A stretch of 64,000 nt of DNA, from contig JAGFJO010000006.1 of the NCBI GenBank assembly GCA_024102635.1, positions 45,909 to 109,908 of the forward strand, given 5' to 3'. Below are positions 1-64,000 of this stretch, piece by piece. The notes under the pieces are model-generated. The model was given only the letters and a program-made list of their open reading frames with translations, did not search any database and was not told where the DNA came from. Numbering within the stretch: position 1 is the stretch's first letter; every line of letters begins with the position of its first letter. This DNA comes from Deltaproteobacteria bacterium. GTDB taxonomy: Bacteria > Bdellovibrionota_C > UBA2361 > JAGFJO01. The position numbers and the translations under genes are program-made.

Positions 1-162
1 CGGCATGCTGAGATAGCGCTGTAGAATGATATTGAAGATGCCCAGATAATTGAAGAAAAAATATCCTCCCAGCAGAACGAATCCCGTAATCACGAAATAG
101 GCGATCGGTGAAACAAAAAAGGATAAAATCTCCCGCCGACCGATTGCTGTAACATTGTGCAT
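1..162 (-). CDS. ABC-2 family transporter permease, N-terminal fragment (gene continues past window start)
   Basis: Minus-strand ATG at 162 preceded by a GAGG Shine-Dalgarno. Translation is MHNVTAIGRREILSFFVSPIAYFVITGFVLLGGYFFFNYLGIF..., the typical N-terminus of ABC-2 (GldF-like) permeases. It lies directly downstream of the ABC ATPase on the same strand. Not in the ORF track because it is truncated. Confidence 0.55.
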   Translation of the reverse strand, partial: MHNVTAIGRREILSFFVSPIAYFVITGFVLLGGYFFFNYLGIFNIILQRYLSMP

Positions 163-264
163 ATTTTCAGTGCCTCATCTTAAAATCTAATTGGCCAGTA
201 CATTTCAAGAGGCTTACCACCGTCGTCTATGCTAGAACCACGGCGAACAAGCCGTTCACCGAAG

Positions 265-1002
265 TTAGTTAGCCGCTACCTGCAAAGCGGCGCTCTCTTC
301 GGTGCTTACACACTCTAGAAAAACTTGCTCGAGCGACTTACTTTTAACTACCTCGCTTAAGCTGTTCTCTAATACGACTCGTCCTCGATTGATAATCACC
401 ACTTTGTTACAAACCATGCTTACTTCAGGCAGAATATGGGTGCTCAGGATGACGGTATGATTTTTGGCTAGCGATGCAATCAGCTGACGGATTTCAATGA
501 TCTGCCTAGGATCCAGCCCGCTAGTCGGCTCATCGAGAATGACGACTCCAGGTTTATGGATTATCGCTTGAGCCAATCCGACCCGTTGCCTGTAGCCGCG
601 GGACAAGTGCCGGCACAGTTTATTCCTAACATCTGCAATAAAGCAGATCTGCAACGCATGATCGACGCTCGCCTTGATCTCGGAGCGCTCAATCCCTTTG
701 ATGCGCGCAACGAAGAGCAGATATTCCTGTACCGTCATATCCTCGTACAAGGGGGGCGTCTCGGGCAGGTAGCCTATCTGCTTACGAACCTCATTCGACT
801 GGGAATTGATATCATACCCGGCGATTGTCGCCGTACCGGCAGAGGGCGGCAGATAAGTAGCCAGCATGCGTATGGTGGTGGTTTTACCGGCTCCATTGGG
901 CCCTAAAAACCCAACGACCTCTCCCTTGGCAGCGGAAAAGCTTACATCGGAGACCGCCAAGAATTCCCCATATCTTTTAGTAAGATTCTTTACTTCAATC
1001 AT
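265..1002 (-). CDS. ABC transporter ATP-binding protein (ABC-2 type)
   Basis: Walker A GPNGAGKTT, ABC signature LSRGYRQRVGLAQAI, Walker B ILDEPTSGLD. 245 aa. Confidence 0.9.
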   Translation of the reverse strand: MIEVKNLTKRYGEFLAVSDVSFSAAKGEVVGFLGPNGAGKTTTIRMLATYLPPSAGTATIAGYDINSQSNEVRKQIGYLPETPPLYEDMTVQEYLLFVARIKGIERSEIKASVDHALQICFIADVRNKLCRHLSRGYRQRVGLAQAIIHKPGVVILDEPTSGLDPRQIIEIRQLIASLAKNHTVILSTHILPEVSMVCNKVVIINRGRVVLENSLSEVVKSKSLEQVFLECVSTEESAALQVAAN

Positions 1003-1276
1003 CTCTCTACTCGTGAAAATTCAGGGCCCCGAATGAATTTTTCGGGCTAGCTCGGATCGAGAGATACAATAACTATATCTCAAGAACAACCCTTCTTTGG
1101 ATATCGCTATAGACGCGTTATAGGCAACTGGAATTCGCAATTCCGGGTGAAGTGGGCTCTATAAATACGGATCGTGCCGGCAAGAGGTGCCATCCAATGA
1201 TCTGGGGTCTTGAACAACGGGCCTGTCTAACGCCGTTTGATCTCCAGATTAAGAACAATCCAATGCCGCCCTAAAC

Positions 1277-2317
1277 ATGAATGCAGGTCACAGCTCACCG
1301 ACAGGCACCAGCCCCAGCAGGGCAAATCATGCGGCTCTCCGGTACTGGCAGTTAACCGGATATAGCGATCAGGACGTGGACGCAATTTGCGAATCTCTTA
1401 ACAGTACAGAGATGATCGCCAGATTACGCTTCGATGGGGAGGGAAGCGTAGAGATGGCGATCAGTACTCGAACATGGGAGCGTCAAGAAGGTCACTTCCC
1501 GGCCATCATGAAGTTCTTTAACGAAGTTGCTCAGCAGCCGTCACTCCGTGATCTTCGGGGATCAATGGTCGTATGGCTGGAGGATGGCGTCTGGGCTTGG
1601 AATCAGCAACATCCAAAAAAGGCGCCAATCCTATCCTTCGGGCGGCAGATTACCGATTTTCACACTTTTCTAATTCCGGATCCTGCCTTCTTGGATACCC
1701 GAGGATACCAAACGGACATCGCGGAGATTCGGCAATGGGAGCAAGAGATTCATCCGCAACATAAAAAAAGAACTGCCTTCTGGCGCGGAGCTGCAACGGG
1801 CCTTGGAATAGAAACTGAAAATTGGAGAATGTCAGCTCGCGGGCGGCTGGCCCTGCTTGCCAGAGACCTAAACGATCCCTCAGTTTTGGACGCAAAGATC
1901 AGCAAAGTAAATCATCTCTCGGAGAGCCAGCAACGGATCTTCATCTCCGAAAACATTGTGGGAGAGAGCTGCCCTTTCAGGGAATTCTTGGACTACCTAT
2001 ATCTAATAGACGCCGATGGCCACTGCTGCGCCTGGCGTTCCCTTTTCTTAAAACTGGCAACATCGAGTGTCGTTCTTAAGATCACCAGTGACTATGAGCA
2101 GTGGTACTTTCACGAGCTTGTACCGTGGAGGCATTACGTTCCCCTAAAAAGTGATCTCTCGGATTTTATGGATGCCTATCGGTGGCTGGAAGAAAACCGA
2201 GAAAAAGCCCGCGAGATTACTGCCGGCGCCCATGAGTTATTGAGAACTATCACTTACTACCGTGCTCTTGAAGAAACCGGCGCGCTTTGCGCAGCAATTC
2301 TGAAATGCAAGCGCTAA
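1277..2317 (+). CDS. CAP10 / glycosyltransferase family 90-like protein (LPS-modifying protein-like)
   Basis: 346 aa. The C-terminal half (WRGAATG... HYVPLKSDLSDFMDAYRWLEENREKAREI) resembles the CAP10 / LPS-A domain. There is no signal peptide. Assignment is by motif recall only. Confidence 0.45.
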   Translation: MNAGHSSPTGTSPSRANHAALRYWQLTGYSDQDVDAICESLNSTEMIARLRFDGEGSVEMAISTRTWERQEGHFPAIMKFFNEVAQQPSLRDLRGSMVVWLEDGVWAWNQQHPKKAPILSFGRQITDFHTFLIPDPAFLDTRGYQTDIAEIRQWEQEIHPQHKKRTAFWRGAATGLGIETENWRMSARGRLALLARDLNDPSVLDAKISKVNHLSESQQRIFISENIVGESCPFREFLDYLYLIDADGHCCAWRSLFLKLATSSVVLKITSDYEQWYFHELVPWRHYVPLKSDLSDFMDAYRWLEENREKAREITAGAHELLRTITYYRALEETGALCAAILKCKR

Positions 2318-3403
2318 TCAACCGGCCGGACAGAGTATTGTTGGGCGAATCATTACCGGCTGGTCCTGTAAGGCTTGGTTGACTGCCTGGCTCATGCTGC
2401 TATCGACGAAATTTTTCGTTTTGGGCAGAACAAGCACCGCGCTGCCGCTGCCACTCATTGACACGATTGCGTCCGGGATGCCGCGAAGCTTGGAGAGAAT
2501 GCTGTCAAAGACGCTCGAACAAGCTCTTGCGCTGTCCTCAAGATCGTTCATTATGAGCGCCTTCAACTCTTCCCGAAACGATTTGAATAAATCCCCGGGC
2601 ATGAAACTGCTCTCACGCACTCCTTCCACCCTGCTTACCGCATCGCAATAACGCGCTACAAAATCCCGGCCCGGCTCATCTCGCATGGCGGACGAAGCGG
2701 CCGACAACCTCTCTCTAGAGACCGAATAAACCTTGGCTGTAGAAATCTGCTCATCCGGAATTACGAGCAGAGCGGGGTAATTCGTTATGATTCGAGGATG
2801 CAGCTGCTGCACCTGCTCGCCTACTCCGCTAACCCAGGCGAGTCCGCCCGAAAGGAAATAGGGCACGTCCGCTCCGACAGCAAAAGCTATTTTTTCGACT
2901 TCGACCGCGGCTGACTCTAGAGGCAACCCCAGCCCCTGCTGTATATGCTCCCTGAATGTAGAAAACAGCCAGGCCAAGAGCCGTCCCGCATTACTGCTGC
3001 CACCCCCGAGGCCCGCGCCGGTAGGGATTCCCTTGCGCACTAGGATCGAAAGGCCGAGCGGAATCTGAAACCTCTCAAAAAACTGCGTCGCGGCCTGCCA
3101 CGCATGATTGTCCTTTTCGTTACTTAAATTTTGCCTGATCAGACCCCTTGTGCGGGGCGAGACCCACTCGCCGAAATGCTCGTCGATCTTGGCCTCGATT
3201 CTTCCCTCGCCGTCTAACTTTAAGAAGAGTTGATCTGTGAGATCAATCGGCGTGTTTATCATGCTAAGCAGATGGTAGCCGTCCTCGCGCAGCCCTTCTA
3301 TCTTGAGGCGCAGATTAACCTTAGCGGGGCATTCAACGGCTTGCTGGCGGCCGATCAAATCCTTGTATCTGCTCTTGAAATCAAAAGCCATTGTCAAAAT
3401 CAA
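2318..3403 (-). CDS. ispE: 4-diphosphocytidyl-2-C-methyl-D-erythritol kinase (GHMP kinase), with insertions
   Basis: PAKVNLRLKIEGLREDGYHLL matches the IspE N-terminus. The GHMP motif PTGAGLGGGSSNAG is present, as is the C-terminal MSGSGSAVL motif. At 361 aa it is about 75 aa longer than typical IspE, with an N-terminal extension and an internal insertion. Confidence 0.7.
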   Translation of the reverse strand: MILTMAFDFKSRYKDLIGRQQAVECPAKVNLRLKIEGLREDGYHLLSMINTPIDLTDQLFLKLDGEGRIEAKIDEHFGEWVSPRTRGLIRQNLSNEKDNHAWQAATQFFERFQIPLGLSILVRKGIPTGAGLGGGSSNAGRLLAWLFSTFREHIQQGLGLPLESAAVEVEKIAFAVGADVPYFLSGGLAWVSGVGEQVQQLHPRIITNYPALLVIPDEQISTAKVYSVSRERLSAASSAMRDEPGRDFVARYCDAVSRVEGVRESSFMPGDLFKSFREELKALIMNDLEDSARACSSVFDSILSKLRGIPDAIVSMSGSGSAVLVLPKTKNFVDSSMSQAVNQALQDQPVMIRPTILCPAG

Positions 3404-3511
3404 AGCTATTGCGACTGACCTGTCTCGGAATTCCTCTTCGGCGAAGCTAACACACCAGATTCAACTCTATCAATGAAGTTCCGCGGGTGACGCAATCTCT
3501 TGGAATAGGCA

Positions 3512-3540
3512 ATAAAAAAGCCGCGATAAAACGCGGCTTT
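3512..3540 (-). terminator. Rho-independent terminator downstream of cpaB-like gene
   Basis: On the minus strand: AAGCCGCG-ttttat-CGCGGCTT followed by TTTTTTATT. Confidence 0.6.
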
Positions 3541-3568
3541 CAATTGAGTCCTTTCTGTTAGAAAGGAG

Positions 3569-4522
3569 CTACATATCGTTGTCGAGACGGGTTATTCTAC
3601 CGCCCGGACCGCAATTAATTACTACGTCCATATCTCCGACCTTGGCGGTTCCGCAGATCGTACGATTACTTTCACTTTTACCTTTGCCGTGCTGGCCTGG
3701 CTTTGATACAGCCTCCTCCCGCACTTCGTTATTGTCGAGGATCTTATTATCCTCAGCCGCTCTCATCATCAGAGACAAAGTCCCCAATTTACGAGCCGTA
3801 AGGATAGTCATTGCATCGTTAGGCGTAAGATCGAGGGTAGCGGTATTGAATAGTTTCGGCCCTCCTGCCTCAAGAAAAGGGGTTCTTGGATTTACTTGTC
3901 CGCCGTACGATATTACGCGCGCTTTCTGGACAATCGCCTTAGTGGTTAACTCACCACCTTCGTTGTATGTCAGAGCGACGTCCACTAAACTTCCGGGGCG
4001 AATGTGCCCTTCAAGTCCGGACACTGCATCCACCTGAATTGTCACCGCCCTATTGCCAGGTGTTACCGGCAAGCTGGTTGAAACTTGGTCTTTACTGGTC
4101 ATGGTCCTGGTTATCGGGCTTCCGGCTTCGATGTTTCTGGCGGCAAAAAGATTCTGCAGCTCGCTACGGTCTCTAATGGCGCCTGCCGGCACCTTGTGCA
4201 TCGGCCAGTACATCTCGGTTAGTTCGATGTCAGAGAGCTTAGTTCCTTCCGGCACAGGACGTTTGGCCGCAAGAATCGTTGTCGTTCCTACCGAGGCCGG
4301 AATGTTGCTTTCTATGCTTAAATTCTGTCCCGCAGTTGCATCTGCAGCAGGAGTTCTAAAATTGAAGATTACGACGGTGATGATTAATAGCGAGAACGCT
4401 AAACCGGCTGCGGCCACGAAAAATAGTCTTTCGCGCTCGTTCTTTTTACGAAACCCCGAATTGTTTCCAGAAAACCTGTTATTCATAAAACCAACTCCTA
4501 TACAACCTTCAACTCCGTTCAA
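3569..4522 (-). CDS. Flp pilus assembly protein CpaB/RcpC-like (SAF domain), solitary
   Basis: N-terminal TM anchor, then a region (AKRPVPEGTKLSDIELTEMYWPMHKVPAGAI...) typical of the CpaB SAF domain. The true start is probably an internal Met (MNNRF...). No other tad/cpa genes are nearby. Confidence 0.55.
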   Translation of the reverse strand: MNGVEGCIGVGFMNNRFSGNNSGFRKKNERERLFFVAAAGLAFSLLIITVVIFNFRTPAADATAGQNLSIESNIPASVGTTTILAAKRPVPEGTKLSDIELTEMYWPMHKVPAGAIRDRSELQNLFAARNIEAGSPITRTMTSKDQVSTSLPVTPGNRAVTIQVDAVSGLEGHIRPGSLVDVALTYNEGGELTTKAIVQKARVISYGGQVNPRTPFLEAGGPKLFNTATLDLTPNDAMTILTARKLGTLSLMMRAAEDNKILDNNEVREEAVSKPGQHGKGKSESNRTICGTAKVGDMDVVINCGPGGRITRLDNDM

Positions 4523-4980
4523 GCACCCCCGCGATCGAAGGTCTTTTCATTCAGATGTGAAGATTCGAAAATCGATAAGCACAAAACCTAAAAAAGCTCC
4601 GCAAACATCTGCGATAATCCTATGCACAACATTCCGCAAGTTTCGTAGTACTGCTTCTGAAACTTTCAAAAACTCACCCTGGAAATAGCACATGCAATCT
4701 TCGGGCCCGCATAATCTCAGAAATCCAAAATTAATGTTACTGAACCCGAGGAATCCGCCTACTTTCAGGAACTTATTACAACAATTGTAACAGCTTCTCT
4801 GAAAGTATCCAAAGATGGAGTAGTTCCCTAGAATAGGTAATCGGTCGCTCCGCGCCTTAACTGAAGAGCCTATTTCTGGGGGATGGCGCAACTAGCTAGA
4901 ATCATTAAGCTCCCTCCGGGACAGCTTCAGCCATTCTTGGCAAGTTGTCAGGGGGCCGGGTGAATGTATAATTCCCATCC

Positions 4981-5460
4981 ATGAGAAATTCTTGGCTCAA
5001 ATCATTCCGGGTACTTTTTAGTTCATTTCTTTTGCTGCTTCCTCTTGCCTGTTCGGTTTCGCTGAGGGGCAACGGCACGAGCGGTTCTGCATCGCCATCT
5101 TCATTGGAGCCATCACGTAATGGAGATAGCTCCGCTGCTACAACGGCACGCGTAGACATAATGCCGCTAGCCGTCGATAAGAAAGCTACTCAGAGCGACG
5201 TTGAAATTATCTGGCGGGTGCCGGTCGAACAGGTGGAAGGTTTTGAAGTAAATTTCGGATTTGCGCGCAATAAGATGGACGAAAAGGTGCGTGTTTATGC
5301 ACAGGATCTTGAGCAGATTGAAGATCCTTTACACGGGCCTGTATACCGATTTGTGCTGGGGAACATCCCTCTCAACCAGCCCCTATTCATTGCCATCGCC
5401 GCTTTTACCGAAGAAAAAACCTCGCCTCCCAGCGACATTTTCGAAGTCAAAGCTCAGTAG
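4981..5460 (+). CDS. hypothetical lipoprotein
   Basis: Signal peptide with a lipobox-like LLLPLAC|S, then a Ser/Gly-rich linker. No recognisable domain. Confidence 0.4.
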   Translation: MRNSWLKSFRVLFSSFLLLLPLACSVSLRGNGTSGSASPSSLEPSRNGDSSAATTARVDIMPLAVDKKATQSDVEIIWRVPVEQVEGFEVNFGFARNKMDEKVRVYAQDLEQIEDPLHGPVYRFVLGNIPLNQPLFIAIAAFTEEKTSPPSDIFEVKAQ

Positions 5461-5524
5461 GCTCGTCCTAAATCTTTCACTCACTTTGGCCTGCACCCCG
5501 CACTTTTCTGCTACAGGGTGCTGA

Positions 5525-8500
5525 TCATATTGAATAGTAACAAGCTTCGGGATGATGAACTATGATCGCGGATGTGGATTGCTCCGGCACGAGCTGATAC
5601 TCAGAACTTAGCGACACCCCTATCTTTTCGGGCTGAAGAAGCTGAAATATATACTTCTGGTCTTCCAGGTTAGGACAAGCCGGGTAACCAAAGCTGTACC
5701 GCTCACCGTGATACTGCTGACGGAATAGGTCCTCTATCTTTTCGCTATCCTCGCCGTCAATGCCTAGCTCGCGCCTAATTTGCTTGTGCCAATACTCCGC
5801 GAGCGCCTCGGCGGTTTCAACCGAGAGGCCGTAGAAATGAAGATAGTCGGTATACTCGTCGGATCTGAAGAGCTCTTGGCACTTTTCTGATGCAAGCGAG
5901 CCGATAGTTACCACATGGAAGGCGACGACATCACGGTTTCCGCTTTCTTTAGGCAGGAAATAATCCGCGATACAACGCCGCACGTCAGCGACTTGACGTG
6001 GAAAGCTGATGCGGCATGCCTCACGCTCAAAATCGGCAGGATCCCATATAATAAGATCGTTCTGCTCGCTGTTGCAGGGGAAATATCCATAGGCCACCTT
6101 GGGCTGCAGCCAACCGAGCTCTTCAACTCTTTTGCGCCATTTTTGAAAGAGCGGGTCGACATGCTCTACGAGAAACTGACGGTGCTCGGCTGTTGACCTG
6201 CTACCCCGGCGATACTGCCACTGATTGGCATAGAGCGCCTTCTTGTTTATGAAATTGAAAAGCTCACTAAGCTGAATTTGATCGCTATAGACGTGACGAA
6301 CTCCCCAAAAAGGCGGAGCCGGGACACTGTCTAGCACGGGTATGTTCGAGCGCGCATACTCACGGGCTTTTTGAGCCAAGCGTTCCTCTCTCTCGGCTCG
6401 CATCTCACCCCTGCGGCGAGCCTTTTCGTCGCTTGCCTCGGTGATGGTCTTCACCTCGGTCTGCCCTGTAAGTTCATCCATTATTTGAAGGCCGGTAAAG
6501 GCGTCAGCACCATAAAAAACCTTGCCTGTAGTGTATGCTTGCCTAAGATCGACCTCGACATAAGCGCGATTCAGGGCAGCACCGCCGCAAACGACAGGCA
6601 CGTCTAAGTTTCGCCGCGACATCTCCTCGAGATTTTCCTTCATTACGACGGTGGACTTCACCAGTAACCCCGACATTCCGATAGCTTGTGGTTTATGCTC
6701 TGCAGCAGCCGCCAGAATGCTCTCGATGGGCTGCTTGATCCCGAGATTGACAACTTTGTAGCCGTTGTTGGAAAGAATTATGTCCACCAGGTTCTTCCCG
6801 ATGTCATGCACATCTCCTTTCACGGTTGCGATGACCATGCACCCCTTCTCTGCGCCTTCAACCTTCTCCATAAAGGGCTGGAGGAAGGCAACCGCTTTCT
6901 TCATCGTTTCCGCCGATTGCAGCACGAAAGGAAGCTGCATCTGCCCAGAACCGAAAAGTTCGCCTACAACTTTCATTCCCTCGAGCAGTATCTCATTTAT
7001 TATCTGGAGCGGCTTATAACTTTGGAGAGCTCTTTTCAGCGGCTCCTCAATTCCTATCTTCTTGCCGTCGATTATGCGTTGCTTCAGCACGTCCTCGATT
7101 GGACCGTTCTCGTTCTCCGCTGACGCCACCGGCTTTGAAGCGGCGCTTTGCAGCTTTTCAATGAATACGAAAAGAGGATCGTAATCTTGAGTACGCCGAT
7201 CGAAAATCAGATCGGACGTTACTTTCAAAAGATCAGGCTCAATCTTGCTGATTGGCAAGATCTTCTTGAAATGCACGATGCATGAATCAAGACCGTTCTT
7301 TATGGCCTCTGCAAGAAACACGGAATTGAGAACTTGCCGTGCAGCAGGCTGCAGCCCGAAAGAGATGTTCGACAGTCCGAGAATCGTCCTAGTCCCCGGC
7401 AGATTCTCTTTGATTAACTTTATGGCCTGCAAGGTTTCCAAGCCTGCCTTGCGGCTATCTTCATCTCCCGACCCTATAGTAAACGTCAGCGGATCAAATA
7501 TAAGAGTATGCGCCGGCAACCGGTGACGGCCGGTGCAAAGATCGTAGATTCGCCGGGCGACCTCTAGTTTGCGCTGGGCGGATTTAGCCATCCCCTCCTC
7601 GTCTATCGTGAGGGCGATCAGCGCACTGCCGAACCGCGACGCCAAGCTGCATATAATGTCGAATTTTTCCTCTCCATCTTCCAGATTTATGGAGTTGATA
7701 ATGGATCTTCCGCCGAGCAGCTTTAGCGCTGCCTCCAGCACATCGACCTGCGTTGAATCGATCATGATCGGAGCGGTAACTTGAGTGGCGAAACGCGATA
7801 TAACCTCGCGCATGTCGCGCGCTTCATCGCGCCCTACATAGGCCGTACATACATCAAGTATATGTGCACCATGCCCGACCTCCTCTCTTCCCATCTCGAC
7901 AATCGCTTCCCAATCTTCCAGCAGCATTAGTTCCCGGAAGCGCTTGGAGCCGTTTGCATTGCAGCGCTCGCCGACGATCAAGGGAGAGCTGCCTTCCTGA
8001 TCCAGCGTCACTGCGCTGTATGTTGAAGTAAGCTGAGGGGGAAGAGGATCTATAGTGCGAACAGGCGAGTACCCATTAAGTTCGTCGGCCAAGGCCTTGA
8101 TGTGCTCGGCGGTAGTGCCGCAGCACCCGCCCAAATAGGAGGCGCCGCACTCACGGGCGAATATCCCGTGGTAGCGGGCGAACTCCTGCGGCGAGAGGTC
8201 ATAAACTGCCCGGCCGCCTTCATTTCTCGGAAGCCCTGCGTTAGGAAAGATCGCTATGGGGTTCCTGCTGTGTCTACCCAGATAGCGCACATTCTCCTGC
8301 ATCATGTCGGGCCCGGTCGCGCAGTTGAGTCCTACTACATCTACCGGGAGAGATTCCAATATTACGAGAGCCGCGCTGACCTCGGTTCCTATCAATAGTG
8401 TTCCGGTGGTCTCTACTGTAAATGTGACACAAATCGGGACCTCTCTTCCGGACGCTTTCATTGCATCGCGAGCGGCAATTACCGCGCATTTAATCTGCAA

Positions 8501-8989
8501 CGGGTCTTGGCAAGTCTCGATCTGGAAAAGATCCACGCCTCCATCTAGCAAACCTTGAAACTGAGGTAGATAAGAGGCATGAAGTTGGTCAAAAGAAATA
8601 TGCCCCAGCGTTACGAGCTTTGTGGTGGGACCTACCGAGCCGGCAACGAAGCGGTGGCGGTCAGCTTTGGAATAATCGTTGGCAACTTCCCGCGCTATGG
8701 CGGCGGCCTTTCTCGAGATCTCGTACGCCTGATCTTCAATTCCATATTCCGCAAGCACAATTGCGGCAGATCCGAACGAATTAGTTTCGATTACATCCGC
8801 GCCTGCCTGCAGGAAATCGGCGTGGATTTTTTGCACAATGTCCGGACGGGTTTCGACTAAGTACTCATTACAACCATCCAGGCCTGCGAAATCGTCGGGC
8901 GTAAGACAAAAAGCCTGTATATTAGTGCCCATCGCACCGTCACCGATGACCACTCTCTCTCTTAACAATCTCAGAAAATCGCACTTCAT
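5525..8989 (-). CDS. metH: cobalamin-dependent methionine synthase
   Basis: 1154 aa. It has an N-terminal homocysteine-binding domain, a pterin-binding domain, the B12-binding DVHDIGKNLV motif and a C-terminal AdoMet activation domain. Confidence 0.95.
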   Translation of the reverse strand: MKCDFLRLLRERVVIGDGAMGTNIQAFCLTPDDFAGLDGCNEYLVETRPDIVQKIHADFLQAGADVIETNSFGSAAIVLAEYGIEDQAYEISRKAAAIAREVANDYSKADRHRFVAGSVGPTTKLVTLGHISFDQLHASYLPQFQGLLDGGVDLFQIETCQDPLQIKCAVIAARDAMKASGREVPICVTFTVETTGTLLIGTEVSAALVILESLPVDVVGLNCATGPDMMQENVRYLGRHSRNPIAIFPNAGLPRNEGGRAVYDLSPQEFARYHGIFARECGASYLGGCCGTTAEHIKALADELNGYSPVRTIDPLPPQLTSTYSAVTLDQEGSSPLIVGERCNANGSKRFRELMLLEDWEAIVEMGREEVGHGAHILDVCTAYVGRDEARDMREVISRFATQVTAPIMIDSTQVDVLEAALKLLGGRSIINSINLEDGEEKFDIICSLASRFGSALIALTIDEEGMAKSAQRKLEVARRIYDLCTGRHRLPAHTLIFDPLTFTIGSGDEDSRKAGLETLQAIKLIKENLPGTRTILGLSNISFGLQPAARQVLNSVFLAEAIKNGLDSCIVHFKKILPISKIEPDLLKVTSDLIFDRRTQDYDPLFVFIEKLQSAASKPVASAENENGPIEDVLKQRIIDGKKIGIEEPLKRALQSYKPLQIINEILLEGMKVVGELFGSGQMQLPFVLQSAETMKKAVAFLQPFMEKVEGAEKGCMVIATVKGDVHDIGKNLVDIILSNNGYKVVNLGIKQPIESILAAAAEHKPQAIGMSGLLVKSTVVMKENLEEMSRRNLDVPVVCGGAALNRAYVEVDLRQAYTTGKVFYGADAFTGLQIMDELTGQTEVKTITEASDEKARRRGEMRAEREERLAQKAREYARSNIPVLDSVPAPPFWGVRHVYSDQIQLSELFNFINKKALYANQWQYRRGSRSTAEHRQFLVEHVDPLFQKWRKRVEELGWLQPKVAYGYFPCNSEQNDLIIWDPADFEREACRISFPRQVADVRRCIADYFLPKESGNRDVVAFHVVTIGSLASEKCQELFRSDEYTDYLHFYGLSVETAEALAEYWHKQIRRELGIDGEDSEKIEDLFRQQYHGERYSFGYPACPNLEDQKYIFQLLQPEKIGVSLSSEYQLVPEQSTSAIIVHHPEACYYSI

Positions 8990-9039
8990 AGTGCAGGAAT
9001 GTTAACAGATAAGAGGTGCGGTGGAAATGCAGGCAGGAA

Positions 9040-9873
9040 CTAAGCCACGCCTTTCTGAATGAGCGCTTCACGCATTTCGTCAGCCTCCTCAGGCTGAGCC
9101 AGCCTTGGGTTCTCGCCGCCGGCGACAATGCGAAAAGCGCGTGAAAGTTCGCGCAGGATATCGTCCTTCTTCGGGGGCTTCACTAGAAAGCCGCTTGCGC
9201 CGGCCTTCAGGCATTCAACTAAATTCTCTATGGTTCCAATCGCCGTAAGAACTATAATCGGCATCGCCTTTAATTTCTGGTTGGACCGCATGTACTCTAT
9301 TAGATCCCTTCCCGTCATCTCGGGCATGCGAACATCAGTAAGTACGCAGTGGTAGCCTTCAGGCGATCCGGTGAGTTCGGCAATGGCCTCCTTTGCTGAG
9401 GCAACACCTTTGATGTGAGAGAATCCTAAGCCCTCAAGGTAGAAGCATATTATATCTCGCGGCGAGTCGAGATCTTCGACTACCAAGATCCTAAAATCGT
9501 TTTTCAGCACCGGCCTTTGATTGCGGATCCTCTCGAGCAATCTCTTAAGATGGGCCATGCCCTTGTTTCCATATATGTAATCGGCTCCGCTGAGCCTGAC
9601 GTGCTGTGACTGCCTGCCGTTTTGATTGCTTAAGTCGAATACTATGAGATGCGCGCTCTGGTTTCTAGACCACAAGATTTCCGCCATCTCCTGTTGATCG
9701 TCCGCGCTTATGGAGGAATCGATGATAAGGGCGTCAAAACCGCGCAAAGTTAACCATTCCTTCGCTATGTCCTGTTCAAAAGTGAGTTTGCCGCGAAACC
9801 CATGCGCCCGAACCTCTTGCTCGATCTCAAAGCAGTTCTTGTCGTCTTTTCCTACAATAAGTATGTCTCCCAT
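9040..9873 (-). CDS. response regulator, receiver-only (degenerate N-terminal REC plus canonical C-terminal REC)
   Basis: The C-terminal half (ILVVEDLDSPRDIICFYLEGLGF ... VLTDVRMPEMTGRDLIEYMR ... PIIVLTA) is a CheY-like receiver. There is no DNA-binding or enzymatic output domain. Confidence 0.8.
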   Translation of the reverse strand: MGDILIVGKDDKNCFEIEQEVRAHGFRGKLTFEQDIAKEWLTLRGFDALIIDSSISADDQQEMAEILWSRNQSAHLIVFDLSNQNGRQSQHVRLSGADYIYGNKGMAHLKRLLERIRNQRPVLKNDFRILVVEDLDSPRDIICFYLEGLGFSHIKGVASAKEAIAELTGSPEGYHCVLTDVRMPEMTGRDLIEYMRSNQKLKAMPIIVLTAIGTIENLVECLKAGASGFLVKPPKKDDILRELSRAFRIVAGGENPRLAQPEEADEMREALIQKGVA

Positions 9874-9889
9874 CGGCTTCCGCTTAAAA

Positions 9890-10216
9890 TCAGTCTTTGC
9901 CCGGCAGTGTCTTCTCTATCTTTTCAAGCTCTGCTACCAACTTCGTCAGCTCATCGCACTGCTTCAGCACAGCATTTAGCGGCTGTCTAAGGCGCGCTTC
10001 CAGTTGTGCCGCGATCCCCGCAACTTCAGAAAGCCCGAAAAATCCCGCGCCGCCTTTTACCATATGAACTGCTCGCGCCAGTTCATCCCAGTCGTCTTGC
10101 TGCTCTCGAGGTGTGGAGACAAGCTCTCTGGCAAAGGCTAAATGGCCAGACAGTTCTTGTAAAAAAAGATGGTAAGCTCGCGTTGCCTGCGGGCCGGACT
10201 TGTTATCAGCTGGCAA
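9890..10216 (-). CDS. histidine phosphotransfer (HPt) domain protein
   Basis: 108 aa with an HPt-type motif HMVKGGAGFFGL. It is 16 bp upstream of the response regulator on the same strand. Confidence 0.65.
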   Translation of the reverse strand: MPADNKSGPQATRAYHLFLQELSGHLAFARELVSTPREQQDDWDELARAVHMVKGGAGFFGLSEVAGIAAQLEARLRQPLNAVLKQCDELTKLVAELEKIEKTLPGKD

Positions 10217-10587
10217 GTTACCCCTCTATCTAAGTCTTTGTTCTATATGATCGGGCGGAATCAGTATGCGCTAAAGCAGAATTGTTCCGTCTACCGACCA
10301 TAGATCGTAAAAAATTAAAGTAAAAATAAAAGCTTAGCTAAGAGGCCCTTGATTCTTAAGCGGCATTGAAGCGTAACTTAGGCAACAGAGGCGAGATGGA
10401 ATGCGGGCCCGCCATCCGTTTAAGGCCTCTATATGGCTTGGGCTTTCCCCCCTACCTTCAAGATAGCTTTGTCTTTCCATATAGCGGCATATATTTTAAA
10501 ACTATAGGAATTATTGGGGCTGCTTAACGTCTAACTCGATAATTCGTGTGTAAGCGAGGTTTCCATTTGATTAAGCGGAAGTAAGTT

Positions 10588-11676
10588 ATGAAAAAGATAT
10601 TGCCAGTTCTTTCAATTGTCGTGATCGCCGGTGCCATTTGGTATTTCGTAACATCCGGGGGAACTCCACCGACTCCGGCCGGCACCAGCTCGGCAGCCGC
10701 AGTGAACTCTAATGTCGATAATGATCCTGCCGCCGGTGCAGCAGCGGTCGCACCGCAGCAAAACTCTTTCCCTGATCTAGTAGGAACCCCTGACGAAGAC
10801 GACGAAGAGGACATAGAAGGTCTTGAGGAGGAGGATGTTCGGCCCGCAACGGAGATTTACAAAACCGCAGACGAAGCTCTATTGGCGGTTAAGAACGCTT
10901 CGAAAAATTATGACGATATAGTGCTCGAACAGTTCTCGGAGATGAGCCCTAACTGCAGCTGGTGTCCGGCCTTTTACACCTCTCTTGCCGAGATGATGAC
11001 CTCGCAGAATAGTACACAAGATGAGCGCAGCTATTACGCCGAGGTGCTTGCAATCAGCGGACGGGTTGATAACGTCAAAACCTTGGTCGAATCAATTAAG
11101 AACGCTGCCAAGCCTGACGATGCCGACCTATATGCTGAAGCTCTTGAGCTTGCATCCGGTAAAGATGATGTCACCACTTACCTAGGAAGCCAGCTCTCCG
11201 GCTCTAATGACACTTTGCGCGAGGCGTTGGTTGCCGCAATCACCAACCAAAGTTCACGTTTGGCTGCAGACATTCTTTATAAACATACCGTTGAGCGGGG
11301 CGATGCCGACGGATACTACTCGGAAGGCATCGGCCTTGGAGAGTTCATTCCCGACGAAGAGGCTATGCCGTTTTTGCAGGAGCTAGTTCTTAAACGCGAC
11401 CAGTATTCTCATCTTGCAGCCAAAGCGCTGCTCAATTCAGGGATTGACGGACTTAGGGTTCTGGCCGACTCCCTCGAGAATTCCAAAGACTACGACTTTG
11501 ATGACAATCTTCTAAAAGATGCCGTAGACCATACGAACTTCGATCCGGAAGTAGAGGAGTACCTGAAGACTTTGCTCAATACCACCAAGAACCCCAGCGT
11601 GAAAAAGTTCGCGCAGGCTTCCCTTGACAGCTTCAGCGAGGAAGATTTCGGGGATGAGGAGGAGGGGGATCTTTAA
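10588..11676 (+). CDS. membrane-anchored acidic HEAT-repeat-like protein, hypothetical
   Basis: N-terminal TM/signal anchor. Asp/Glu-rich segments occur at both ends. The central part has helical repeats resembling PBS-lyase/HEAT repeats. Confidence 0.45.
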   Translation: MKKILPVLSIVVIAGAIWYFVTSGGTPPTPAGTSSAAAVNSNVDNDPAAGAAAVAPQQNSFPDLVGTPDEDDEEDIEGLEEEDVRPATEIYKTADEALLAVKNASKNYDDIVLEQFSEMSPNCSWCPAFYTSLAEMMTSQNSTQDERSYYAEVLAISGRVDNVKTLVESIKNAAKPDDADLYAEALELASGKDDVTTYLGSQLSGSNDTLREALVAAITNQSSRLAADILYKHTVERGDADGYYSEGIGLGEFIPDEEAMPFLQELVLKRDQYSHLAAKALLNSGIDGLRVLADSLENSKDYDFDDNLLKDAVDHTNFDPEVEEYLKTLLNTTKNPSVKKFAQASLDSFSEEDFGDEEEGDL

Positions 11677-11713
11677 TTCCTGCCGCCAATCTATTAAGCG
11701 CATCCGTTCAATA

Positions 11714-12349
11714 CTATTCGGATAGAGCGATCGGCTGACACGGACTATGATTCCAAAGAACAGCTCGCCAGCTGCCGCTCGAAGGGTCGAGCTGCAGCGC
11801 GCAAAGATGGCCGGTCGATACCTTTCCTAGCTTCATGCTTGGCCCGCGCTCTTCGGAGACCAATTGCGATATCGCGTTCAGCACTCCGTTGCTGGTAACC
11901 GCCAATGAGTCTTGGTTTAGTGCTCTTACCTTATCGAGCCACCTGCGGCGCTCCTCTATGAAGTCTTTTTCTCTCACCGGAAAAATCTCCTCCGGCCACT
12001 TTCTGGACTCTTGCCATTGCCGATAACGCTCCGGCCACTTAGCTGCTATGCTGTCGGAGGTTAGGCCTTCCCACTCGCCGTAATCCAGCTCATCGAGCGC
12101 AGAGCACCGTTCAATCCCGATGTTAAGGCCGAGCCGCTTTACTATCTCGCCGGCAGTCTCGGCTTGCCGCTTCAGATTGCCGCACATTACTGCCTGCGGC
12201 TTGAAACCGAAATCACGCAGAGCATCACCGGCCTCGATAGCTTGCTGCCTCCCACGCGCTGTGAGAGGAAGGTCGCTTCTTAAACCGGCCATCCTTGGCG
12301 CTTCATTCTCCTCAAAAGTATTGCCGTGGCGGGCTAAAAATAGCAGCAC
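11714..12349 (-). CDS. histidine phosphatase family protein (phosphoglycerate mutase-like)
   Basis: N-terminal LFLARHGNT (RHG catalytic motif). 211 aa. Confidence 0.75.
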   Translation of the reverse strand: MLLFLARHGNTFEENEAPRMAGLRSDLPLTARGRQQAIEAGDALRDFGFKPQAVMCGNLKRQAETAGEIVKRLGLNIGIERCSALDELDYGEWEGLTSDSIAAKWPERYRQWQESRKWPEEIFPVREKDFIEERRRWLDKVRALNQDSLAVTSNGVLNAISQLVSEERGPSMKLGKVSTGHLCALQLDPSSGSWRAVLWNHSPCQPIALSE

Positions 12350-12372
12350 TATCGTCCCTCAACGCAGATCAT

Positions 12373-13158
12373 TCAATTAATAATCTCGCCTTCAGTATCG
12401 ATGATCTTCTCCACTATGGCGATATCTTCCGGATTATCTACGGAAGCATGGGTTCGTCCCCGATAATCCACCTCCACCACCCGTATCGGTATGCCGTTCT
12501 CTAAAGCACGAAGCTGCTCGAGCTTTTCAAGTTTCTCAAGCCGGCCTTCCTCCAGCGAAGCGAATTTTTGTAGAACTTCCGGACGGTAGCAGTATAGCCC
12601 TATGTGACGCAGCAGATCAGTTCTGGCATTTTCATCCCGGCAGTAGGGAATTATCCCCTTTGAAAAATAGAGCGCGTTGCCCTTTGCGTCGGTCACGACA
12701 GTAGTACCGGTACTGGACCCTGAGCGCTTATGCGTCACAAAGTCATGCAAGGCCTGGCCGTTCAGCCGCACCGCAGGGGTGGTGATTTGGATCGCCGAAT
12801 CGGCAGCAAATGCCGTGAGGACTTCATCAATTACCCAGGGAGGAAGCAGCACAGCATCACCTTGTAACGAGACGACTGCGTCAGCCGGGAAATTGAGCGC
12901 TGCATAGGCCTCAGCAACTCGATCAGTGCCGGTACGGCAATCGGGGGATGTCATTATGACCGAAGCTCCGAGCGATTCGGCGAACTGCGCCACATCTTGG
13001 CTGTCGGTGGCCACTGCCAGCTTCGCCTGGTGTGATATGGACGAGGCAATGCGCCACACTCGCTCAAGCATTGCCACTCCCTTTATATGAACCAGCGGCT
13101 TACCTGGAAATCGCGTGGAAGCAGAACGGGCCGGCATGATAATAGCGGTTCTCATCAT
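12373..13158 (-). CDS. kdsB: 3-deoxy-manno-octulosonate cytidylyltransferase (CMP-Kdo synthetase)
   Basis: IIMPARSASTRFPGKPL N-terminal motif. 261 aa. Confidence 0.9.
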   Translation of the reverse strand: MMRTAIIMPARSASTRFPGKPLVHIKGVAMLERVWRIASSISHQAKLAVATDSQDVAQFAESLGASVIMTSPDCRTGTDRVAEAYAALNFPADAVVSLQGDAVLLPPWVIDEVLTAFAADSAIQITTPAVRLNGQALHDFVTHKRSGSSTGTTVVTDAKGNALYFSKGIIPYCRDENARTDLLRHIGLYCYRPEVLQKFASLEEGRLEKLEKLEQLRALENGIPIRVVEVDYRGRTHASVDNPEDIAIVEKIIDTEGEIIN

Positions 13159-13218
13159 AACCGGCTATTAATAGCACTTTTGGCTAATCTTATACAGTGA
13201 GATATCCGTAACGGGCTT

Positions 13219-13238
13219 AACGGGCATTAATGCCCGTT
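13219..13238. repeat. perfect 20-bp palindrome AACGGGCATTAATGCCCGTT between a hypothetical ORF and kdsB
   Basis: Read directly from the sequence. It is preceded by a partial direct repeat AACGGGCTTAACGGGCATTA. No U-tract follows on either strand. Confidence 0.5.
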
Positions 13239-13272
13239 GTAACGCAATCCGCCTTTGCAGGCATATTCGCTT

Positions 13273-13689
13273 TTAATCTTGATATAGATCCGCCTTCTCC
13301 GGATGCGTCCCGCTTATCATGGATGAGATGATTGATTCGCTATCGAGCTGTATCAGCAGGCTTGACCCGCGAATCAAATCGACATGACGTCTGACTTGAT
13401 CCCAATTCTGATCAGCTAAATGCCTGCTCAAAGCTTGCGCCAGAACTTTTTGCTTATGCAGCACTTCTTCATAACACTTAAGGCGCTGTACTATATCATG
13501 ACGCGGCTCGCTGCCGTGTTGCAGTGTTTTCTTGGTCTCCTCAATAACCTGCTCCAGGTTGGTGAGAGACGAGAACAGCTCGTCTATAATTGGATGTGGC
13601 ATGACAACCTCTTCTGCATTAGCGCGAACTTTTATGACACCAGTTAAGCTCTGCGCCGTAGTAATATAGTATAGTCGGAGCTGCCACAC
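13273..13689 (-). CDS. hypothetical protein (probable true start at internal Met, ~13602)
   Basis: ORF only. Predicted helical, with no recognisable domain. Confidence 0.35.
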   Translation of the reverse strand: MWQLRLYYITTAQSLTGVIKVRANAEEVVMPHPIIDELFSSLTNLEQVIEETKKTLQHGSEPRHDIVQRLKCYEEVLHKQKVLAQALSRHLADQNWDQVRRHVDLIRGSSLLIQLDSESIISSMISGTHPEKADLYQD

Positions 13690-13816
13690 GGGCTGCTCCT
13701 GATGAATTTTAAGGTAATCCTCATTGCTCCCTCGATTAGGTAAGAAAATTTCGCAGGAACTGCGGGTTTCTGTTGGTAAGCTGGACCTTTAGTTTCGTAG
13801 GAGATAGTTTAATAAG

Positions 13817-14506
13817 ATGATTATAGTGCGGCCCTCCAGCGAACGCGGACATGCCAATTACGGCTGGCTAGATACATACCACTCGTTTTCATTCGGGTCA
13901 TATTTTAGCCGCCACCATATGGGATTCCGCTCCTTGCGAGTGATAAACGAAGATTACGTGGCACCAATGTCCGGTTTTGAAACCCATCCTCATCAAAATA
14001 TGGAGATATTCACTTACATGGTGTCGGGCACTCTTCATCATCGAGACAGCATGGGAAAAGAGTCTTATTTGCAGCCGGGGCAAGTTCAGCTCATATCTGC
14101 CGGAAGTGGAATCACCCATAGTGAGCACAATAGTGATCAGCATGAATCAGTCCATCTACTTCAAGTTTGGATTAAGCCCGAACAGTTGAATATAGAGCCC
14201 AGCTATCAAGAGAAGAAGGTTGATGTAGCGGATAGACTATCACTGATAGCTTCTTTCGATGGCAGAAATGAATCTCTAATAATTCGGCAGCGCGCTTCCA
14301 TTTACGCCGCCAACTTCCTCGCTCCGCAAAATATTCAGCTCGATCTTGAAAATGGAGAACACGCCTGGGTGCAAGTCATTTCCGGAGAGATAGAAGTTTT
14401 TGAAACTTCGCTGCACGCCGGAGACGGCGCTGCCATTTCAGGCGTGCGGTCCATACCACTGAAATGCCGGGAAGAAGCTCACTTCTTGCTCTTTGATCTT
14501 CTTTAG
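13817..14506 (+). CDS. pirin family protein
   Basis: Cupin metal-binding motif HPHQNMEIFTYMVSG. 229 aa. Confidence 0.85.
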   Translation: MIIVRPSSERGHANYGWLDTYHSFSFGSYFSRHHMGFRSLRVINEDYVAPMSGFETHPHQNMEIFTYMVSGTLHHRDSMGKESYLQPGQVQLISAGSGITHSEHNSDQHESVHLLQVWIKPEQLNIEPSYQEKKVDVADRLSLIASFDGRNESLIIRQRASIYAANFLAPQNIQLDLENGEHAWVQVISGEIEVFETSLHAGDGAAISGVRSIPLKCREEAHFLLFDLL

Positions 14507-14590
14507 CTTAGTGCGATTAGCTTAGTGCGAACCACTGATTTCTATTTCATGCACTTTTGATTGATGAAAGCAGCGCGTCTAAGAGACGTG

Positions 14591-15061
14591 TTAATTAATA
14601 ACTTCTGCCTGCGGCATCTCCAGCGGCGCTGCCGGTGGCGCACCCTCCCCGGATTCAGGTGATGACGGCTCCTTCATAATTTCACTCAAAATCTCCTCGA
14701 CCACAGCGCTATCGGGGCCGGGAGCGGCAGGCGCCTGAATCCCGACTCGCGGCAATGCCAGTTTTTTATTGTCGGCGCCCGACATAACTGCACCCGAACG
14801 GTCGTCATACCAAGAAAAAACCTTGCCTTCATGAAAGGTAACCTGCGACTTTCCATACCACCAAATCTCTCGTCTCTTTGATTCTTGCTCTTCAATCTCC
14901 TTCGGGGCACCCCATAACCGTATGACGTCATGATGGCCGATACCGATTTCCAACGGTGGATTGCGCGGCTCAGCACGCAACGCACCGTAGCTCGCCATAA
15001 GTAGAGCAACGGATACGCAGGCAGCTATGCAGGGCATAAACAGATCTGCAAGCTTAGACAT
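14591..15061 (-). CDS. secreted hypothetical protein
   Basis: N-terminal signal peptide and a Pro/Ala-rich C-terminus. Convergent with pirin. Confidence 0.4.
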   Translation of the reverse strand: MSKLADLFMPCIAACVSVALLMASYGALRAEPRNPPLEIGIGHHDVIRLWGAPKEIEEQESKRREIWWYGKSQVTFHEGKVFSWYDDRSGAVMSGADNKKLALPRVGIQAPAAPGPDSAVVEEILSEIMKEPSSPESGEGAPPAAPLEMPQAEVIN

Positions 15062-15169
15062 AATAATTTCTCCATTTCCACATGCGGTGCTTGGAGTACA
15101 GCTACGTTAGCTATACTTTAGCCGAAGGACTTATTGACGAATTTTACAATATAGCCAAGAGTGTAAGCA

Positions 15170-16633
15170 ATGACTAATGCCTTCTTGCGAGACATGAGCC
15201 GTCTCTACTTTGATCACCGCTTATTCTTAGCGTGCGCTGCAGCCTTCTTGCTTCCGCTCAAGCTTTCCTGGGCCTTAGCCGTAATCGTTCCGATCTGCCT
15301 TTTAGAAATACTATCCGGTTTTCCGGCCATGGCGGAGTTACTAAAGACTCCAGCCATGTACCATGTAAAAGTTTTCGTGGCCTGGTGCGGATGGGCGGTA
15401 TGCAGCTCAATTTTCGGAATAGATCCTTTCAATAGTCTGCATGGAGCTCTTTCACTGGCATTTTTCTCGGTGTTAATATTCTTCACTTTCAGCGTGGCGG
15501 CCCAGTTTGGCCCCGACAGAATTCTATTTGCGCTTCTGCTCGGACAGTCTATAGCTGCAATGCATTCCATCCTAAATTCGGCTTACCCTGGGCTTGCTCC
15601 GAAATTGTTTGTCGGTAAGGTTACGGAATCCGGGCAATTGGCGATAAGCGTTGTGCTGGCGATCGGAATGCTTTGCTATCTAAATCAAAAAATCATACGG
15701 AATAGCGGAGCTAACGGCAGTGGTCTTCTGATATTCAGCGACCTATGGAGAATATCGAAGCGAAAAGCGCTTTTCGCTTTCATGCTGCTCAGTGCGCTTC
15801 TGACTGCTTTTGCCGCATACTCGGATCGTCTCGCCGGGCTGCGCGCCTTTTTTGCTTTGCTGCTAATAACAGCCCTCGCAATGAATCTTATAAATCTCCG
15901 CAGCATCTACAAACGCACTGCCGGCCTCGACTACGCCAGGGTGTTTGCAATATCTAATATAATCCTGCCGCTGTGCATAACCGCACTACTGGCGAATATG
16001 AAACGCGGCCCTTGGGCCGGAGCAGCCGCCGGCTCTTTGATTTTGCTATGTCTCTATTCACGGAAATTAATAGCACCTAGTTTAGTAATCGCAGTAGTTC
16101 TTTTCGGCACTCTCGCACCGGTGAAAGAACGGCTGGAACAGTCCGCTGAGCATTTTTATATACATGGCGGGCGTAAAGCGATCTGGGACATCGGCGCCGA
16201 GCTCGGCTCCCACTATCCCCTCGGCATAGGGTATGAAAACAGTCCTGTGTTGCGCGACTTTTCTACCGAAATTCCGAACGAGCTGCGGCATTTCCATAAT
16301 AACTTTCTGAACATCTGGGTCGAAACGGGATGGATAGGACTTTTCATTTTCACCTGGTGGCTGGCCGTCGTAATTCGCCAGGCTTGGAAAGATTACGGGC
16401 CGGCCCACTACTCGGTCTTATCAAGGGGGTTAGCATGCTGCCTCATCTCTTGGCAAATCGCCGGGCTGGTTGAATACAATTTTGGAGATTCCGAAGTTTT
16501 ATTGGTGGTATTTTTGCTGCTAGGAGTTCTTGCTGCAATTGAGAGGCGCGGCAAGGCAGCGACCGTGATACGTGAGAGCAGCGTGCCTGCCTTTGTCAGT
16601 GCTCCGGAGAGGGCTCCGGCCGCATCGGCATAG
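15170..16633 (+). CDS. O-antigen ligase / Wzy_C-domain polytopic membrane protein
   Basis: About 10-12 TM segments and a periplasmic-loop motif HNNFLNIWVETGWIGLFIF typical of WaaL/Wzy_C. Confidence 0.7.
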   Translation: MTNAFLRDMSRLYFDHRLFLACAAAFLLPLKLSWALAVIVPICLLEILSGFPAMAELLKTPAMYHVKVFVAWCGWAVCSSIFGIDPFNSLHGALSLAFFSVLIFFTFSVAAQFGPDRILFALLLGQSIAAMHSILNSAYPGLAPKLFVGKVTESGQLAISVVLAIGMLCYLNQKIIRNSGANGSGLLIFSDLWRISKRKALFAFMLLSALLTAFAAYSDRLAGLRAFFALLLITALAMNLINLRSIYKRTAGLDYARVFAISNIILPLCITALLANMKRGPWAGAAAGSLILLCLYSRKLIAPSLVIAVVLFGTLAPVKERLEQSAEHFYIHGGRKAIWDIGAELGSHYPLGIGYENSPVLRDFSTEIPNELRHFHNNFLNIWVETGWIGLFIFTWWLAVVIRQAWKDYGPAHYSVLSRGLACCLISWQIAGLVEYNFGDSEVLLVVFLLLGVLAAIERRGKAATVIRESSVPAFVSAPERAPAASA

Positions 16634-16694
16634 TGCCTTCTAACGCCCGGTTTTTTTGCAGTTTCACAAGCGTTACCCCATATTCCAAGATGAA

Positions 16695-17669
16695 CTACCT
16701 AACGACGCGGCGCATCATTGCTATCTCCTGCTGCAGCTGCCCGCGGACGATATTAATATCCGATCGGATATCAGAAAGTTCATGCACCATAACTGCAGCC
16801 CGCACCCTCGACCTTAGCTCGGCAATTTTTTGCTGAACGCTGCTACTATCCTCGGGGTTGAGTTCGGCACCGGGCGCCTGTCTTGTATATTTTTGATACA
16901 AGGCATTGCGAGACGCCAGTAGGCTCTCGAGGCTGGTAACATCCCGCAGGATGCGCGCGCTCAATGCACGGACCGCGTTTGAGCGAGTTTGTTCGAGATT
17001 TGCAGGGATACGCGGCGCGCTTTCGGGCGCAATGGCCACAGCCGGCGCAACCAATCTGTCTTGTGTAACAAGCGAGCGCGACTGAGAGGCAGAAGCCGGC
17101 CCCGCTGATGATACTACCACGGTTTTTTCCTGGCTCTCCGCGGCCTCAAGCTTGACTTGCAGCGCCTCGATTTCCTGCTGTTTTTTCTCTAAAATCGACT
17201 TGAGACTACTTATCTCGGATTGTGCCTCTCCGAGGGTCTTCTGCATGGAAGCCAGTTTTACGTCATAGTCGGTTTTCTGATCGTCTAAGCGGCCTTCGCA
17301 TGCTGTAACCCGCCGCTCACACTCCTGCTTGGCGGCCAAGGCTGCGGCACTTGAGCTGCCCTCTGCGCTCTTTGACGGTATATCTTTCTCACTCAACCGG
17401 GGCGCTTGACCGCTTTTTTGCAGGCTGGCCATTACTGCCTGCCGCTCGCGAGCTTCACTTTCTAAACCCTGCACCTGGCGCTGCAAACTTTCGATAGTAA
17501 GCTCCAACTCGGCTACATAGTCGACAAGCTGCACTCCATCTTCATCAGTTCTATAAGCCCGACCGTCAGGCAACCGGCCGCGAGCATCATCTTCAGCTCG
17601 AGCAGCCGGCAGCTGAAATAACAGCGCCGCAATAATTCCGAAACACAGATTTAGTTTTTTTAATTCCAT
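16695..17669 (-). CDS. secreted coiled-coil protein, hypothetical
   Basis: Signal peptide followed by long heptad-like Gln/Glu/Leu-rich segments. Confidence 0.45.
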   Translation of the reverse strand: MELKKLNLCFGIIAALLFQLPAARAEDDARGRLPDGRAYRTDEDGVQLVDYVAELELTIESLQRQVQGLESEARERQAVMASLQKSGQAPRLSEKDIPSKSAEGSSSAAALAAKQECERRVTACEGRLDDQKTDYDVKLASMQKTLGEAQSEISSLKSILEKKQQEIEALQVKLEAAESQEKTVVVSSAGPASASQSRSLVTQDRLVAPAVAIAPESAPRIPANLEQTRSNAVRALSARILRDVTSLESLLASRNALYQKYTRQAPGAELNPEDSSSVQQKIAELRSRVRAAVMVHELSDIRSDINIVRGQLQQEIAMMRRVVR

Positions 17670-17784
17670 ACCGAGCTCCCTTCAGCGCCGCTCATGGGCC
17701 GACGAGTTACCGGCCCTTACGACTCCCCTTCTTTAGGATATAGCAGGTCAGAGGGTATGGAAAAAGATTATTCTGAAACGCCGT

Positions 17785-18783
17785 TCAGCGCTGCGCATCC
17801 GTAGCTTCAAACAAAGCCGATCCCCAACTCAACCCTGCTCCGACAACAGCTACTGCAAGCCGCTGCCCGGGCTGGATCTCATTCCAGTGCATAGATATGA
17901 CCGCTGGAGCTCCGGCGCCCGCCTGATTCCCTATCTGGGTAACGTTGTGCCAGTGGTTGCTCTCGGGAATCTCGCGATTATTTGTGATCTGGTCAAGCAT
18001 GGTCTTGTTGGCTTGATGTCCAACGAAAAGGTCTTTCGTCCAATCTATTGAATGCTTTACCTCAAGAGCTTTAATAAGACGTACCGTCTGCCGAACGGAG
18101 AAGTCGCGCACTGCCCGGCCGTCCTGCTTGAAATGTCCGTAAGTGTTAACTACCACTGCATCTGCCCTGCTTGGATCAGCTGCGAAAAAGGTCTCAAGCA
18201 CCTTCAGCTTTCCCCTATGTCTTGGAGATACCACCCATGCAGCGGCGCCATCTCCCCAAATCGCTCCATCAGAGCGATCATTATAGTCAACGTGCTGAGT
18301 TAAAGTGGCGGTCGAAACGCATAACACAAAATCGGGGAGCATCTCCTCCTTGAAACTGTTAAGCAAATTCAGGTGCAATGCAAAAGCCGGACAAGCTGAA
18401 AATACATCATAAGCTTGCCCGCGAACGCCAAGGCGTTGCGCGATTCTTTGTGCCTCCGAGGGGGTGGTTTGATTTGGAGCGCAACAGTTTGTAATTACTA
18501 GCCCTACCTGCTCGGCTCCCACTCCGGCCTGCTTAAGAGCCATCTCGCCGGCCTTCGCCCCCAAATCTGTTGGGGACATCGATGCTACCTCAATGGCGGC
18601 GCGTGGGTCCTGATTTCGCGTTTCCTTGATGTAGTCGAGAGGCAGAGTCGAAAGCCGGGTGACAATTCCGATTTTTTCGAGTATCCAAGCCTCATTGGTG
18701 CCGACATCTAGCTCTTCAATGAACTTGTTGTCGATTACTGTGTCCGGATGAGCATGACCCATCCCAAGTATGTGCAAAGCCAC
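17785..18783 (-). CDS. fabH: 3-oxoacyl-ACP synthase III family (KAS III)
   Basis: Catalytic triad context is conserved: DVFSACPAF (Cys), VGHQANKTM (His), GNQAGAG (Asn). 332 aa. Confidence 0.75.
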   Translation of the reverse strand: MALHILGMGHAHPDTVIDNKFIEELDVGTNEAWILEKIGIVTRLSTLPLDYIKETRNQDPRAAIEVASMSPTDLGAKAGEMALKQAGVGAEQVGLVITNCCAPNQTTPSEAQRIAQRLGVRGQAYDVFSACPAFALHLNLLNSFKEEMLPDFVLCVSTATLTQHVDYNDRSDGAIWGDGAAAWVVSPRHRGKLKVLETFFAADPSRADAVVVNTYGHFKQDGRAVRDFSVRQTVRLIKALEVKHSIDWTKDLFVGHQANKTMLDQITNNREIPESNHWHNVTQIGNQAGAGAPAVISMHWNEIQPGQRLAVAVVGAGLSWGSALFEATDAQR

Positions 18784-19140
18784 TTCTCCTCCCTGTAAAT
18801 AATTAGGGAAATAATAGGGGCCAGATGCCGTTTATATCTATGAACATTCATCCGGCTAAAGGCAGCTGAATTATAGCACTTTTACTTAAGTTATCCCAAA
18901 TCCGCCGGCCTCCGTTCTATACCGCCTTCCAAAAGTGCCCGTTTAGCGTCTAAGTCTCTTAAATGGCAGCTGTTTCTTCTTGCTGGTGAGATTTGAATCA
19001 GTCAGTTCTTCTGCATGCATAATCAATTTCCCCCTTGCCCGGCACACAAACCAAGCGCGGTATTCGGTTACGAGTGCCGAGCCGGGAGAGATGTCATATA
19101 CTATCGCGGCCTCAGATGGCGAAACTGCGCAGATTCAAAA

Positions 19141-19992
19141 ATGGCTTCATTAAAATTTAGATTTTCCTGGCGGGTCACTATCGTATGCGGAGTTTTGGCG
19201 GCCTTAATGGTGCGAGCATCCTTTTGGCAATGGGATAGGCATCTGCAAAAAAAAGCGTACATTGAGTCCATCGAAAACCGTTTACAACTTCCGGTTGTAG
19301 ACATACATGAGCTGTTCCCGGTGATTAATCGCGCGCCGGACGAAGTAGCTTACCGAAGGGTTACCATTACCGGCCGCTATGACTTCGAGCATGAAATGGT
19401 ACTACGAAACCGGCGGCATGATGAGATGCCGGGGGTTTTCGTAATAACACCGCTTAAGATTGACGGAACAGATAGCTACCTACTTGTTAGCCGGGGATTT
19501 CTGCCGCTAACCTATTCCTCTCCTGAAAAAAGGCGTCAGTTCCGCCACACGCCATCGGTAAGCATCGTTGCTCTCTTAAAAGAGGGGGCGAGCAGGAAGA
19601 TTTTCGCTCCGGCGGACCCGCCGGCGGGCGACGGGAATCCTTGGGTAGACGCTTGGCTCAGAGTTGATGTCGAAAACATGTCTAAACAACTCCCTTATCG
19701 GGCCCTGCCTATCTATGCCGAAGTGATGAGCGACGTACATGGAGAAGATGCTGCTCAAAAGATCGTTTCGTCAAAATCTGGGCGCGATGAGATCTTCAAC
19801 CTGAGCGGACGGGTTGATATCAGCCGCCCCCAACCGATTGAAAACATAAGCGACTATCCGATTCCGGTGTTCGATACCGTTGTTCCTCCCGGGCGTCATT
19901 TCGGTTACGTCTTTGAATGGGCGATTATGGCTTTGATTACATTGGGGATTGCAATTGTTTTGCAACTTCGGCGCCCCCTGCCGGCATCATAA
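19141..19992 (+). CDS. SURF1 family protein
   Basis: N-terminal TM followed by RASFWQWDRHLQKKAYIE (SURF1 LGxWQxxRxxWK-like), and a C-terminal TM. The track ORF starts at 19015; the internal Met at 19141 is preferred. Confidence 0.6.
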   Translation: MASLKFRFSWRVTIVCGVLAALMVRASFWQWDRHLQKKAYIESIENRLQLPVVDIHELFPVINRAPDEVAYRRVTITGRYDFEHEMVLRNRRHDEMPGVFVITPLKIDGTDSYLLVSRGFLPLTYSSPEKRRQFRHTPSVSIVALLKEGASRKIFAPADPPAGDGNPWVDAWLRVDVENMSKQLPYRALPIYAEVMSDVHGEDAAQKIVSSKSGRDEIFNLSGRVDISRPQPIENISDYPIPVFDTVVPPGRHFGYVFEWAIMALITLGIAIVLQLRRPLPAS

Positions 19993-20015
19993 CTGAGAGT
20001 GGCGCGAGAAATAGT

Positions 20016-20309
20016 ATGAAAAAAGCTAAGAAAAGCCCAAAGAAGCAGGTAGCCCGGGAATCTCTCGATGTAGAGAAACAGGTAGACAGCCGCGATCCGG
20101 ATGTCGAAGAGCATGTGCTTCCACTTCTTCAATCTATCGGCAATCTAAAACTAGAGCGAATCGATCTCTCTACCAGACAATCGGCTCTCAATACTATTCC
20201 CGCAATTAACGAGGTGCTGGAGAAGATCTCAGTCTATCAGAGAGCCGCTTCTACATTACGATCGCTCTTGGAAGAAAAGCGCGATTTCATCATCAAGAAC
20301 TCGCAGTAG
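20016..20309 (+). CDS. small basic hypothetical protein
   Basis: ORF only (MKKAKKSPKKQ...). Start chosen after the SURF1 stop. Confidence 0.3.
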   Translation: MKKAKKSPKKQVARESLDVEKQVDSRDPDVEEHVLPLLQSIGNLKLERIDLSTRQSALNTIPAINEVLEKISVYQRAASTLRSLLEEKRDFIIKNSQ

Positions 20310-20368
20310 CGGCCCCGGGTTCTGCCCATTTGCTAGTTCTCATGCTTCCCCTTTTTGAAAAATTCGAT

Positions 20369-21235
20369 TCACAAAGCAAATTCGCTCCCTGCTCCAGCCT
20401 TATAATCCGGATACTTCAGAGCTATGCCGAGCGAGTCTTTCATAAGCCGATTTGATACCCGTTGATTGGATAGAAGCGTGTACATGCCACGTTCGGCTGC
20501 CTGATCGTAGGTCATAGACGCGGGTCGAGTTAATGAGAATGTGTCGCAGTAGTAGGACACTACCTCACTTGTCAAAGCCGGACAGTCGTCAGCGACGCAT
20601 ATTTTACCGGGGAGCGGTTTCACGCGGATGGCTGCCGCGATCGCCGCTGCAAGATCATCGACCTGTATTCTGTTACTCCACCTGTCTCGGTCGGCTATCA
20701 TTCGATAGCTGCCGGTCCTTAAAGCAGTTCCTAAACCGCGCCCCGGGCCGTAGATGGCAGGAATGCGAAGAGCTATCGTTTCATATGGCGATGACGAATA
20801 CGCCTCTTCGCATTGCAATCTGGCCCGCCCCCAGGCGTGCCGGCAAAGCGCGGGCGTGTCTTCATTCACCCAAGAACCATCCTCCACGCCGAATACCCCT
20901 GTTGTACTTAGATAGATTACTCTTAACAGTTTTGACTTGGAGAAGGCCCGCAGAAGATTACGCACGCCACTGTCCGCTTCAGCTGTCTCAGTTCGCGGCG
21001 GAGGCACGCTATCCACCACGACCTCGATATCCGGGTAATCGTCAGCGATAGCTTGGAGCGATGCTAGAGAGGAGTTGTCAGCGACCGCCCCCGTCCATCC
21101 CGCGTTTGCAAAGCTATCGAGCTTTAATCTTTCCCGCGATGTGATGATAAAAGTGGATGGATCCAAAATAGCAGCCACGCGGCTAAGTGTGTAGCCTCCT
21201 CCAAGAAGCAGTACTGTCTTACGGCTAACCGTCAC
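20369..21235 (-). CDS. NAD-dependent epimerase/dehydratase (SDR family)
   Basis: N-terminal Rossmann segment VLLLGGGYTLSRVA. 288 aa. Confidence 0.65.
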   Translation of the reverse strand: MTVSRKTVLLLGGGYTLSRVAAILDPSTFIITSRERLKLDSFANAGWTGAVADNSSLASLQAIADDYPDIEVVVDSVPPPRTETAEADSGVRNLLRAFSKSKLLRVIYLSTTGVFGVEDGSWVNEDTPALCRHAWGRARLQCEEAYSSSPYETIALRIPAIYGPGRGLGTALRTGSYRMIADRDRWSNRIQVDDLAAAIAAAIRVKPLPGKICVADDCPALTSEVVSYYCDTFSLTRPASMTYDQAAERGMYTLLSNQRVSNRLMKDSLGIALKYPDYKAGAGSEFAL

Positions 21236-21297
21236 GTGAGCATTTCACCTTCATTATACAGATTACCGGACACGCTGTTCCTCGATTAATTCTCGGG

Positions 21298-21954
21298 CTA
21301 TGGAGCGAGGCGGCATATCTGCCACTGGGCCCCTTTAAGGGTATAAAGGAGGCGGTCATGAAGTCGATTGTCTCGGCCCTGCCAAAATTCATACTTATCC
21401 GGCAGTAAAATATACCCTCCCCAATAGTCAGGGCGGCGGATATCCGCCCCGGATCGAGCAAAGTAATCCTGCCACGCCCTCTCCAACACTGCCCGCGACT
21501 CGACTGCCTGGCTCTGCCTTGAAACCACCGCAGCAATCTGTGCTCCCGCCGGCCGGGTTTTAAAATAGCGGTCGCTTTCCTCTGCGCTCACTTTTCTAAC
21601 TGCTCCAGCTACACGCACCTGCCGCACCAGAACCGGCCAATAGAATAACGCCTCGGCACGCGGGTTAACATCCAGGTCACGGCCCTTCGCGCTGCCATAA
21701 TTGGTATAAAAGATCATACCCTCGCGCGAGTAATCCTTTAGCAGTACGGTGCGAACGCTCGGAATAGATTCCGATGCCGTTGCAAGAGCCATCGCATTCG
21801 GTTCTTCGGTTCCGCACTGAATAGCTTGGTTGAACCATATATCGAATAAATCGAATGGATCTGCAGCTGCGCTGCTTACATCCAGGGATTCCGCGCCATA
21901 TTCGCGCCGCAGCCGTTTCAATTTCCCGGATACGTCCTGGTCTTGATTCGCCAT
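21298..21954 (-). CDS. pdxH: pyridoxamine 5'-phosphate oxidase
   Basis: EPNAMALATA ... FYTNYGSAKG ... C-terminal WGGYILLPDKYEFWQGR. Start set at MANQDQD, 3 bp after the DAHP synthase stop. Confidence 0.85.
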   Translation of the reverse strand: MANQDQDVSGKLKRLRREYGAESLDVSSAAADPFDLFDIWFNQAIQCGTEEPNAMALATASESIPSVRTVLLKDYSREGMIFYTNYGSAKGRDLDVNPRAEALFYWPVLVRQVRVAGAVRKVSAEESDRYFKTRPAGAQIAAVVSRQSQAVESRAVLERAWQDYFARSGADIRRPDYWGGYILLPDKYEFWQGRDNRLHDRLLYTLKGAQWQICRLAP

Positions 21955-21956
21955 AA

Positions 21957-22967
21957 TTAAAAGCCGTCCCTCAGGGCAGCACATTGCCGTGCTCTATTTA
22001 CTAGCACCGAAGACTCCTCGAAGTTCAGAGTTTGATCAGCATCCGACAATGCATCTTCCGGAGCAGGGTGAACCTCATATATTACGCCATCCGCTCCCGC
22101 CATCACCGCTGCGAGCGACATCGGCTCGACGAATCTTCTAATGCCGATGCCGTGTGAAGGATCGACTATCACCGGCAGATGAGACTTCTCTTTTAGGACC
22201 GGCACCGAGTTGAGATCCAGTGTGTTTCGATATGCCTTTTCAAAAGTTCTAATACCTCTCTCGCAGAGAAGCAGAGCCTCATTGCCGTTGGAAAAAACGT
22301 ATTCTGCCGACTGCAGCAGCTCGTCCAGAGTTCCGGACATTCCACGCTTAATCATAACCGGCTTATCAATGCGGCCTAGCTCATGCAGTAGGTTGAAGTT
22401 TTGTGTATTGCGCGTCCCAACCTGATAGATGTCGACATAATCGTACATTGCTTCAATATCCGCAGTCGCAACCACTTCGGATATGACCTTCATCCCCGAA
22501 TCACGTGCAATGGCATGAAACATTTTAAGGCCCTCCAGTCCCAGGCCGCGGAAGGTGTAGGGAGATGTGCGCGGCTTAAAAGCGCCCCCTCGCATGATAC
22601 TAACTCCTGTTTCCTTCAGGTGAGCAGCAATGGATCGAACCTGCTCTTCGCTCTCAATTGAGCACGGTCCGGCAATGATTGTAAAACCTCCACCGGCGAT
22701 CTCGATGCCGTTGCCGAGCTTGACTGTGCTCGGAGACACCTTCCATTTTTTTGAAACCAGTTTGTAGGAATCGGATACTCGATGTACATCCTTTATGCCT
22801 GGAAGCGAGCCTATGGAGCGGATATCTATCTCGCTGCTCCCGATTGCTACCAGGTAGCGGCCGAACTGTGTTCGAACCTCCGAAGCGCTATACGAACCGG
22901 CAGAAAGTGCCTTACATATCGCTTCTATATCTGATGAGGTTGCCGATTCGGAAAGCGTTATGATCAC
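21957..22967 (-). CDS. 3-deoxy-7-phosphoheptulonate (DAHP) synthase, class I-beta with N-terminal regulatory domain
   Basis: IAGPCSIESEEQ ... GGAFKPRTSPYTFRGLG core. About 90 aa of N-terminal ACT/ferredoxin-like extension, as in the Thermotoga-type enzyme. Confidence 0.85.
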   Translation of the reverse strand: MIITLSESATSSDIEAICKALSAGSYSASEVRTQFGRYLVAIGSSEIDIRSIGSLPGIKDVHRVSDSYKLVSKKWKVSPSTVKLGNGIEIAGGGFTIIAGPCSIESEEQVRSIAAHLKETGVSIMRGGAFKPRTSPYTFRGLGLEGLKMFHAIARDSGMKVISEVVATADIEAMYDYVDIYQVGTRNTQNFNLLHELGRIDKPVMIKRGMSGTLDELLQSAEYVFSNGNEALLLCERGIRTFEKAYRNTLDLNSVPVLKEKSHLPVIVDPSHGIGIRRFVEPMSLAAVMAGADGVIYEVHPAPEDALSDADQTLNFEESSVLVNRARQCAALRDGF

Positions 22968-23749
22968 AGAACCACTCCTTTAATAAAATCGCGGGCCGAA
23001 GCAGCGGCGTCGCTCGAAGCATTAATTGCCCTTATGAAGGCACTGCCAATGATCACTCCACTGGCATACTTTCCGATCTCCAGGCAGTCCTCGCGGCTGG
23101 ACACCCCGAAGCCGACCAGTAGCGGATTCTTAAGTTTGAGTTGCGAAAGACGGAGAAGATATGCGCTTCTTTGCTGGTCCACGGCTAGACGTCCGCCGGT
23201 TATGGCAGAGGAAGAAACGGCATATATGAATCCCGTGCTGATTGAATCGATCCATCTAATACGCTCATCAGTCGTTTGTGGCGTTACTAAAAGGATATTG
23301 AGAATATTGAAGCTACGGAAAAAATGTTCAAACTCCCTAAGATACACTTCCGGGGGAAGGTCAGGGATAATAACGCCGTCAATGCCGGCCTCAGCCGCAT
23401 CACGGCAGAAGTTTTCGGCTCCATACTGAATTATCGGATTAACATAACCCATTAGGAGCGCCGGAATGTTAACTGCGGGCCTTAAGTCTTTAAGCTGCGC
23501 CATCAGTCTCTCTAAAGACATTCCGTTACGCAGAGCCTGCTCATTTGAGCCTTGAATCGTGGGGCCGTCAGCGACCGGATCCGAGAACGGAATCCCGATC
23601 TCTACCATATCCGCGCCCGCGCTCTGCATGGCTCCCACAAGCGGCACAGTATCGTTTAATGATGGATACCCCGCCGTGCAGTAAACGCTCAGAATGCCGC
23701 TGGGCTTCCGTTTAAAAAGTTCGGTTATACGATTATAGGATAAAGTCAT
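22964..23749 (-). CDS. trpA: tryptophan synthase alpha chain
   Basis: [40 protein letters not shown]. Start set at MTLSYN, 3 bp after the trpB stop. Confidence 0.9.
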
Positions 23750-24933
23750 CCAAGCCTCCCAAGATATTCCAGGTAGGTTTGCATATCCTTGTCGCCCCGT
23801 CCGGATACGCATACCACTACCGTTTCAGACCCCGAGAGTTCAAGTTTGGAAAGATGGGCCAGTGCATGCGCCGATTCGAGCGCCGGAATGATCCCTTCGA
23901 TCCTAGCCAGCAATAGGCCGGCTTTTAACGCCTCTTCATCTGTCACGTTCGCATACTGCACGCGCCTAACCTCGAATAGATGCGCGTGCTGTGGGCCGAT
24001 TCCGGGATAATCAAGCCCCGCTGAAATGGAATGTGCTTCTTCAATCTGCCCGTCCGCATCCTGCATGAGAAGGGTCATGCTGCCATGGAGCACTCCAGGC
24101 CGGCCAAGCGCGGTGGTGGCGGCCGAGTGGCCGCTGCTCACTCCCTGGCCCGCCGCTTCCACCCCGATAAGCCTCACCTCTGGTGCTTCAAGAAAATGGT
24201 AGAATGACCCTATTGCATTACTTCCGCCGCCTACGCACGCTACCACTAAGTCGGGTAGCTCCTTGCCTGTTTTATTTTGAAGCTGCTGTCTTATCTCTGC
24301 GCTTATTACAGACTGAAATCGGGCTACCATGTCCGGGTAAGGATGTGGTCCGACAACGGAGCCAATGATGTAATGAGTATTCTCAGGATTAGCGATCCAG
24401 TCCCTCAGAGCCTCGTTTGTAGCATCTTTCAATACCTTGCTGCCCGAAGTTACGGGAACTACTTTTGCCCCCAGCATCTTCATACGCTCGACGTTAGGCG
24501 CTTGGCGTTGAGTATCGAGTTCTCCCATATAGACCACACACTCCATTCCCAGCAGCGCGCACACCGTAGCAGTTGCAACCCCGTGCTGGCCCGCGCCGGT
24601 TTCGGCGATAATCCTCCTTAGCCCGAGACGCTTTGCCATTAGAATCTGGCCGATAGTGTTGTTGATTTTATGAGAGCCGGTATGGTTCAGATCTTCACGC
24701 TTAAGATAGACGGACGCGCCGTAGTGTTGTGAAAGCCGCGATGCGTAATACAATGGCGAGGGGCGGCCGGCATAGTCGCGCAGTAAGGTATCAAACTCCT
24801 CTTGAAACGAAGGAGACTCTAGAATCTTAAGGTAGCTTTCACTCAGCCTTTTGATATTAGGGTACAACATCTCCGGGATATATGCTCCGCCGAAGCGCCC
24901 ATAGAATCCGTTACGATCCGGAAAATAACTCAT
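23746..24933 (-). CDS. trpB: tryptophan synthase beta chain
   Basis: PLP-lysine motif HTGSHKINN. 395 aa. Confidence 0.95.
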
Positions 24934-25577
24934 CTCCTTACCGCCTCAATGATTCGCGATACCAATTCCGGCGACTTAACGCCCGGAACCTTCTCGGCCT
25001 TGCTATTTATATCCACGGCTATAAGAGAAGCCGCCTTTCTCTTGAAACGCAGAGCCTCCGAAATGTTCCCGGATCCGATGCCGCCTGCCAAAATGAAGGG
25101 GCGCGGATCGTTATACCGCGAGATCAGTCCCCAATCAAAACTTCGACCGCTGCCGCCGAACCCGCTTAAAGGTGAGTCAAATAGAAATGTCTCGGTGACA
25201 TCGCTATATAAGCTGATGCTCTGGAGATCGAAATCCGGGCCTACCGAGAATGCTTTCCATATTTCAATGTCCGGCAGGGCCTCTTTTAATTGTTCGCAGT
25301 AAGCGGGCTCTTCGCTGCCGTGCAGCTGCACCGCATGCAGATTGGCGTCGTCGACCGCTCGCCGCACAACGTCAAGCTCATGATTAACGAATACGCCGAC
25401 TCTGCGGCAGACGCCCCAATTAAACTTATCTTCAGAAAGCTTGAAACCGTCCCCGACATAACGCTTGGAAGGCCGGTAAAAAATAAAGCCCATAAAATCG
25501 GGTGAGAGCTGCAGAATCTCTTCTATATTATCCCGCTCTCTCATGCCGCAAACTTTGATCTTAAGCCCAGGGTCCAT
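24930..25577 (-). CDS. trpF: phosphoribosylanthranilate isomerase
   Basis: [13 protein letters not shown] start and TIM-barrel PRAI motifs. Confidence 0.85.
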
Positions 25578-25619
25578 ACTGAAAACAAATTCACTATAGT
25601 GAAAGATATGCGTCCAACT

Positions 25620-26432
25620 CTAATTTCCTCCGGCCCTTAGCGTGTCTTTTAAAATCTCGGAAATCAGCCGCGCGCATGCGCGCTCCGGGTGAGCAGTCTT
25701 CATAAAGCTCTCGCCTATCAAGAACCCGTGATAGCCGGCCCTTTTCAGATCTAGAATCGTCTTAGCATCGCTGATTCCCGATTCCGAGACTTTGCATATT
25801 GATGACGGAAGAAGAGGGGCGATCTCGAAGGAAAGCTCTACCCTGGTCTGCAGTGTATCGAGATCACGATTATTTACCCCAACCAGGTCAGCTTCCGGGA
25901 AGAGTTTATTGTCAATCTCCTCTCGTGAATGCACCTCAAGTAGCACCTCCATCCCGAGCTGCTTTGCTGTACGGGCCAGCTGCACAGCTTTTTCCCGCTC
26001 TAGAATGCGGGCAATGAGAAGAACCGCATCAGCGCCGATAGATTTTGCCTCTATAATCTGATACTCATCGATGACAAAATCCTTTCGAAGTATAGGGCAA
26101 AAGTTAAATTTGCGGGCAGTCGTCAGATCTGCTTTGCTGCCTCCGAAATAGGCATTGTCTGTCAGAACCGATAGCGCTGACGCCCCAGCCTGCATGTATC
26201 CGATAGAGAGAGCCTCGACGTTGACCGATCTTTTCATAACTCCGCGCGAGGGAGATTTACGCTTTATCTCGGCTATCACCCCGCACTTGTCTTCGCGCCT
26301 TAAATACTCCTTTAGGGACACCGGTCTTGTATCAAAGTAAATGCTCTTCTCGAGCAGCTTCACGGGATAAAGCTCTTTAGAGGCGCTTACCTCGCGTTTT
26401 TTGTCGGCAACTATTTTCTCTAAAATATTCAT
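25620..26432 (-). CDS. trpC: indole-3-glycerol phosphate synthase
   Basis: NILEKIVADKKREV N-terminus and the IGPS barrel. Confidence 0.9.
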   Translation of the reverse strand: MNILEKIVADKKREVSASKELYPVKLLEKSIYFDTRPVSLKEYLRREDKCGVIAEIKRKSPSRGVMKRSVNVEALSIGYMQAGASALSVLTDNAYFGGSKADLTTARKFNFCPILRKDFVIDEYQIIEAKSIGADAVLLIARILEREKAVQLARTAKQLGMEVLLEVHSREEIDNKLFPEADLVGVNNRDLDTLQTRVELSFEIAPLLPSSICKVSESGISDAKTILDLKRAGYHGFLIGESFMKTAHPERACARLISEILKDTLRAGGN

Positions 26433-26461
26433 CAGCTATTCCGTCTTACTCCAATGATTCG

Positions 26462-27466
26462 CTATTGATGCTGCAAAAACTTCGCAAAGAGAGCGGCTGT
26501 CCGCCCCGAAACCAGTGCCTCTTTGCACTCTTCAATACATAGGGATAACTCTGCGGTTCCGCTGTTGGCGAACCGCGCTGCGTGCAGTGCAAATGCTGCA
26601 TTTGCGGTCACTACGGAGTTTTGCGCCGCGGTCCCCCGTCCTTGTAAAACATCAGTAAAGATCCGTGCGCTCCCTTCGATATCCGGCCCGGACTTCAATT
26701 CATCTTCACCAAGCCGGGCAAATTCTAACTGTTCGGGTTGGTATACGGTTTCCCCCTCCGGCGTTAAGACTTTGAATGCCGAGGTAAGTGAGATTTCGTC
26801 ATAGCCGTCTAACGAATGTATGATAGTGAGCCTCTTGCCGATTTCGGGTGCTGCATAAGAATAGAGCCGCATGATCTCTAAGTTATACACGCCGCAGAGC
26901 TGCACTCGGGGAGAGGCGGGGTTGGCTAGAGGACCTAGCAGATTAAAGAAGGTCTTTACTCCCAACTCCTTTCGCACCGGAGCAATCGCCTTCATGCTCG
27001 GATGGAACAGCGGCGCATGCATGAAACATATCCCACATTCTTGAAGCTGGCGTTTTATAGCCGCCGGATCGGCGGTAAAGCGCACCCCCAGTTTTTCTAA
27101 TACGTTTGAAGAACCGCATGACGAAGAAACGGCATAGTTTCCGTGCTTTGCAACCGGCACACCGCAAGCCGCAACCACAAGCGCCGCCAAAGTCGAAATA
27201 TTGAAACTGCTCTTGCCATCACCCCCTGTTCCGCAGAGATCAATCGCACCGATATCCCCTAGATCGACACGGACGGCGCGTTCCATCATTGCATCCCTGA
27301 AGCCGACAAGCTCTGCAACAGCGAGCGGACGCATACGAAAAACCGCTAAAAATGCTGCGGCCTGCGCCGCACTGAGGCTTCCCTGAAAAAGATTTGCAAG
27401 CGCCTCGCGCGCCTCCTCCCTTGAAAGAGTTTGATGTGCAAAGAGCCGCTCAAGCAGATCACGCAT
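26462..27466 (-). CDS. trpD: anthranilate phosphoribosyltransferase
   Basis: CGTGGDGKSSFNISTLAALVVAACGVPVAKHGN. Confidence 0.9.
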   Translation of the reverse strand: MRDLLERLFAHQTLSREEAREALANLFQGSLSAAQAAAFLAVFRMRPLAVAELVGFRDAMMERAVRVDLGDIGAIDLCGTGGDGKSSFNISTLAALVVAACGVPVAKHGNYAVSSSCGSSNVLEKLGVRFTADPAAIKRQLQECGICFMHAPLFHPSMKAIAPVRKELGVKTFFNLLGPLANPASPRVQLCGVYNLEIMRLYSYAAPEIGKRLTIIHSLDGYDEISLTSAFKVLTPEGETVYQPEQLEFARLGEDELKSGPDIEGSARIFTDVLQGRGTAAQNSVVTANAAFALHAARFANSGTAELSLCIEECKEALVSGRTAALFAKFLQHQ

Positions 27467-28049
27467 ATCGTCCCCTTACGTGTTTAACCCAATTATGGAT
27501 AATCTTTGGGCCGTCCGGTGTCATTACCGACTCCGGATGGAACTGAAGCCCTTTAATATCCAGTTGAGTGTGACTTAGTGCCATTATCCGGCCATGCTCA
27601 TCGGCCGCCGTAATACGAAGACACTCCGGAAAATTATCCCGTGATACCAGCCAGGAATGATACCGGCCAACATCTATAGTCTGCGGAATACTATCGAAAA
27701 GATAGTCTAAGGGATCATCAATGGCAGCCTTAGATGTTTTGCCGTGCATCGGAACCTGCATATTCTCCAGGTTTGCTCCGAATATCTCGCCGATACACTG
27801 GTGTCCCAAGCATATCCCCAGGATCGGCAATTGCGAGGAATAGCGCCTCACTAAATCGGGCATTAACCCGGCCTCAAGAGGGATGCCGGGTCCGGGTGAC
27901 AGCAGAACGGCGCTGTAATCTCTCCCGACACGATCCAGATCCACTTTATCATTACGCAAAACTTCATGACGGCACTGCAGCTGTTCGAGCAGGTGCGCCA
28001 GATTGAAAGTAAAGGAGTCGTAGTTGTCGAGCAGCAATACCGGTTTCAT
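27459..28049 (-). CDS. trpG: anthranilate synthase component II (glutamine amidotransferase)
   Basis: LLLDNYDSFTFNL start and a class I GATase Cys-His context. Confidence 0.9.
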   Translation of the reverse strand: MKPVLLLDNYDSFTFNLAHLLEQLQCRHEVLRNDKVDLDRVGRDYSAVLLSPGPGIPLEAGLMPDLVRRYSSQLPILGICLGHQCIGEIFGANLENMQVPMHGKTSKAAIDDPLDYLFDSIPQTIDVGRYHSWLVSRDNFPECLRITAADEHGRIMALSHTQLDIKGLQFHPESVMTPDGPKIIHNWVKHVRGRYA

Positions 28050-29482
28050 CTCGTCTCTCCAGCAGCAAGCTCGATTGCGCGCCGCAGCGCTCCCAGCTTA
28101 TTTCGCACCTCGGCCACTTCCTTGGCAGGCTCAGAGTCGTACACCACTCCGGCGCCGGCCTGGTAATGCAAACAGTTGTCTTTCGCCAAGAAGGAGCGAA
28201 TCATAATGGCCTGATTGCAGTCACCGTTTATACCGATGTACCCGATCGTCCCGCCATAATATCCGCGATTGCCCCGTTCGAAACCATCGATAAGCTGCAT
28301 GGCCCTATACTTAGGAGCACCGCTTAGGGTGCCGGCGGGAAAAGTGCCGCCTAAGATCTCGATAGCCGATGTTCCATCTCTCAGCTCTCCGCTCACCTTG
28401 GAAACAAGATGTATTACGTGGGAATAAAACTGAACCTCTTTGTAAGTCTCTACCGTAACATTGCGGCAGTGCTTGCTAAGGTCGTTGCGCGCAAGATCTA
28501 CCAGCATAACATGTTCGGCATTCTCCTTTGGATCCTCCTTCAAGGCATTCGCCAGCTCCTGATCATCCGATCGATCGGCGCTGCGCGCATAAGTTCCGGC
28601 AATCGGATAAATAGAAGCCTTGCCTCCCTTTATTTGAAGCTGTGCTTCAGGGGACGAGCCAAAGATTCGGAAACTGCCGTAGTCAAAGTAAAATAGATAA
28701 GGAGAAGGGTTGATAGATCGTAAGGTGCGGTAGACGTTAAAATCGTCCCCTCGATAGGGTTGAGAGAACCGGCGTGAAGTAACTATCTGAAACACATCCC
28801 CTCGAAGGATGTGGCGCTTGCAGGCTACTATCACTTCAGAGTGCGAGTGGTCATCGAAATTAGATGTTTCAGCTCCGCCTAGGGTAAACGGCGTACGCCC
28901 CGGGTCACTAAGCGCAATCAAGGAAAAAAGCCGCTCGCACTCCGCGCGCCGCCGGGATTCCGGTTCATTGCACTCCGAACTAGTCATTATGAACATTTCG
29001 TTCTTGAAATGATCGATGGCAACCACATTGCGGTAGAAACCGTAAATCAAGTCGGGAATCTCCCGTGCGGGCTCCCGCGCTGCTTCAAAGGTAATTTCCT
29101 CGAAATACTGAATAGCATCGTATGCCATGTAGCCGAAGAAACCGCTGAGCAGCGGCTTCTCTCCCGATGTGTTCTCTATAGAGATGCTGCCGAAAAACTC
29201 TCTCAGCAGTTCACCTATACGCCCTCGCGAGCATTGCTCCCTACGAAAGACTTTCTCACTTGGATACTCGACCGAGAACTGGTCCTGCGACGCGGCAGCA
29301 AGGACCAGAGGATTGAAGCAAAGAAAAGAGAAACTATTCTCCGATCCCCTGTAATCGGCGCTCTCAAGAAGAAGGGTATTAGGATAAATGTTACGAAGCT
29401 GAAGATAAGCGCCAACCGGGGTAATAGTATCAGCGTTAAAGCGGCTGACATGTGTGCTGACCTTTAGCTTTTCAATAATCAT
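28046..29482 (-). CDS. trpE: anthranilate synthase component I
   Basis: 478-aa chorismate-binding enzyme. It heads the trp operon and overlaps trpG by 4 nt. Confidence 0.9.
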   Translation of the reverse strand: MIIEKLKVSTHVSRFNADTITPVGAYLQLRNIYPNTLLLESADYRGSENSFSFLCFNPLVLAAASQDQFSVEYPSEKVFRREQCSRGRIGELLREFFGSISIENTSGEKPLLSGFFGYMAYDAIQYFEEITFEAAREPAREIPDLIYGFYRNVVAIDHFKNEMFIMTSSECNEPESRRRAECERLFSLIALSDPGRTPFTLGGAETSNFDDHSHSEVIVACKRHILRGDVFQIVTSRRFSQPYRGDDFNVYRTLRSINPSPYLFYFDYGSFRIFGSSPEAQLQIKGGKASIYPIAGTYARSADRSDDQELANALKEDPKENAEHVMLVDLARNDLSKHCRNVTVETYKEVQFYSHVIHLVSKVSGELRDGTSAIEILGGTFPAGTLSGAPKYRAMQLIDGFERGNRGYYGGTIGYIGINGDCNQAIMIRSFLAKDNCLHYQAGAGVVYDSEPAKEVAEVRNKLGALRRAIELAAGETR

Positions 29483-29562
29483 GGCGTGGCCATTTTGTAC
29501 TATAGTGGAGAGCTAATTTAAACGAGTGAAGAGAGTTTAGGGAGAGAGGACAATATAAGGGC

Positions 29563-29640
29563 CTACGCCCAGATGGAACGCCAGCAGCGAGATAAAGCGC
29601 CAGCATGAATCAAAAGAGTCTTGCTAATAAGACCAATCAT
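29563..29640 (-). CDS. candidate trp leader peptide (25 aa, MIGLISKTLLIHAGALSRCWRSIWA)
   Basis: Small minus-strand ORF about 80 nt upstream of trpE with two Trp codons in its last five codons. No convincing terminator/antiterminator pair was identified. Confidence 0.2.
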   Translation of the reverse strand: MIGLISKTLLIHAGALSRCWRSIWA

Positions 29641-29884
29641 ATAAATAGACTACACGCTTACACTTTTGAAGTCAAAATGATGTTGCAAAACGCCTTCCCC
29701 TTAACCGGCGGCCTAAAGGGGCCCGACTTCGTTTCCGATAGTAACTGAGAAGCGTCTTCTGGACTGCTAGAGCCTATCCCGGAACGGCCCTCCATGGCTA
29801 TCTCGGCGAACGCTCCAAGCTTTGCGCGCGCGACGGGTCGCTTCATTCCGGCCGCAATCGGCCGGCTAATAATGGAGAGCATGA

Positions 29885-30364
29885 ATGGCTTGTTATCAAT
29901 GCGGTTCGCCTGAAGGAAATGAGGCTAGGCTATGTCCGGCGTGCACCGAGAAGCGGCTTGCTCAGAAGCGGCAAGACCGCGAAGCCGAGATGCGGCCGCG
30001 GCGTCCCGACACCTATGAGCCCGAGCTTCCTCCTGAACCTTATTCCCTCACTCAACGCGCGTTATTTGCCGGCGGCTCCTCGCTTTTTGCCGGGGCCGTT
30101 GTCTGGCTTTTCTTTTTTTCTGTTTACGGTCCCGGTTGGGGAATGTCACGCGCGGAGCATGCTTATAAAAAGTGCCTTCACGCCGTATCGGGCATGAACG
30201 CGGCTCCCAAAGACTCAGGAAATGAGGAGGTAGATAAAGCCTTCGCTGCGTTCGGAGAGTCTTTGATGCAGGGGCTAGGCACTGCAGTATGTGAAGGTTT
30301 GCGCGACGAATGCAGCAAGAACCCGGACGGAGAAGCGTGCAGCGCTATTGCACGCGCACTGTGA
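29885..30364 (+). CDS. zinc-ribbon membrane protein, hypothetical
   Basis: N-terminal CxxC...CxxC (CYQCGSPEGNEARLCPAC), one central TM, and a Cys-containing C-terminal domain. Confidence 0.4.
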   Translation: MACYQCGSPEGNEARLCPACTEKRLAQKRQDREAEMRPRRPDTYEPELPPEPYSLTQRALFAGGSSLFAGAVVWLFFFSVYGPGWGMSRAEHAYKKCLHAVSGMNAAPKDSGNEEVDKAFAAFGESLMQGLGTAVCEGLRDECSKNPDGEACSAIARAL

Positions 30365-30416
30365 AGTGAAGATTTCTCGCCCGCTTATCTCACCGGCTAA
30401 CGTCTAAGCGGATTGC

Positions 30417-30782
30417 TCACTGCTTATTGCCGTTATTCTTCTGGCCCTGCTTACCGGCTCCTTTATTGCCGTTGCCTTTTTCACCGGACTTTTTTCCTTT
30501 TCCGCCATTAGGCTTTGCCGCGTCCTTATCCTTGGGCTTTTTAGCCTTCTCCTCTTTCTGGCCTTTCTCTCCGGCAGGCTTTTCGCAACTGGACTTGCAT
30601 TTTGCTTTGACACACTTATTCACGCAATCAGGTGAGTCCGATTCGGTGCCTTCGCATTCTGAAGCGCACACCGATTTATGATCCTTGCGGCAGAACTCAC
30701 ACTCCTCGGATTTAGCCAGGACCGACGATGGAATCAGCATAAGAAGTAAAAGCAGGAGAAACGGGGCGGCTTTATTGATCAT
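30417..30782 (-). CDS. secreted small cysteine-rich protein with Lys/Gly-rich low-complexity tail
   Basis: Signal peptide (LLLLLLMLIPSSVLA|K). Twelve Cys occur in CxxC / Cx3C / Cx4C spacings within about 50 aa, followed by about 50 aa of K/G/N/E-rich disordered tail. Confidence 0.5.
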   Translation of the reverse strand: MINKAAPFLLLLLLMLIPSSVLAKSEECEFCRKDHKSVCASECEGTESDSPDCVNKCVKAKCKSSCEKPAGEKGQKEEKAKKPKDKDAAKPNGGKGKKSGEKGNGNKGAGKQGQKNNGNKQ

Positions 30783-30889
30783 AAAAATTCCTTTTAAGGC
30801 GTCATTGCTCTGAGAATCATCAAATCTTACAGTATTTTATAAAATTTTTTTTCAAATCAAGCAAATCCCTGCCGATTAGTACTAATGAG

Positions 30890-31258
30890 ATGCAATCATC
30901 AGCAAAACCTTACTATAACGCCAATGGTGGTTTCACGATAATAGAGCTGCTGGTTGTAATAGCAATCATAGGCGTTATCGCCGCAATCGCTTTTCCCGCC
31001 CATCTTCGCTACCGGGCCACAGCACTCGACAAACAAGCGCAACAGGCCCTACGAACCGTCGTTATCGCAGAAGAAGCCTATTTCATTGAGCACTCAACCT
31101 ATGTTTCATGTGATGAGACTACATGTGCGGCATTGCTTCCAAGTGTTGGCCAGATAGTGCCGAACGTCACGCTCACGTTTACCTCCACCGGGACAGCTTG
31201 TAGCGGGATCGCATCACACCGAAGCGGAACCGGCGCGATCTTTGAATGGTCGAGTTAA
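30890..31258 (+). CDS. type IV pilin / pseudopilin (prepilin-type N-terminal cleavage/methylation domain)
   Basis: GFTIIELLVVIAIIGVIAAIAFP class III signal motif. Confidence 0.75.
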   Translation: MQSSAKPYYNANGGFTIIELLVVIAIIGVIAAIAFPAHLRYRATALDKQAQQALRTVVIAEEAYFIEHSTYVSCDETTCAALLPSVGQIVPNVTLTFTSTGTACSGIASHRSGTGAIFEWSS

Positions 31259-31361
31259 ATTGAACGCCGATTGCACATTCGGACAGACTCCCATCTCAAA
31301 TTTGACTTTTAGTCATCCCCCTCATACCATCCACTGCTGCGCTTCGTGAAGTAAATCTAAA

Positions 31362-31991
31362 ATGCAGATTCCGCAAACCATCAGCGACAACCTGCCGCTG
31401 CTAATTCTTGTGCCGACCATCGCGGCGCTGATCGGTTGGGTAACCAACTTTCTGGCCGTAAAGATGATCTTTCGTCCGCGGCGCCCATTCCGTATTTTTG
31501 GGCTTAGAATTCATGGATTGATTCCGCGGCGGCAAAAGGAGCTGGCAATCAGCATCGGGGAAACCGTTCAACGCGACCTTATCTCGCATAAAGATGTACA
31601 AAAGGTTCTTAGCAGTTCAGACGTTGAGGCTCGGATACGCAAACTGGCAGGAGAGCAGATCGATCTTTTCATCTCTCGCATTATTTCCGAAAACCCGATG
31701 GTGGCTATGTTCATCCAAGGTTCGCTTGCGGCAACCATCAAGGAAAGGCTGGTAGACCAAATGTCAGCCATCGCTCCTACATTTCTTGATCAGGTAATGC
31801 AACAGGTAGAAGACAATCTCGACTTTAAGCACATTGTGCAGGAGAAGATCGAGGGTTTCGACCTCTCCAAACTGGAGGAGATAATTTACCGCATTTCGAG
31901 CAAGGAGCTCAAAATGATTGAGGTCCTTGGAGGAGTACTAGGGTTCATCGTGGGACTTGCTCAGGTAGCTTTGATGCTGGTTATGCAGTAG
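31362..31991 (+). CDS. DUF445 family membrane protein
   Basis: N-terminal GWVTNFLAVKMIFRPRRPFRIFGLRIHGLIPRRQKELA, typical of DUF445. There is a C-terminal TM. Confidence 0.6.
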   Translation: MQIPQTISDNLPLLILVPTIAALIGWVTNFLAVKMIFRPRRPFRIFGLRIHGLIPRRQKELAISIGETVQRDLISHKDVQKVLSSSDVEARIRKLAGEQIDLFISRIISENPMVAMFIQGSLAATIKERLVDQMSAIAPTFLDQVMQQVEDNLDFKHIVQEKIEGFDLSKLEEIIYRISSKELKMIEVLGGVLGFIVGLAQVALMLVMQ

Positions 31992-32121
31992 GGCGCCATT
32001 GGACGGCGGGTCCGCTGCGTGGGCTTCTTAATCTCCACCGCCCAATGACGATATCAAAGTCTTATCGAGAGCGCTCCCCATTGGACTGCCTTTGTGCTAG
32101 TGTTGCAACGTCCGAGGCCAA

Positions 32122-32910
32122 ATGTTGCAGCATCTCTGGAAACATAGAGAATTAACCTATCAGCTAACGAAGCGCGAAGTATTGCATCGATATCGCGGCT
32201 CGCTTCTCGGCGTCTTTTGGTCCTTCATTACCCCGCTTTTCATGCTGCTTGTATACACCTTCGTATTTGGAGTTATCTTCCGCTCCCGCTGGGGAGCCGG
32301 CACTACAAGCCAAACAGATTTTGCTTTGATACTCTTTTGCGGTCTCAGTATCTTCAGTATCTTTTCCGACATAATCGGAAGAGCTCCGGCAATTATCCTT
32401 AGCAATCCCAATTATGTGAAGAAGGTGGTTTTTCCGGTTGAGATTCTTCCCGTCACCATACTCGGCTCCAGCCTGATCCACGGAGCAATTAGCATATTAA
32501 TTCTGCTGGGAGCCGTGCTGATTATTCACGGTTCTCTGCCGCTCACGGTGCTCTTTCTTCCGATCGTCATCTTGCCGCTGCTACTGGTGTCAATCGGCCT
32601 GGCATGGTTTCTTGCCTCGTTGGGAGTTTATTTGCGGGATATAAATCAGATCGTACCTGTACTCGTTTCGGCCCTGATGTTTTTGAGCCCGATATTCTAT
32701 CCGGTATCGGTGATCCCCGAGAACCTACAGTTTCTATATTTCATAAATCCTGTGAGCTACGTGGTTGAAGACGCCAGGCAAGTGGTGATTTGGGGTAACG
32801 CCCCCAACTGGCTCTGGTGCATGATCGGAACGGGACTCGGCGCGGCAATTGCGGGGCTGGGATACGCCTGGTTCCAGAAGACTAAGAAGGGGTTTGCCGA
32901 TGTCATCTAA
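32122..32910 (+). CDS. wzm: polysaccharide ABC exporter permease (ABC-2, Wzm/KpsM type)
   Basis: Six TM segments. The first loop resembles the Wzm/TagG/KpsM families. Confidence 0.8.
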   Translation: MLQHLWKHRELTYQLTKREVLHRYRGSLLGVFWSFITPLFMLLVYTFVFGVIFRSRWGAGTTSQTDFALILFCGLSIFSIFSDIIGRAPAIILSNPNYVKKVVFPVEILPVTILGSSLIHGAISILILLGAVLIIHGSLPLTVLFLPIVILPLLLVSIGLAWFLASLGVYLRDINQIVPVLVSALMFLSPIFYPVSVIPENLQFLYFINPVSYVVEDARQVVIWGNAPNWLWCMIGTGLGAAIAGLGYAWFQKTKKGFADVI

Positions 32911-34270
32911 TTCGGCGCTGTCACTGAATTCCATCAGCAAGTGTTACCGCTTATTTGCAAAGCCTCAGGACAGGCTTAAGCAGATGATATTCCGCGGACG
33001 CCGCACTTACTTCCGGGAATTTTGGGCGCTAAAGGATGTGTCTTTTGAGGTTGCACCCGGCGAATGCATTGGAATAGTAGGAAGAAACGGCGCCGGAAAG
33101 TCAACCTTACTGCAGATTATTACCGGCGTAATTCCGCCGACAAGCGGGTCAGTACGCGTAGCAGGCAAAGTGGCTGCCCTTCTTGAACTAGGCACCGGAT
33201 TCAATCCTGAATTCACCGGCCGCGAGAATGTGTTTCTAAATGGGTCTATACTCGGCTTCACTCAGGAGCAAGTCCGCGAGAAATACGACGACATAGCAAG
33301 CTTTGCTGATATAGGAGCATTCATCGATCAGCCTGTCAAAACCTATTCAAGCGGTATGATGGTGCGGCTCGCTTTTGCGGTCGCAGCTCACGTAGATCCG
33401 GATATCCTTATTATCGACGAAGCTCTATCGGTCGGAGACGCTAAGTTTCAGGCTAAGTGTTTCAGGAAGTTTCAAGAGTTTAGGGACAATAGGAAAACAA
33501 TTCTTTTTGTTACGCATGCTGTTGAACAGGTTATACGCCATTGTGACAGGGCGCTGTTAATAGAAGACGGCTCACTAATAACGCAGGGAGAGCCGAAACA
33601 GGTAGCTAATACCTACTTGAGCTTGCTCTTCGACACCAAGCCCATAGATAAGCAAGAGAGCCAGGTTGATGCAAAGCCTCAAGGGAGCGAGGTTAACGGC
33701 CTACGTGCCGGCTCCAACGGAAGCGCTTCTGCATCTCAGCTTGATTTGTTTCTCTCAGGAGCGGCTGGAGACGATAGCTTTCCAAGTCGCCCAGGATACA
33801 ACCGAGCGGAGTATCGCTGGGGGTCACGGGAGGCGGAACTTGTAGACTATATGCTGTGCAACGACAAACAGTGGCACATAAACCATTTCTCTTCCGAAGA
33901 CAGGATCACATTGTACCTAAAGGTGCGCTTCAACCGTAATGTGGCCAAACCGATATACGGCCTTACACTGAAAACACCTGATGGAGTTACGATCTACGGC
34001 TCTAACTCCCGGGATTCGGCGGGAGACCGAATTTTCAGGCACCAGAGCAGCGGGGCGGTGGCTGTAGTGAGCTTTTCCCTGCGAGCCGGCTTGACTTCAG
34101 GTCATTACTTTATATCGCTCGGTGTCGCAGAAGAGGTTAATGACGAGGCCCTGCCGCTCGACAGGCGCTATGACGTTCTGGAGATATACATCACTAATCC
34201 CCACAAAGTTTATGGAATTGCTGATTTAGGCCTGAAGTTTTGCGAAATTGAGAGCCTGTCCCCCGAATAA
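32900..34270 (+). CDS. wzt: polysaccharide ABC exporter ATP-binding protein with C-terminal glycan-terminus-binding-like domain (Wzt)
   Basis: Walker A GRNGAGKST, signature YSSGMMVRLAFA, Walker B LIIDEALSVGD. After a Ser/Gly linker there is a beta-rich C-terminal domain of about 150 aa. Start taken at MSSNSALS, overlapping the wzm stop. Confidence 0.8.
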   Translation: MSSNSALSLNSISKCYRLFAKPQDRLKQMIFRGRRTYFREFWALKDVSFEVAPGECIGIVGRNGAGKSTLLQIITGVIPPTSGSVRVAGKVAALLELGTGFNPEFTGRENVFLNGSILGFTQEQVREKYDDIASFADIGAFIDQPVKTYSSGMMVRLAFAVAAHVDPDILIIDEALSVGDAKFQAKCFRKFQEFRDNRKTILFVTHAVEQVIRHCDRALLIEDGSLITQGEPKQVANTYLSLLFDTKPIDKQESQVDAKPQGSEVNGLRAGSNGSASASQLDLFLSGAAGDDSFPSRPGYNRAEYRWGSREAELVDYMLCNDKQWHINHFSSEDRITLYLKVRFNRNVAKPIYGLTLKTPDGVTIYGSNSRDSAGDRIFRHQSSGAVAVVSFSLRAGLTSGHYFISLGVAEEVNDEALPLDRRYDVLEIYITNPHKVYGIADLGLKFCEIESLSPE

Positions 34271-34379
34271 TCAGCGAGATCAGTGAGGTGGTTAAGAAAA
34301 TATCTCACCGTTCTTGCTGAATTCTTTGTTTAGTCCTTAAAGTATTTATTGCCGGCCTAAAACCCGCTATTTTCTTAGT

Positions 34380-35438
34380 GTGACGAGCATAGAGATAAGC
34401 AACCTATCAAAAAGCTTCGGCTCCGCACGGGTGCTCGCCAATGTCTCAATAAAGATCGCCAGTGGAGAGTTTTGCTGCCTTGTTGGACCGTCCGGTTGCG
34501 GCAAGACGACTTTACTGCGGCTGGTTGCCGGATTCATCACGGGCGAAAGCGGCGATATTCTTTTCGACGGCAAGTCGGTGAAGGACCTGCCGGTGGCCGA
34601 TCGAGAGATCGGCTTTGTATTCCAAAACTATGCGTTATGGCCGCACATGACCGCTTATCAGAACGTGCTCTTCGGCCTGGAAGCTCGCAAGGTTTTGAAA
34701 AACGAACGAGCACCACGGGCTCACGCTGCTCTAACCTCCGTGCAGATGGATTTATTCAGAAACCGGTACCCGCATGAGCTTTCGGGCGGGCAGCAGCAGC
34801 GAGTAGCTATCGCAAGAGCACTAGCGCTCAAGCCGAAGCTGCTGCTGTTGGATGAACCTTTATCCAATTTGGACACTAAGCTTAGGGAGGAACTTAGAGG
34901 CGTTATCTCTGATTTGCAGCGTGAGCATTCGATTACCACCATTTATGTAACTCACGATCAACATGATGCTTTGGTTTTGGCGGACAAACTGGCGGTGCTG
35001 AGTGAGGGGCGGATAATTCAAAGCGGTACTCCTGAAAGCGTTTATGAAAGCCCTCTCAGCGCTGCAGTTGCCGGATTCATAGGCAGCGCCAATTTTATCC
35101 AGGGCGAGATAGTTTCCATTACGCCGCTCAAGGTTCGCTGCGCCTTCGGTGTGCTCGATGTTGCCAGCTCAATTAGCGATGCAAAGATTGGACACGAAGT
35201 AAAGCTGGCTATCAGACCGTCTTACGTTTCGCTTACTCCCACCGGCGAATGCAGTAATCGTCTCGAGGGTATCGTAATGGAAAATCGCTACTTCGGGCCC
35301 ACCAGAAGAATCGTACTTGAAAGCCAGGCCGGCGCTCTTGTGGCTGAATGTCCTGCCGAACAGGCCGCGCATATACAAACTGGGCAAAAGATATCGATTG
35401 CCCTTCCGCCCCACCGCCTAGTGGCTTTAGCGGCATGA
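34380..35438 (+). CDS. ABC importer ATP-binding protein with C-terminal TOBE domain (Fe3+/thiamine/polyamine type)
   Basis: GTG start. Walker A GPSGCGKTT, signature LSGGQQQRVAIARAL, Walker B LLLDEPLSNLD. Confidence 0.85.
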   Translation: MTSIEISNLSKSFGSARVLANVSIKIASGEFCCLVGPSGCGKTTLLRLVAGFITGESGDILFDGKSVKDLPVADREIGFVFQNYALWPHMTAYQNVLFGLEARKVLKNERAPRAHAALTSVQMDLFRNRYPHELSGGQQQRVAIARALALKPKLLLLDEPLSNLDTKLREELRGVISDLQREHSITTIYVTHDQHDALVLADKLAVLSEGRIIQSGTPESVYESPLSAAVAGFIGSANFIQGEIVSITPLKVRCAFGVLDVASSISDAKIGHEVKLAIRPSYVSLTPTGECSNRLEGIVMENRYFGPTRRIVLESQAGALVAECPAEQAAHIQTGQKISIALPPHRLVALAA

Positions 35439-37096
35439 AAATTTCGCATGCCCTGATAATCCTTGTTTGCGCCGCGTTTCTGGCAGCCTTCCTGTTCTAT
35501 CCGCTTATCTACTCTCTTCGGGCAGCCTTTATATCGGGAGGAGATATATCCTTTGAGCCCTTCGGATTGCTGCTGCAAGATCCGGAGTTCTATCATCTGC
35601 TTTTCAATTCGATAAACCTTGCATTTCTCTCTACCTTCTTGGCGTGCTTGCTGGCACTCCCGCTGGCAGTCGTAATGGAGCGCGTCTCCCTTCCGAGAAA
35701 AAAGATATTTCATATCATTTTATTGTTTCCCTTAATTCTTCCGCCGTTTGTCGGAGCAATCGGCATTCGCAAACTGTTTGCTCGATTTGGGCCGATTAAT
35801 CTCTCCCTCATGCACTCCGACATCATAAGCGAGCCGATTAATTGGCTAACAGAGTCCGGGCTATCGGGAATAGCAATCGTCGAGGCGCTACATTTGTACC
35901 CAATTGTGTACTTGAACTTGCGCGCGTCATTACGGGCGGCCGATCCCGCCCTCGATGAAGCGGCCATAAGTGTAGGAGCCGGCAAGCTGCGCCGCTTCTT
36001 CAGAATCACGGTACCTATGCTTGCACCCGGTTTTTTCTCGGGAGCGGTGCTTGCTTGGATTTGGGCCTTTACCGATCTCGGCACTCCTCTTGTTTTCGAC
36101 TATCAACAGCTACTCCCAGCGAGGCTCTTTCAGATCGCTGACGAGATACACTCCAACCCGCTTGGATTCTGTATTGTCATTATGATGCTTTTGGTAATTG
36201 CTGCCATGCTGCTCCTGTCAAAGGCGGCAGTTGGGATCGAACTCTACCGGCCTTTAGCAAATTCAGGGCGACCGGCACAGCAAGCTTCGCTATCACCACT
36301 GTTACAAGGAGTGGTCATTTTGCTGCTCTCGGCCGCATCGCTCATTGTCATTCTACCGCACGCGGCGGTAATACTTACATCTTTAGCCGATAAGTGGTTC
36401 ATTACAGTAATTCCTGAGGAGCTTGGGCTCGAAGCATATGTCAGTGTGGTGTCTCATCCCTTAACGGCTAGCAGCATTAGAAATAGTCTTTTCCTTAGTA
36501 GCGCAAGCGCCGTTCTCGACTTCATTCTTGGAATATGTCTCGCCTGGCTCATAACCAGAAGAAGGCGTAAATGGACAGGGTGGCTCGACGCCGCAGCGAT
36601 GGCCCCACTGGCAGTACCCGGTATAATTATTTCTTTTGGATACCTGGGCGGCTTCTCTAATACCTCTCTCGATCCGCGCCTTTCTCCCTTCCCGCTTCTA
36701 ATTATCGGATATGCGGTGCGGCGCCTGCCATTCATGGTTCGTTCGGCGGCGGCAGGCTTTCAGCAGGCCTCCCCTCAGCTCGAGGAAGCCGCCTATAGCG
36801 TTGGCGCTTCTGCCGTTATGACGGCAAGACGCGTAACGTTTCCTATCATGAAGGCACATCTTCTGACCGGAGCGATTCTTTGCTTTTGTTTTGCGATGCT
36901 GGAAGTGAGTGAGAGCTTGATACTTGCGGTCCAAGAGCATCACTATCCGATGACGAAAGCCATGTACTCGCTCCTCTCCCGGCCCGACGGCGAGAGCACT
37001 GCCAGCGCGCTTGGAGTGATAGGCATGCTCGTGTTAGCGGCCGGAATGCTTGCTGCGGCAAGGCTAACTGCCAAGAAGGAAAAGATGGAGCCATGA
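35435..37096 (+). CDS. ABC importer permease, duplicated (two MetI-like domains; FbpB/ThiP type)
   Basis: About 12 TM segments with two EAA-like loops. Start chosen at MKISHALI, whose ATG overlaps the ATPase TGA. Confidence 0.8.
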   Translation: MKISHALIILVCAAFLAAFLFYPLIYSLRAAFISGGDISFEPFGLLLQDPEFYHLLFNSINLAFLSTFLACLLALPLAVVMERVSLPRKKIFHIILLFPLILPPFVGAIGIRKLFARFGPINLSLMHSDIISEPINWLTESGLSGIAIVEALHLYPIVYLNLRASLRAADPALDEAAISVGAGKLRRFFRITVPMLAPGFFSGAVLAWIWAFTDLGTPLVFDYQQLLPARLFQIADEIHSNPLGFCIVIMMLLVIAAMLLLSKAAVGIELYRPLANSGRPAQQASLSPLLQGVVILLLSAASLIVILPHAAVILTSLADKWFITVIPEELGLEAYVSVVSHPLTASSIRNSLFLSSASAVLDFILGICLAWLITRRRRKWTGWLDAAAMAPLAVPGIIISFGYLGGFSNTSLDPRLSPFPLLIIGYAVRRLPFMVRSAAAGFQQASPQLEEAAYSVGASAVMTARRVTFPIMKAHLLTGAILCFCFAMLEVSESLILAVQEHHYPMTKAMYSLLSRPDGESTASALGVIGMLVLAAGMLAAARLTAKKEKMEP

Positions 37097-38436
37097 AGAG
37101 CTTTATATTGCTTTTGTGTATCTTGGTGTTTGGTCTCCAGCCTAGCCATGCCGAAGACAAGTTGATAATCGTCTCACCCCACTGGGAAGGAATCCGTTAC
37201 GAAATGGGGAGGGCTTTCAATGAGCACCGCCGAAAGATCGGAGCACCGTCCGTAAAGATTAGCTGGCTGGACGTTGGTGGTACTTCAGAGATACTGCGAT
37301 ATCTCCAATCGGAGTACATGCAGACGCCGGAGGGCGTGCAGATTGATATGCTTTTCGGCGGAGGAATCGAACCGTTCTTGCAGCTCAAAGCCAGCGGCTT
37401 ACTGGAGAGACCTGGGCTGCATGGTGAGGAGTTGGCGGGAGTAGCGCACATGCTGGGAGGAGTTCCTCTTCATGACCCTGATGGTTACTACTATGCTCCG
37501 GTGATATCGGCATTCGGCTTGCTCTGCAATCTCGAGGTACTGAGGACAATCGGCGTTTCGATCCCTGCGAAATGGAGCGATCTGACGGGTGCCGAATACC
37601 GCGGCTGGCTCAGTTCCGCCGACCCGCGTAAGAGCGGTAGTACTCATATGTTCTATGAGATATTGCTGCAAGCTTACGGCTGGGAGCAGGGATGGAAAAT
37701 GATTTTTAATATTGCCGGCAACATCAACTCGTTTTCCTCTCATTCGTCTCAGGTTACGCAGGATGTTATTGGCGGAGAAACAGCATGTGGTTTCGCCATA
37801 GACTCGCAAGCCTGGGCGCAGATCGAACGTTTCGGCTCGGACAAACTTGCTTTCATAGTACCTTCTGATGCCAGTTTCGCTAACGGAGATAGCGCCGCCA
37901 TACTGAAGGGAGCACCGAACTATCAGCTGGCAAGCGATTTTCTCTCGTTCCTCCTTTCCGAAGCGGCTCAAAAGGTCTGGATGTATCGGCCCACATCACC
38001 GGGAGGACCGTCGAAGTATGAACTGGCAAGACTGGGGGTAAGGCCCTCTCTGTACTCTGATCTGCAGCAACAGTCATCCATTTTACTTAACCCATTTTCG
38101 TGGGATAGTAGCCTGCCTTATGATCACAAACTTGGCGCCGCCCGCTGGGGGCTTCTTAACGAGCTGTTAGGGACCTTTGTGCTGACCGCCAAGCACTACA
38201 ATCTAGCTTACTCGGGAAAGTTGCCGGTAAATGAAGAGCAGGCAATGAGTCTCATAAGCTCCGGAGATTGGCACGATCAGGGCCTGCGCCGCAATATCGT
38301 CGCCGGTTGGCGATCCGGCATTTTTAGAGAGATTGATGAAGGTTCGTTGTTTTGGCTCAATGCCGCTCCAACAATAACATTCATTCTATTATGTGTTCTT
38401 GCCATAGTGGTTAGGGCTCGCCGTTTTGGCCGTTAG
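37093..38436 (+). CDS. ABC substrate-binding protein (family 1, Fe3+-type) with an unusual C-terminal TM segment
   Basis: Signal peptide, then a periplasmic binding fold. The last about 30 aa are hydrophobic (AAPTITFILLCVLAIVV) followed by RARRFGR. Confidence 0.65.
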   Translation: MKSFILLLCILVFGLQPSHAEDKLIIVSPHWEGIRYEMGRAFNEHRRKIGAPSVKISWLDVGGTSEILRYLQSEYMQTPEGVQIDMLFGGGIEPFLQLKASGLLERPGLHGEELAGVAHMLGGVPLHDPDGYYYAPVISAFGLLCNLEVLRTIGVSIPAKWSDLTGAEYRGWLSSADPRKSGSTHMFYEILLQAYGWEQGWKMIFNIAGNINSFSSHSSQVTQDVIGGETACGFAIDSQAWAQIERFGSDKLAFIVPSDASFANGDSAAILKGAPNYQLASDFLSFLLSEAAQKVWMYRPTSPGGPSKYELARLGVRPSLYSDLQQQSSILLNPFSWDSSLPYDHKLGAARWGLLNELLGTFVLTAKHYNLAYSGKLPVNEEQAMSLISSGDWHDQGLRRNIVAGWRSGIFREIDEGSLFWLNAAPTITFILLCVLAIVVRARRFGR

Positions 38437-38449
38437 CTTCACAAAAAAA

Positions 38450-41101
38450 TCATATCCCGATCTCTCCACCGCTTGCACGCTTCAAGTAACCCTTTGCCAA
38501 GATAAAGCATAATACAGCCAGTGTTATTAGTGACACGGTCTTGGTGACGTAAAGAAACGAGGGCTGGAATGCCAGCAGCACTGTGCTTTCACCTTCGATT
38601 AAAGGCACTCCCAAAAATGCATAATTAAAGATGTAGGTAGGAACTGGTTCGCCGTTGACGTAAGCCCTCCATGCTGGATCATAGGGCTGCAACAGCACAA
38701 GATACGAGCTTCTTTCAGTGTGCACGGATATCTCATAGACGCCCTCGCCGGCACGGCGAAGATCCAGCTTCAAACTGTCTCCTTTTGAAGGTCCTTCGGG
38801 TAAAAGCGCGCGTTGATCCTCGATTAGCACCGCCTCCTCAAAGTCCATGTTCTCAAGGCGTTTGATTGCATTTGAAGGGTGCGGTTCATACACCGACGAT
38901 GCGGCAAGAAATGCCGGCCGAAACTGGAGCGATCGTTTAAGCACAGACACGCCTCCCGATAACACGACTTTCCACTCTTTTCCGGCTATCAACTCAGCGA
39001 CCGAGCGGGGGGCGACAATATGAGTCACTCTTAGAAGATCTAATAGAGGTGAATTATATTCAAAACTAGCCGATGAAAAGCTATTACCAGAAGACTTAAG
39101 CCGAGCATCGAGTGCCTCGACAATCTCCCGCAATCTGGCGGGAAGCGGATTCGCAGGATCAATAGTGGATATGCCGTACGCTTTTGCAGCGTGAACTGGA
39201 AACACGCCGTCCAAACTGACGAGCCTAGAACGGCCCTGCCCGTCACTCTTGAGAGCCGAGATCAGTTCGGTCTGGGGGAAATTGAGTGCATTCGGCAGGT
39301 AAGGAATCAAGGGGCTGTTTACGACTAGGAGATCCAGAAACGAAGCAAGGACTATCATCTTACCGGAAATACCTCCCCCTTCCCTGGCAAAGGAAAAAAA
39401 CCCGATCAATAGAAGAGATGCTAGGATAAGCGCCACTTGTACCATGAAACGAAATCCCGACTGCGGGTGATCGCTATCCATTTGAAGAGCCGTGGGATCA
39501 ACAAAAAAAGCAGTGGACGGCAAGACCGCCAGCAATAAGATTAAAATCGGAAACAAGATTTGGCGCTTTTCGGCACTCCCATTTAGCACTGCATCAAGGC
39601 CAGCACCCGATCCTATCGCCAACAAAAAGGTAAGGAGTCCAGCGATGAGCTGAGAATCCCCCAATCCGAGAATTGAGATGACACGCGAGTTTCTCGCTCC
39701 ACCAACATCAAACGCAAGCATGCAAATGATTGAGAACGCAGCCAAGAAAGAGATAGAAAGCCGCCGAGGCCGAGATAGAAGCGCTGATAAGAAAAGTACG
39801 AGGGGAATAATTCCAATGTATATGGTATTGACCTGCGGTCCGCCGTCCAGCTGAGGGAACACCGGCATGGCCGGAGAGAAGTTGAGCTGTAGAGACTCCC
39901 CGGTAAAAGCAGCAATGTTCGCTCCCGCATGCACCGCCGGCCCTAGGGAAGGAACGATCGCTGCCGCCAGCAGCAACAAGGCCCCACACAGGCCGGCAAA
40001 CAAATAGCCTGCATGCCTAATACGCGCCGCCCAAAGCTTCTGCGCCGCCTGCAGCCGCCACAAAGCAAATACTGCCGAACACAGCAGCATGCCCCACCCG
40101 AAGCGGGGCACACAAAGTGAGAGATAAACCGCCAGGGTGAGCAGCGGAACTAAATAGACCGTGCCCCGCTTGGTGCACCGCTCAATCAAGAAAAGAAGCA
40201 TCGGCAGGAAGCAGATCCCTGTGAGCGCAAGGTTAAACAAAGTAGCGCATGAAAATGCAAAGGCTGTTGCCGCCAGAAGCGATGCCACATGCGAAGCTCG
40301 CCAGGCGCGGGCGAGTAGATAGGTGAAAACCGCCGCCATTAGCGCCTTTGCAAAAAATGCCGCCGTCAAGCCCCAACCCGGGCCGAGCAAGACCGCCAGC
40401 CATGCATCCGGTGAAAAGGAGTGCCTCATTAGCTGGTCCGGGTATCCCGATAAGAAGAGCGCAGTATCAGCAAGAGTAAATACCCCGGCCTCGGTAACTT
40501 CGTTGAAGAAATGATAGTAGCTCGACCAAAGCTGCGACAACTCATCGGTCACTAGGGGACCGGCAACCGCTTGATGCACACCCTGTGCCGCGAATGCCGG
40601 GAACCTATAAATATATGAAAGAGGACTTATGGTTTGCCCTTGAAATACCGGATGAAAGAATAGCGCCGCAAAAAGAAAAATCGCCCAAAACGCCCATGGT
40701 GAAGGTCTAACAGGCAGCACATGGCGCCATAGCTGCATTTCGAAAATGCAGGCCGCTATAGTAAAAAAGGCAACTAGCCAAGCGCATCCTTCCAACAGCG
40801 ACTCGAATGGGATCAACAACGCCGCTATAAATGCTGCGCTCAGGAAACGGCGCTCATAAAAAACCTCAAGAAAAGAAGCGACGCCGCGGCGGGGCGAGAC
40901 AACATGCAGCAGTCCGAAGGCATAAAGGGCGGCTGTTCCGATTGGAATTAAGCATAGCACCATCAACAAAAGCAATCGCTGGATCAGATCGGGAGTTCCA
41001 ATAACCGGTGCCGGCAGCAAAACAGATATGGCTCTAATGGCCCAAGGAAGCCCGCACAAGAAATAGAGCAGAGAGGCGGACGGAGAAGATCTTTTGTCCA
41101 T
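38450..41101 (-). CDS. large polytopic membrane protein, YfhO-like / GT-C fold glycosyltransferase candidate
   Basis: 883 aa. At least 13 TM helices span the first ~560 residues, followed by a ~300-aa soluble C-terminal domain. Architecture is that of the YfhO family. Assignment is by topology only. Confidence 0.5.
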   Translation of the reverse strand: MDKRSSPSASLLYFLCGLPWAIRAISVLLPAPVIGTPDLIQRLLLLMVLCLIPIGTAALYAFGLLHVVSPRRGVASFLEVFYERRFLSAAFIAALLIPFESLLEGCAWLVAFFTIAACIFEMQLWRHVLPVRPSPWAFWAIFLFAALFFHPVFQGQTISPLSYIYRFPAFAAQGVHQAVAGPLVTDELSQLWSSYYHFFNEVTEAGVFTLADTALFLSGYPDQLMRHSFSPDAWLAVLLGPGWGLTAAFFAKALMAAVFTYLLARAWRASHVASLLAATAFAFSCATLFNLALTGICFLPMLLFLIERCTKRGTVYLVPLLTLAVYLSLCVPRFGWGMLLCSAVFALWRLQAAQKLWAARIRHAGYLFAGLCGALLLLAAAIVPSLGPAVHAGANIAAFTGESLQLNFSPAMPVFPQLDGGPQVNTIYIGIIPLVLFLSALLSRPRRLSISFLAAFSIICMLAFDVGGARNSRVISILGLGDSQLIAGLLTFLLAIGSGAGLDAVLNGSAEKRQILFPILILLLAVLPSTAFFVDPTALQMDSDHPQSGFRFMVQVALILASLLLIGFFSFAREGGGISGKMIVLASFLDLLVVNSPLIPYLPNALNFPQTELISALKSDGQGRSRLVSLDGVFPVHAAKAYGISTIDPANPLPARLREIVEALDARLKSSGNSFSSASFEYNSPLLDLLRVTHIVAPRSVAELIAGKEWKVVLSGGVSVLKRSLQFRPAFLAASSVYEPHPSNAIKRLENMDFEEAVLIEDQRALLPEGPSKGDSLKLDLRRAGEGVYEISVHTERSSYLVLLQPYDPAWRAYVNGEPVPTYIFNYAFLGVPLIEGESTVLLAFQPSFLYVTKTVSLITLAVLCFILAKGYLKRASGGEIGI

Positions 41102-41256
41102 GTTATTCCGTTCAATCTACCGGCGTTGAAGCGATCTATCAAGTTAGGAAACTGCCGATCTAACTCGGCAAGACCATCCATCGTGTCTCGCTCAGGGGCC
41201 GCGAGAAACACCTGTTCTTGTTTGACAAACGCCTTACCTCAGGCTACTGATTATGC

Positions 41257-42030
41257 ATGCCTGCCCCTAACGCTTCAAAGCACTTGCCATTAGTAAGCAT
41301 AATAGTAAGAACGGTCGACCGTCCCTACTACCTGCGCGAGTGCCTCACGAGTTTGCTCGTGCAGGACTACCCTAATATTGAAATCATCATCGTAAACGAC
41401 GGGGGAGAGAGCGTGAGTGCCCTGGTCGAGGAATTGGGCCTCCCGTTCCGGCACCAACTTATCGAGCTGAAGGAGAATCGAGGCCGATCGGAGTGTGGAA
41501 ATATCGGTCTTGATCATGCGAGCGGAAAGTACATCGGCTTTATCGATGATGATGACATCTTCTACTCTTTTCACATTTCGACCCTTGTATATAAGCTGAT
41601 CAACTCCAACTACAAGGTGGTCTATTCCGACGGACTGCAAGCCCGGCAGATAAAATGCCCATTCAACGATAAGATGTACTCGACGGTGGAACTTACCTTG
41701 GTGTTATCGGAAGAGTTCGACTTCCAGGATCTTCTTACGCGCAACTACATTCCGATTCTTTGCGCCCTTTTTGACCGATGCTGCATTGAAGAAGGCATTA
41801 GGTTCGACACCTCAATGGACGTACTGGAAGACTGGGATTTTTGGATACGTATAGCAAGGCACTACGACTTTGCCCATTTGAAGCAGATCACCTGTGAATA
41901 CCGCTATCGCTCCGACGGCTCGAATACGGTAGGCCAGCTGGATCATGTTTGGGAATGGTGCCGCAATCACATAAAACATAAGTATTCCATCTTAAGAAAG
42001 GGGCGGGTTAATATGGAGCTGGCAAGCTAG
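41257..42030 (+). CDS. glycosyltransferase family 2
   Basis: VSIIVRTVDRPYYLRECLTSLLVQDYPNIEIIIVNDGG and a DDD motif. Confidence 0.8.
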   Translation: MPAPNASKHLPLVSIIVRTVDRPYYLRECLTSLLVQDYPNIEIIIVNDGGESVSALVEELGLPFRHQLIELKENRGRSECGNIGLDHASGKYIGFIDDDDIFYSFHISTLVYKLINSNYKVVYSDGLQARQIKCPFNDKMYSTVELTLVLSEEFDFQDLLTRNYIPILCALFDRCCIEEGIRFDTSMDVLEDWDFWIRIARHYDFAHLKQITCEYRYRSDGSNTVGQLDHVWEWCRNHIKHKYSILRKGRVNMELAS

Positions 42031-42039
42031 GGAAGGACT

Positions 42040-42840
42040 ATGGGGGATGCTAAAGTTGCATTTGACTTCAACAAGATGACGGTCGAAGAGCAGGAAGCTG
42101 CTATTCAGAAGGTTGTTCAACTGCTTGCAGGTAAGTCGAGCGTTCTATGCATCGGAGCTTCCGCATTAAGGCTTGCCGAGACGCTGGCGGCCTACGAGTC
42201 GCGCCGAGTAACGTTACTCACTGACAACAGCGACTTCATATCCACCGATCAAAGCAGTTCGGTGCGTATCCTAGTTGAGCCGCTTGCTTCAGACAGCTTT
42301 CTATCACGCTTTACGCCCGATGAATTTGATGCGGTAGTGCTAACCGATCCTCCACTTAGCAGCAACACCGTCACCAGCAAGCTCCCGTCGCTACTGACCT
42401 TCTTCACCGGGGCATTGGTCGTATCTATTCCGGAGCTAATCACCGAGGAGCAGGCAATCATAAGAGAGCAGGCACTAGAGATTGAGAGACTTAAGAAGGT
42501 TCTGCGGGTGCGGGAGGAAACGATCTCTTGGTACTCGAAGCGCTTAAGGGAGCATCTAGTTAGTCATTACAAGCTTGAGGGCACACATGCAGAGCGCAAG
42601 CGCGAACATGAATTAAGCAGTGAACTTGAACGAAAGAACCAAGAGTACTCTGCGCTGCTCGCTGACCGCGATCGCATCAAGGACTATGCCGACCGGCTGT
42701 CGCGATATTCCGCCGATCATCTGCCTTTGATTCTGCGCTATCCTGTCAAGGCTCTCATTGCTCTGTGGGCATACGGCCCGCTAGAGCCGATTCGAATCAT
42801 CAGAAAAAAAAAATCTATAAAAAGCCAGCCCGGCAGTTAG
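42040..42840 (+). CDS. hypothetical protein: Rossmann-like N-terminal domain plus C-terminal coiled coil
   Basis: The N-terminus has degenerate MTase-like motifs (VLCIGASA; DAVVLTDPP). Residues ~140-235 are heptad-rich coiled coil. The last codons run through an A10 tract. Confidence 0.45.
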   Translation: MGDAKVAFDFNKMTVEEQEAAIQKVVQLLAGKSSVLCIGASALRLAETLAAYESRRVTLLTDNSDFISTDQSSSVRILVEPLASDSFLSRFTPDEFDAVVLTDPPLSSNTVTSKLPSLLTFFTGALVVSIPELITEEQAIIREQALEIERLKKVLRVREETISWYSKRLREHLVSHYKLEGTHAERKREHELSSELERKNQEYSALLADRDRIKDYADRLSRYSADHLPLILRYPVKALIALWAYGPLEPIRIIRKKKSIKSQPGS

Positions 42841-43784
42841 AAGAACATCCCGCCATAGAAGTTCTCACCCTGGCTTACAACTCCGAGCGCTTTATCGATG
42901 GCTATTTCTCAGCCTTTTCTCGAATTAACTACCCCTTTGAAAAGATAACAATTCGCATCCTGGATAATCACCCGGAGCACGCCTCGTTTAGGCTGATAGA
43001 AGATCGAATCGTTAGACCCGGAACATATCCTATACGCATTGTACTAGAAAAGTCCGAGCGTAATTTGGGTTTTACGGGAGGCAATAATCTGCTTATGGAG
43101 CGGGCGCTGAATGAAACCGATTCTCCATTCGTTTTCCTCCTTAATATGGATACTCGCATCGATCCGGAATGTCTTAGCGAACTGGTTCGCTTCATGCGTG
43201 AGGATAACTCTGCCGGCATGGTGGAGGCGCTACAAGAGCCGCGGGAACATCCTAAAGCCTATGATTTGCGGACATTCGAGACCCACTGGTGCTCCGGAGG
43301 GGGCGTACTAATTGATAGACGCGCTCTCGAGGAGGTCGGACTATTTGACGATCGCTTTTTTCTATACTGCGAGGATGTAGACTTAAGCTGGCGGATGTGG
43401 ATGAACGGGTGGAGGTGCAAGATAAATCCCAAGGCCAAATATGTGCACCTGACCGAGTCAGATGACACCGGCAAGGATCTCACTAATCAGCACTACTACA
43501 GTATGCGCAACTGCTTCTTTATGCACTACAAGTACGATTCCCGGCGTGGCATCAAATCTTTGGAAGCTCTGCTGCGGGAGACGCTTGCGAAAGAGCCCGA
43601 CCCCAAGCAGCGCGCCATATTTGAACGGGCATATAATGACGCCCGGCAGCGGCGGCTTAGCTTTTTCATGGATAAACTTAAGCTTTCTCTCCTTCCTCGC
43701 AGTCAATGGATGGTTTTTGAGGGCTTTTCGTTCGAAAAACGGCGTGCGTTTATTGATGAAGCGGATCGTCGTATTATACTATGA
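42765..43784 (+). CDS. glycosyltransferase family 2 (start uncertain; overlaps upstream ORF across an A10 tract)
   Basis: GT-A fold signatures: IEVLTLAYNSERFID, FLLNMDTRIDPE, and FFLYCEDVDLSWRMWMNGW as the DxD region. Confidence 0.75.
   Translation: MGIRPARADSNHQKKKIYKKPARQLEEHPAIEVLTLAYNSERFIDGYFSAFSRINYPFEKITIRILDNHPEHASFRLIEDRIVRPGTYPIRIVLEKSERNLGFTGGNNLLMERALNETDSPFVFLLNMDTRIDPECLSELVRFMREDNSAGMVEALQEPREHPKAYDLRTFETHWCSGGGVLIDRRALEEVGLFDDRFFLYCEDVDLSWRMWMNGWRCKINPKAKYVHLTESDDTGKDLTNQHYYSMRNCFFMHYKYDSRRGIKSLEALLRETLAKEPDPKQRAIFERAYNDARQRRLSFFMDKLKLSLLPRSQWMVFEGFSFEKRRAFIDEADRRIIL
42804..42813 (+). repeat. A10 homopolymer tract at the junction/overlap of two ORFs
   Basis: Read directly from the sequence. 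Inserting one A would fuse frame 42040 with frame 42765. Confidence 0.9.
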
Positions 43785-43814
43785 ACAGCTAAAGCAGCGA
43801 GTCTAAACACAGTC

Positions 43815-44738
43815 ATGTCAGCGGGGCCCACACTCAACCTTAATTCCTTTAACCATGACATGCACTATTCGGACGGCGAATCCGAACAGCGCCTGCTCGC
43901 CCATTTTAAGGAAGCTAAGAACCCCGAAGACATTCTTTCCCTTTTAACAGATAAGCCCGATTGGCCTACTCTCTATCACCTCTCACCTGAAAGAGAGAAC
44001 CTTCTATCTTGGTTCGATTTCAACTCCGACTGCGAGCTGCTCGAGATCGGCGCCGGCTGCGGAGCTTTAACGGGGCTATTTTGCAGGCGGGCGAGGAAAG
44101 TTACGGCCGTGGAGCTGACCCGTCTTCGCGCAGAGATAATACTTCAACGGTGCAAACACTACAGCAACCTCGAGATCATCGTAGGAGATTTCAACCAGAT
44201 AGAGTTCGAGCGGCCCTTTGACTATGTGACTTGCATAGGAGTGCTTGAATATGCCGGGCGTTACGGCAGATCTGCCAGACCTTACGATCACCTGCTTGCG
44301 CGGACCAGGTCACTGCTCAAGCCGGGGGGGTGCCTTATTCTTGCAATAGAGAATAAGTTCGGTCTGAAATACTGGTCCGGCTGCCGGGAAGATCATACGG
44401 GTCGAATGTTCGAATCCATCGAAGGCTATCCCGGCAGAGATGGCGTCCAGACTTTTGACAGGGGTGAGTTAGAGCGCATGCTCAACACGGCCGGATATTC
44501 CAATCTGCAATTCTACTACCCACTGCCCGACTACAAGCTGCCGGTCGAGATCTTTTCCGACGCCTATCTTCCCTCGCCCAGACACTCGGTCAGGCCTGGC
44601 TTGCTACCTACGCCCGATCCTTCCGGCGAAAGAGCTGAACTTTTCGATGAAGCGCTTGTAATGGATAGTATTATCGGAGCCGGGCAGTTCAGCTTCTTTG
44701 CAAACTCATTTCTTGTCTTTGCAAAGGCTGTCCCATGA
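43815..44738 (+). CDS. class I SAM-dependent methyltransferase
   Basis: Motif I LEIGAGCGALTG, motif II VTAVE, and post-I/III segments. 307 aa. Confidence 0.8.
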   Translation: MSAGPTLNLNSFNHDMHYSDGESEQRLLAHFKEAKNPEDILSLLTDKPDWPTLYHLSPERENLLSWFDFNSDCELLEIGAGCGALTGLFCRRARKVTAVELTRLRAEIILQRCKHYSNLEIIVGDFNQIEFERPFDYVTCIGVLEYAGRYGRSARPYDHLLARTRSLLKPGGCLILAIENKFGLKYWSGCREDHTGRMFESIEGYPGRDGVQTFDRGELERMLNTAGYSNLQFYYPLPDYKLPVEIFSDAYLPSPRHSVRPGLLPTPDPSGERAELFDEALVMDSIIGAGQFSFFANSFLVFAKAVP

Positions 44739-45925
44739 TAATCTATTCAAGATTCAACTCCCGGCGAAGACGGCGCTTTCAGCTGCGAACCAGTGTTGAA
44801 CTGCGAGGCGACACGCTGGTGGTAAGCAAACACGCCATGCAACCAGAAGCTGTGCCGTTTTTGCAGGAGATATTGCTTGCCTACAGCAAGTTGAGCGAGC
44901 TCAAATTGCCATTTGAAATCAATAAACCTTACCGCTCCGAAAAGAATCAGATAAGTTTTGATTACATTGATGCCGACTCACTGGAGTCGCTGTTAATTGG
45001 GTGTTTGAGGCGCAAGCAGAAAGACTCATTTCTTAATATGATAGCGCACTACTGCGAACAGGTACGTTCCTTCCCTCAAGTCCCGCAGCAGTCCGACCGG
45101 CATTTCAAGTCTGTATTTGGAGATCATCCTGCATCCGAATGCGACTGCCTCTCCATAGGATGCCTTGACATAAATTTCGACAATATTCTGGCAAAAGACG
45201 ACGGCTTTGTTCTTATAGACTACGAGTGGACTTTCCCTTTCCCGATACCGGCGGACTTTATAATTTTCCGCGCCATCCTAGGTTTTTACGGCAACAACAA
45301 AAGATTACGCCCAAATTCGCTGGTACCATTAGAAGAGGCATTAAGGCATGCCGCCATAGCACCAGAAAACTTCGAATCTTTTCTGCGGATGGAGAATCGA
45401 TTCCAACAATACGTCTATGACGATATTCCAAGCACCGATACTAACGGTACAAGTGCACTGAGTGAACTCGGCAAAGATCCGCCAACCGAAGGGCCGGCCA
45501 GCCGCCTCGTTGCCATGAACGCCTACCTTCTCTTCTTGGAGAAAGAGAACGCTCTTAAGCAATCTTGGATTATGAAGCTGGAAGACAGCATAAGGGCAAA
45601 GGACTCTTGGACCTCGAAGTTGGAGCAGGACAACTCCAACTTGCGGCACTCAACCGAGGAGCTCAGTAAGCAGCTAACCGAGATCAAGGCCGGACAAGCG
45701 GCTTTATCGCCGACCAAGGTGTACGACTCGCAGCTCCAACCAGTCAAAGATCGCCTAGCTACTCTTGAATCCGAGCTGCAGCGCAAAGACGAGCTTATAG
45801 AGGATTTAGAAAAGACCGTTCTGTCAAAAAGCGAATGGATTTCAAAACTGCAAGAAGAAGTTCTGAGTTTTACATCCTCTCTTCAAGAGCTTCGGCAGCA
45901 GATGGAAGAGTTAACCAAGCGTTAA
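44735..45925 (+). CDS. protein-kinase-like (PKL) fold protein with about 150-aa C-terminal coiled coil (WbdD kinase/ruler-like)
   Basis: Beta-3 Lys context LVVSKH and a catalytic-loop-like CLDINFDNIL (HxDxxxxN pattern with C in place of H). The metal-binding IDYEW resembles the DFG/ChoK IDxE. Then a long heptad-rich C-terminus. Its ATG overlaps the TGA of the methyltransferase (ATGA). Confidence 0.55.
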   Translation: MIIYSRFNSRRRRRFQLRTSVELRGDTLVVSKHAMQPEAVPFLQEILLAYSKLSELKLPFEINKPYRSEKNQISFDYIDADSLESLLIGCLRRKQKDSFLNMIAHYCEQVRSFPQVPQQSDRHFKSVFGDHPASECDCLSIGCLDINFDNILAKDDGFVLIDYEWTFPFPIPADFIIFRAILGFYGNNKRLRPNSLVPLEEALRHAAIAPENFESFLRMENRFQQYVYDDIPSTDTNGTSALSELGKDPPTEGPASRLVAMNAYLLFLEKENALKQSWIMKLEDSIRAKDSWTSKLEQDNSNLRHSTEELSKQLTEIKAGQAALSPTKVYDSQLQPVKDRLATLESELQRKDELIEDLEKTVLSKSEWISKLQEEVLSFTSSLQELRQQMEELTKR

Positions 45926-45990
45926 CCCAGAACCTTTGTGAGTAGCGTAATGGCCCGCGATGGCTCCTTTGATATCCAGAGAGGGAGAAT

Positions 45991-47064
45991 ATGCGAATAG
46001 CATTTGCTCCATCCTCAATGCTACAGGTCTCTCCACAATCGCTCGAGAGCCGCCCTTTGGGCGGAATGGAAACGGCTCTTCTCCGGCTCTCGGAAGCCAT
46101 AGGCCAGGCCGGTCATGAGGTGATCCTCTTAACAGAAGAGCGCAACCCCCGCCTCACCGAACCGCTCCTACTGCCATATACTATGGTGGACCGATTAGGG
46201 GAACTTGATGCTGTCATTAGCGTGCGTGAATGGACTCCGCTTCTGTTGCCCTTTCAGAGCAAGCTCCGTCTTTTCTGGACCGGTGATTCATACGACCTGG
46301 CTCAAAATATAGGGATCGGAGACGCGCGGGTGATTAATAAAATTGATCACTTGCTATGTGTAAGCAATTGGCACGCGCATACCTTGAGCAGCCACTCAGG
46401 CTTTCCTGCTGAAAAGATCTATATACTTCGGAACGGCTTACATCTTCCCTATTTTGAAGGTAGCGAGACACGCCTCAGGAAACGGCTAATCTACTCTTCA
46501 ACGCCCTATAGGGGGCTCAATCTGCTTAAAGATATATACAGTGATCTAGTAAAGAACCATTCTGACCTGGAGCTGCATGTATTCTCAGGCTATCAAGTGT
46601 ACTCGCAGAATGAAAAGAATGACTTTCATCCAAAGCTCGTTCGGGAATTTGAGGCACTTTCAAGGGAAATGAGCCAACTACCCGGATGCGTAATGCACGG
46701 CAATGTAATTCAGAAAGCACTGGCGAGAGAGATGATGCGCTCGAGCATATTGGCGTATCCAAACACCTTCGAGGAAACCAGCTGCATAACGGCTATGGAA
46801 GCTCAGGCAGCAGGCTGCGTGGTTGTGACTTCCGAGCTAGGAGCGCTCCCGGAAACAGTAGGTGACCGCGGCGTGATAGTTAAAGGGAAGCCCGGCTCTC
46901 CCGAATACATGCAGGAATTCAAGTCGCAGCTGAACCGGCTGCTGACGGATGACGGCGCCTGGAACGCCCTTTCATCCGCCTCGTTAGCAGCCGCTAAGCA
47001 GTTTTCATGGAAAGCGATAGCCGAAGAATTTATTAAATTCATCGGCCATAAAGTGGGCGCCTAA
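45991..47064 (+). CDS. glycosyltransferase family 4 (GT-B, retaining)
   Basis: C-terminal EETSCITAMEAQAAGCVVVTSELGALPE (EX7E-type) motif. Confidence 0.85.
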   Translation: MRIAFAPSSMLQVSPQSLESRPLGGMETALLRLSEAIGQAGHEVILLTEERNPRLTEPLLLPYTMVDRLGELDAVISVREWTPLLLPFQSKLRLFWTGDSYDLAQNIGIGDARVINKIDHLLCVSNWHAHTLSSHSGFPAEKIYILRNGLHLPYFEGSETRLRKRLIYSSTPYRGLNLLKDIYSDLVKNHSDLELHVFSGYQVYSQNEKNDFHPKLVREFEALSREMSQLPGCVMHGNVIQKALAREMMRSSILAYPNTFEETSCITAMEAQAAGCVVVTSELGALPETVGDRGVIVKGKPGSPEYMQEFKSQLNRLLTDDGAWNALSSASLAAAKQFSWKAIAEEFIKFIGHKVGA

Positions 47065-47136
47065 AGCGCCCGGCTCTCTGTGGCCATAACTGTTCAGCAC
47101 GGGGGAAAATGCTTACGAGATTCTACCCCCTACACG

Positions 47137-48237
47137 CTACCAGGTCAGTGAAGCGGCCGTCTGATACTCAGTCACGCGCGTCTCAAAAAAGTTCTTCTCT
47201 TTCCCAAGGTCGATCGTTTCGCTCATCCAGGGGAACGGATTCTTCGAGCCGTACTGGCTCTTTAGTCCGATCCTCTCAAGCCGGCGGTCCGCAATATATT
47301 GAACATAATCTCTGAACATCGGCGCTGATAATCCGAGTATCCCGCGCGGCAAACAGTCTACGGCATAGTTGTACTCCAGCTCGACAGCCTGTCTGATACG
47401 ATCCACCATCTGCTGCTGAAACTCCGGCGTCCAGACCTCCGGGCTCTCTTCCTTTATACCGTTGATCAGATCAATTCCGAAGTTAAGATGAATGGTTTCA
47501 TCCCGCAGAATATACTGGAACTGTTCCCCGATGCCGGTCATCTTGTTCTGGCGGTGGAACGAAAGGATCATCACGAAGCCGCTATAGAAGAAGATGCCCT
47601 CCATAATGACGTAAAAGCCTATCAAGTTCTCGAGGAACTTCTGCTTGCCTTCGAAGGTATCGGTGGAGAACTCCGGACGAATAACGTCCGCGGTCAGCTC
47701 CATTTCGAACTTGTCTTTATCGTGAATTGAATTCACCTCGTTGTACATGTTGAAGACCTCCTGCTGATCAAGCGAGAGGGACTCAACTATGTAGTGGAAG
47801 GTATGGGTATGAACTGCCTCCTCGAAAGCCTGCCTTAACAAATACTGGCGCGCTTCCGGGTTGGTTACGTGCTTGAATATCGCAAGTACGATATTGTTCC
47901 CGACCAAACTCTCGGCAGTGCTGAAAAACCCAAGATTGCGCATGATAACACGGCGCTCATCCGCGCTAAGCCTGTCGGACTTCCAAAGCTCTATATCTTT
48001 GCCCATTGGCACTTCAGTCGGCAGCCAGTTGTTTGCGCAGCCGTTAAGGTAATGCTCCCATGCCCACTTATATTTAAGCGGCATTAGCTGGTTTACATCC
48101 ACGGTTTGGCAGTTAATCAACCGCTTGTCGCTCTGGTTGACGCGGCCCTTTCTACCTATCAGATCGGATGAGTTCTCTTGCTCATCGCTGTTTGAACCAT
48201 CGGCTTTCCCCCCGGGGATATCATCAAAATTAAGCAT
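47137..48237 (-). CDS. nrdB: ribonucleotide reductase class Ia beta subunit
   Basis: Ferritin-like di-iron ligands (EEAVHTH ..., [18 protein letters not shown]) and a C-terminal acidic tail for R1 binding. Confidence 0.9.
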
Positions 48238-48268
48238 CTCGACCTCCTAAAAAAACATAAATACTCGG

Positions 48269-51200
48269 TTATTGGCAGCTCTCGCAATCTCCGTCCAGAT
48301 TGCAAACTGCCTTAGGTACAGCAATGGCACGGTTTTCAGCGCCGGCGGATTCTCCGCCGGCCGGCGCATCACCGGAACGAGGCTCTTCACCCTCGGACTG
48401 CCGATCCACCTTGATGTTGCTGGATGCCGACTTACTCTTCATCCAGCGCGGCTGCAACCCGCGGCGGTTGATATCGGTGGTGGATTTCTCGATCTGAGTT
48501 GCTCCTAGCGACCGCAGATAGTAGGTAGTCTTAAGTCCCTTGCGCCAGGCATGCAGATACATGTCGTGGAGTTTTTTCCCGCTCGGCTCAGCGATATAGA
48601 GATTAAGCGATTGACCCATATCTATCCACTTCTGACGTCTCGAAGCGCACTCAATCAACCACTCGGGCTCAATCTCGAATGCGGTGAGGTAAATGCGCTT
48701 AAGGTCATCCGGAATTCGCTCAATCTCCATAATGGAGCCATCAAAATACTTCAGATCATCCACCATCTCATGATCCCAAAGTCCGAGCGCTTTCAAGTCA
48801 TTCACCAGGTACACGTTGTACACGATGAATTCACCGGACAGGTTCGATTTGGCGTATAGGTGCTTGTACGCGGGCTCAATCGACTGAGTGATTCCGGTAA
48901 TGTTGGAGATCGTCGCCGTAGGCGCGATAGCCATCGTATTGCTGTTCCGCATGCCGTTCTGACGCACGGCCTTACGTAGCGTCTCCCAATCTAGAGTCGA
49001 ACTTCGATCTACATCTACGTCACCTCCACGCTGCTCCTCCAGCAGTGCGATGGTGTCAATCGGCAGAAGGCCCCGGTCCCACTTCGATCCTTTATAGGTC
49101 GAGTAAGTTCCTTTTTCCTTAGCCAAGTCGCTGGAAGCCAAGATGGCATGGTAGGAGATGAGCTCCATACTCTGATCGGCGAAGTTAACCGCTTCAGGGC
49201 TGGCATAGCTCAAGCGCTGCTCGTAAAGAGCGTCCTGGAATCCCATTACTCCCAGCCCGATTGGGCGGTGTCGCAGGTTGGCATTACGCGCTTCAGGCGT
49301 CGGATAAAAGTTAATATCAATAACGTTGTCCAACATTCTCACCGCGGTCCTTACGGTCGCTGCAAGCAGCTTTGCATCAAGCTTACCGTCCTTTATATGG
49401 GCCGGAAGATTAATAGAGCCGAGATTGCAAACTGCGGTCTCCTCTTTGGAGGTATTCAGCAAAATCTCGGTGCAAAGATTCGAGCTGTGCACCACACCGA
49501 CATGATCCTGCGGCGAGCGGATGTTTGAAGGATCCTTGAAAGTCATCCAAGGATGTCCAGTTTCATAGAGCATGCTGAGCATTTTTCGCCAAATCCCCAT
49601 CGCCTCGACTCTCTTGAAAAGCTTGATCTCCCCCTGGTCAACCATCTTTTCATATTCCTCGTAGCGCTTTTCGAATGCCGTACCGTAAAGATCATGGAGA
49701 TCGGGCACATCGCTCGGGCTAAACAATGTCCATTGTCCATTTGATGCTACGCGCTTCATGAACAGGTCTGGGATCCAATTCGCGGTGTTCATGTCGTGGG
49801 TTCGCCGGCGCTCATCGCCTGTGTTCTTCCGAAGCTCAAGAAAATCCTCGATATCCAGATGCCAGGTCTCGATATAGGCGCACATCGCCCCTTTGCGCTT
49901 GCCGCCCTGGTTAACTGCCACAGCGGTATCGTTAGCAACCTTAAGGAAAGGAATCACCCCCTGACTACGTCCGTTTGTACCCTTAATGCGAGCACCGGTG
50001 GCACGTACATTCGTCCAGTCGTTCCCGAGTCCGCCGGCCCATTTGGATAGCTGAGCGTCATCCGAGATGACCTTAAAGATATGCTGCAGATCGTCCATTA
50101 CGGTGGAAAGATAGCAGCTGCTCAGCTGCGGGTGCATCGTTCCGGCATTGAATAAGGTAGGAGTACTCGAGACAAATCTGAACTGAGAAAGAACGTTATA
50201 GAACTCAACCGCTCTCTGGTTTTTCTGTTCCCCTTCGAGAACGCTCAATCCCATTGCGACCCGCATCCAAAATATCTGCGGAGTTTCAAGGCGGATATCG
50301 TTACTGTGAATGAGATAACGATCGTACAGAGTTTGCAAACCGAGATATGCGAAATTCAGGTCTCGCTTAAGATCCAACGCCTGAGAAAGAAAATCGAGAT
50401 CGAATTCCAGCAGCTTGGGGTCAAGGCGCTCGAGCGAGATCGCCTTGCTTAGATAGCTCTTGAAATATTTGCGGTGCTCCTCTTCCAGTTTTGGGTTGTG
50501 CGCGTCGATGCCGAAAGCCTCACGATAAATCACATCTAGCAGCAACCCGGAGGCGACATAGGAGTAAGCCGGCTCCTTCTCTATTTTGGATCGCGCGGCC
50601 ATAATATTGGCCTGATCGATCTCTTCTGCTTTGATGCCGTCATAGAAGTTGCGAAGAGATTCCTGCAGCACCTCTTCGCTTGAAACCAAACCCTGCTGCT
50701 CAAATTCTTTGCAGGCAAAGGATATGCGGGTGCGAAGATCGCCCTCCGATATAGTAGCCGCGCTGCCATCCCGGCGAGTTACCGAGTAGCGGACCTCAAC
50801 CTTCTCTTCCTGCTCTTTCTCTCCGGTAATCTGAGGTGCAGGCCGGACCTCTTCGGCGGCTGGCTGGGTACGAAGGGCGCTGCGCTGAGCGCGATAAATA
50901 ATAAAATCCTTGGCAACTTGATAGAAGCCTTCCGCCATCATTTGACGCTCAACTTCGTCCTGAATAAGTTCAATCTCTATTGTCGCGCCGCTCTTGGCCC
51001 GCTCAACCGCTTTGGAGACGACTTTATTCGTAAGAAGATTTACTGCGTTAATGATCTCCTGGGGTGAAGGCCCGTCGACTTTGAGCGAAGCGCGGAAAGC
51101 GCGCTCAATCGCCGATGCGATCTTCATTGGGTTGAAACGCACAAAAGTCTTGCCGTCACGGCGCAAGACCTTAAGATTGCGAGGGGAATCGTCTCTTAGC

Positions 51201-51637
51201 TGCTTATGCTCGTCTCTGTAAATTATATAGTTTCTGGCAACCTCGTAGTGACCGCTTTGCATCAGCTTTACTTCAACAAGGTCCTGAATTCCCTCGACGG
51301 TCAGCGCAGCACCCTGCATGGCTTGCTTGCTTAGTTCGTCCGCTACAAGCGCCGTAACCTCCTGAACGGTACTGTAAATCTCTTGAGGAAGTGGAGATGT
51401 TATCGCGATGCTGTTTGTGGCGCGAAAGGCCGCTTCGATGGCAGAGAATATTCTATCGCGCCGGAAGGGCACCAGCATCCCGTTGCGCTTCACAACCGCT
51501 ATCGTGGTGGGCGGCGATTTCGACGGACGCTCAAGGTCCACATTTTTTGCGGACCCATTTTCCTTGGCCTGCTGTGATGTGAGGCCACCGTTTAATCCAT
51601 TATTGGTTGAAGATTCGTTCGATCCGATGCTTTCCAT
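48269..51637 (-). CDS. nrdA: ribonucleotide reductase class Ia alpha subunit with three N-terminal ATP-cone domains
   Basis: Three VxKRDG-type cone starts ([34 protein letters not shown]). Catalytic-core motifs are present. The C-terminal [11 protein letters not shown] is the redox Cys pair. Confidence 0.95.
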
Positions 51638-51780
51638 TTCACCCCCAACAACAACTTTACCTTTTTACACTAGCAGCCACACCAACCCGTCAAAGGACAT
51701 AAAAGCCCCTCGGCCCGCTGGAAAGACCCAAATCAGATGGTCGTCCTATGGTATTAGGATTCTATTAAGGATCCCGCAGA

Positions 51781-51798
51781 ACCACAATATATTGTGGT
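51781..51798. promoter_or_regulatory. NrdR box 1 (perfect palindrome ACCACAATATATTGTGGT)
   Basis: An 18-bp perfect inverted repeat whose core CACAATATATTGTG matches the NrdR operator consensus. It lies about 145 bp upstream of nrdA. Confidence 0.6.
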
Positions 51799-51812
51799 TT
51801 ACGAGCTTCTTA

Positions 51813-51830
51813 CCCACTATATATAGCCCA
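51813..51830. promoter_or_regulatory. NrdR box 2 (degenerate, CCCACTATATATAGCCCA)
   Basis: Centre-to-centre spacing to box 1 is 32 bp (three helical turns), as is typical of tandem NrdR boxes. Its right half is degenerate. Confidence 0.4.
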
Positions 51831-52145
51831 GGACTGCATGTGTCTAGAGCAAAAAATTTTGAGCTGAAAAAAATAACAGGCGCGCTTCGTAAATGATAGC
51901 AAATTCTCACCCCGCCCATATCAAATTATTTTTTAAAATCCCCGGAATCGGCCTCTCCAAGGCGATCTCAGAACAGACAATCTTGTAAGCTCTTGAAAAG
52001 TTTCATTGAGGGTCCGCAGCTGTCTTTTCGATCGACTATCGGCACAACGCAAAATTAAAAAGTGTAGATCACCTTCGTTCATTATTGCAGAATAACATAG
52101 TGAAGCGTTTTGATTTTTCGCGGGTTTTTTTAGGATATCTTCCCT

Positions 52146-53135
52146 ATGAATTCCAATCTACAAGCAGACTGCGACCTAAGTCACGCGATCATCAATTACT
52201 TGAATGCTCTGCTGCGGGGGAAACTTGCATTTTTAAATGCACTACGCCAGGCCGCGCATCCCGACTTCAAAACCGACGACTTGATGCGAACGGAAAAGAG
52301 TCTGGAGACGGTCAGCCGCTGGTCGGCAGATCTTGCAAAGCGCGTCCCACTTATGTCCACAAGCTGGAGTATGCCAGAAACATTCGAGGCCAAGCGGGCT
52401 CTCGACCTGTTTTCAGAGCGTAAAAAGGAGCTAAATCAGCTGGCTGAGAAGCTGGAGCGGATATTATCTCAATCGCCGGAATACCGGTTAGGGGAGGATG
52501 ACGCATTGCTTGTCTCTACCTACGTTCAGTTTGTATACGGGCAAGAAAATTTCATTAAAGGGTATATAGAGTATGGCCGGGAGTTCGGACGGCCCGACTT
52601 TGTGGAGCAGTATTCATTGCAACTACCATCGGCAGCTAACGAGATCGCACTCGCAAACTGGCTTCTCAAAGAGCTGCGTCAACGCGCCACAATAGGTCCC
52701 GAATACGATGCGAGGCTTCATAGCGCCACATATCTTTTGCCCGGATACTTGCGAATGAACGTCAACGATATAAATTCCTTTCTCGCTGTCTTTGAGCCCG
52801 AATTTACTTATGAGATGGCTGACATCTCGCGCGTCGAAGCTCAACGTTGGCAAGAGGCAGGCTTCGCTCCTAAATTAAGCGGATACTGGAATGCTTTCAG
52901 ATTTGCCCCATCTGAGGCGCTACAGTGGCTCAATGCCGGCTTTAACGACGTAGTAATCTCAGCAAGGTGGCGGACTGCAGGCGTAAGTCCAGAAGCGGCG
53001 TTACGCTGGATTGAATGTGGGATTGATCCGGAAACCTCAGCTGTGTGGCATAAAGCGGGGTATGAGCCCTCGCAGGCGGTCTTATATATTGAACGGGGAA
53101 TAACCTCTCCTGAAAAAGCTCGACAAGGCCAATAG
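52146..53135 (+). CDS. hypothetical protein with C-terminal Trp-containing ~25-aa tandem repeats
   Basis: Four C-terminal repeats share a pattern of the form P-x-x-A-x-x-W-x-x-x-G-(F/I/Y)-x-P: QRWQEAGFAPK, ALQWLNAGFND, ALRWIECGIDPE, AVLYIERGITSPE. The N-terminal ~230 aa are helical with no recognised domain. Confidence 0.45.
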   Translation: MNSNLQADCDLSHAIINYLNALLRGKLAFLNALRQAAHPDFKTDDLMRTEKSLETVSRWSADLAKRVPLMSTSWSMPETFEAKRALDLFSERKKELNQLAEKLERILSQSPEYRLGEDDALLVSTYVQFVYGQENFIKGYIEYGREFGRPDFVEQYSLQLPSAANEIALANWLLKELRQRATIGPEYDARLHSATYLLPGYLRMNVNDINSFLAVFEPEFTYEMADISRVEAQRWQEAGFAPKLSGYWNAFRFAPSEALQWLNAGFNDVVISARWRTAGVSPEAALRWIECGIDPETSAVWHKAGYEPSQAVLYIERGITSPEKARQGQ

Positions 53136-53333
53136 CCGGCAGGCAAGATTTTGGCCTAAAAGTCTCGAATAATCAATAAATTAACTCCCAAAGCCTGTAC
53201 ATGAGTAATTTATTCGATATACCTAAGTAAAATTACCGTTAGCTTCCGATTGACAGCATACTGAGATATACCGTAGGCTTATATATGTGGCGCTTCATAG
53301 CGCTCTATTTTTGCCATTTTTAATTCCAGCAGA

Positions 53334-53576
53334 ATGGATCGGACTCTCACACTAAATAAACTCGGCGCCGGCAGCAAAGCTGTAGTGTGCTCTGTATGCT
53401 GCAAAAATAAGAGTGTCGGCGGAAAACTTTTAGCAATGGGAGTTGTGGCAGGAACCATCATCGAAGTGCTGCGCATTGCACCATTGGGTGATCCTATGAA
53501 GATTAAAGCATTGGGCTATAAACTATCCCTGCGCTTATCCGAGGCAGCACAAATCGAAGTAGTGCCCTTCAGCTAG
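53334..53576 (+). CDS. feoA: ferrous iron transport protein A
   Basis: 80-aa SH3-like FeoA. It is immediately upstream of feoB. Confidence 0.8.
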   Translation: MDRTLTLNKLGAGSKAVVCSVCCKNKSVGGKLLAMGVVAGTIIEVLRIAPLGDPMKIKALGYKLSLRLSEAAQIEVVPFS

Positions 53577-53622
53577 ACTTCTTAGATTGGATCTCAACTA
53601 ATGCCTATAATTTAGAAGCCTC

Positions 53623-55713
53623 GTGGCGCTTGAGGTGTCTCACTTAAAAATCTCAGCCGAACATTCGCTGCCTAGGATCGTACTGGCAGGCAACCCTAAT
53701 TGCGGCAAAACTACTATCTTCAATGCACTTACCGGGCTTAACTATAAAGTAGCCAACTACCCTGGAGTAACGGTCGAGAAGAAAGAAGGGAAAATTTCAT
53801 TCGCTTCGGGAGAACAAGCCGTATTGGTGGATCTACCCGGTACATACACTCTTTCCGGCCACTCGATTGATGAAGCGATTGCCTCCAAAGCCCTCCTAGG
53901 TAAGCTCCGCTCCGAGCCTAGGCCAGACCTCATCATTTCCGTAATAGACGCCAGCAATCTGGAGAGAAATCTATACCTGACCACTCAGCTGCTGGATCTC
54001 AATGTCCCGGTAATCGCTGCATTGAACATGAAGGACTTGGCCGACAAAGACGGAATAGATATAAAGGGCGAGCTGCTGGCCAAAGAGCTCGGAATTCCGG
54101 TAATTGCACTCTCAGCAAATAAAGGAAAAGGAATTTCGCAGCTAAGAGAACAGGCCGGAAAGCTGCTCTCACGTCCCGGTTCCGCTCCTAAGCAATACTC
54201 CTGGCTTCCTCCGTCCTCTGAATATCGCGCCGCTTGCGAAGAACTCGGCAAACTAGAGTTGAACGGAGAGGGCGAAATCGATTCTTCCCTTGCGGTCCTG
54301 CTCGGAAGCTCCCTTTTTTCTGAGGCCTCCGCACCGTCAAATGCAGAGTCGCGCAACAGACTTAACACACTGCGCGCGCAGCTCGAGGGAAGCGGGATTG
54401 ACCCCTTCAGCTTCGAGGCCACGAGCCGTTACACCTGGATTCACGAAATAGTAAAGCGCTCGTGTGTTATTCAGAGCGAGGCCCAAAAGAGACTTTATGA
54501 CCGTATCGACGGGGTGATCACCCACAAGATTTGGGGATCGCTGATTTTCCTTTTGTTAATGGGAGCCATTTTCCAATCGATTTTTGCCTGGGCAAGCTAC
54601 CCAATGGATGCAATCGACAGCGCAACCCAATCGTTCGGCACTATGCTGGGCTCACTGTTGCCCAGCGGGCAGCTGAAGAGCTTGGTAGTGGACGGAATAG
54701 TTGCAGGCGTCGGCGCGGTGATTATATTCGTCCCGCAAATAGCAATTCTATTTTTCTTTCTTGGTCTGCTAGAGGATAGTGGATACCTATCTCGGGCGGC
54801 ATTTTTAATGGATAAAATAATGCGTAAGTTCGGCCTGCAGGGCCGTTCGTTCATCCCTCTCCTGAGCTCTTTTGCTTGCGCCATTCCGGGCATAATGTCG
54901 ACACGGTCAATCCCCTCGTTCGCAGATCGCATGACTACAATTCTTGTGGCGCCACTCATGAGCTGCAGTGCCCGGCTCCCGGTTTACACTTTGTTGATTG
55001 CAGCATTTATCCCGGCCGGAACCGTGGCGGGCTTTCTTTCTCTGCAGGGCTTGGTGCTCTTCAGTATGTACCTGCTCGGTGTACTGGGTGCGGTGGCAGT
55101 GGCTTGGCTGCTGAAGCTCAGTCTGCTGCGCGGAGAACCGGCCATCTTCGTGATGGAGATGCCGCGATTCAGAGCCCCCTCGCTTAGAAAAGTTCTGCAG
55201 GATGTATGGGATAGAGTGCTAATTTTTCTAAAGAGCGCGGGAACGGTTATCCTGGCCTGCTCGATAGTCTTATGGTTCCTAGCCAGCTACCCGAGGGGCG
55301 AAGTGAAGGAATCGTATGCGGGCCAGATAGGAACGGCTATGGAGCCGCTGATAGAACCTTTAGGTTTCAATTGGCAGATAGGTGTAGGAATCCTAAGTTC
55401 CTTCGCCGCCAGGGAGGTTTTCTTAAGTTCCCTCAGCACCGTCTACAATCTGGAGCAGCAAGATGACGAGGGCGACACTCTCTTGCATGTTCTAAAAGAG
55501 AAGCGTGCTCTTGGAGAATTCACCCTCCCAACGGCGCTTTCACTCATGGTCTTTTACGTCTTTGCATGTCAGTGCATGTCCACTCTTGCGGTATGCCGCC
55601 GCGAGACCGGCTCGTGGTGGTGGGTGGCATTTATGTTTACTTACATGACGGCAATGGCATACGCCGCGTCATTCGTTACCTATCATGCGGCGCTGCATTT
55701 TTTCGGGACGTAA
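53623..55713 (+). CDS. feoB: ferrous iron transport protein B
   Basis: N-terminal G-domain GNPNCGKTTIFNALTG and DLPG, followed by a polytopic gate/nucleoside-recognition membrane domain. 696 aa. Confidence 0.95.
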   Translation: MALEVSHLKISAEHSLPRIVLAGNPNCGKTTIFNALTGLNYKVANYPGVTVEKKEGKISFASGEQAVLVDLPGTYTLSGHSIDEAIASKALLGKLRSEPRPDLIISVIDASNLERNLYLTTQLLDLNVPVIAALNMKDLADKDGIDIKGELLAKELGIPVIALSANKGKGISQLREQAGKLLSRPGSAPKQYSWLPPSSEYRAACEELGKLELNGEGEIDSSLAVLLGSSLFSEASAPSNAESRNRLNTLRAQLEGSGIDPFSFEATSRYTWIHEIVKRSCVIQSEAQKRLYDRIDGVITHKIWGSLIFLLLMGAIFQSIFAWASYPMDAIDSATQSFGTMLGSLLPSGQLKSLVVDGIVAGVGAVIIFVPQIAILFFFLGLLEDSGYLSRAAFLMDKIMRKFGLQGRSFIPLLSSFACAIPGIMSTRSIPSFADRMTTILVAPLMSCSARLPVYTLLIAAFIPAGTVAGFLSLQGLVLFSMYLLGVLGAVAVAWLLKLSLLRGEPAIFVMEMPRFRAPSLRKVLQDVWDRVLIFLKSAGTVILACSIVLWFLASYPRGEVKESYAGQIGTAMEPLIEPLGFNWQIGVGILSSFAAREVFLSSLSTVYNLEQQDDEGDTLLHVLKEKRALGEFTLPTALSLMVFYVFACQCMSTLAVCRRETGSWWWVAFMFTYMTAMAYAASFVTYHAALHFFGT

Positions 55714-55755
55714 CGAGAGTCTCAACTTTACTACCTTATCTTGATCTTGATCCTG

Positions 55756-57534
55756 TTATTGCCCCACCCCCGGCCTGGGAGCGAAGACTACAAGAGAGAT
55801 CTCGCCCTTCAGTGTAGTTGTAAATTCTGGGTGAAGTAGAGAAACTTTTTTTTCTGGAAGCAACGCGGCAAGTGGAAAGATATTTTCATCCAAGGAAGAC
55901 ACTCCTTCTTGGGGCATAGGGATAGTACGGACGCGATATCCATTATCCCACAACTCTTCTATCTGATACCAAGTCAGTCTGCGCAGCCCAAGAACCTTAC
56001 CCTGTGCGGGGGATAGATAACGATCCGATTCTCCTTCGTAGGGTGCGACCTGATAAGCATTTGCCCGCCCAAGTATCCTCTCGTACTCCAAAACAGAAAG
56101 AGAGTTAGCTTCGTCGTTCGGGGTCAGAGCGACCATTGCGCCAATGCCTTCCAGATCCAGCTCGTCTTGCACATGTTCGGAGAGAGCGTTCCCGTGATGG
56201 CAAGAGAGGCCTAGCTTACGTCCCTTCCAGATATTTCTAATGTTATTATCGATAAGGGTTACCTTTACTCCGTGCTTCGCCAAAGCTTGAGCAAAGGCGC
56301 GTACAAAGCTCGACGCCCCGACGAACATTACTCCCTGTGGATTGGCCTGGCGCAAAGACAAGGTCCACGCGAGGATTGGAGCGATACTTCCATATAGTAG
56401 TACGGTGCCGATAATAGTAAAAAATATTACCGGCAGCACGTACTCGACACCCGGGATGCCACTTTTGCTCAGGTTAAGAGTGAGAACGGATGCCAGTGAT
56501 GCAGCAACTATTCCGCGCGGAGCAATCGATGAAAGCAAGACCTTTTCACGGATCGAGAGCTTGGAGAGGCTTGTAGAAACGAACACGCTAAAAGGCCGGA
56601 CTATCAGAATTAATGCGGCCAGAAACAGTAAGCTTTCCCAGCCCACAATTGCAAGGTGCTCGGGATCGAGGTTCGCCGAGAGCACTACAAACAAAAATGC
56701 GACCAGCAAAGGTTGCAGATTGGCAGCGAAGTCTAGGATGTTACGGCACGACACTCCACCCTTTTCAGCCACTATCATGCCCGCAAGAGTGGCGGCAAGA
56801 AGCCCGGATTCATGGTAAAAGTAGTTCGAGGCCCAAAATGAAAGCAATACCGTGCAAATAAGAAACGGCAGCTGCAGATGATCGGGAACGAGGTAACGCC
56901 GCAACGCTAATACTATAATCGCTCCGCCTGCTACCCCTAGAACAGCGCCCACCGAGAGGCTGGCGAGCATTCCGTAGAAGATGTGAAGAGGGGTAGCCGC
57001 CATCGCGGTGTCAACGAGCCCTTCGGCAATCAGGATGGCAAGAATGACCCCGATCGGATCAATTAGAATCCCTTCCCATTTAAGTATCGCCCCGAGCGGC
57101 TCTTTAAGCCGAATGGAGTGCAGCAGGGGTATGACGACTGTTGGGCCGGAGACGACCAAGATAGAACCAATTATCAGCGATCCTTGTAGAGGCACGGCGA
57201 GAAGATAGTGGCATGCGGCGGTTATCCCGATAAATGCTACCAACGCTCCGATAGTTATCAGGGCAACGACCGTCCCGCGTCTTCCGCTAAGCTCCTTAAG
57301 ATGTAGTGTAGTTCCCGCTTCAAACAGAATAAGCGCAACCGACATCGACACAATCGGAGTTAGAAGGTCGCCGAATATGGCGCTCGGCGAGACCGCTCCC
57401 ATGAGGGGTCCAAGCACTATCCCGATCAGCAGAAGAAAAACGATGGATGGAATCTGTAAGCGCCAGGCTAACAGCTGCGCTGCTGTCCCGCCCGCGAGGA
57501 TAATTACAATCTGACTGGCGTTATTTAAATTCAT
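55756..57534 (-). CDS. cation:proton antiporter (Na+/H+ exchanger family) with C-terminal TrkA-N/RCK domain
   Basis: An N-terminal membrane domain of about 12 TMs, then a Rossmann segment VMFVGASSFVRAFAQALAKHGVKVTLID and a TrkA-C-like tail. Confidence 0.8.
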   Translation of the reverse strand: MNLNNASQIVIILAGGTAAQLLAWRLQIPSIVFLLLIGIVLGPLMGAVSPSAIFGDLLTPIVSMSVALILFEAGTTLHLKELSGRRGTVVALITIGALVAFIGITAACHYLLAVPLQGSLIIGSILVVSGPTVVIPLLHSIRLKEPLGAILKWEGILIDPIGVILAILIAEGLVDTAMAATPLHIFYGMLASLSVGAVLGVAGGAIIVLALRRYLVPDHLQLPFLICTVLLSFWASNYFYHESGLLAATLAGMIVAEKGGVSCRNILDFAANLQPLLVAFLFVVLSANLDPEHLAIVGWESLLFLAALILIVRPFSVFVSTSLSKLSIREKVLLSSIAPRGIVAASLASVLTLNLSKSGIPGVEYVLPVIFFTIIGTVLLYGSIAPILAWTLSLRQANPQGVMFVGASSFVRAFAQALAKHGVKVTLIDNNIRNIWKGRKLGLSCHHGNALSEHVQDELDLEGIGAMVALTPNDEANSLSVLEYERILGRANAYQVAPYEGESDRYLSPAQGKVLGLRRLTWYQIEELWDNGYRVRTIPMPQEGVSSLDENIFPLAALLPEKKVSLLHPEFTTTLKGEISLVVFAPRPGVGQ

Positions 57535-57782
57535 CGTTTGAATTATATAGTCGTCCGCTCACAGCGAGAGGCATCCCGCCCGCATAAAGATCCTGCAATT
57601 TTTGCTTTCATAATGAAAGATACTAAGAACCTCCCTTAGGCAGCGCCAGCCATGAGAGGGTCGTGACTTTCCGGGTATTTAGAGCCTGTCCCCGCAGCAC
57701 CCATGCACAACTGTTGCAGGGATCGATGTGGAACCGCGCGGCGTTACTTTTTACTTCAGCAATGGTATGATTACCGCACCCA

Positions 57783-57938
57783 ATGCAAGATTTACTGCTA
57801 TTTTTAGCCGTGGCCTTAGCCGCCGCATACCTGCTTTATAGGGCGCGCCGCTCTCTCAGCGGAAAGGGCGGTTGCAACTCATGCAGCCGCTCTCCTGCGA
57901 ACCAGCATCTCATAAACGAAATAAAAAAGAGAAAATGA
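57783..57938 (+). CDS. small membrane protein (TM helix plus GGCxxCS), resembling FeoB-associated Cys-rich membrane protein family
   Basis: 51 aa: MQDLLLFLAVALAAAYLLYRARRSLSGKGGCNSCSRSPANQHLINEIKKRK. Its TGA stop overlaps the queF ATG (aaaATGAgt). It is below the length cutoff of the ORF track. Confidence 0.45.
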   Translation: MQDLLLFLAVALAAAYLLYRARRSLSGKGGCNSCSRSPANQHLINEIKKRK

Positions 57939-58759
57939 GTCTCGACGACCTTCAGCTCGGAAAGCATGTAGACTATCCAACTGAATATGATGCCGGGCTC
58001 CTGCGCGCGATTCCTCGAAAGCGCCCTACAAAGGGTGGAAGCGGTGCGCCCGGCGGTTTTGACCTATGGCGCTGTTACGAGCTTTCTTGGATCGCTCCCA
58101 ATAACCTTCCTGTTAGCGGCGTGGCGGAGATTACCTATGAGAGCTCCACTCCTAATATCGTGGAGTCCAAAAGCCTCAAACTGTTCTTGGGAAGCATGAA
58201 CGGGAAGACCTTTGCAGAATCCGGCGAAGTAACTCGAGAGATTAGCTGCCGCCTGGCGGAAACGGTAGAGGCAAAGGATGTAAAGGTTAGAGTTTTGTCT
58301 CCAGGTCAATGGGGCCTGCTGCTACCTGCGCCGATAGATGGAACATGCCTTGACGAAGCTGATGCGAAAGGCGGCATACTTTCGGAGGATGGTTTACCAG
58401 AGGAGGCTTTCGCTTCAGAACGGAGCGAAGAGACTCTTTACACTAACTGCTTCCGGGCGCTATGCCCGGTAACTCGCCAGCCTGACTGGGCTACCGTCGA
58501 GATCTCCTACCGCGGCCCCAAAATTCGCCGCGAAGCACTGCTGCGCTATCTCATCTCATTCCGGAGTCAGAAGTGCTTTCACGAAGATTGTTGTGAGCGC
58601 ATTTTTGAGCAGCTGCACAAAAGAAAGGATGGCACGACACGAATGGACGAGCTCAAAGTGATCTGCCACTTCATGCGGCGCGGCGGAATTGATCTTACTC
58701 CCGTACGTTTCACTGAGGGCTATAAAACAAGCGGGATTATCCGCACACTGCGACAGTAG
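57935..58759 (+). CDS. queF: NADPH-dependent 7-cyano-7-deazaguanine reductase (bimodular type II)
   Basis: LGKHVDYPTEYDAGLL N-terminus and the catalytic-Cys context CPVTRQPDWATVEISY. Start taken at MSLDDL rather than the track start at 57872. Confidence 0.85.
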   Translation: MSLDDLQLGKHVDYPTEYDAGLLRAIPRKRPTKGGSGAPGGFDLWRCYELSWIAPNNLPVSGVAEITYESSTPNIVESKSLKLFLGSMNGKTFAESGEVTREISCRLAETVEAKDVKVRVLSPGQWGLLLPAPIDGTCLDEADAKGGILSEDGLPEEAFASERSEETLYTNCFRALCPVTRQPDWATVEISYRGPKIRREALLRYLISFRSQKCFHEDCCERIFEQLHKRKDGTTRMDELKVICHFMRRGGIDLTPVRFTEGYKTSGIIRTLRQ

Positions 58760-58763
58760 AATT

Positions 58764-59423
58764 ATGAAAACCGTGGTCTGCTTCTCAGGAGGAATGGATT
58801 CTACAGTGCTTTTATACCACCTGATTGCGGGCGGACACTCCGTTAAGGCGATCTCTGTTGATTACGGCCAGCGGCACAGGAAGGAGCTTGAGTCGGCCAA
58901 ATCCATCTCGCAGAGTCTGAAGATAGACCATCGCATCCTTGATCTTGCCGGTGTGGGAACACTGCTCAAAGGAAGCGCCCTCACGGACAGGTCTGTCACC
59001 GTTCCGCGCGCGGAATACGACGAGCAAAGCCTTAAGGTGACTGTGGTCCCTAATCGCAATATGATCTTTCTCTCGATTGCGGCATCATGGGCTCTCAGCT
59101 CGGGCTGGGACAGTATTGCGATCGCCTCTCACGGCGGAGATCGCGCATTGTATCCCGATTGCCGCAGCGAGTTCCTTGACGCAATGCGGAAGGCCTTGAA
59201 CTTATCCGACTGGAATAATTTGGAGCTGCTGTCGCCATTCACAGGCCTAAGCAAAGCCGAGATCTGCAAACTGGGGAGTGAGCTTGGCGTGCCGTTCGAA
59301 AAAACCTGGAGCTGTTATGAAGGGGGGCCAGCTCACTGCGGGAGCTGCGGCACTTGCCGGGAGCGCCGAAGCGCTTTCAAGGAATGCGGATTATTGGATC
59401 CGGCCCCCTACCACAAGATGTAG
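58764..59423 (+). CDS. queC: 7-cyano-7-deazaguanine synthase
   Basis: PP-loop VVCFSGGMDSTV. C-terminal zinc site CxxC/CGSCGTC. Start at MKTVVCFSGG. Confidence 0.9.
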   Translation: MKTVVCFSGGMDSTVLLYHLIAGGHSVKAISVDYGQRHRKELESAKSISQSLKIDHRILDLAGVGTLLKGSALTDRSVTVPRAEYDEQSLKVTVVPNRNMIFLSIAASWALSSGWDSIAIASHGGDRALYPDCRSEFLDAMRKALNLSDWNNLELLSPFTGLSKAEICKLGSELGVPFEKTWSCYEGGPAHCGSCGTCRERRSAFKECGLLDPAPYHKM

Positions 59424-59472
59424 CTTCGCTGGAGTAATATAGGCATAAGTGATAGACTTTTGCGCTTAACGG

Positions 59473-60165
59473 GTGATATTCGTTGCTTTTCTTATGAGCG
59501 CAAATCGTTCGGTGCGCCTGGCGCACAACATTATAGATCGACCGAAGCTGGACCTCCCCGCTGCGGGCCAGTTTGCAATTAACGAAATCTTCTGTTCCCT
59601 GCAAGGAGAAGGTGCGCAAGCCGGGCGCGCTATGGTTTTCCTCAGATTTTCTCAGTGTAATTTGCGATGCTCCGTCAGTAACTCCGGGTTCGACTGTGAC
59701 ACCGACTTTTCTGGGAAGCGCGTCATGACTCAGTCGCAGATTTTCAGTGAGCTTTCAGCCATGAAGCTTCAAACCGATTGGCTACTGCTAACCGGCGGCG
59801 AACCGGCGCTTCAAGTGACACCTGATTTCCTTGGCGCCTTGAAAAACGCAGGATGGAAGATTGCTATCGAAACAAACGGGACTATAAGGCTGCCGGAGGG
59901 TTTCGACTGGATAACACTTTCACCAAAAAGCGCAGAACACACCATTAGGCAGCGGCACGCCGATGAAGTGAAATATGTATTAAGCGAAGGCATGTCACTT
60001 CCTCGACCGAGCATTGCCGCGAAACATTATTTTGTATCTCCCGCCTTTCAGCCGGACGGCACCCTGCGCAGAGAGGACCTGGAGTGGTGCATAAATCTCG
60101 TAAAACAGGCGCCGGACAAATGGAGACTCTCGATTCAGCTTCACAAATTGATCGGAATCCGGTAG
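59473..60165 (+). CDS. queE: 7-carboxy-7-deazaguanine synthase (radical SAM)
   Basis: INEIFCSLQGEGAQAGRAMVFLRFSQCNLRC, the QueE CxxxCxxC-variant cluster motif. Start uncertain. Confidence 0.85.
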   Translation: MIFVAFLMSANRSVRLAHNIIDRPKLDLPAAGQFAINEIFCSLQGEGAQAGRAMVFLRFSQCNLRCSVSNSGFDCDTDFSGKRVMTQSQIFSELSAMKLQTDWLLLTGGEPALQVTPDFLGALKNAGWKIAIETNGTIRLPEGFDWITLSPKSAEHTIRQRHADEVKYVLSEGMSLPRPSIAAKHYFVSPAFQPDGTLRREDLEWCINLVKQAPDKWRLSIQLHKLIGIR

Positions 60166-60860
60166 CTCACGCACCTAAGCCTTGTATCAGCAAGCCGGCG
60201 GCAATAGTCCGAAAGGCTCTGCGAGCAGCGATTCTGATTGTCGCCGTCGATATTGCGCTTACGGCGCTTTACCTTCCGTTCTCTGCCTATCTCATCTCGG
60301 CTCATAAACTAAGTGGCACCGTAGATGCAGCGCTAATATTCTTCGGCGAAAGCGGGCCTTATGAAGGTCTATCAGCGGACACCTTGCGGGTTGTCGAGCA
60401 TGCAGCGCAGCTGTATCACCAAAAGAAGGTGCGCCATGCTGCCTGCCTGGGGGGTGGAAAGCTGCCGGGCCCGGTTAGCGGGGCGCAATTAATGTGCCGA
60501 GCGTTAGCCGCTCGCAGCGTTCCAGCTGAAGCGTTAAAGGTGGATAAAGGCTCTTGGGATACCATAACTAATATGAACGAAGCGCGGCAGCTGATGAATG
60601 TCCACGGATGGACGAGCGCTGCACTCGTCAGCTCGCCCTATCACCTGCCTAGAATATTGTATCTTGCAAATAATCCGAAATGGGCTTTCAGCACTGCACC
60701 GCCCCATTCTCCACTTTCTATTAAGCTCTCCACTTTGCTAAGGAGGTGGCGCGAGGTGAATCATGAATTTGCTGCATGGGGCGCAATGGCGCTGCTGCCG
60801 CGCGGCTGGTATGAAGCAGCTATCGCTTGGTACAGGGATAGAGGGCTGAATATCATTTAG
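60084..60860 (+). CDS. DUF218 (YdcF/SanA/ElyC-like) domain protein
   Basis: N-terminal TM, then ALIFFGESGPYEGLSADTLRVVEHAAQLY ... LGGGK, typical of DUF218. The 5' end overlaps the queE 3' end. There is no in-frame ATG after the queE stop, so the start is uncertain. Confidence 0.55.
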   Translation: MVHKSRKTGAGQMETLDSASQIDRNPVAHAPKPCISKPAAIVRKALRAAILIVAVDIALTALYLPFSAYLISAHKLSGTVDAALIFFGESGPYEGLSADTLRVVEHAAQLYHQKKVRHAACLGGGKLPGPVSGAQLMCRALAARSVPAEALKVDKGSWDTITNMNEARQLMNVHGWTSAALVSSPYHLPRILYLANNPKWAFSTAPPHSPLSIKLSTLLRRWREVNHEFAAWGAMALLPRGWYEAAIAWYRDRGLNII

Positions 60861-61126
60861 GGCGCCTTATGGTTATACCCCTTAACGAACAAAATCTTCG
60901 AGGGAAGATCCCCACATTAGCTGCGGGAGGTTCTCGGCGCGTGAGATTTGTTGGAAAATTTTAACTCGATCAAAAATCGGATCGTTCAAAGTCTTTAAAA
61001 GACAGGTGAAATCTGCTTATTATCTTCAGAAAGAGTTCCCACCCCTCCTATTTGTAGCGACGGGATATTTGTGTATATTATCAGTTCATCCCGGAAGGGA
61101 CCGGGTTGTCCATTCAATGTAACAAT

Positions 61127-62263
61127 ATGAAAGTTCCACTACTTGACTTAAAAGCTCAACTGACTCCGCTTGAAAACGAGATTAAACAGGCCGTAATGGA
61201 GGTGATCGACTCGACCCATTACATTATGGGCCCTAAGGTTGAAGAACTCGAGAAGAAGGTGGCCGAATACAGCGAAGTTAAGGAAGGCATCGGGGTCTCT
61301 TCTGGTACTGATGCTCTTCTGGTGGCGCTAATGGCCCTGGACGTAAAGCACGGCGACATTGTAATTACCACTCCCTATTCGTTCTTCGCCTCGGCCGGAG
61401 TGATAGCTAGATTGGGAGCCACTCCCGTATTCGTCGATATCCTCCCGGACACATACAACATCGACCCGTCCGCACTCCAGGCATGGTTCGAAAAGGAAAA
61501 AGAGCTACGAGCAAAGGTAAAGGCGATAATCCCCGTCCACCTGTATGGACAGACCGCCGAAATGGATCCGATTTTGGAGGTGGCAGAAAAATACAACGTT
61601 CCGGTCATCGAAGATGCAGCGCAAGCGATCGGCGCCACCTATCCGTCAAAAAGCGGCACAAAGAAGGCCGGAAGCATGGGGCTTATGGGATGTTTCTCAT
61701 TCTTTCCCAGCAAAAATTTGGGGGGCGTGGGTGACGGCGGAATGGTAGTAACTAATGACGGTGAGCTGGCGGAGAAGCTCCGCAAGCTTAGAAACCACGG
61801 GGCCAAGCCGAAGTATTATCATGCAATGATCGGCGGAAACTTTAGGCTAGATCCGATTCAGGCCGCCGTACTGCTTGTAAAGCTGCCGCATCTTGAGAGC
61901 TGGCATATGCAACGCAGGGAAAACGCTCACAGATACGATGAGCTGATTTTATCTCCGAAGGTTAAAAAGCCGGTGTCGCGTTACGGACGGCAGCACCACA
62001 TATTCAACCAATATGTTTTGAGCGTTGACGATCGTAGAGATGAATTCCGTCAGTTCTTAACCAGTAATAATATCGGTAACGAGGTCTACTACCCGGTCTC
62101 CTTTCATGAGCAGGAGTGCTTCAAGTATCTCGGATATGCTAAGGGCAGCTTTCCAAACAGCGAGCATGCCGCGCGTCATACCATAGCGCTTCCAATATAT
62201 CCGGAACTGACGCGCGAAATGCAGGAATATGTTGCAGGAAAGGTGAAGGAGTTCTATGGATAA
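61127..62263 (+). CDS. DegT/DnrJ/EryC1/StrS family sugar aminotransferase (WbpE-like)
   Basis: [11 protein letters not shown] start, PLP-Lys region [15 protein letters not shown], and a conserved C-terminal fold. Confidence 0.85.
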
Positions 62264-63863
62264 AAAAATATGCGTAGTCGGCGTAGGCCGTTGGGGTAAA
62301 AATCACGTTCGAACTCTCGCCGATCTCGGCGCGCTAGCCGGAATAGTTGACACCAACACCGATTCAATCAAGTGGTTTAAGGAGAAGTACCCCGGTGTTC
62401 AAACATTTGCTTCTTTAGATGAAGCTTTGCAGGCGCCAATTGATGGATTTACCGTCGCGACCCCCGGAGAGACGCATTTCGCTATTGCAAAGAAAATTTT
62501 GCAAGCAGGAAAACCGGCGCTGGTGGAGAAACCGCTGACGCTTGAACTTTCACAATCCCGCGAGCTACGAGACCTGGCGAAAAGCAAGAACTTAACGCTG
62601 ATGGTCGGCCATGTGATGCTCTTCCATCCCGCTATCAGAAAGATTCGGGAATTAATCAAGTCGGGCAAGATCGGCAAATTGCAGTATCTCTACAGCAACC
62701 GCCTTAACTTGGGAACGGTCCGTACTGAAGAGAATATTTTGCTGAGCTTGGCCCCGCATGACATCTCTATATTCCAGTATATAATCGGCGATGAACCGCT
62801 CGAGGTCATCTCGCAAGGCGGAGCGTTCGTTCAGCCGCACATACATGACTCAACCCTTACTATCCTCAAGTATCCCAACAATGTCGTTGCTCACATTTTC
62901 GTGAGCTGGCTGCATCCCTTTAAAGAGCAGCGTCTCGTGGTGATAGGCTCCAAGGGAATGCTTTCCTTTGAGGACTCCACCAAAGAGAAGAACATCCTCT
63001 TTTATGAAAAGGGAGTGGACTGGGTGAACGGTGAGCCCGTTAGCCGCGATGGCACAACAGATATCATTCCTTACGATAAAGAGATGCCTCTCACGGAGGA
63101 GATGCGCTACTTTATTAATAATTTAGACAGCGGGAGCGCTGAGATCGCCGGGCCCGATAGCGCTGTAGAGACAATGGAGATACTGGCGCGAGCATCCAAG
63201 AGCCTGCTTCATTCAGGCGAGAGATCGCTTAATAACGTGTCATCTCCTGCAGCTAGCAGGGAGTTTTTTGTTCATCCAACGAGTATAATAGATAACGACG
63301 TTGCTATAGGCTCAGGCACAAAGATATGGCATTTTTCCCATATCCAGCCGAACGTCTCGATAGGCTCCAACTGCTCTCTTGGGCAGAACGTTAACGTTGG
63401 AAATAACGTTAAGATCGGCAACCACGTGAAGATTCAGAATAATGTCTCCATTTATGAAGGAGTCGAGCTCGAGGACTATGTCTTTTGCGGCCCCTCCATG
63501 GTTTTTACCAATATTCTTAACCCGAGAAGCAAATATCCTCAGCGCGGCGCAAAATTTTACAAGCGCACGCTGGTGCGGGAAGGCGCCTCCATAGGGGCGA
63601 ACGCGACCATCGTGTGCGGCACAACTATAGGGAGGCACGCATTCATAGCTGCCGGCGCCGTAATTACCAAGGATGTTCCCGACTATGCGCTGATGGCAGG
63701 CGTTCCGGCCAAACAGAAGGGATGGATGTGCGAATGCGGCGAGTCGCTAAGTCTGAATTCGGATAATGCAAAATGCTCGAAGTGCTCAAGGAACTATCTG
63801 CTCAAAAACGGTGCTCTAGAAGAAAAGAGCCCGTCCGCCCATGAGTCGGGCAAGGCAGCTTAG
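62256..63863 (+). CDS. tri-domain fusion: Gfo/Idh/MocA oxidoreductase + left-handed beta-helix (hexapeptide) N-acetyltransferase + C-terminal zinc ribbon
   Basis: N-terminal [13 protein letters not shown] Rossmann and an EKPL catalytic region. Residues ~350-480 are hexapeptide repeats ([49 protein letters not shown]). It ends with CECGES...CSKCS. It overlaps degT by 8 nt. Confidence 0.8.
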
Positions 63864-64000
63864 CGAACATTTAAACGCAACCGTTTAAGTAAAATCGCCA
63901 TATCTTTTCATGGGGGGAGTTACAGCACCCCATGGGGAGAGATTTAGTGCCGGCCAAGCGAACAAAAGCGAGTTTCCGCTTCTATCTTCCGCTACTTGCA

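Follow-up and report, generated by a model that had tools for sequence, protein, structure and literature searches.

Does the open reading frame at the end of this locus genuinely unite the enzymes of steps one and three in a three-step sugar-nucleotide pathway, and which reactions would it catalyze together with the aminotransferase encoded just upstream? The gene in question lies on the plus strand of the 64-kb window (i.e., the whole stretch of 64,000 nucleotides that was analyzed), whose end is located 137 nt past the gene. In the list of open reading frames, it appears as an uninterrupted ORF of 535 aa that starts with ATG and contains no internal stop. An identical protein is present in NCBI nr (P0001; [quoted passage not shown]). 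The features of the locus are the following:

61127..62263, plus strand: DegT/DnrJ/EryC1 PLP aminotransferase, 378 aa (Pfam DegT_DnrJ_EryC1, 377 bits)
62246..62263, plus strand: translational-coupling junction, with Shine-Dalgarno AAGGAG at 62246-62251, ATG of the fusion gene at 62256-62258 and TAA of the aminotransferase gene at 62261-62263
62256..63863, plus strand: complete gene of the fusion protein (535 codons and a stop codon)
62256..63215, plus strand: dehydrogenase half, residues 1-320, Rossmann plus alpha/beta domain (Pfam, NCBIfam, GnnA match, Foldseek)
63216..63266, plus strand: inter-domain linker, approximately residues 321-337, without consensus in alignment A1 and with pLDDT <50 at residues 322-334
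63267..63713, plus strand: left-handed beta-helix acetyltransferase domain, residues 338-486 (Hexapep, WlbB match)
63714..63824, plus strand: C-terminal Cys4 tail, residues 487-523 (C492, C494, C507, C510), a putative structural zinc ribbon

The stop codon of the upstream ORF ends at position 62263 and the ATG of the fusion gene begins at position 62256, so the two genes overlap by 8 nt (ATGGATAA, read directly from the sequence), exactly as the first-pass annotation had reported. The Shine-Dalgarno sequence is separated from the ATG by 4 nt, and a Dadabacteria relative presents the same 8-nt overlap (L009; spacing of -7). The translational coupling of the fusion gene to the gene of a C-3-type sugar aminotransferase is supported. 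For this aminotransferase, the ATG at 61127 was preferred over the TTG at 61106 because the resulting N-terminus matches those of its homologues. The wider gene order of the window, which includes FeoB, NhaP, queF/C/E and DUF218, was found in none of the 84 related loci, and we therefore regard these genes as unrelated neighbors.

The sequence originates from a MAG and the linker between the two domains is poorly conserved, which could suggest that adjacent genes were artificially joined during assembly or gene calling through a missed stop or a frameshift. We checked for such an event near residue 330 and consider this explanation practically negligible: the frame is continuous, and all 120 relatives among the database matches listed are colinear, full-length (519-568 aa) and contain both sets of domains. 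Independent assemblies provided 81 genomic loci, and the fusion ORF was uninterrupted in 67 of them (66 encode proteins of 510-565 aa and one, L080, a triple fusion of 902 aa). A complete ORF was not recovered at the other 14 loci, mostly because they are located on short contigs. An artefact was rejected on the basis of this shared architecture, and the fusion is genuine, as had been proposed.

The fusion is not rare and therefore comes as no surprise. Its relatives are encoded in at least 598 species-level genomes belonging to more than 15 phyla, and these lineages include Patescibacteria/Saccharibacteria, Dehalococcoidia and one archaeon of the Methanobacteriota. No relevant description of a dehydrogenase-acetyltransferase fusion was found in the literature searched. 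In a neighbor-joining tree of the acetyltransferase domain (124 tips), fused and stand-alone forms are intermixed, the state changing at least 15 times; this tree is crude (189 columns, many fragmentary metagenome proteins) and indicates lability rather than a count of events. These results suggest that the fused and stand-alone architectures are labile.

The N-terminal half of the protein presents the domains GFO_IDH_MocA (PF01408; residues 4-119; 76.5 bits; cut-off 24) and GFO_IDH_MocA_C3 (PF22725; residues 127-236; 63.2 bits), in agreement with the dehydrogenase domain claimed earlier. The motifs G9xG11xxG14, D32, E91-K92-P93 and H168-D169 are invariant in alignment A1, and the predicted structure of this half has a pLDDT mostly above 90. 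In contrast, the "WbpB-like" label that the oxidoreductase had received does not hold for this half. The match to WlbA (3q2k) reaches 39.8 bits at rank 36 and covers only residues 6-145 (the NAD domain), whereas the match to GnnA (7bvj) reaches 102 bits across residues 5-289 and spans both domains. Foldseek likewise placed GnnA at rank 1 (TM 0.86-0.90) and WlbA at rank 40 (TM 0.75). The best NCBIfam model was NF040723, the archaeal (MMP0352-type) UDP-GlcNAc 3-dehydrogenase, which was matched over its full length with 147.8 bits relative to an equivalog cut-off of 450 bits. The dehydrogenase half is thus a relative of this family below equivalog-level membership. Because its identity to GnnA is only ~25-33% and its NF040723 score is far under the cut-off, the substrate is assigned from the nearest neighbors. 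The closest of these being GnnA and the MMP0352-type enzymes, UDP-GlcNAc is a likelier starting substrate than UDP-GlcNAcA. We predict that this half is an NAD+-dependent UDP-GlcNAc 3-dehydrogenase catalyzing the first step.

The closest solved structures to the upstream protein are sugar C-3 aminotransferases (7b0d, 313 bits; QdtB, 277 bits; 2oga, 251 bits; WbpE, 241 bits), and the WbpE-like aminotransferase initially recognized there is well founded. This protein, a PLP enzyme of fold type I, is the predicted enzyme of the second step, the 3-transamination of a UDP-3-keto sugar. A DegT gene on the same strand directly adjoins the fusion in 28 of the 56 loci with enough flanking sequence (12 upstream and 16 downstream). 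The aminotransferase partner is not always obvious, since DegT is absent within 6 kb of the fusion in 21 of these 56 loci. Triple fusions exist in both orders, GFO-Hexapep-DegT (P0227) and DegT-GFO-Hexapep (P0234); P0161 and P0195 are grouped with these two proteins and L080 as triple and double fusions. The triple fusions link all three activities to a single pathway. Together with the adjacency of DegT, they uphold the first-pass view that dehydrogenase, aminotransferase and acetyltransferase work in sequence.

The linker that follows the dehydrogenase half varies in sequence and length among relatives (alignment A1) and is disordered in the monomer model. Beyond it, the beta-helix was detected by Pfam (Hexapep, 76 bits, cut-off 27; Hexapep_2, 36.7 bits) and strongly matches WlbB (3mqg; phmmer; E = 7e-66; 222 bits), with an identity of 55% (102/184; BLASTP; E = 8e-76; tail included). 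The WbpD-like hexapeptide acetyltransferase domain recognized earlier is thus confirmed. Residues 6-188 of 3mqg align with residues 339-520 of the query (E = 1e-64), i.e., end-to-end and including the tail that follows the helix. Enzymes of the WlbB/WbpD type form trimers with active sites located between subunits. The monomer model has low confidence at residues 412-471, and both domains of the fusion are expected to be oligomeric. Substrate channeling, as suggested in the first-pass annotation, is hypothetical for this protein. We predict that the C-terminal domain is a WlbB/WbpD-like, acetyl-CoA-dependent 3-N-acetyltransferase responsible for the third step.

The tail of the protein contains the motif CxC...CxxC, GWMC(492)EC(494)...C(507)SKC(510). 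The four cysteines and W490 are invariant in the 47 relatives of alignment A1 (47/47; 61-74% identity), and among species-representative genomes, which yielded 67 complete fusion ORFs, the motif was found in 58 of these ORFs, while three others (L037, L051 and L056) present a CxC...CxC variant. This conservation is far beyond chance. Residues ~155-188 of WlbB can be aligned with the tail position by position, and S, H, C and T occupy the four cysteine positions in WlbB. Its model contains beta strands at residues 485-491, 504-506, 513-517 and 520-523, around both cysteine pairs (block-mean pLDDT of ~81-86 over residues 491-520). Among the curated zinc-ribbon families of Pfam, the tail matched none, the sole hit being A2L_zn_ribbon (E = 0.16; 12.2 bits; cut-off 22.9). 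Of the 32 stand-alone relatives whose tail was covered, 17 have the Cys4 form, compared with 19 of the 26 full fusions. The ribbon is therefore a cysteine-bearing version of WlbB's own C-terminal tail and not a peculiarity of the fusion, and the earlier remark that a zinc ribbon is unusual on such an enzyme was wrong at the level of the family. Zinc binding by the tail is putative and is suggested by the four invariant cysteines themselves.

The genes that recurrently surround the fusion across the 81 loci encode CapD-like proteins (16 loci), UDP-GlcNAc 2-epimerases (12 loci), Wzz-like proteins (11 loci), UDP-sugar 6-dehydrogenases (7 loci) and Asn-synthase-type amidotransferases (7 loci), as well as glycosyltransferases. 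These are polysaccharide genes of the O-antigen/capsule type and not lpx genes, which argues against a GnnA/GnnB-type lipid A pathway. Under that explanation, UDP-GlcNAc3N would be produced for the 2,3-diamino-2,3-dideoxyglucose backbone and the beta-helix would be an LpxA-like acyltransferase, in line with the fact that, among solved structures, GnnA most closely resembles the dehydrogenase half and that LpxA/LpxD models weakly match the beta-helix (58-65 bits). However, these NCBIfam scores are far under the cut-offs, and the beta-helix reaches 222 bits against WlbB relative to ~36 bits against solved LpxA chains, with no single significant stretch. The fusion is also present in lineages that are not known to possess lipid A, namely Patescibacteria/Saccharibacteria, Dehalococcoidia and the Methanobacteriota archaeon. 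We consider a role in lipid A very improbable.

The same neighbors bear on whether the protein is a true WbpB-WbpD fusion acting on a uronic acid. UDP-GlcNAcA would then be oxidized, 2-oxoglutarate would regenerate NAD+ and UDP-GlcNAc3NA would be acetylated to UDP-GlcNAc3NAcA. WbpB/WlbA enzymes hold a tightly bound NAD(H) that is recycled by 2-oxoglutarate. The presence of a UDP-sugar 6-dehydrogenase in 7/81 loci and of a 2-epimerase in 12/81 loci is consistent with this explanation, as are the 55% identity of the acetyltransferase half to WlbB, an enzyme with the uronic acid UDP-GlcNAc3NA as its substrate, and the name given by JGI to the relatives (UDP-2-acetamido-3-amino-2,3-dideoxy-glucuronate N-acetyltransferase). 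However, homologues of neither the 6-dehydrogenase nor the 2-epimerase were found in the 64-kb window, and a nearby 6-dehydrogenase fits an oxidation after acetylation equally well. For the archaeal pathway, oxidation has been proposed to follow acetylation. In addition, the match to WlbA is confined to the NAD domain, whereas the match to GnnA covers both domains and ranks far higher by fold. A uronic acid substrate seems unlikely to us.

Our preferred interpretation, to which we assign a probability of roughly 70%, is that the bifunctional enzyme and its coupled DegT aminotransferase together produce the 3-acetamido derivative of a UDP-N-acetylhexosamine. UDP-GlcNAc is the likely substrate and UDP-2,3-diacetamido-2,3-dideoxy-glucose (UDP-GlcNAc3NAc) the likely product. 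The N-terminal Gfo/Idh/MocA domain would use NAD+ to oxidize C-3 of the sugar, yielding a labile UDP-3-keto sugar that the separate PLP aminotransferase would convert to UDP-GlcNAc3N with glutamate as the amino donor. The WlbB-like beta-helix domain would then acetylate the 3-amino group using acetyl-CoA, and this effectively irreversible reaction would drive the unfavorable oxidation forward. The fusion would impose a 1:1 stoichiometry and bring the catalysts of steps one and three together on a single oligomeric scaffold, which may confer a kinetic benefit, and the Cys4 tail may constitute a structural metal site steadying the C-terminal hairpins of the acetyltransferase. UDP-GlcNAc3NAc would finally enter the assembly of surface glycans, possibly after further oxidation to a uronic acid, 2-epimerization or amidation in some lineages.

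A more elaborate version of this pathway can be envisioned, although we regard it as doubtful. A beta-helix trimer would carry three dimerizing dehydrogenase domains and the Cys4 ribbon would dock the DegT dimer, such that the 3-keto intermediate would be channeled. In the sub-clade of the window, UDP-GlcNAc3NAc would be loaded on polyprenyl phosphate by a DPMS/GtrB-like GT2 and used outside the membrane by a YfhO-type GT-C enzyme. A DPMS/GtrB-like GT2 adjoins the fusion in four loci (L007, L009, L001 and L083). If this assembly existed, it would point to a new donor sugar for YfhO-type surface glycosylation in uncultured Deltaproteobacteria and Dadabacteria.

The fusion protein, which combines the enzymes of steps one and three, is natural, very widespread and part of ordinary sugar-nucleotide biosynthesis; it constitutes no new type of system and opens no new biological question. 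Its practical value lies in annotation. NCBI labels the relatives only as "Gfo/Idh/MocA family oxidoreductase" and JGI only as "UDP-...-glucuronate N-acetyltransferase", so that each name omits half of the protein and the latter is probably wrong on the substrate. Recognized as a module producing UDP-2,3-diacetamido sugars from UDP-GlcNAc, the double and triple fusions could serve as a marker for diacetamido-sugar surface glycans in many uncultured phyla, and as a catalyst of one or two polypeptides for the enzymatic synthesis of diacetamido sugars. The conserved variant of the WlbB/WbpD family with a putative Cys4 metal site was previously undescribed; WlbB, the only crystallized member of this family, happens to carry a degenerate form of the tail.

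Several characterized systems resemble this one in part. GnnA of Acidithiobacillus ferrooxidans (PDB 7BVJ) and MMP0352 of Methanococcus maripaludis share the GxGxxG, EKP and HD motifs of the dehydrogenase half, but both are stand-alone proteins, and GnnA feeds lipid A without subsequent N-acetylation. WlbB of Bordetella petrii (PDB 3MQG/3MQH) and WbpD of P. aeruginosa possess the same beta-helix acetyltransferase—with the GW...hairpin C-terminal tail in WlbB—and the same predicted chemistry, the acetyl-CoA-dependent N-acetylation of a 3-amino group. Here, in contrast, the domain follows a dehydrogenase within the same polypeptide, its tail presents four invariant cysteines where WlbB has S, H, C and T, and its substrate may be the non-oxidized UDP-GlcNAc3N rather than the uronic acid UDP-GlcNAc3NA. 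The WbpB/WlbA-WbpE-WbpD pathway of P. aeruginosa and Bordetella, which leads to UDP-ManNAc3NAcA in the order WbpA-B-E-D-I, also oxidizes, transaminates and acetylates C-3 with enzymes of the same superfamilies (PMC4031482, PMC10622841). However, it relies on three separate polypeptides and on a uronic acid substrate first made by WbpA, and the dehydrogenase studied here belongs to a different Gfo/Idh/MocA subgroup. Finally, FdtD, the WxcM-like bifunctional ketoisomerase/N-acetyltransferase of Shewanella denitrificans (PDB 4MZU), which is named in reference 26 of PMC9271549, contains a related beta-helix (118-120 bits) that is likewise fused to another enzyme of its own nucleotide-sugar pathway and thus sets a precedent. 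Its partner is a C-terminal cupin ketoisomerase and it acts on dTDP-linked 6-deoxy sugars, whereas the partner here is an N-terminal dehydrogenase.

The fusion gene begins inside the end of the aminotransferase gene that precedes it:

61127-62263, + strand: DegT aminotransferase gene (ATG at 61127; 378 aa; TAA stop at 62261-62263)
62256-63863, + strand: fusion gene (ATG start; 535 aa; one uninterrupted frame in the ORF list)

The junction reads AAGGAG-TTCT-ATGGATAA. Since the aminotransferase stop occupies 62261-62263 and the fusion ATG (62256) lies within the upstream gene, the two overlap by 8 nt, as the first-pass annotation had reported. A good Shine-Dalgarno sequence (AAGGAG) is located 4 nt 5' of this ATG. 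The GC-content of both genes (0.50) matches that of the window (0.51) and therefore bears no mark of foreign origin. Both domains initially assigned to the fusion protein were recovered above the curated Pfam cut-offs: GFO_IDH_MocA (residues 4-119; 76.5 bits) with the Gfo/Idh/MocA C-terminal domain (residues 127-236; 63.2 bits), and Hexapep (76 bits). The upstream protein likewise matched DegT_DnrJ_EryC1 (377 bits). We modeled the structure of the fusion as a monomer from a 47-sequence alignment (mean pLDDT 74.7; pTM 0.69). Because residues ~321-337 present no consensus in the alignment of relatives and are disordered in the predicted model, they look like a genuine inter-domain linker.

The same architecture was found widely. 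An identical protein is present in NCBI nr (Deltaproteobacteria MAG), and the 120 relatives listed are all 519-568 aa long and carry both domain sets, with 61-75% identity to the fusion (excepting P0001, the window protein itself). Scanning one genome per species, we located a relative in at least 598 stretches; among the best 80 of these, nearly all cover both halves, the shorter matches being located at contig ends. The hosts belong to Planctomycetota, Dadabacteria, Desulfobacterota/Thermodesulfobacteriota, Marinimicrobia, Sumerlaeia, Bacteroidota, Ignavibacteria, Acidobacteriota, Nitrospirota, Patescibacteria/Saccharibacteria, Chloroflexota, Omnitrophota, Gemmatimonadota, Armatimonadota, KSB1, Calditrichota, Lentisphaerota and Aminicenantes, and include one Methanobacteriota archaeon. 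An uninterrupted fusion ORF was recovered in 67 of 81 non-redundant loci (66 of 510-565 aa and one 902-aa triple fusion); no complete ORF was recovered at the other 14, mostly on short contigs. The alternative that a missed stop or a frameshift had mis-joined two genes is excluded by the uninterrupted architecture of the 120 listed relatives and of these 67 loci. The fusion is real and commonplace. Our literature search found no paper describing a dehydrogenase-acetyltransferase fusion, and the relatives are auto-annotated in public databases under names that, in each source, cover one half only. In a crude tree of the acetyltransferase domain, fused and stand-alone forms are interleaved; together with the variable gene order around DegT, this makes the architecture look evolutionarily labile. 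Such lability is typical of operon neighbours.

We further analyzed the dehydrogenase half, which had been described as WbpB-like. By sequence, the highest-scoring solved relative is 7bvj (102 bits; residues 5-289), independently identified as GnnA in a preprint, whereas the resemblance to WlbA of B. pertussis (3q2k; 39.8 bits) is confined to the NAD-binding domain. This half is predicted with pLDDT mostly above 90, and a PDB fold search with the model ranked the UDP-N-acetylglucosamine 3-dehydrogenase GnnA of Acidithiobacillus ferrooxidans first (target-normalised TM 0.86-0.90) and WlbA at rank 40 (TM 0.75). The top NCBIfam model, NF040723 (archaeal UDP-GlcNAc 3-dehydrogenase), gave a full-length match of 147.8 bits against an equivalog cut-off of 450; its type enzyme is presumably MMP0352 of Methanococcus maripaludis. 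MMP0352 has been employed as a UDP-GlcNAc dehydrogenase. The motifs G9xG11xxG14, E91-K92-P93 and H168-D169 are invariant across relatives and align with GnnA's own motifs. On sequence and predicted structure, the dehydrogenase half thus appears GnnA-type rather than WbpB-type. By the usual Rossmann rule, the acidic residue 32 suggests a preference for NAD+ over NADP+. Gfo/Idh/MocA enzymes are usually dimers or tetramers.

The acetyltransferase half is closest to WlbB of Bordetella petrii (3mqg), the nearest solved relative when the whole protein is used as query (E 1e-64; query residues 339-520 against WlbB residues 6-188). BLASTP of this half against WlbB yielded 55% identity (102/184; E 8e-76), and the remaining sugar N-acetyltransferases score far below (7s43, 124 bits; WxcM-like 4mzu, 118; QdtC, 57). 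As described for the related VioB (PMC9271549), acetyltransferases of the beta-helix type assemble into trimers whose active sites lie between subunits.

The tail of the fusion bears the motif C492-x-C494...C507-x-x-C510 and aligns with the C-terminal tail of WlbB (GWMSRHGEQLDLPLRGNAEATCPHTGERYILTDG), which presents S, H, C and T at the four Cys positions. By this alignment, the tail is no add-on domain but the Cys-carrying form of an element present throughout the family. Searching the acetyltransferase half against 1.84 billion cluster representatives returned 891 with E<=1e-30, and the best 150 of these mix stand-alone proteins (~190-250 aa) with fusions. When scoring [WYF]xCxC...CxxC only among proteins with the tail covered, the motif was found in 17/32 stand-alone acetyltransferases, in 19/26 full dehydrogenase-acetyltransferase fusions and in 2/4 proteins where the acetyltransferase is N-terminal and followed by another domain. 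It is also present in 58 of the 67 genomic fusions; three loci carry a CxC...CxC variant (L037, L051 and L056) and five a degenerate, WlbB-like tail (L013, L016, L020, L024 and L082). The tail matched no Pfam zinc-ribbon family. In the model, beta strands flank both Cys pairs (block-mean pLDDT about 81-86), and the tail is most simply read as a putative structural metal site. The putative zinc ribbon of the first-pass annotation holds as a CxC...CxxC tail, but as a trait of the family and not as an unusual feature of such an enzyme, given the stand-alone relatives that share it.

The upstream aminotransferase is nearest to sugar C-3 aminotransferases (7b0d, 313 bits; QdtB, 277; 2oga, 251; WbpE, 241). 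At 56 loci the sequence extends for 1.5 kb or more on both sides of the fusion gene. In 28 of them the fusion gene directly adjoins a same-strand DegT gene (upstream in 12, downstream in 16), and in a further seven a DegT gene lies non-adjacent within 6 kb; none was found within 6 kb at the other 21, notably in Planctomycetota. In the Planctomycetota loci L003 and L006 (Phycisphaerales), L005 and L008, the fusion is surrounded by unrelated genes, and neither DegT nor a polysaccharide gene lies within 8-10 kb of it. Porphyromonas gingivalis offers a precedent for a pathway whose genes are dispersed (PMC4031482). The Dadabacteria locus L009 is an exact copy of the window arrangement (DegT 69% identical; overlap also 8 nt). 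The strongest support for the initial proposal of three sequential enzymes is Rosetta-stone evidence from longer fusions that join DegT. The whole pathway is found on one polypeptide of ~900 aa in two domain orders: GFO-Hexapep-DegT in database protein P0227 (892 aa) and, with the Cys4 tail, in a Thermodesulfobacteriota MAG (L080:8001-10709; 902 aa), and DegT-GFO-Hexapep in P0234 (910 aa). P0161 and P0195 are Hexapep-DegT two-domain proteins. Another relative, P0218, is an acetyltransferase-formyltransferase protein.

Besides DegT, the fusion loci recurrently have polysaccharide genes nearby:
CapD/Polysacc_synt_2: 16 loci
UDP-GlcNAc 2-epimerase: 12 loci
NAD-epimerase: 12 loci
Wzz/GNVR: 11 loci
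395-aa cluster, putative glycosyltransferase: 8 loci
UDP-sugar 6-dehydrogenase: 7 loci
Asn-synthase-type amidotransferase: 7 loci
Bac_transf: 4 loci

No homologue of UDP-sugar 6-dehydrogenase, 2-epimerase, CapD or Bac_transf was found in the 64-kb window, which contains the following genes:

57872-60860, just upstream of the aminotransferase gene: queuosine-precursor set (two-domain queF with QueF_N and QueF, queC, short queE-like radical-SAM gene), DUF218 gene next
Upstream of the fusion: antiporter-like ORF, 592 aa, named by sequence inspection
Upstream of the fusion: FeoB-like ORF, 696 aa, named by sequence inspection
32122-34270: Wzm/Wzt glycan ABC exporter with a Wzt_C domain
38450-41101 (-): YfhO-like GT-C membrane protein
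41257-47064: two GT2 genes, a methyltransferase gene and a GT1/GT4 gene

The immediate upstream genes (que genes, DUF218, antiporter-like and FeoB-like) are unrelated housekeeping genes and show no synteny in fusion relatives. In the queE-like gene, Radical_SAM scores 23.4 bits, below the cut-off of 29.5 bits. If each ORF is begun at its first start codon, queF/queC overlap by 71 nt and queE-like/DUF218 by 82 nt, which makes true start sites further downstream likely. The window also encodes a class I ribonucleotide reductase beta and alpha pair (47137-51637, - strand; 1122-aa alpha with two ATP-cone stretches by Pfam) and an aromatic amino acid/tryptophan operon (21298-29482, - strand; DAHP-synthase-family gene, TrpB-like PALP enzyme, TrpD and TrpE).

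Segments 38450-47064 and 32122-34270 form a surface-glycan cluster, in which ORFs 42040-42840 and 44735-45925 have no Pfam match. Two YfhO genes and a GT2 adjoin the fusion in L001 (74% identity), and L009 holds a 48.5% homologue of the window GT2 at 41257-42030. Since homologous YfhO and GT2 genes adjoin the fusion in these loci, which encode its closest relatives, the cluster may use the product of the fusion. L007 and L009 carry a DPMS/GtrB-like GT2 directly downstream of the fusion, and L083 has one close by:

L007:4803-5750, L009:9606-10559, L083:2088-3035, L001:5015-6115: GT2 related to dolichol-phosphate mannose synthase, with hydrophobic C-terminal segments (PDB 5mlz, E 2e-12)

The window ends before the position equivalent to this downstream GT2. 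Its presence beside the fusion in the nearest relatives suggests that the GT2 transfers the sugar to a polyprenyl phosphate carrier; more speculatively, the diacetamido sugar may be used in this sub-clade via a polyprenyl-phosphate/GT-C route.

Taking the reaction order of the Wbp pathway (PMC10622841, PMC4031482), the dehydrogenase domain would convert UDP-GlcNAc and NAD+ to UDP-3-keto-GlcNAc, DegT would use L-Glu to form UDP-GlcNAc3N, and the beta-helix domain would use acetyl-CoA to yield UDP-GlcNAc3NAc. Judging from the characterised enzymes nearest to the dehydrogenase half, the substrate is probably UDP-GlcNAc rather than UDP-GlcNAcA (probability of roughly 0.6-0.7). Fusing the first and third steps would keep the enzyme that produces an unstable and thermodynamically unfavourable intermediate in equal amounts with the one that renders the pathway irreversible. 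Every domain belongs to a characterised family or is closely related to one, and the chemistry is known from Pseudomonas and Bordetella and, reportedly, from Methanococcus.
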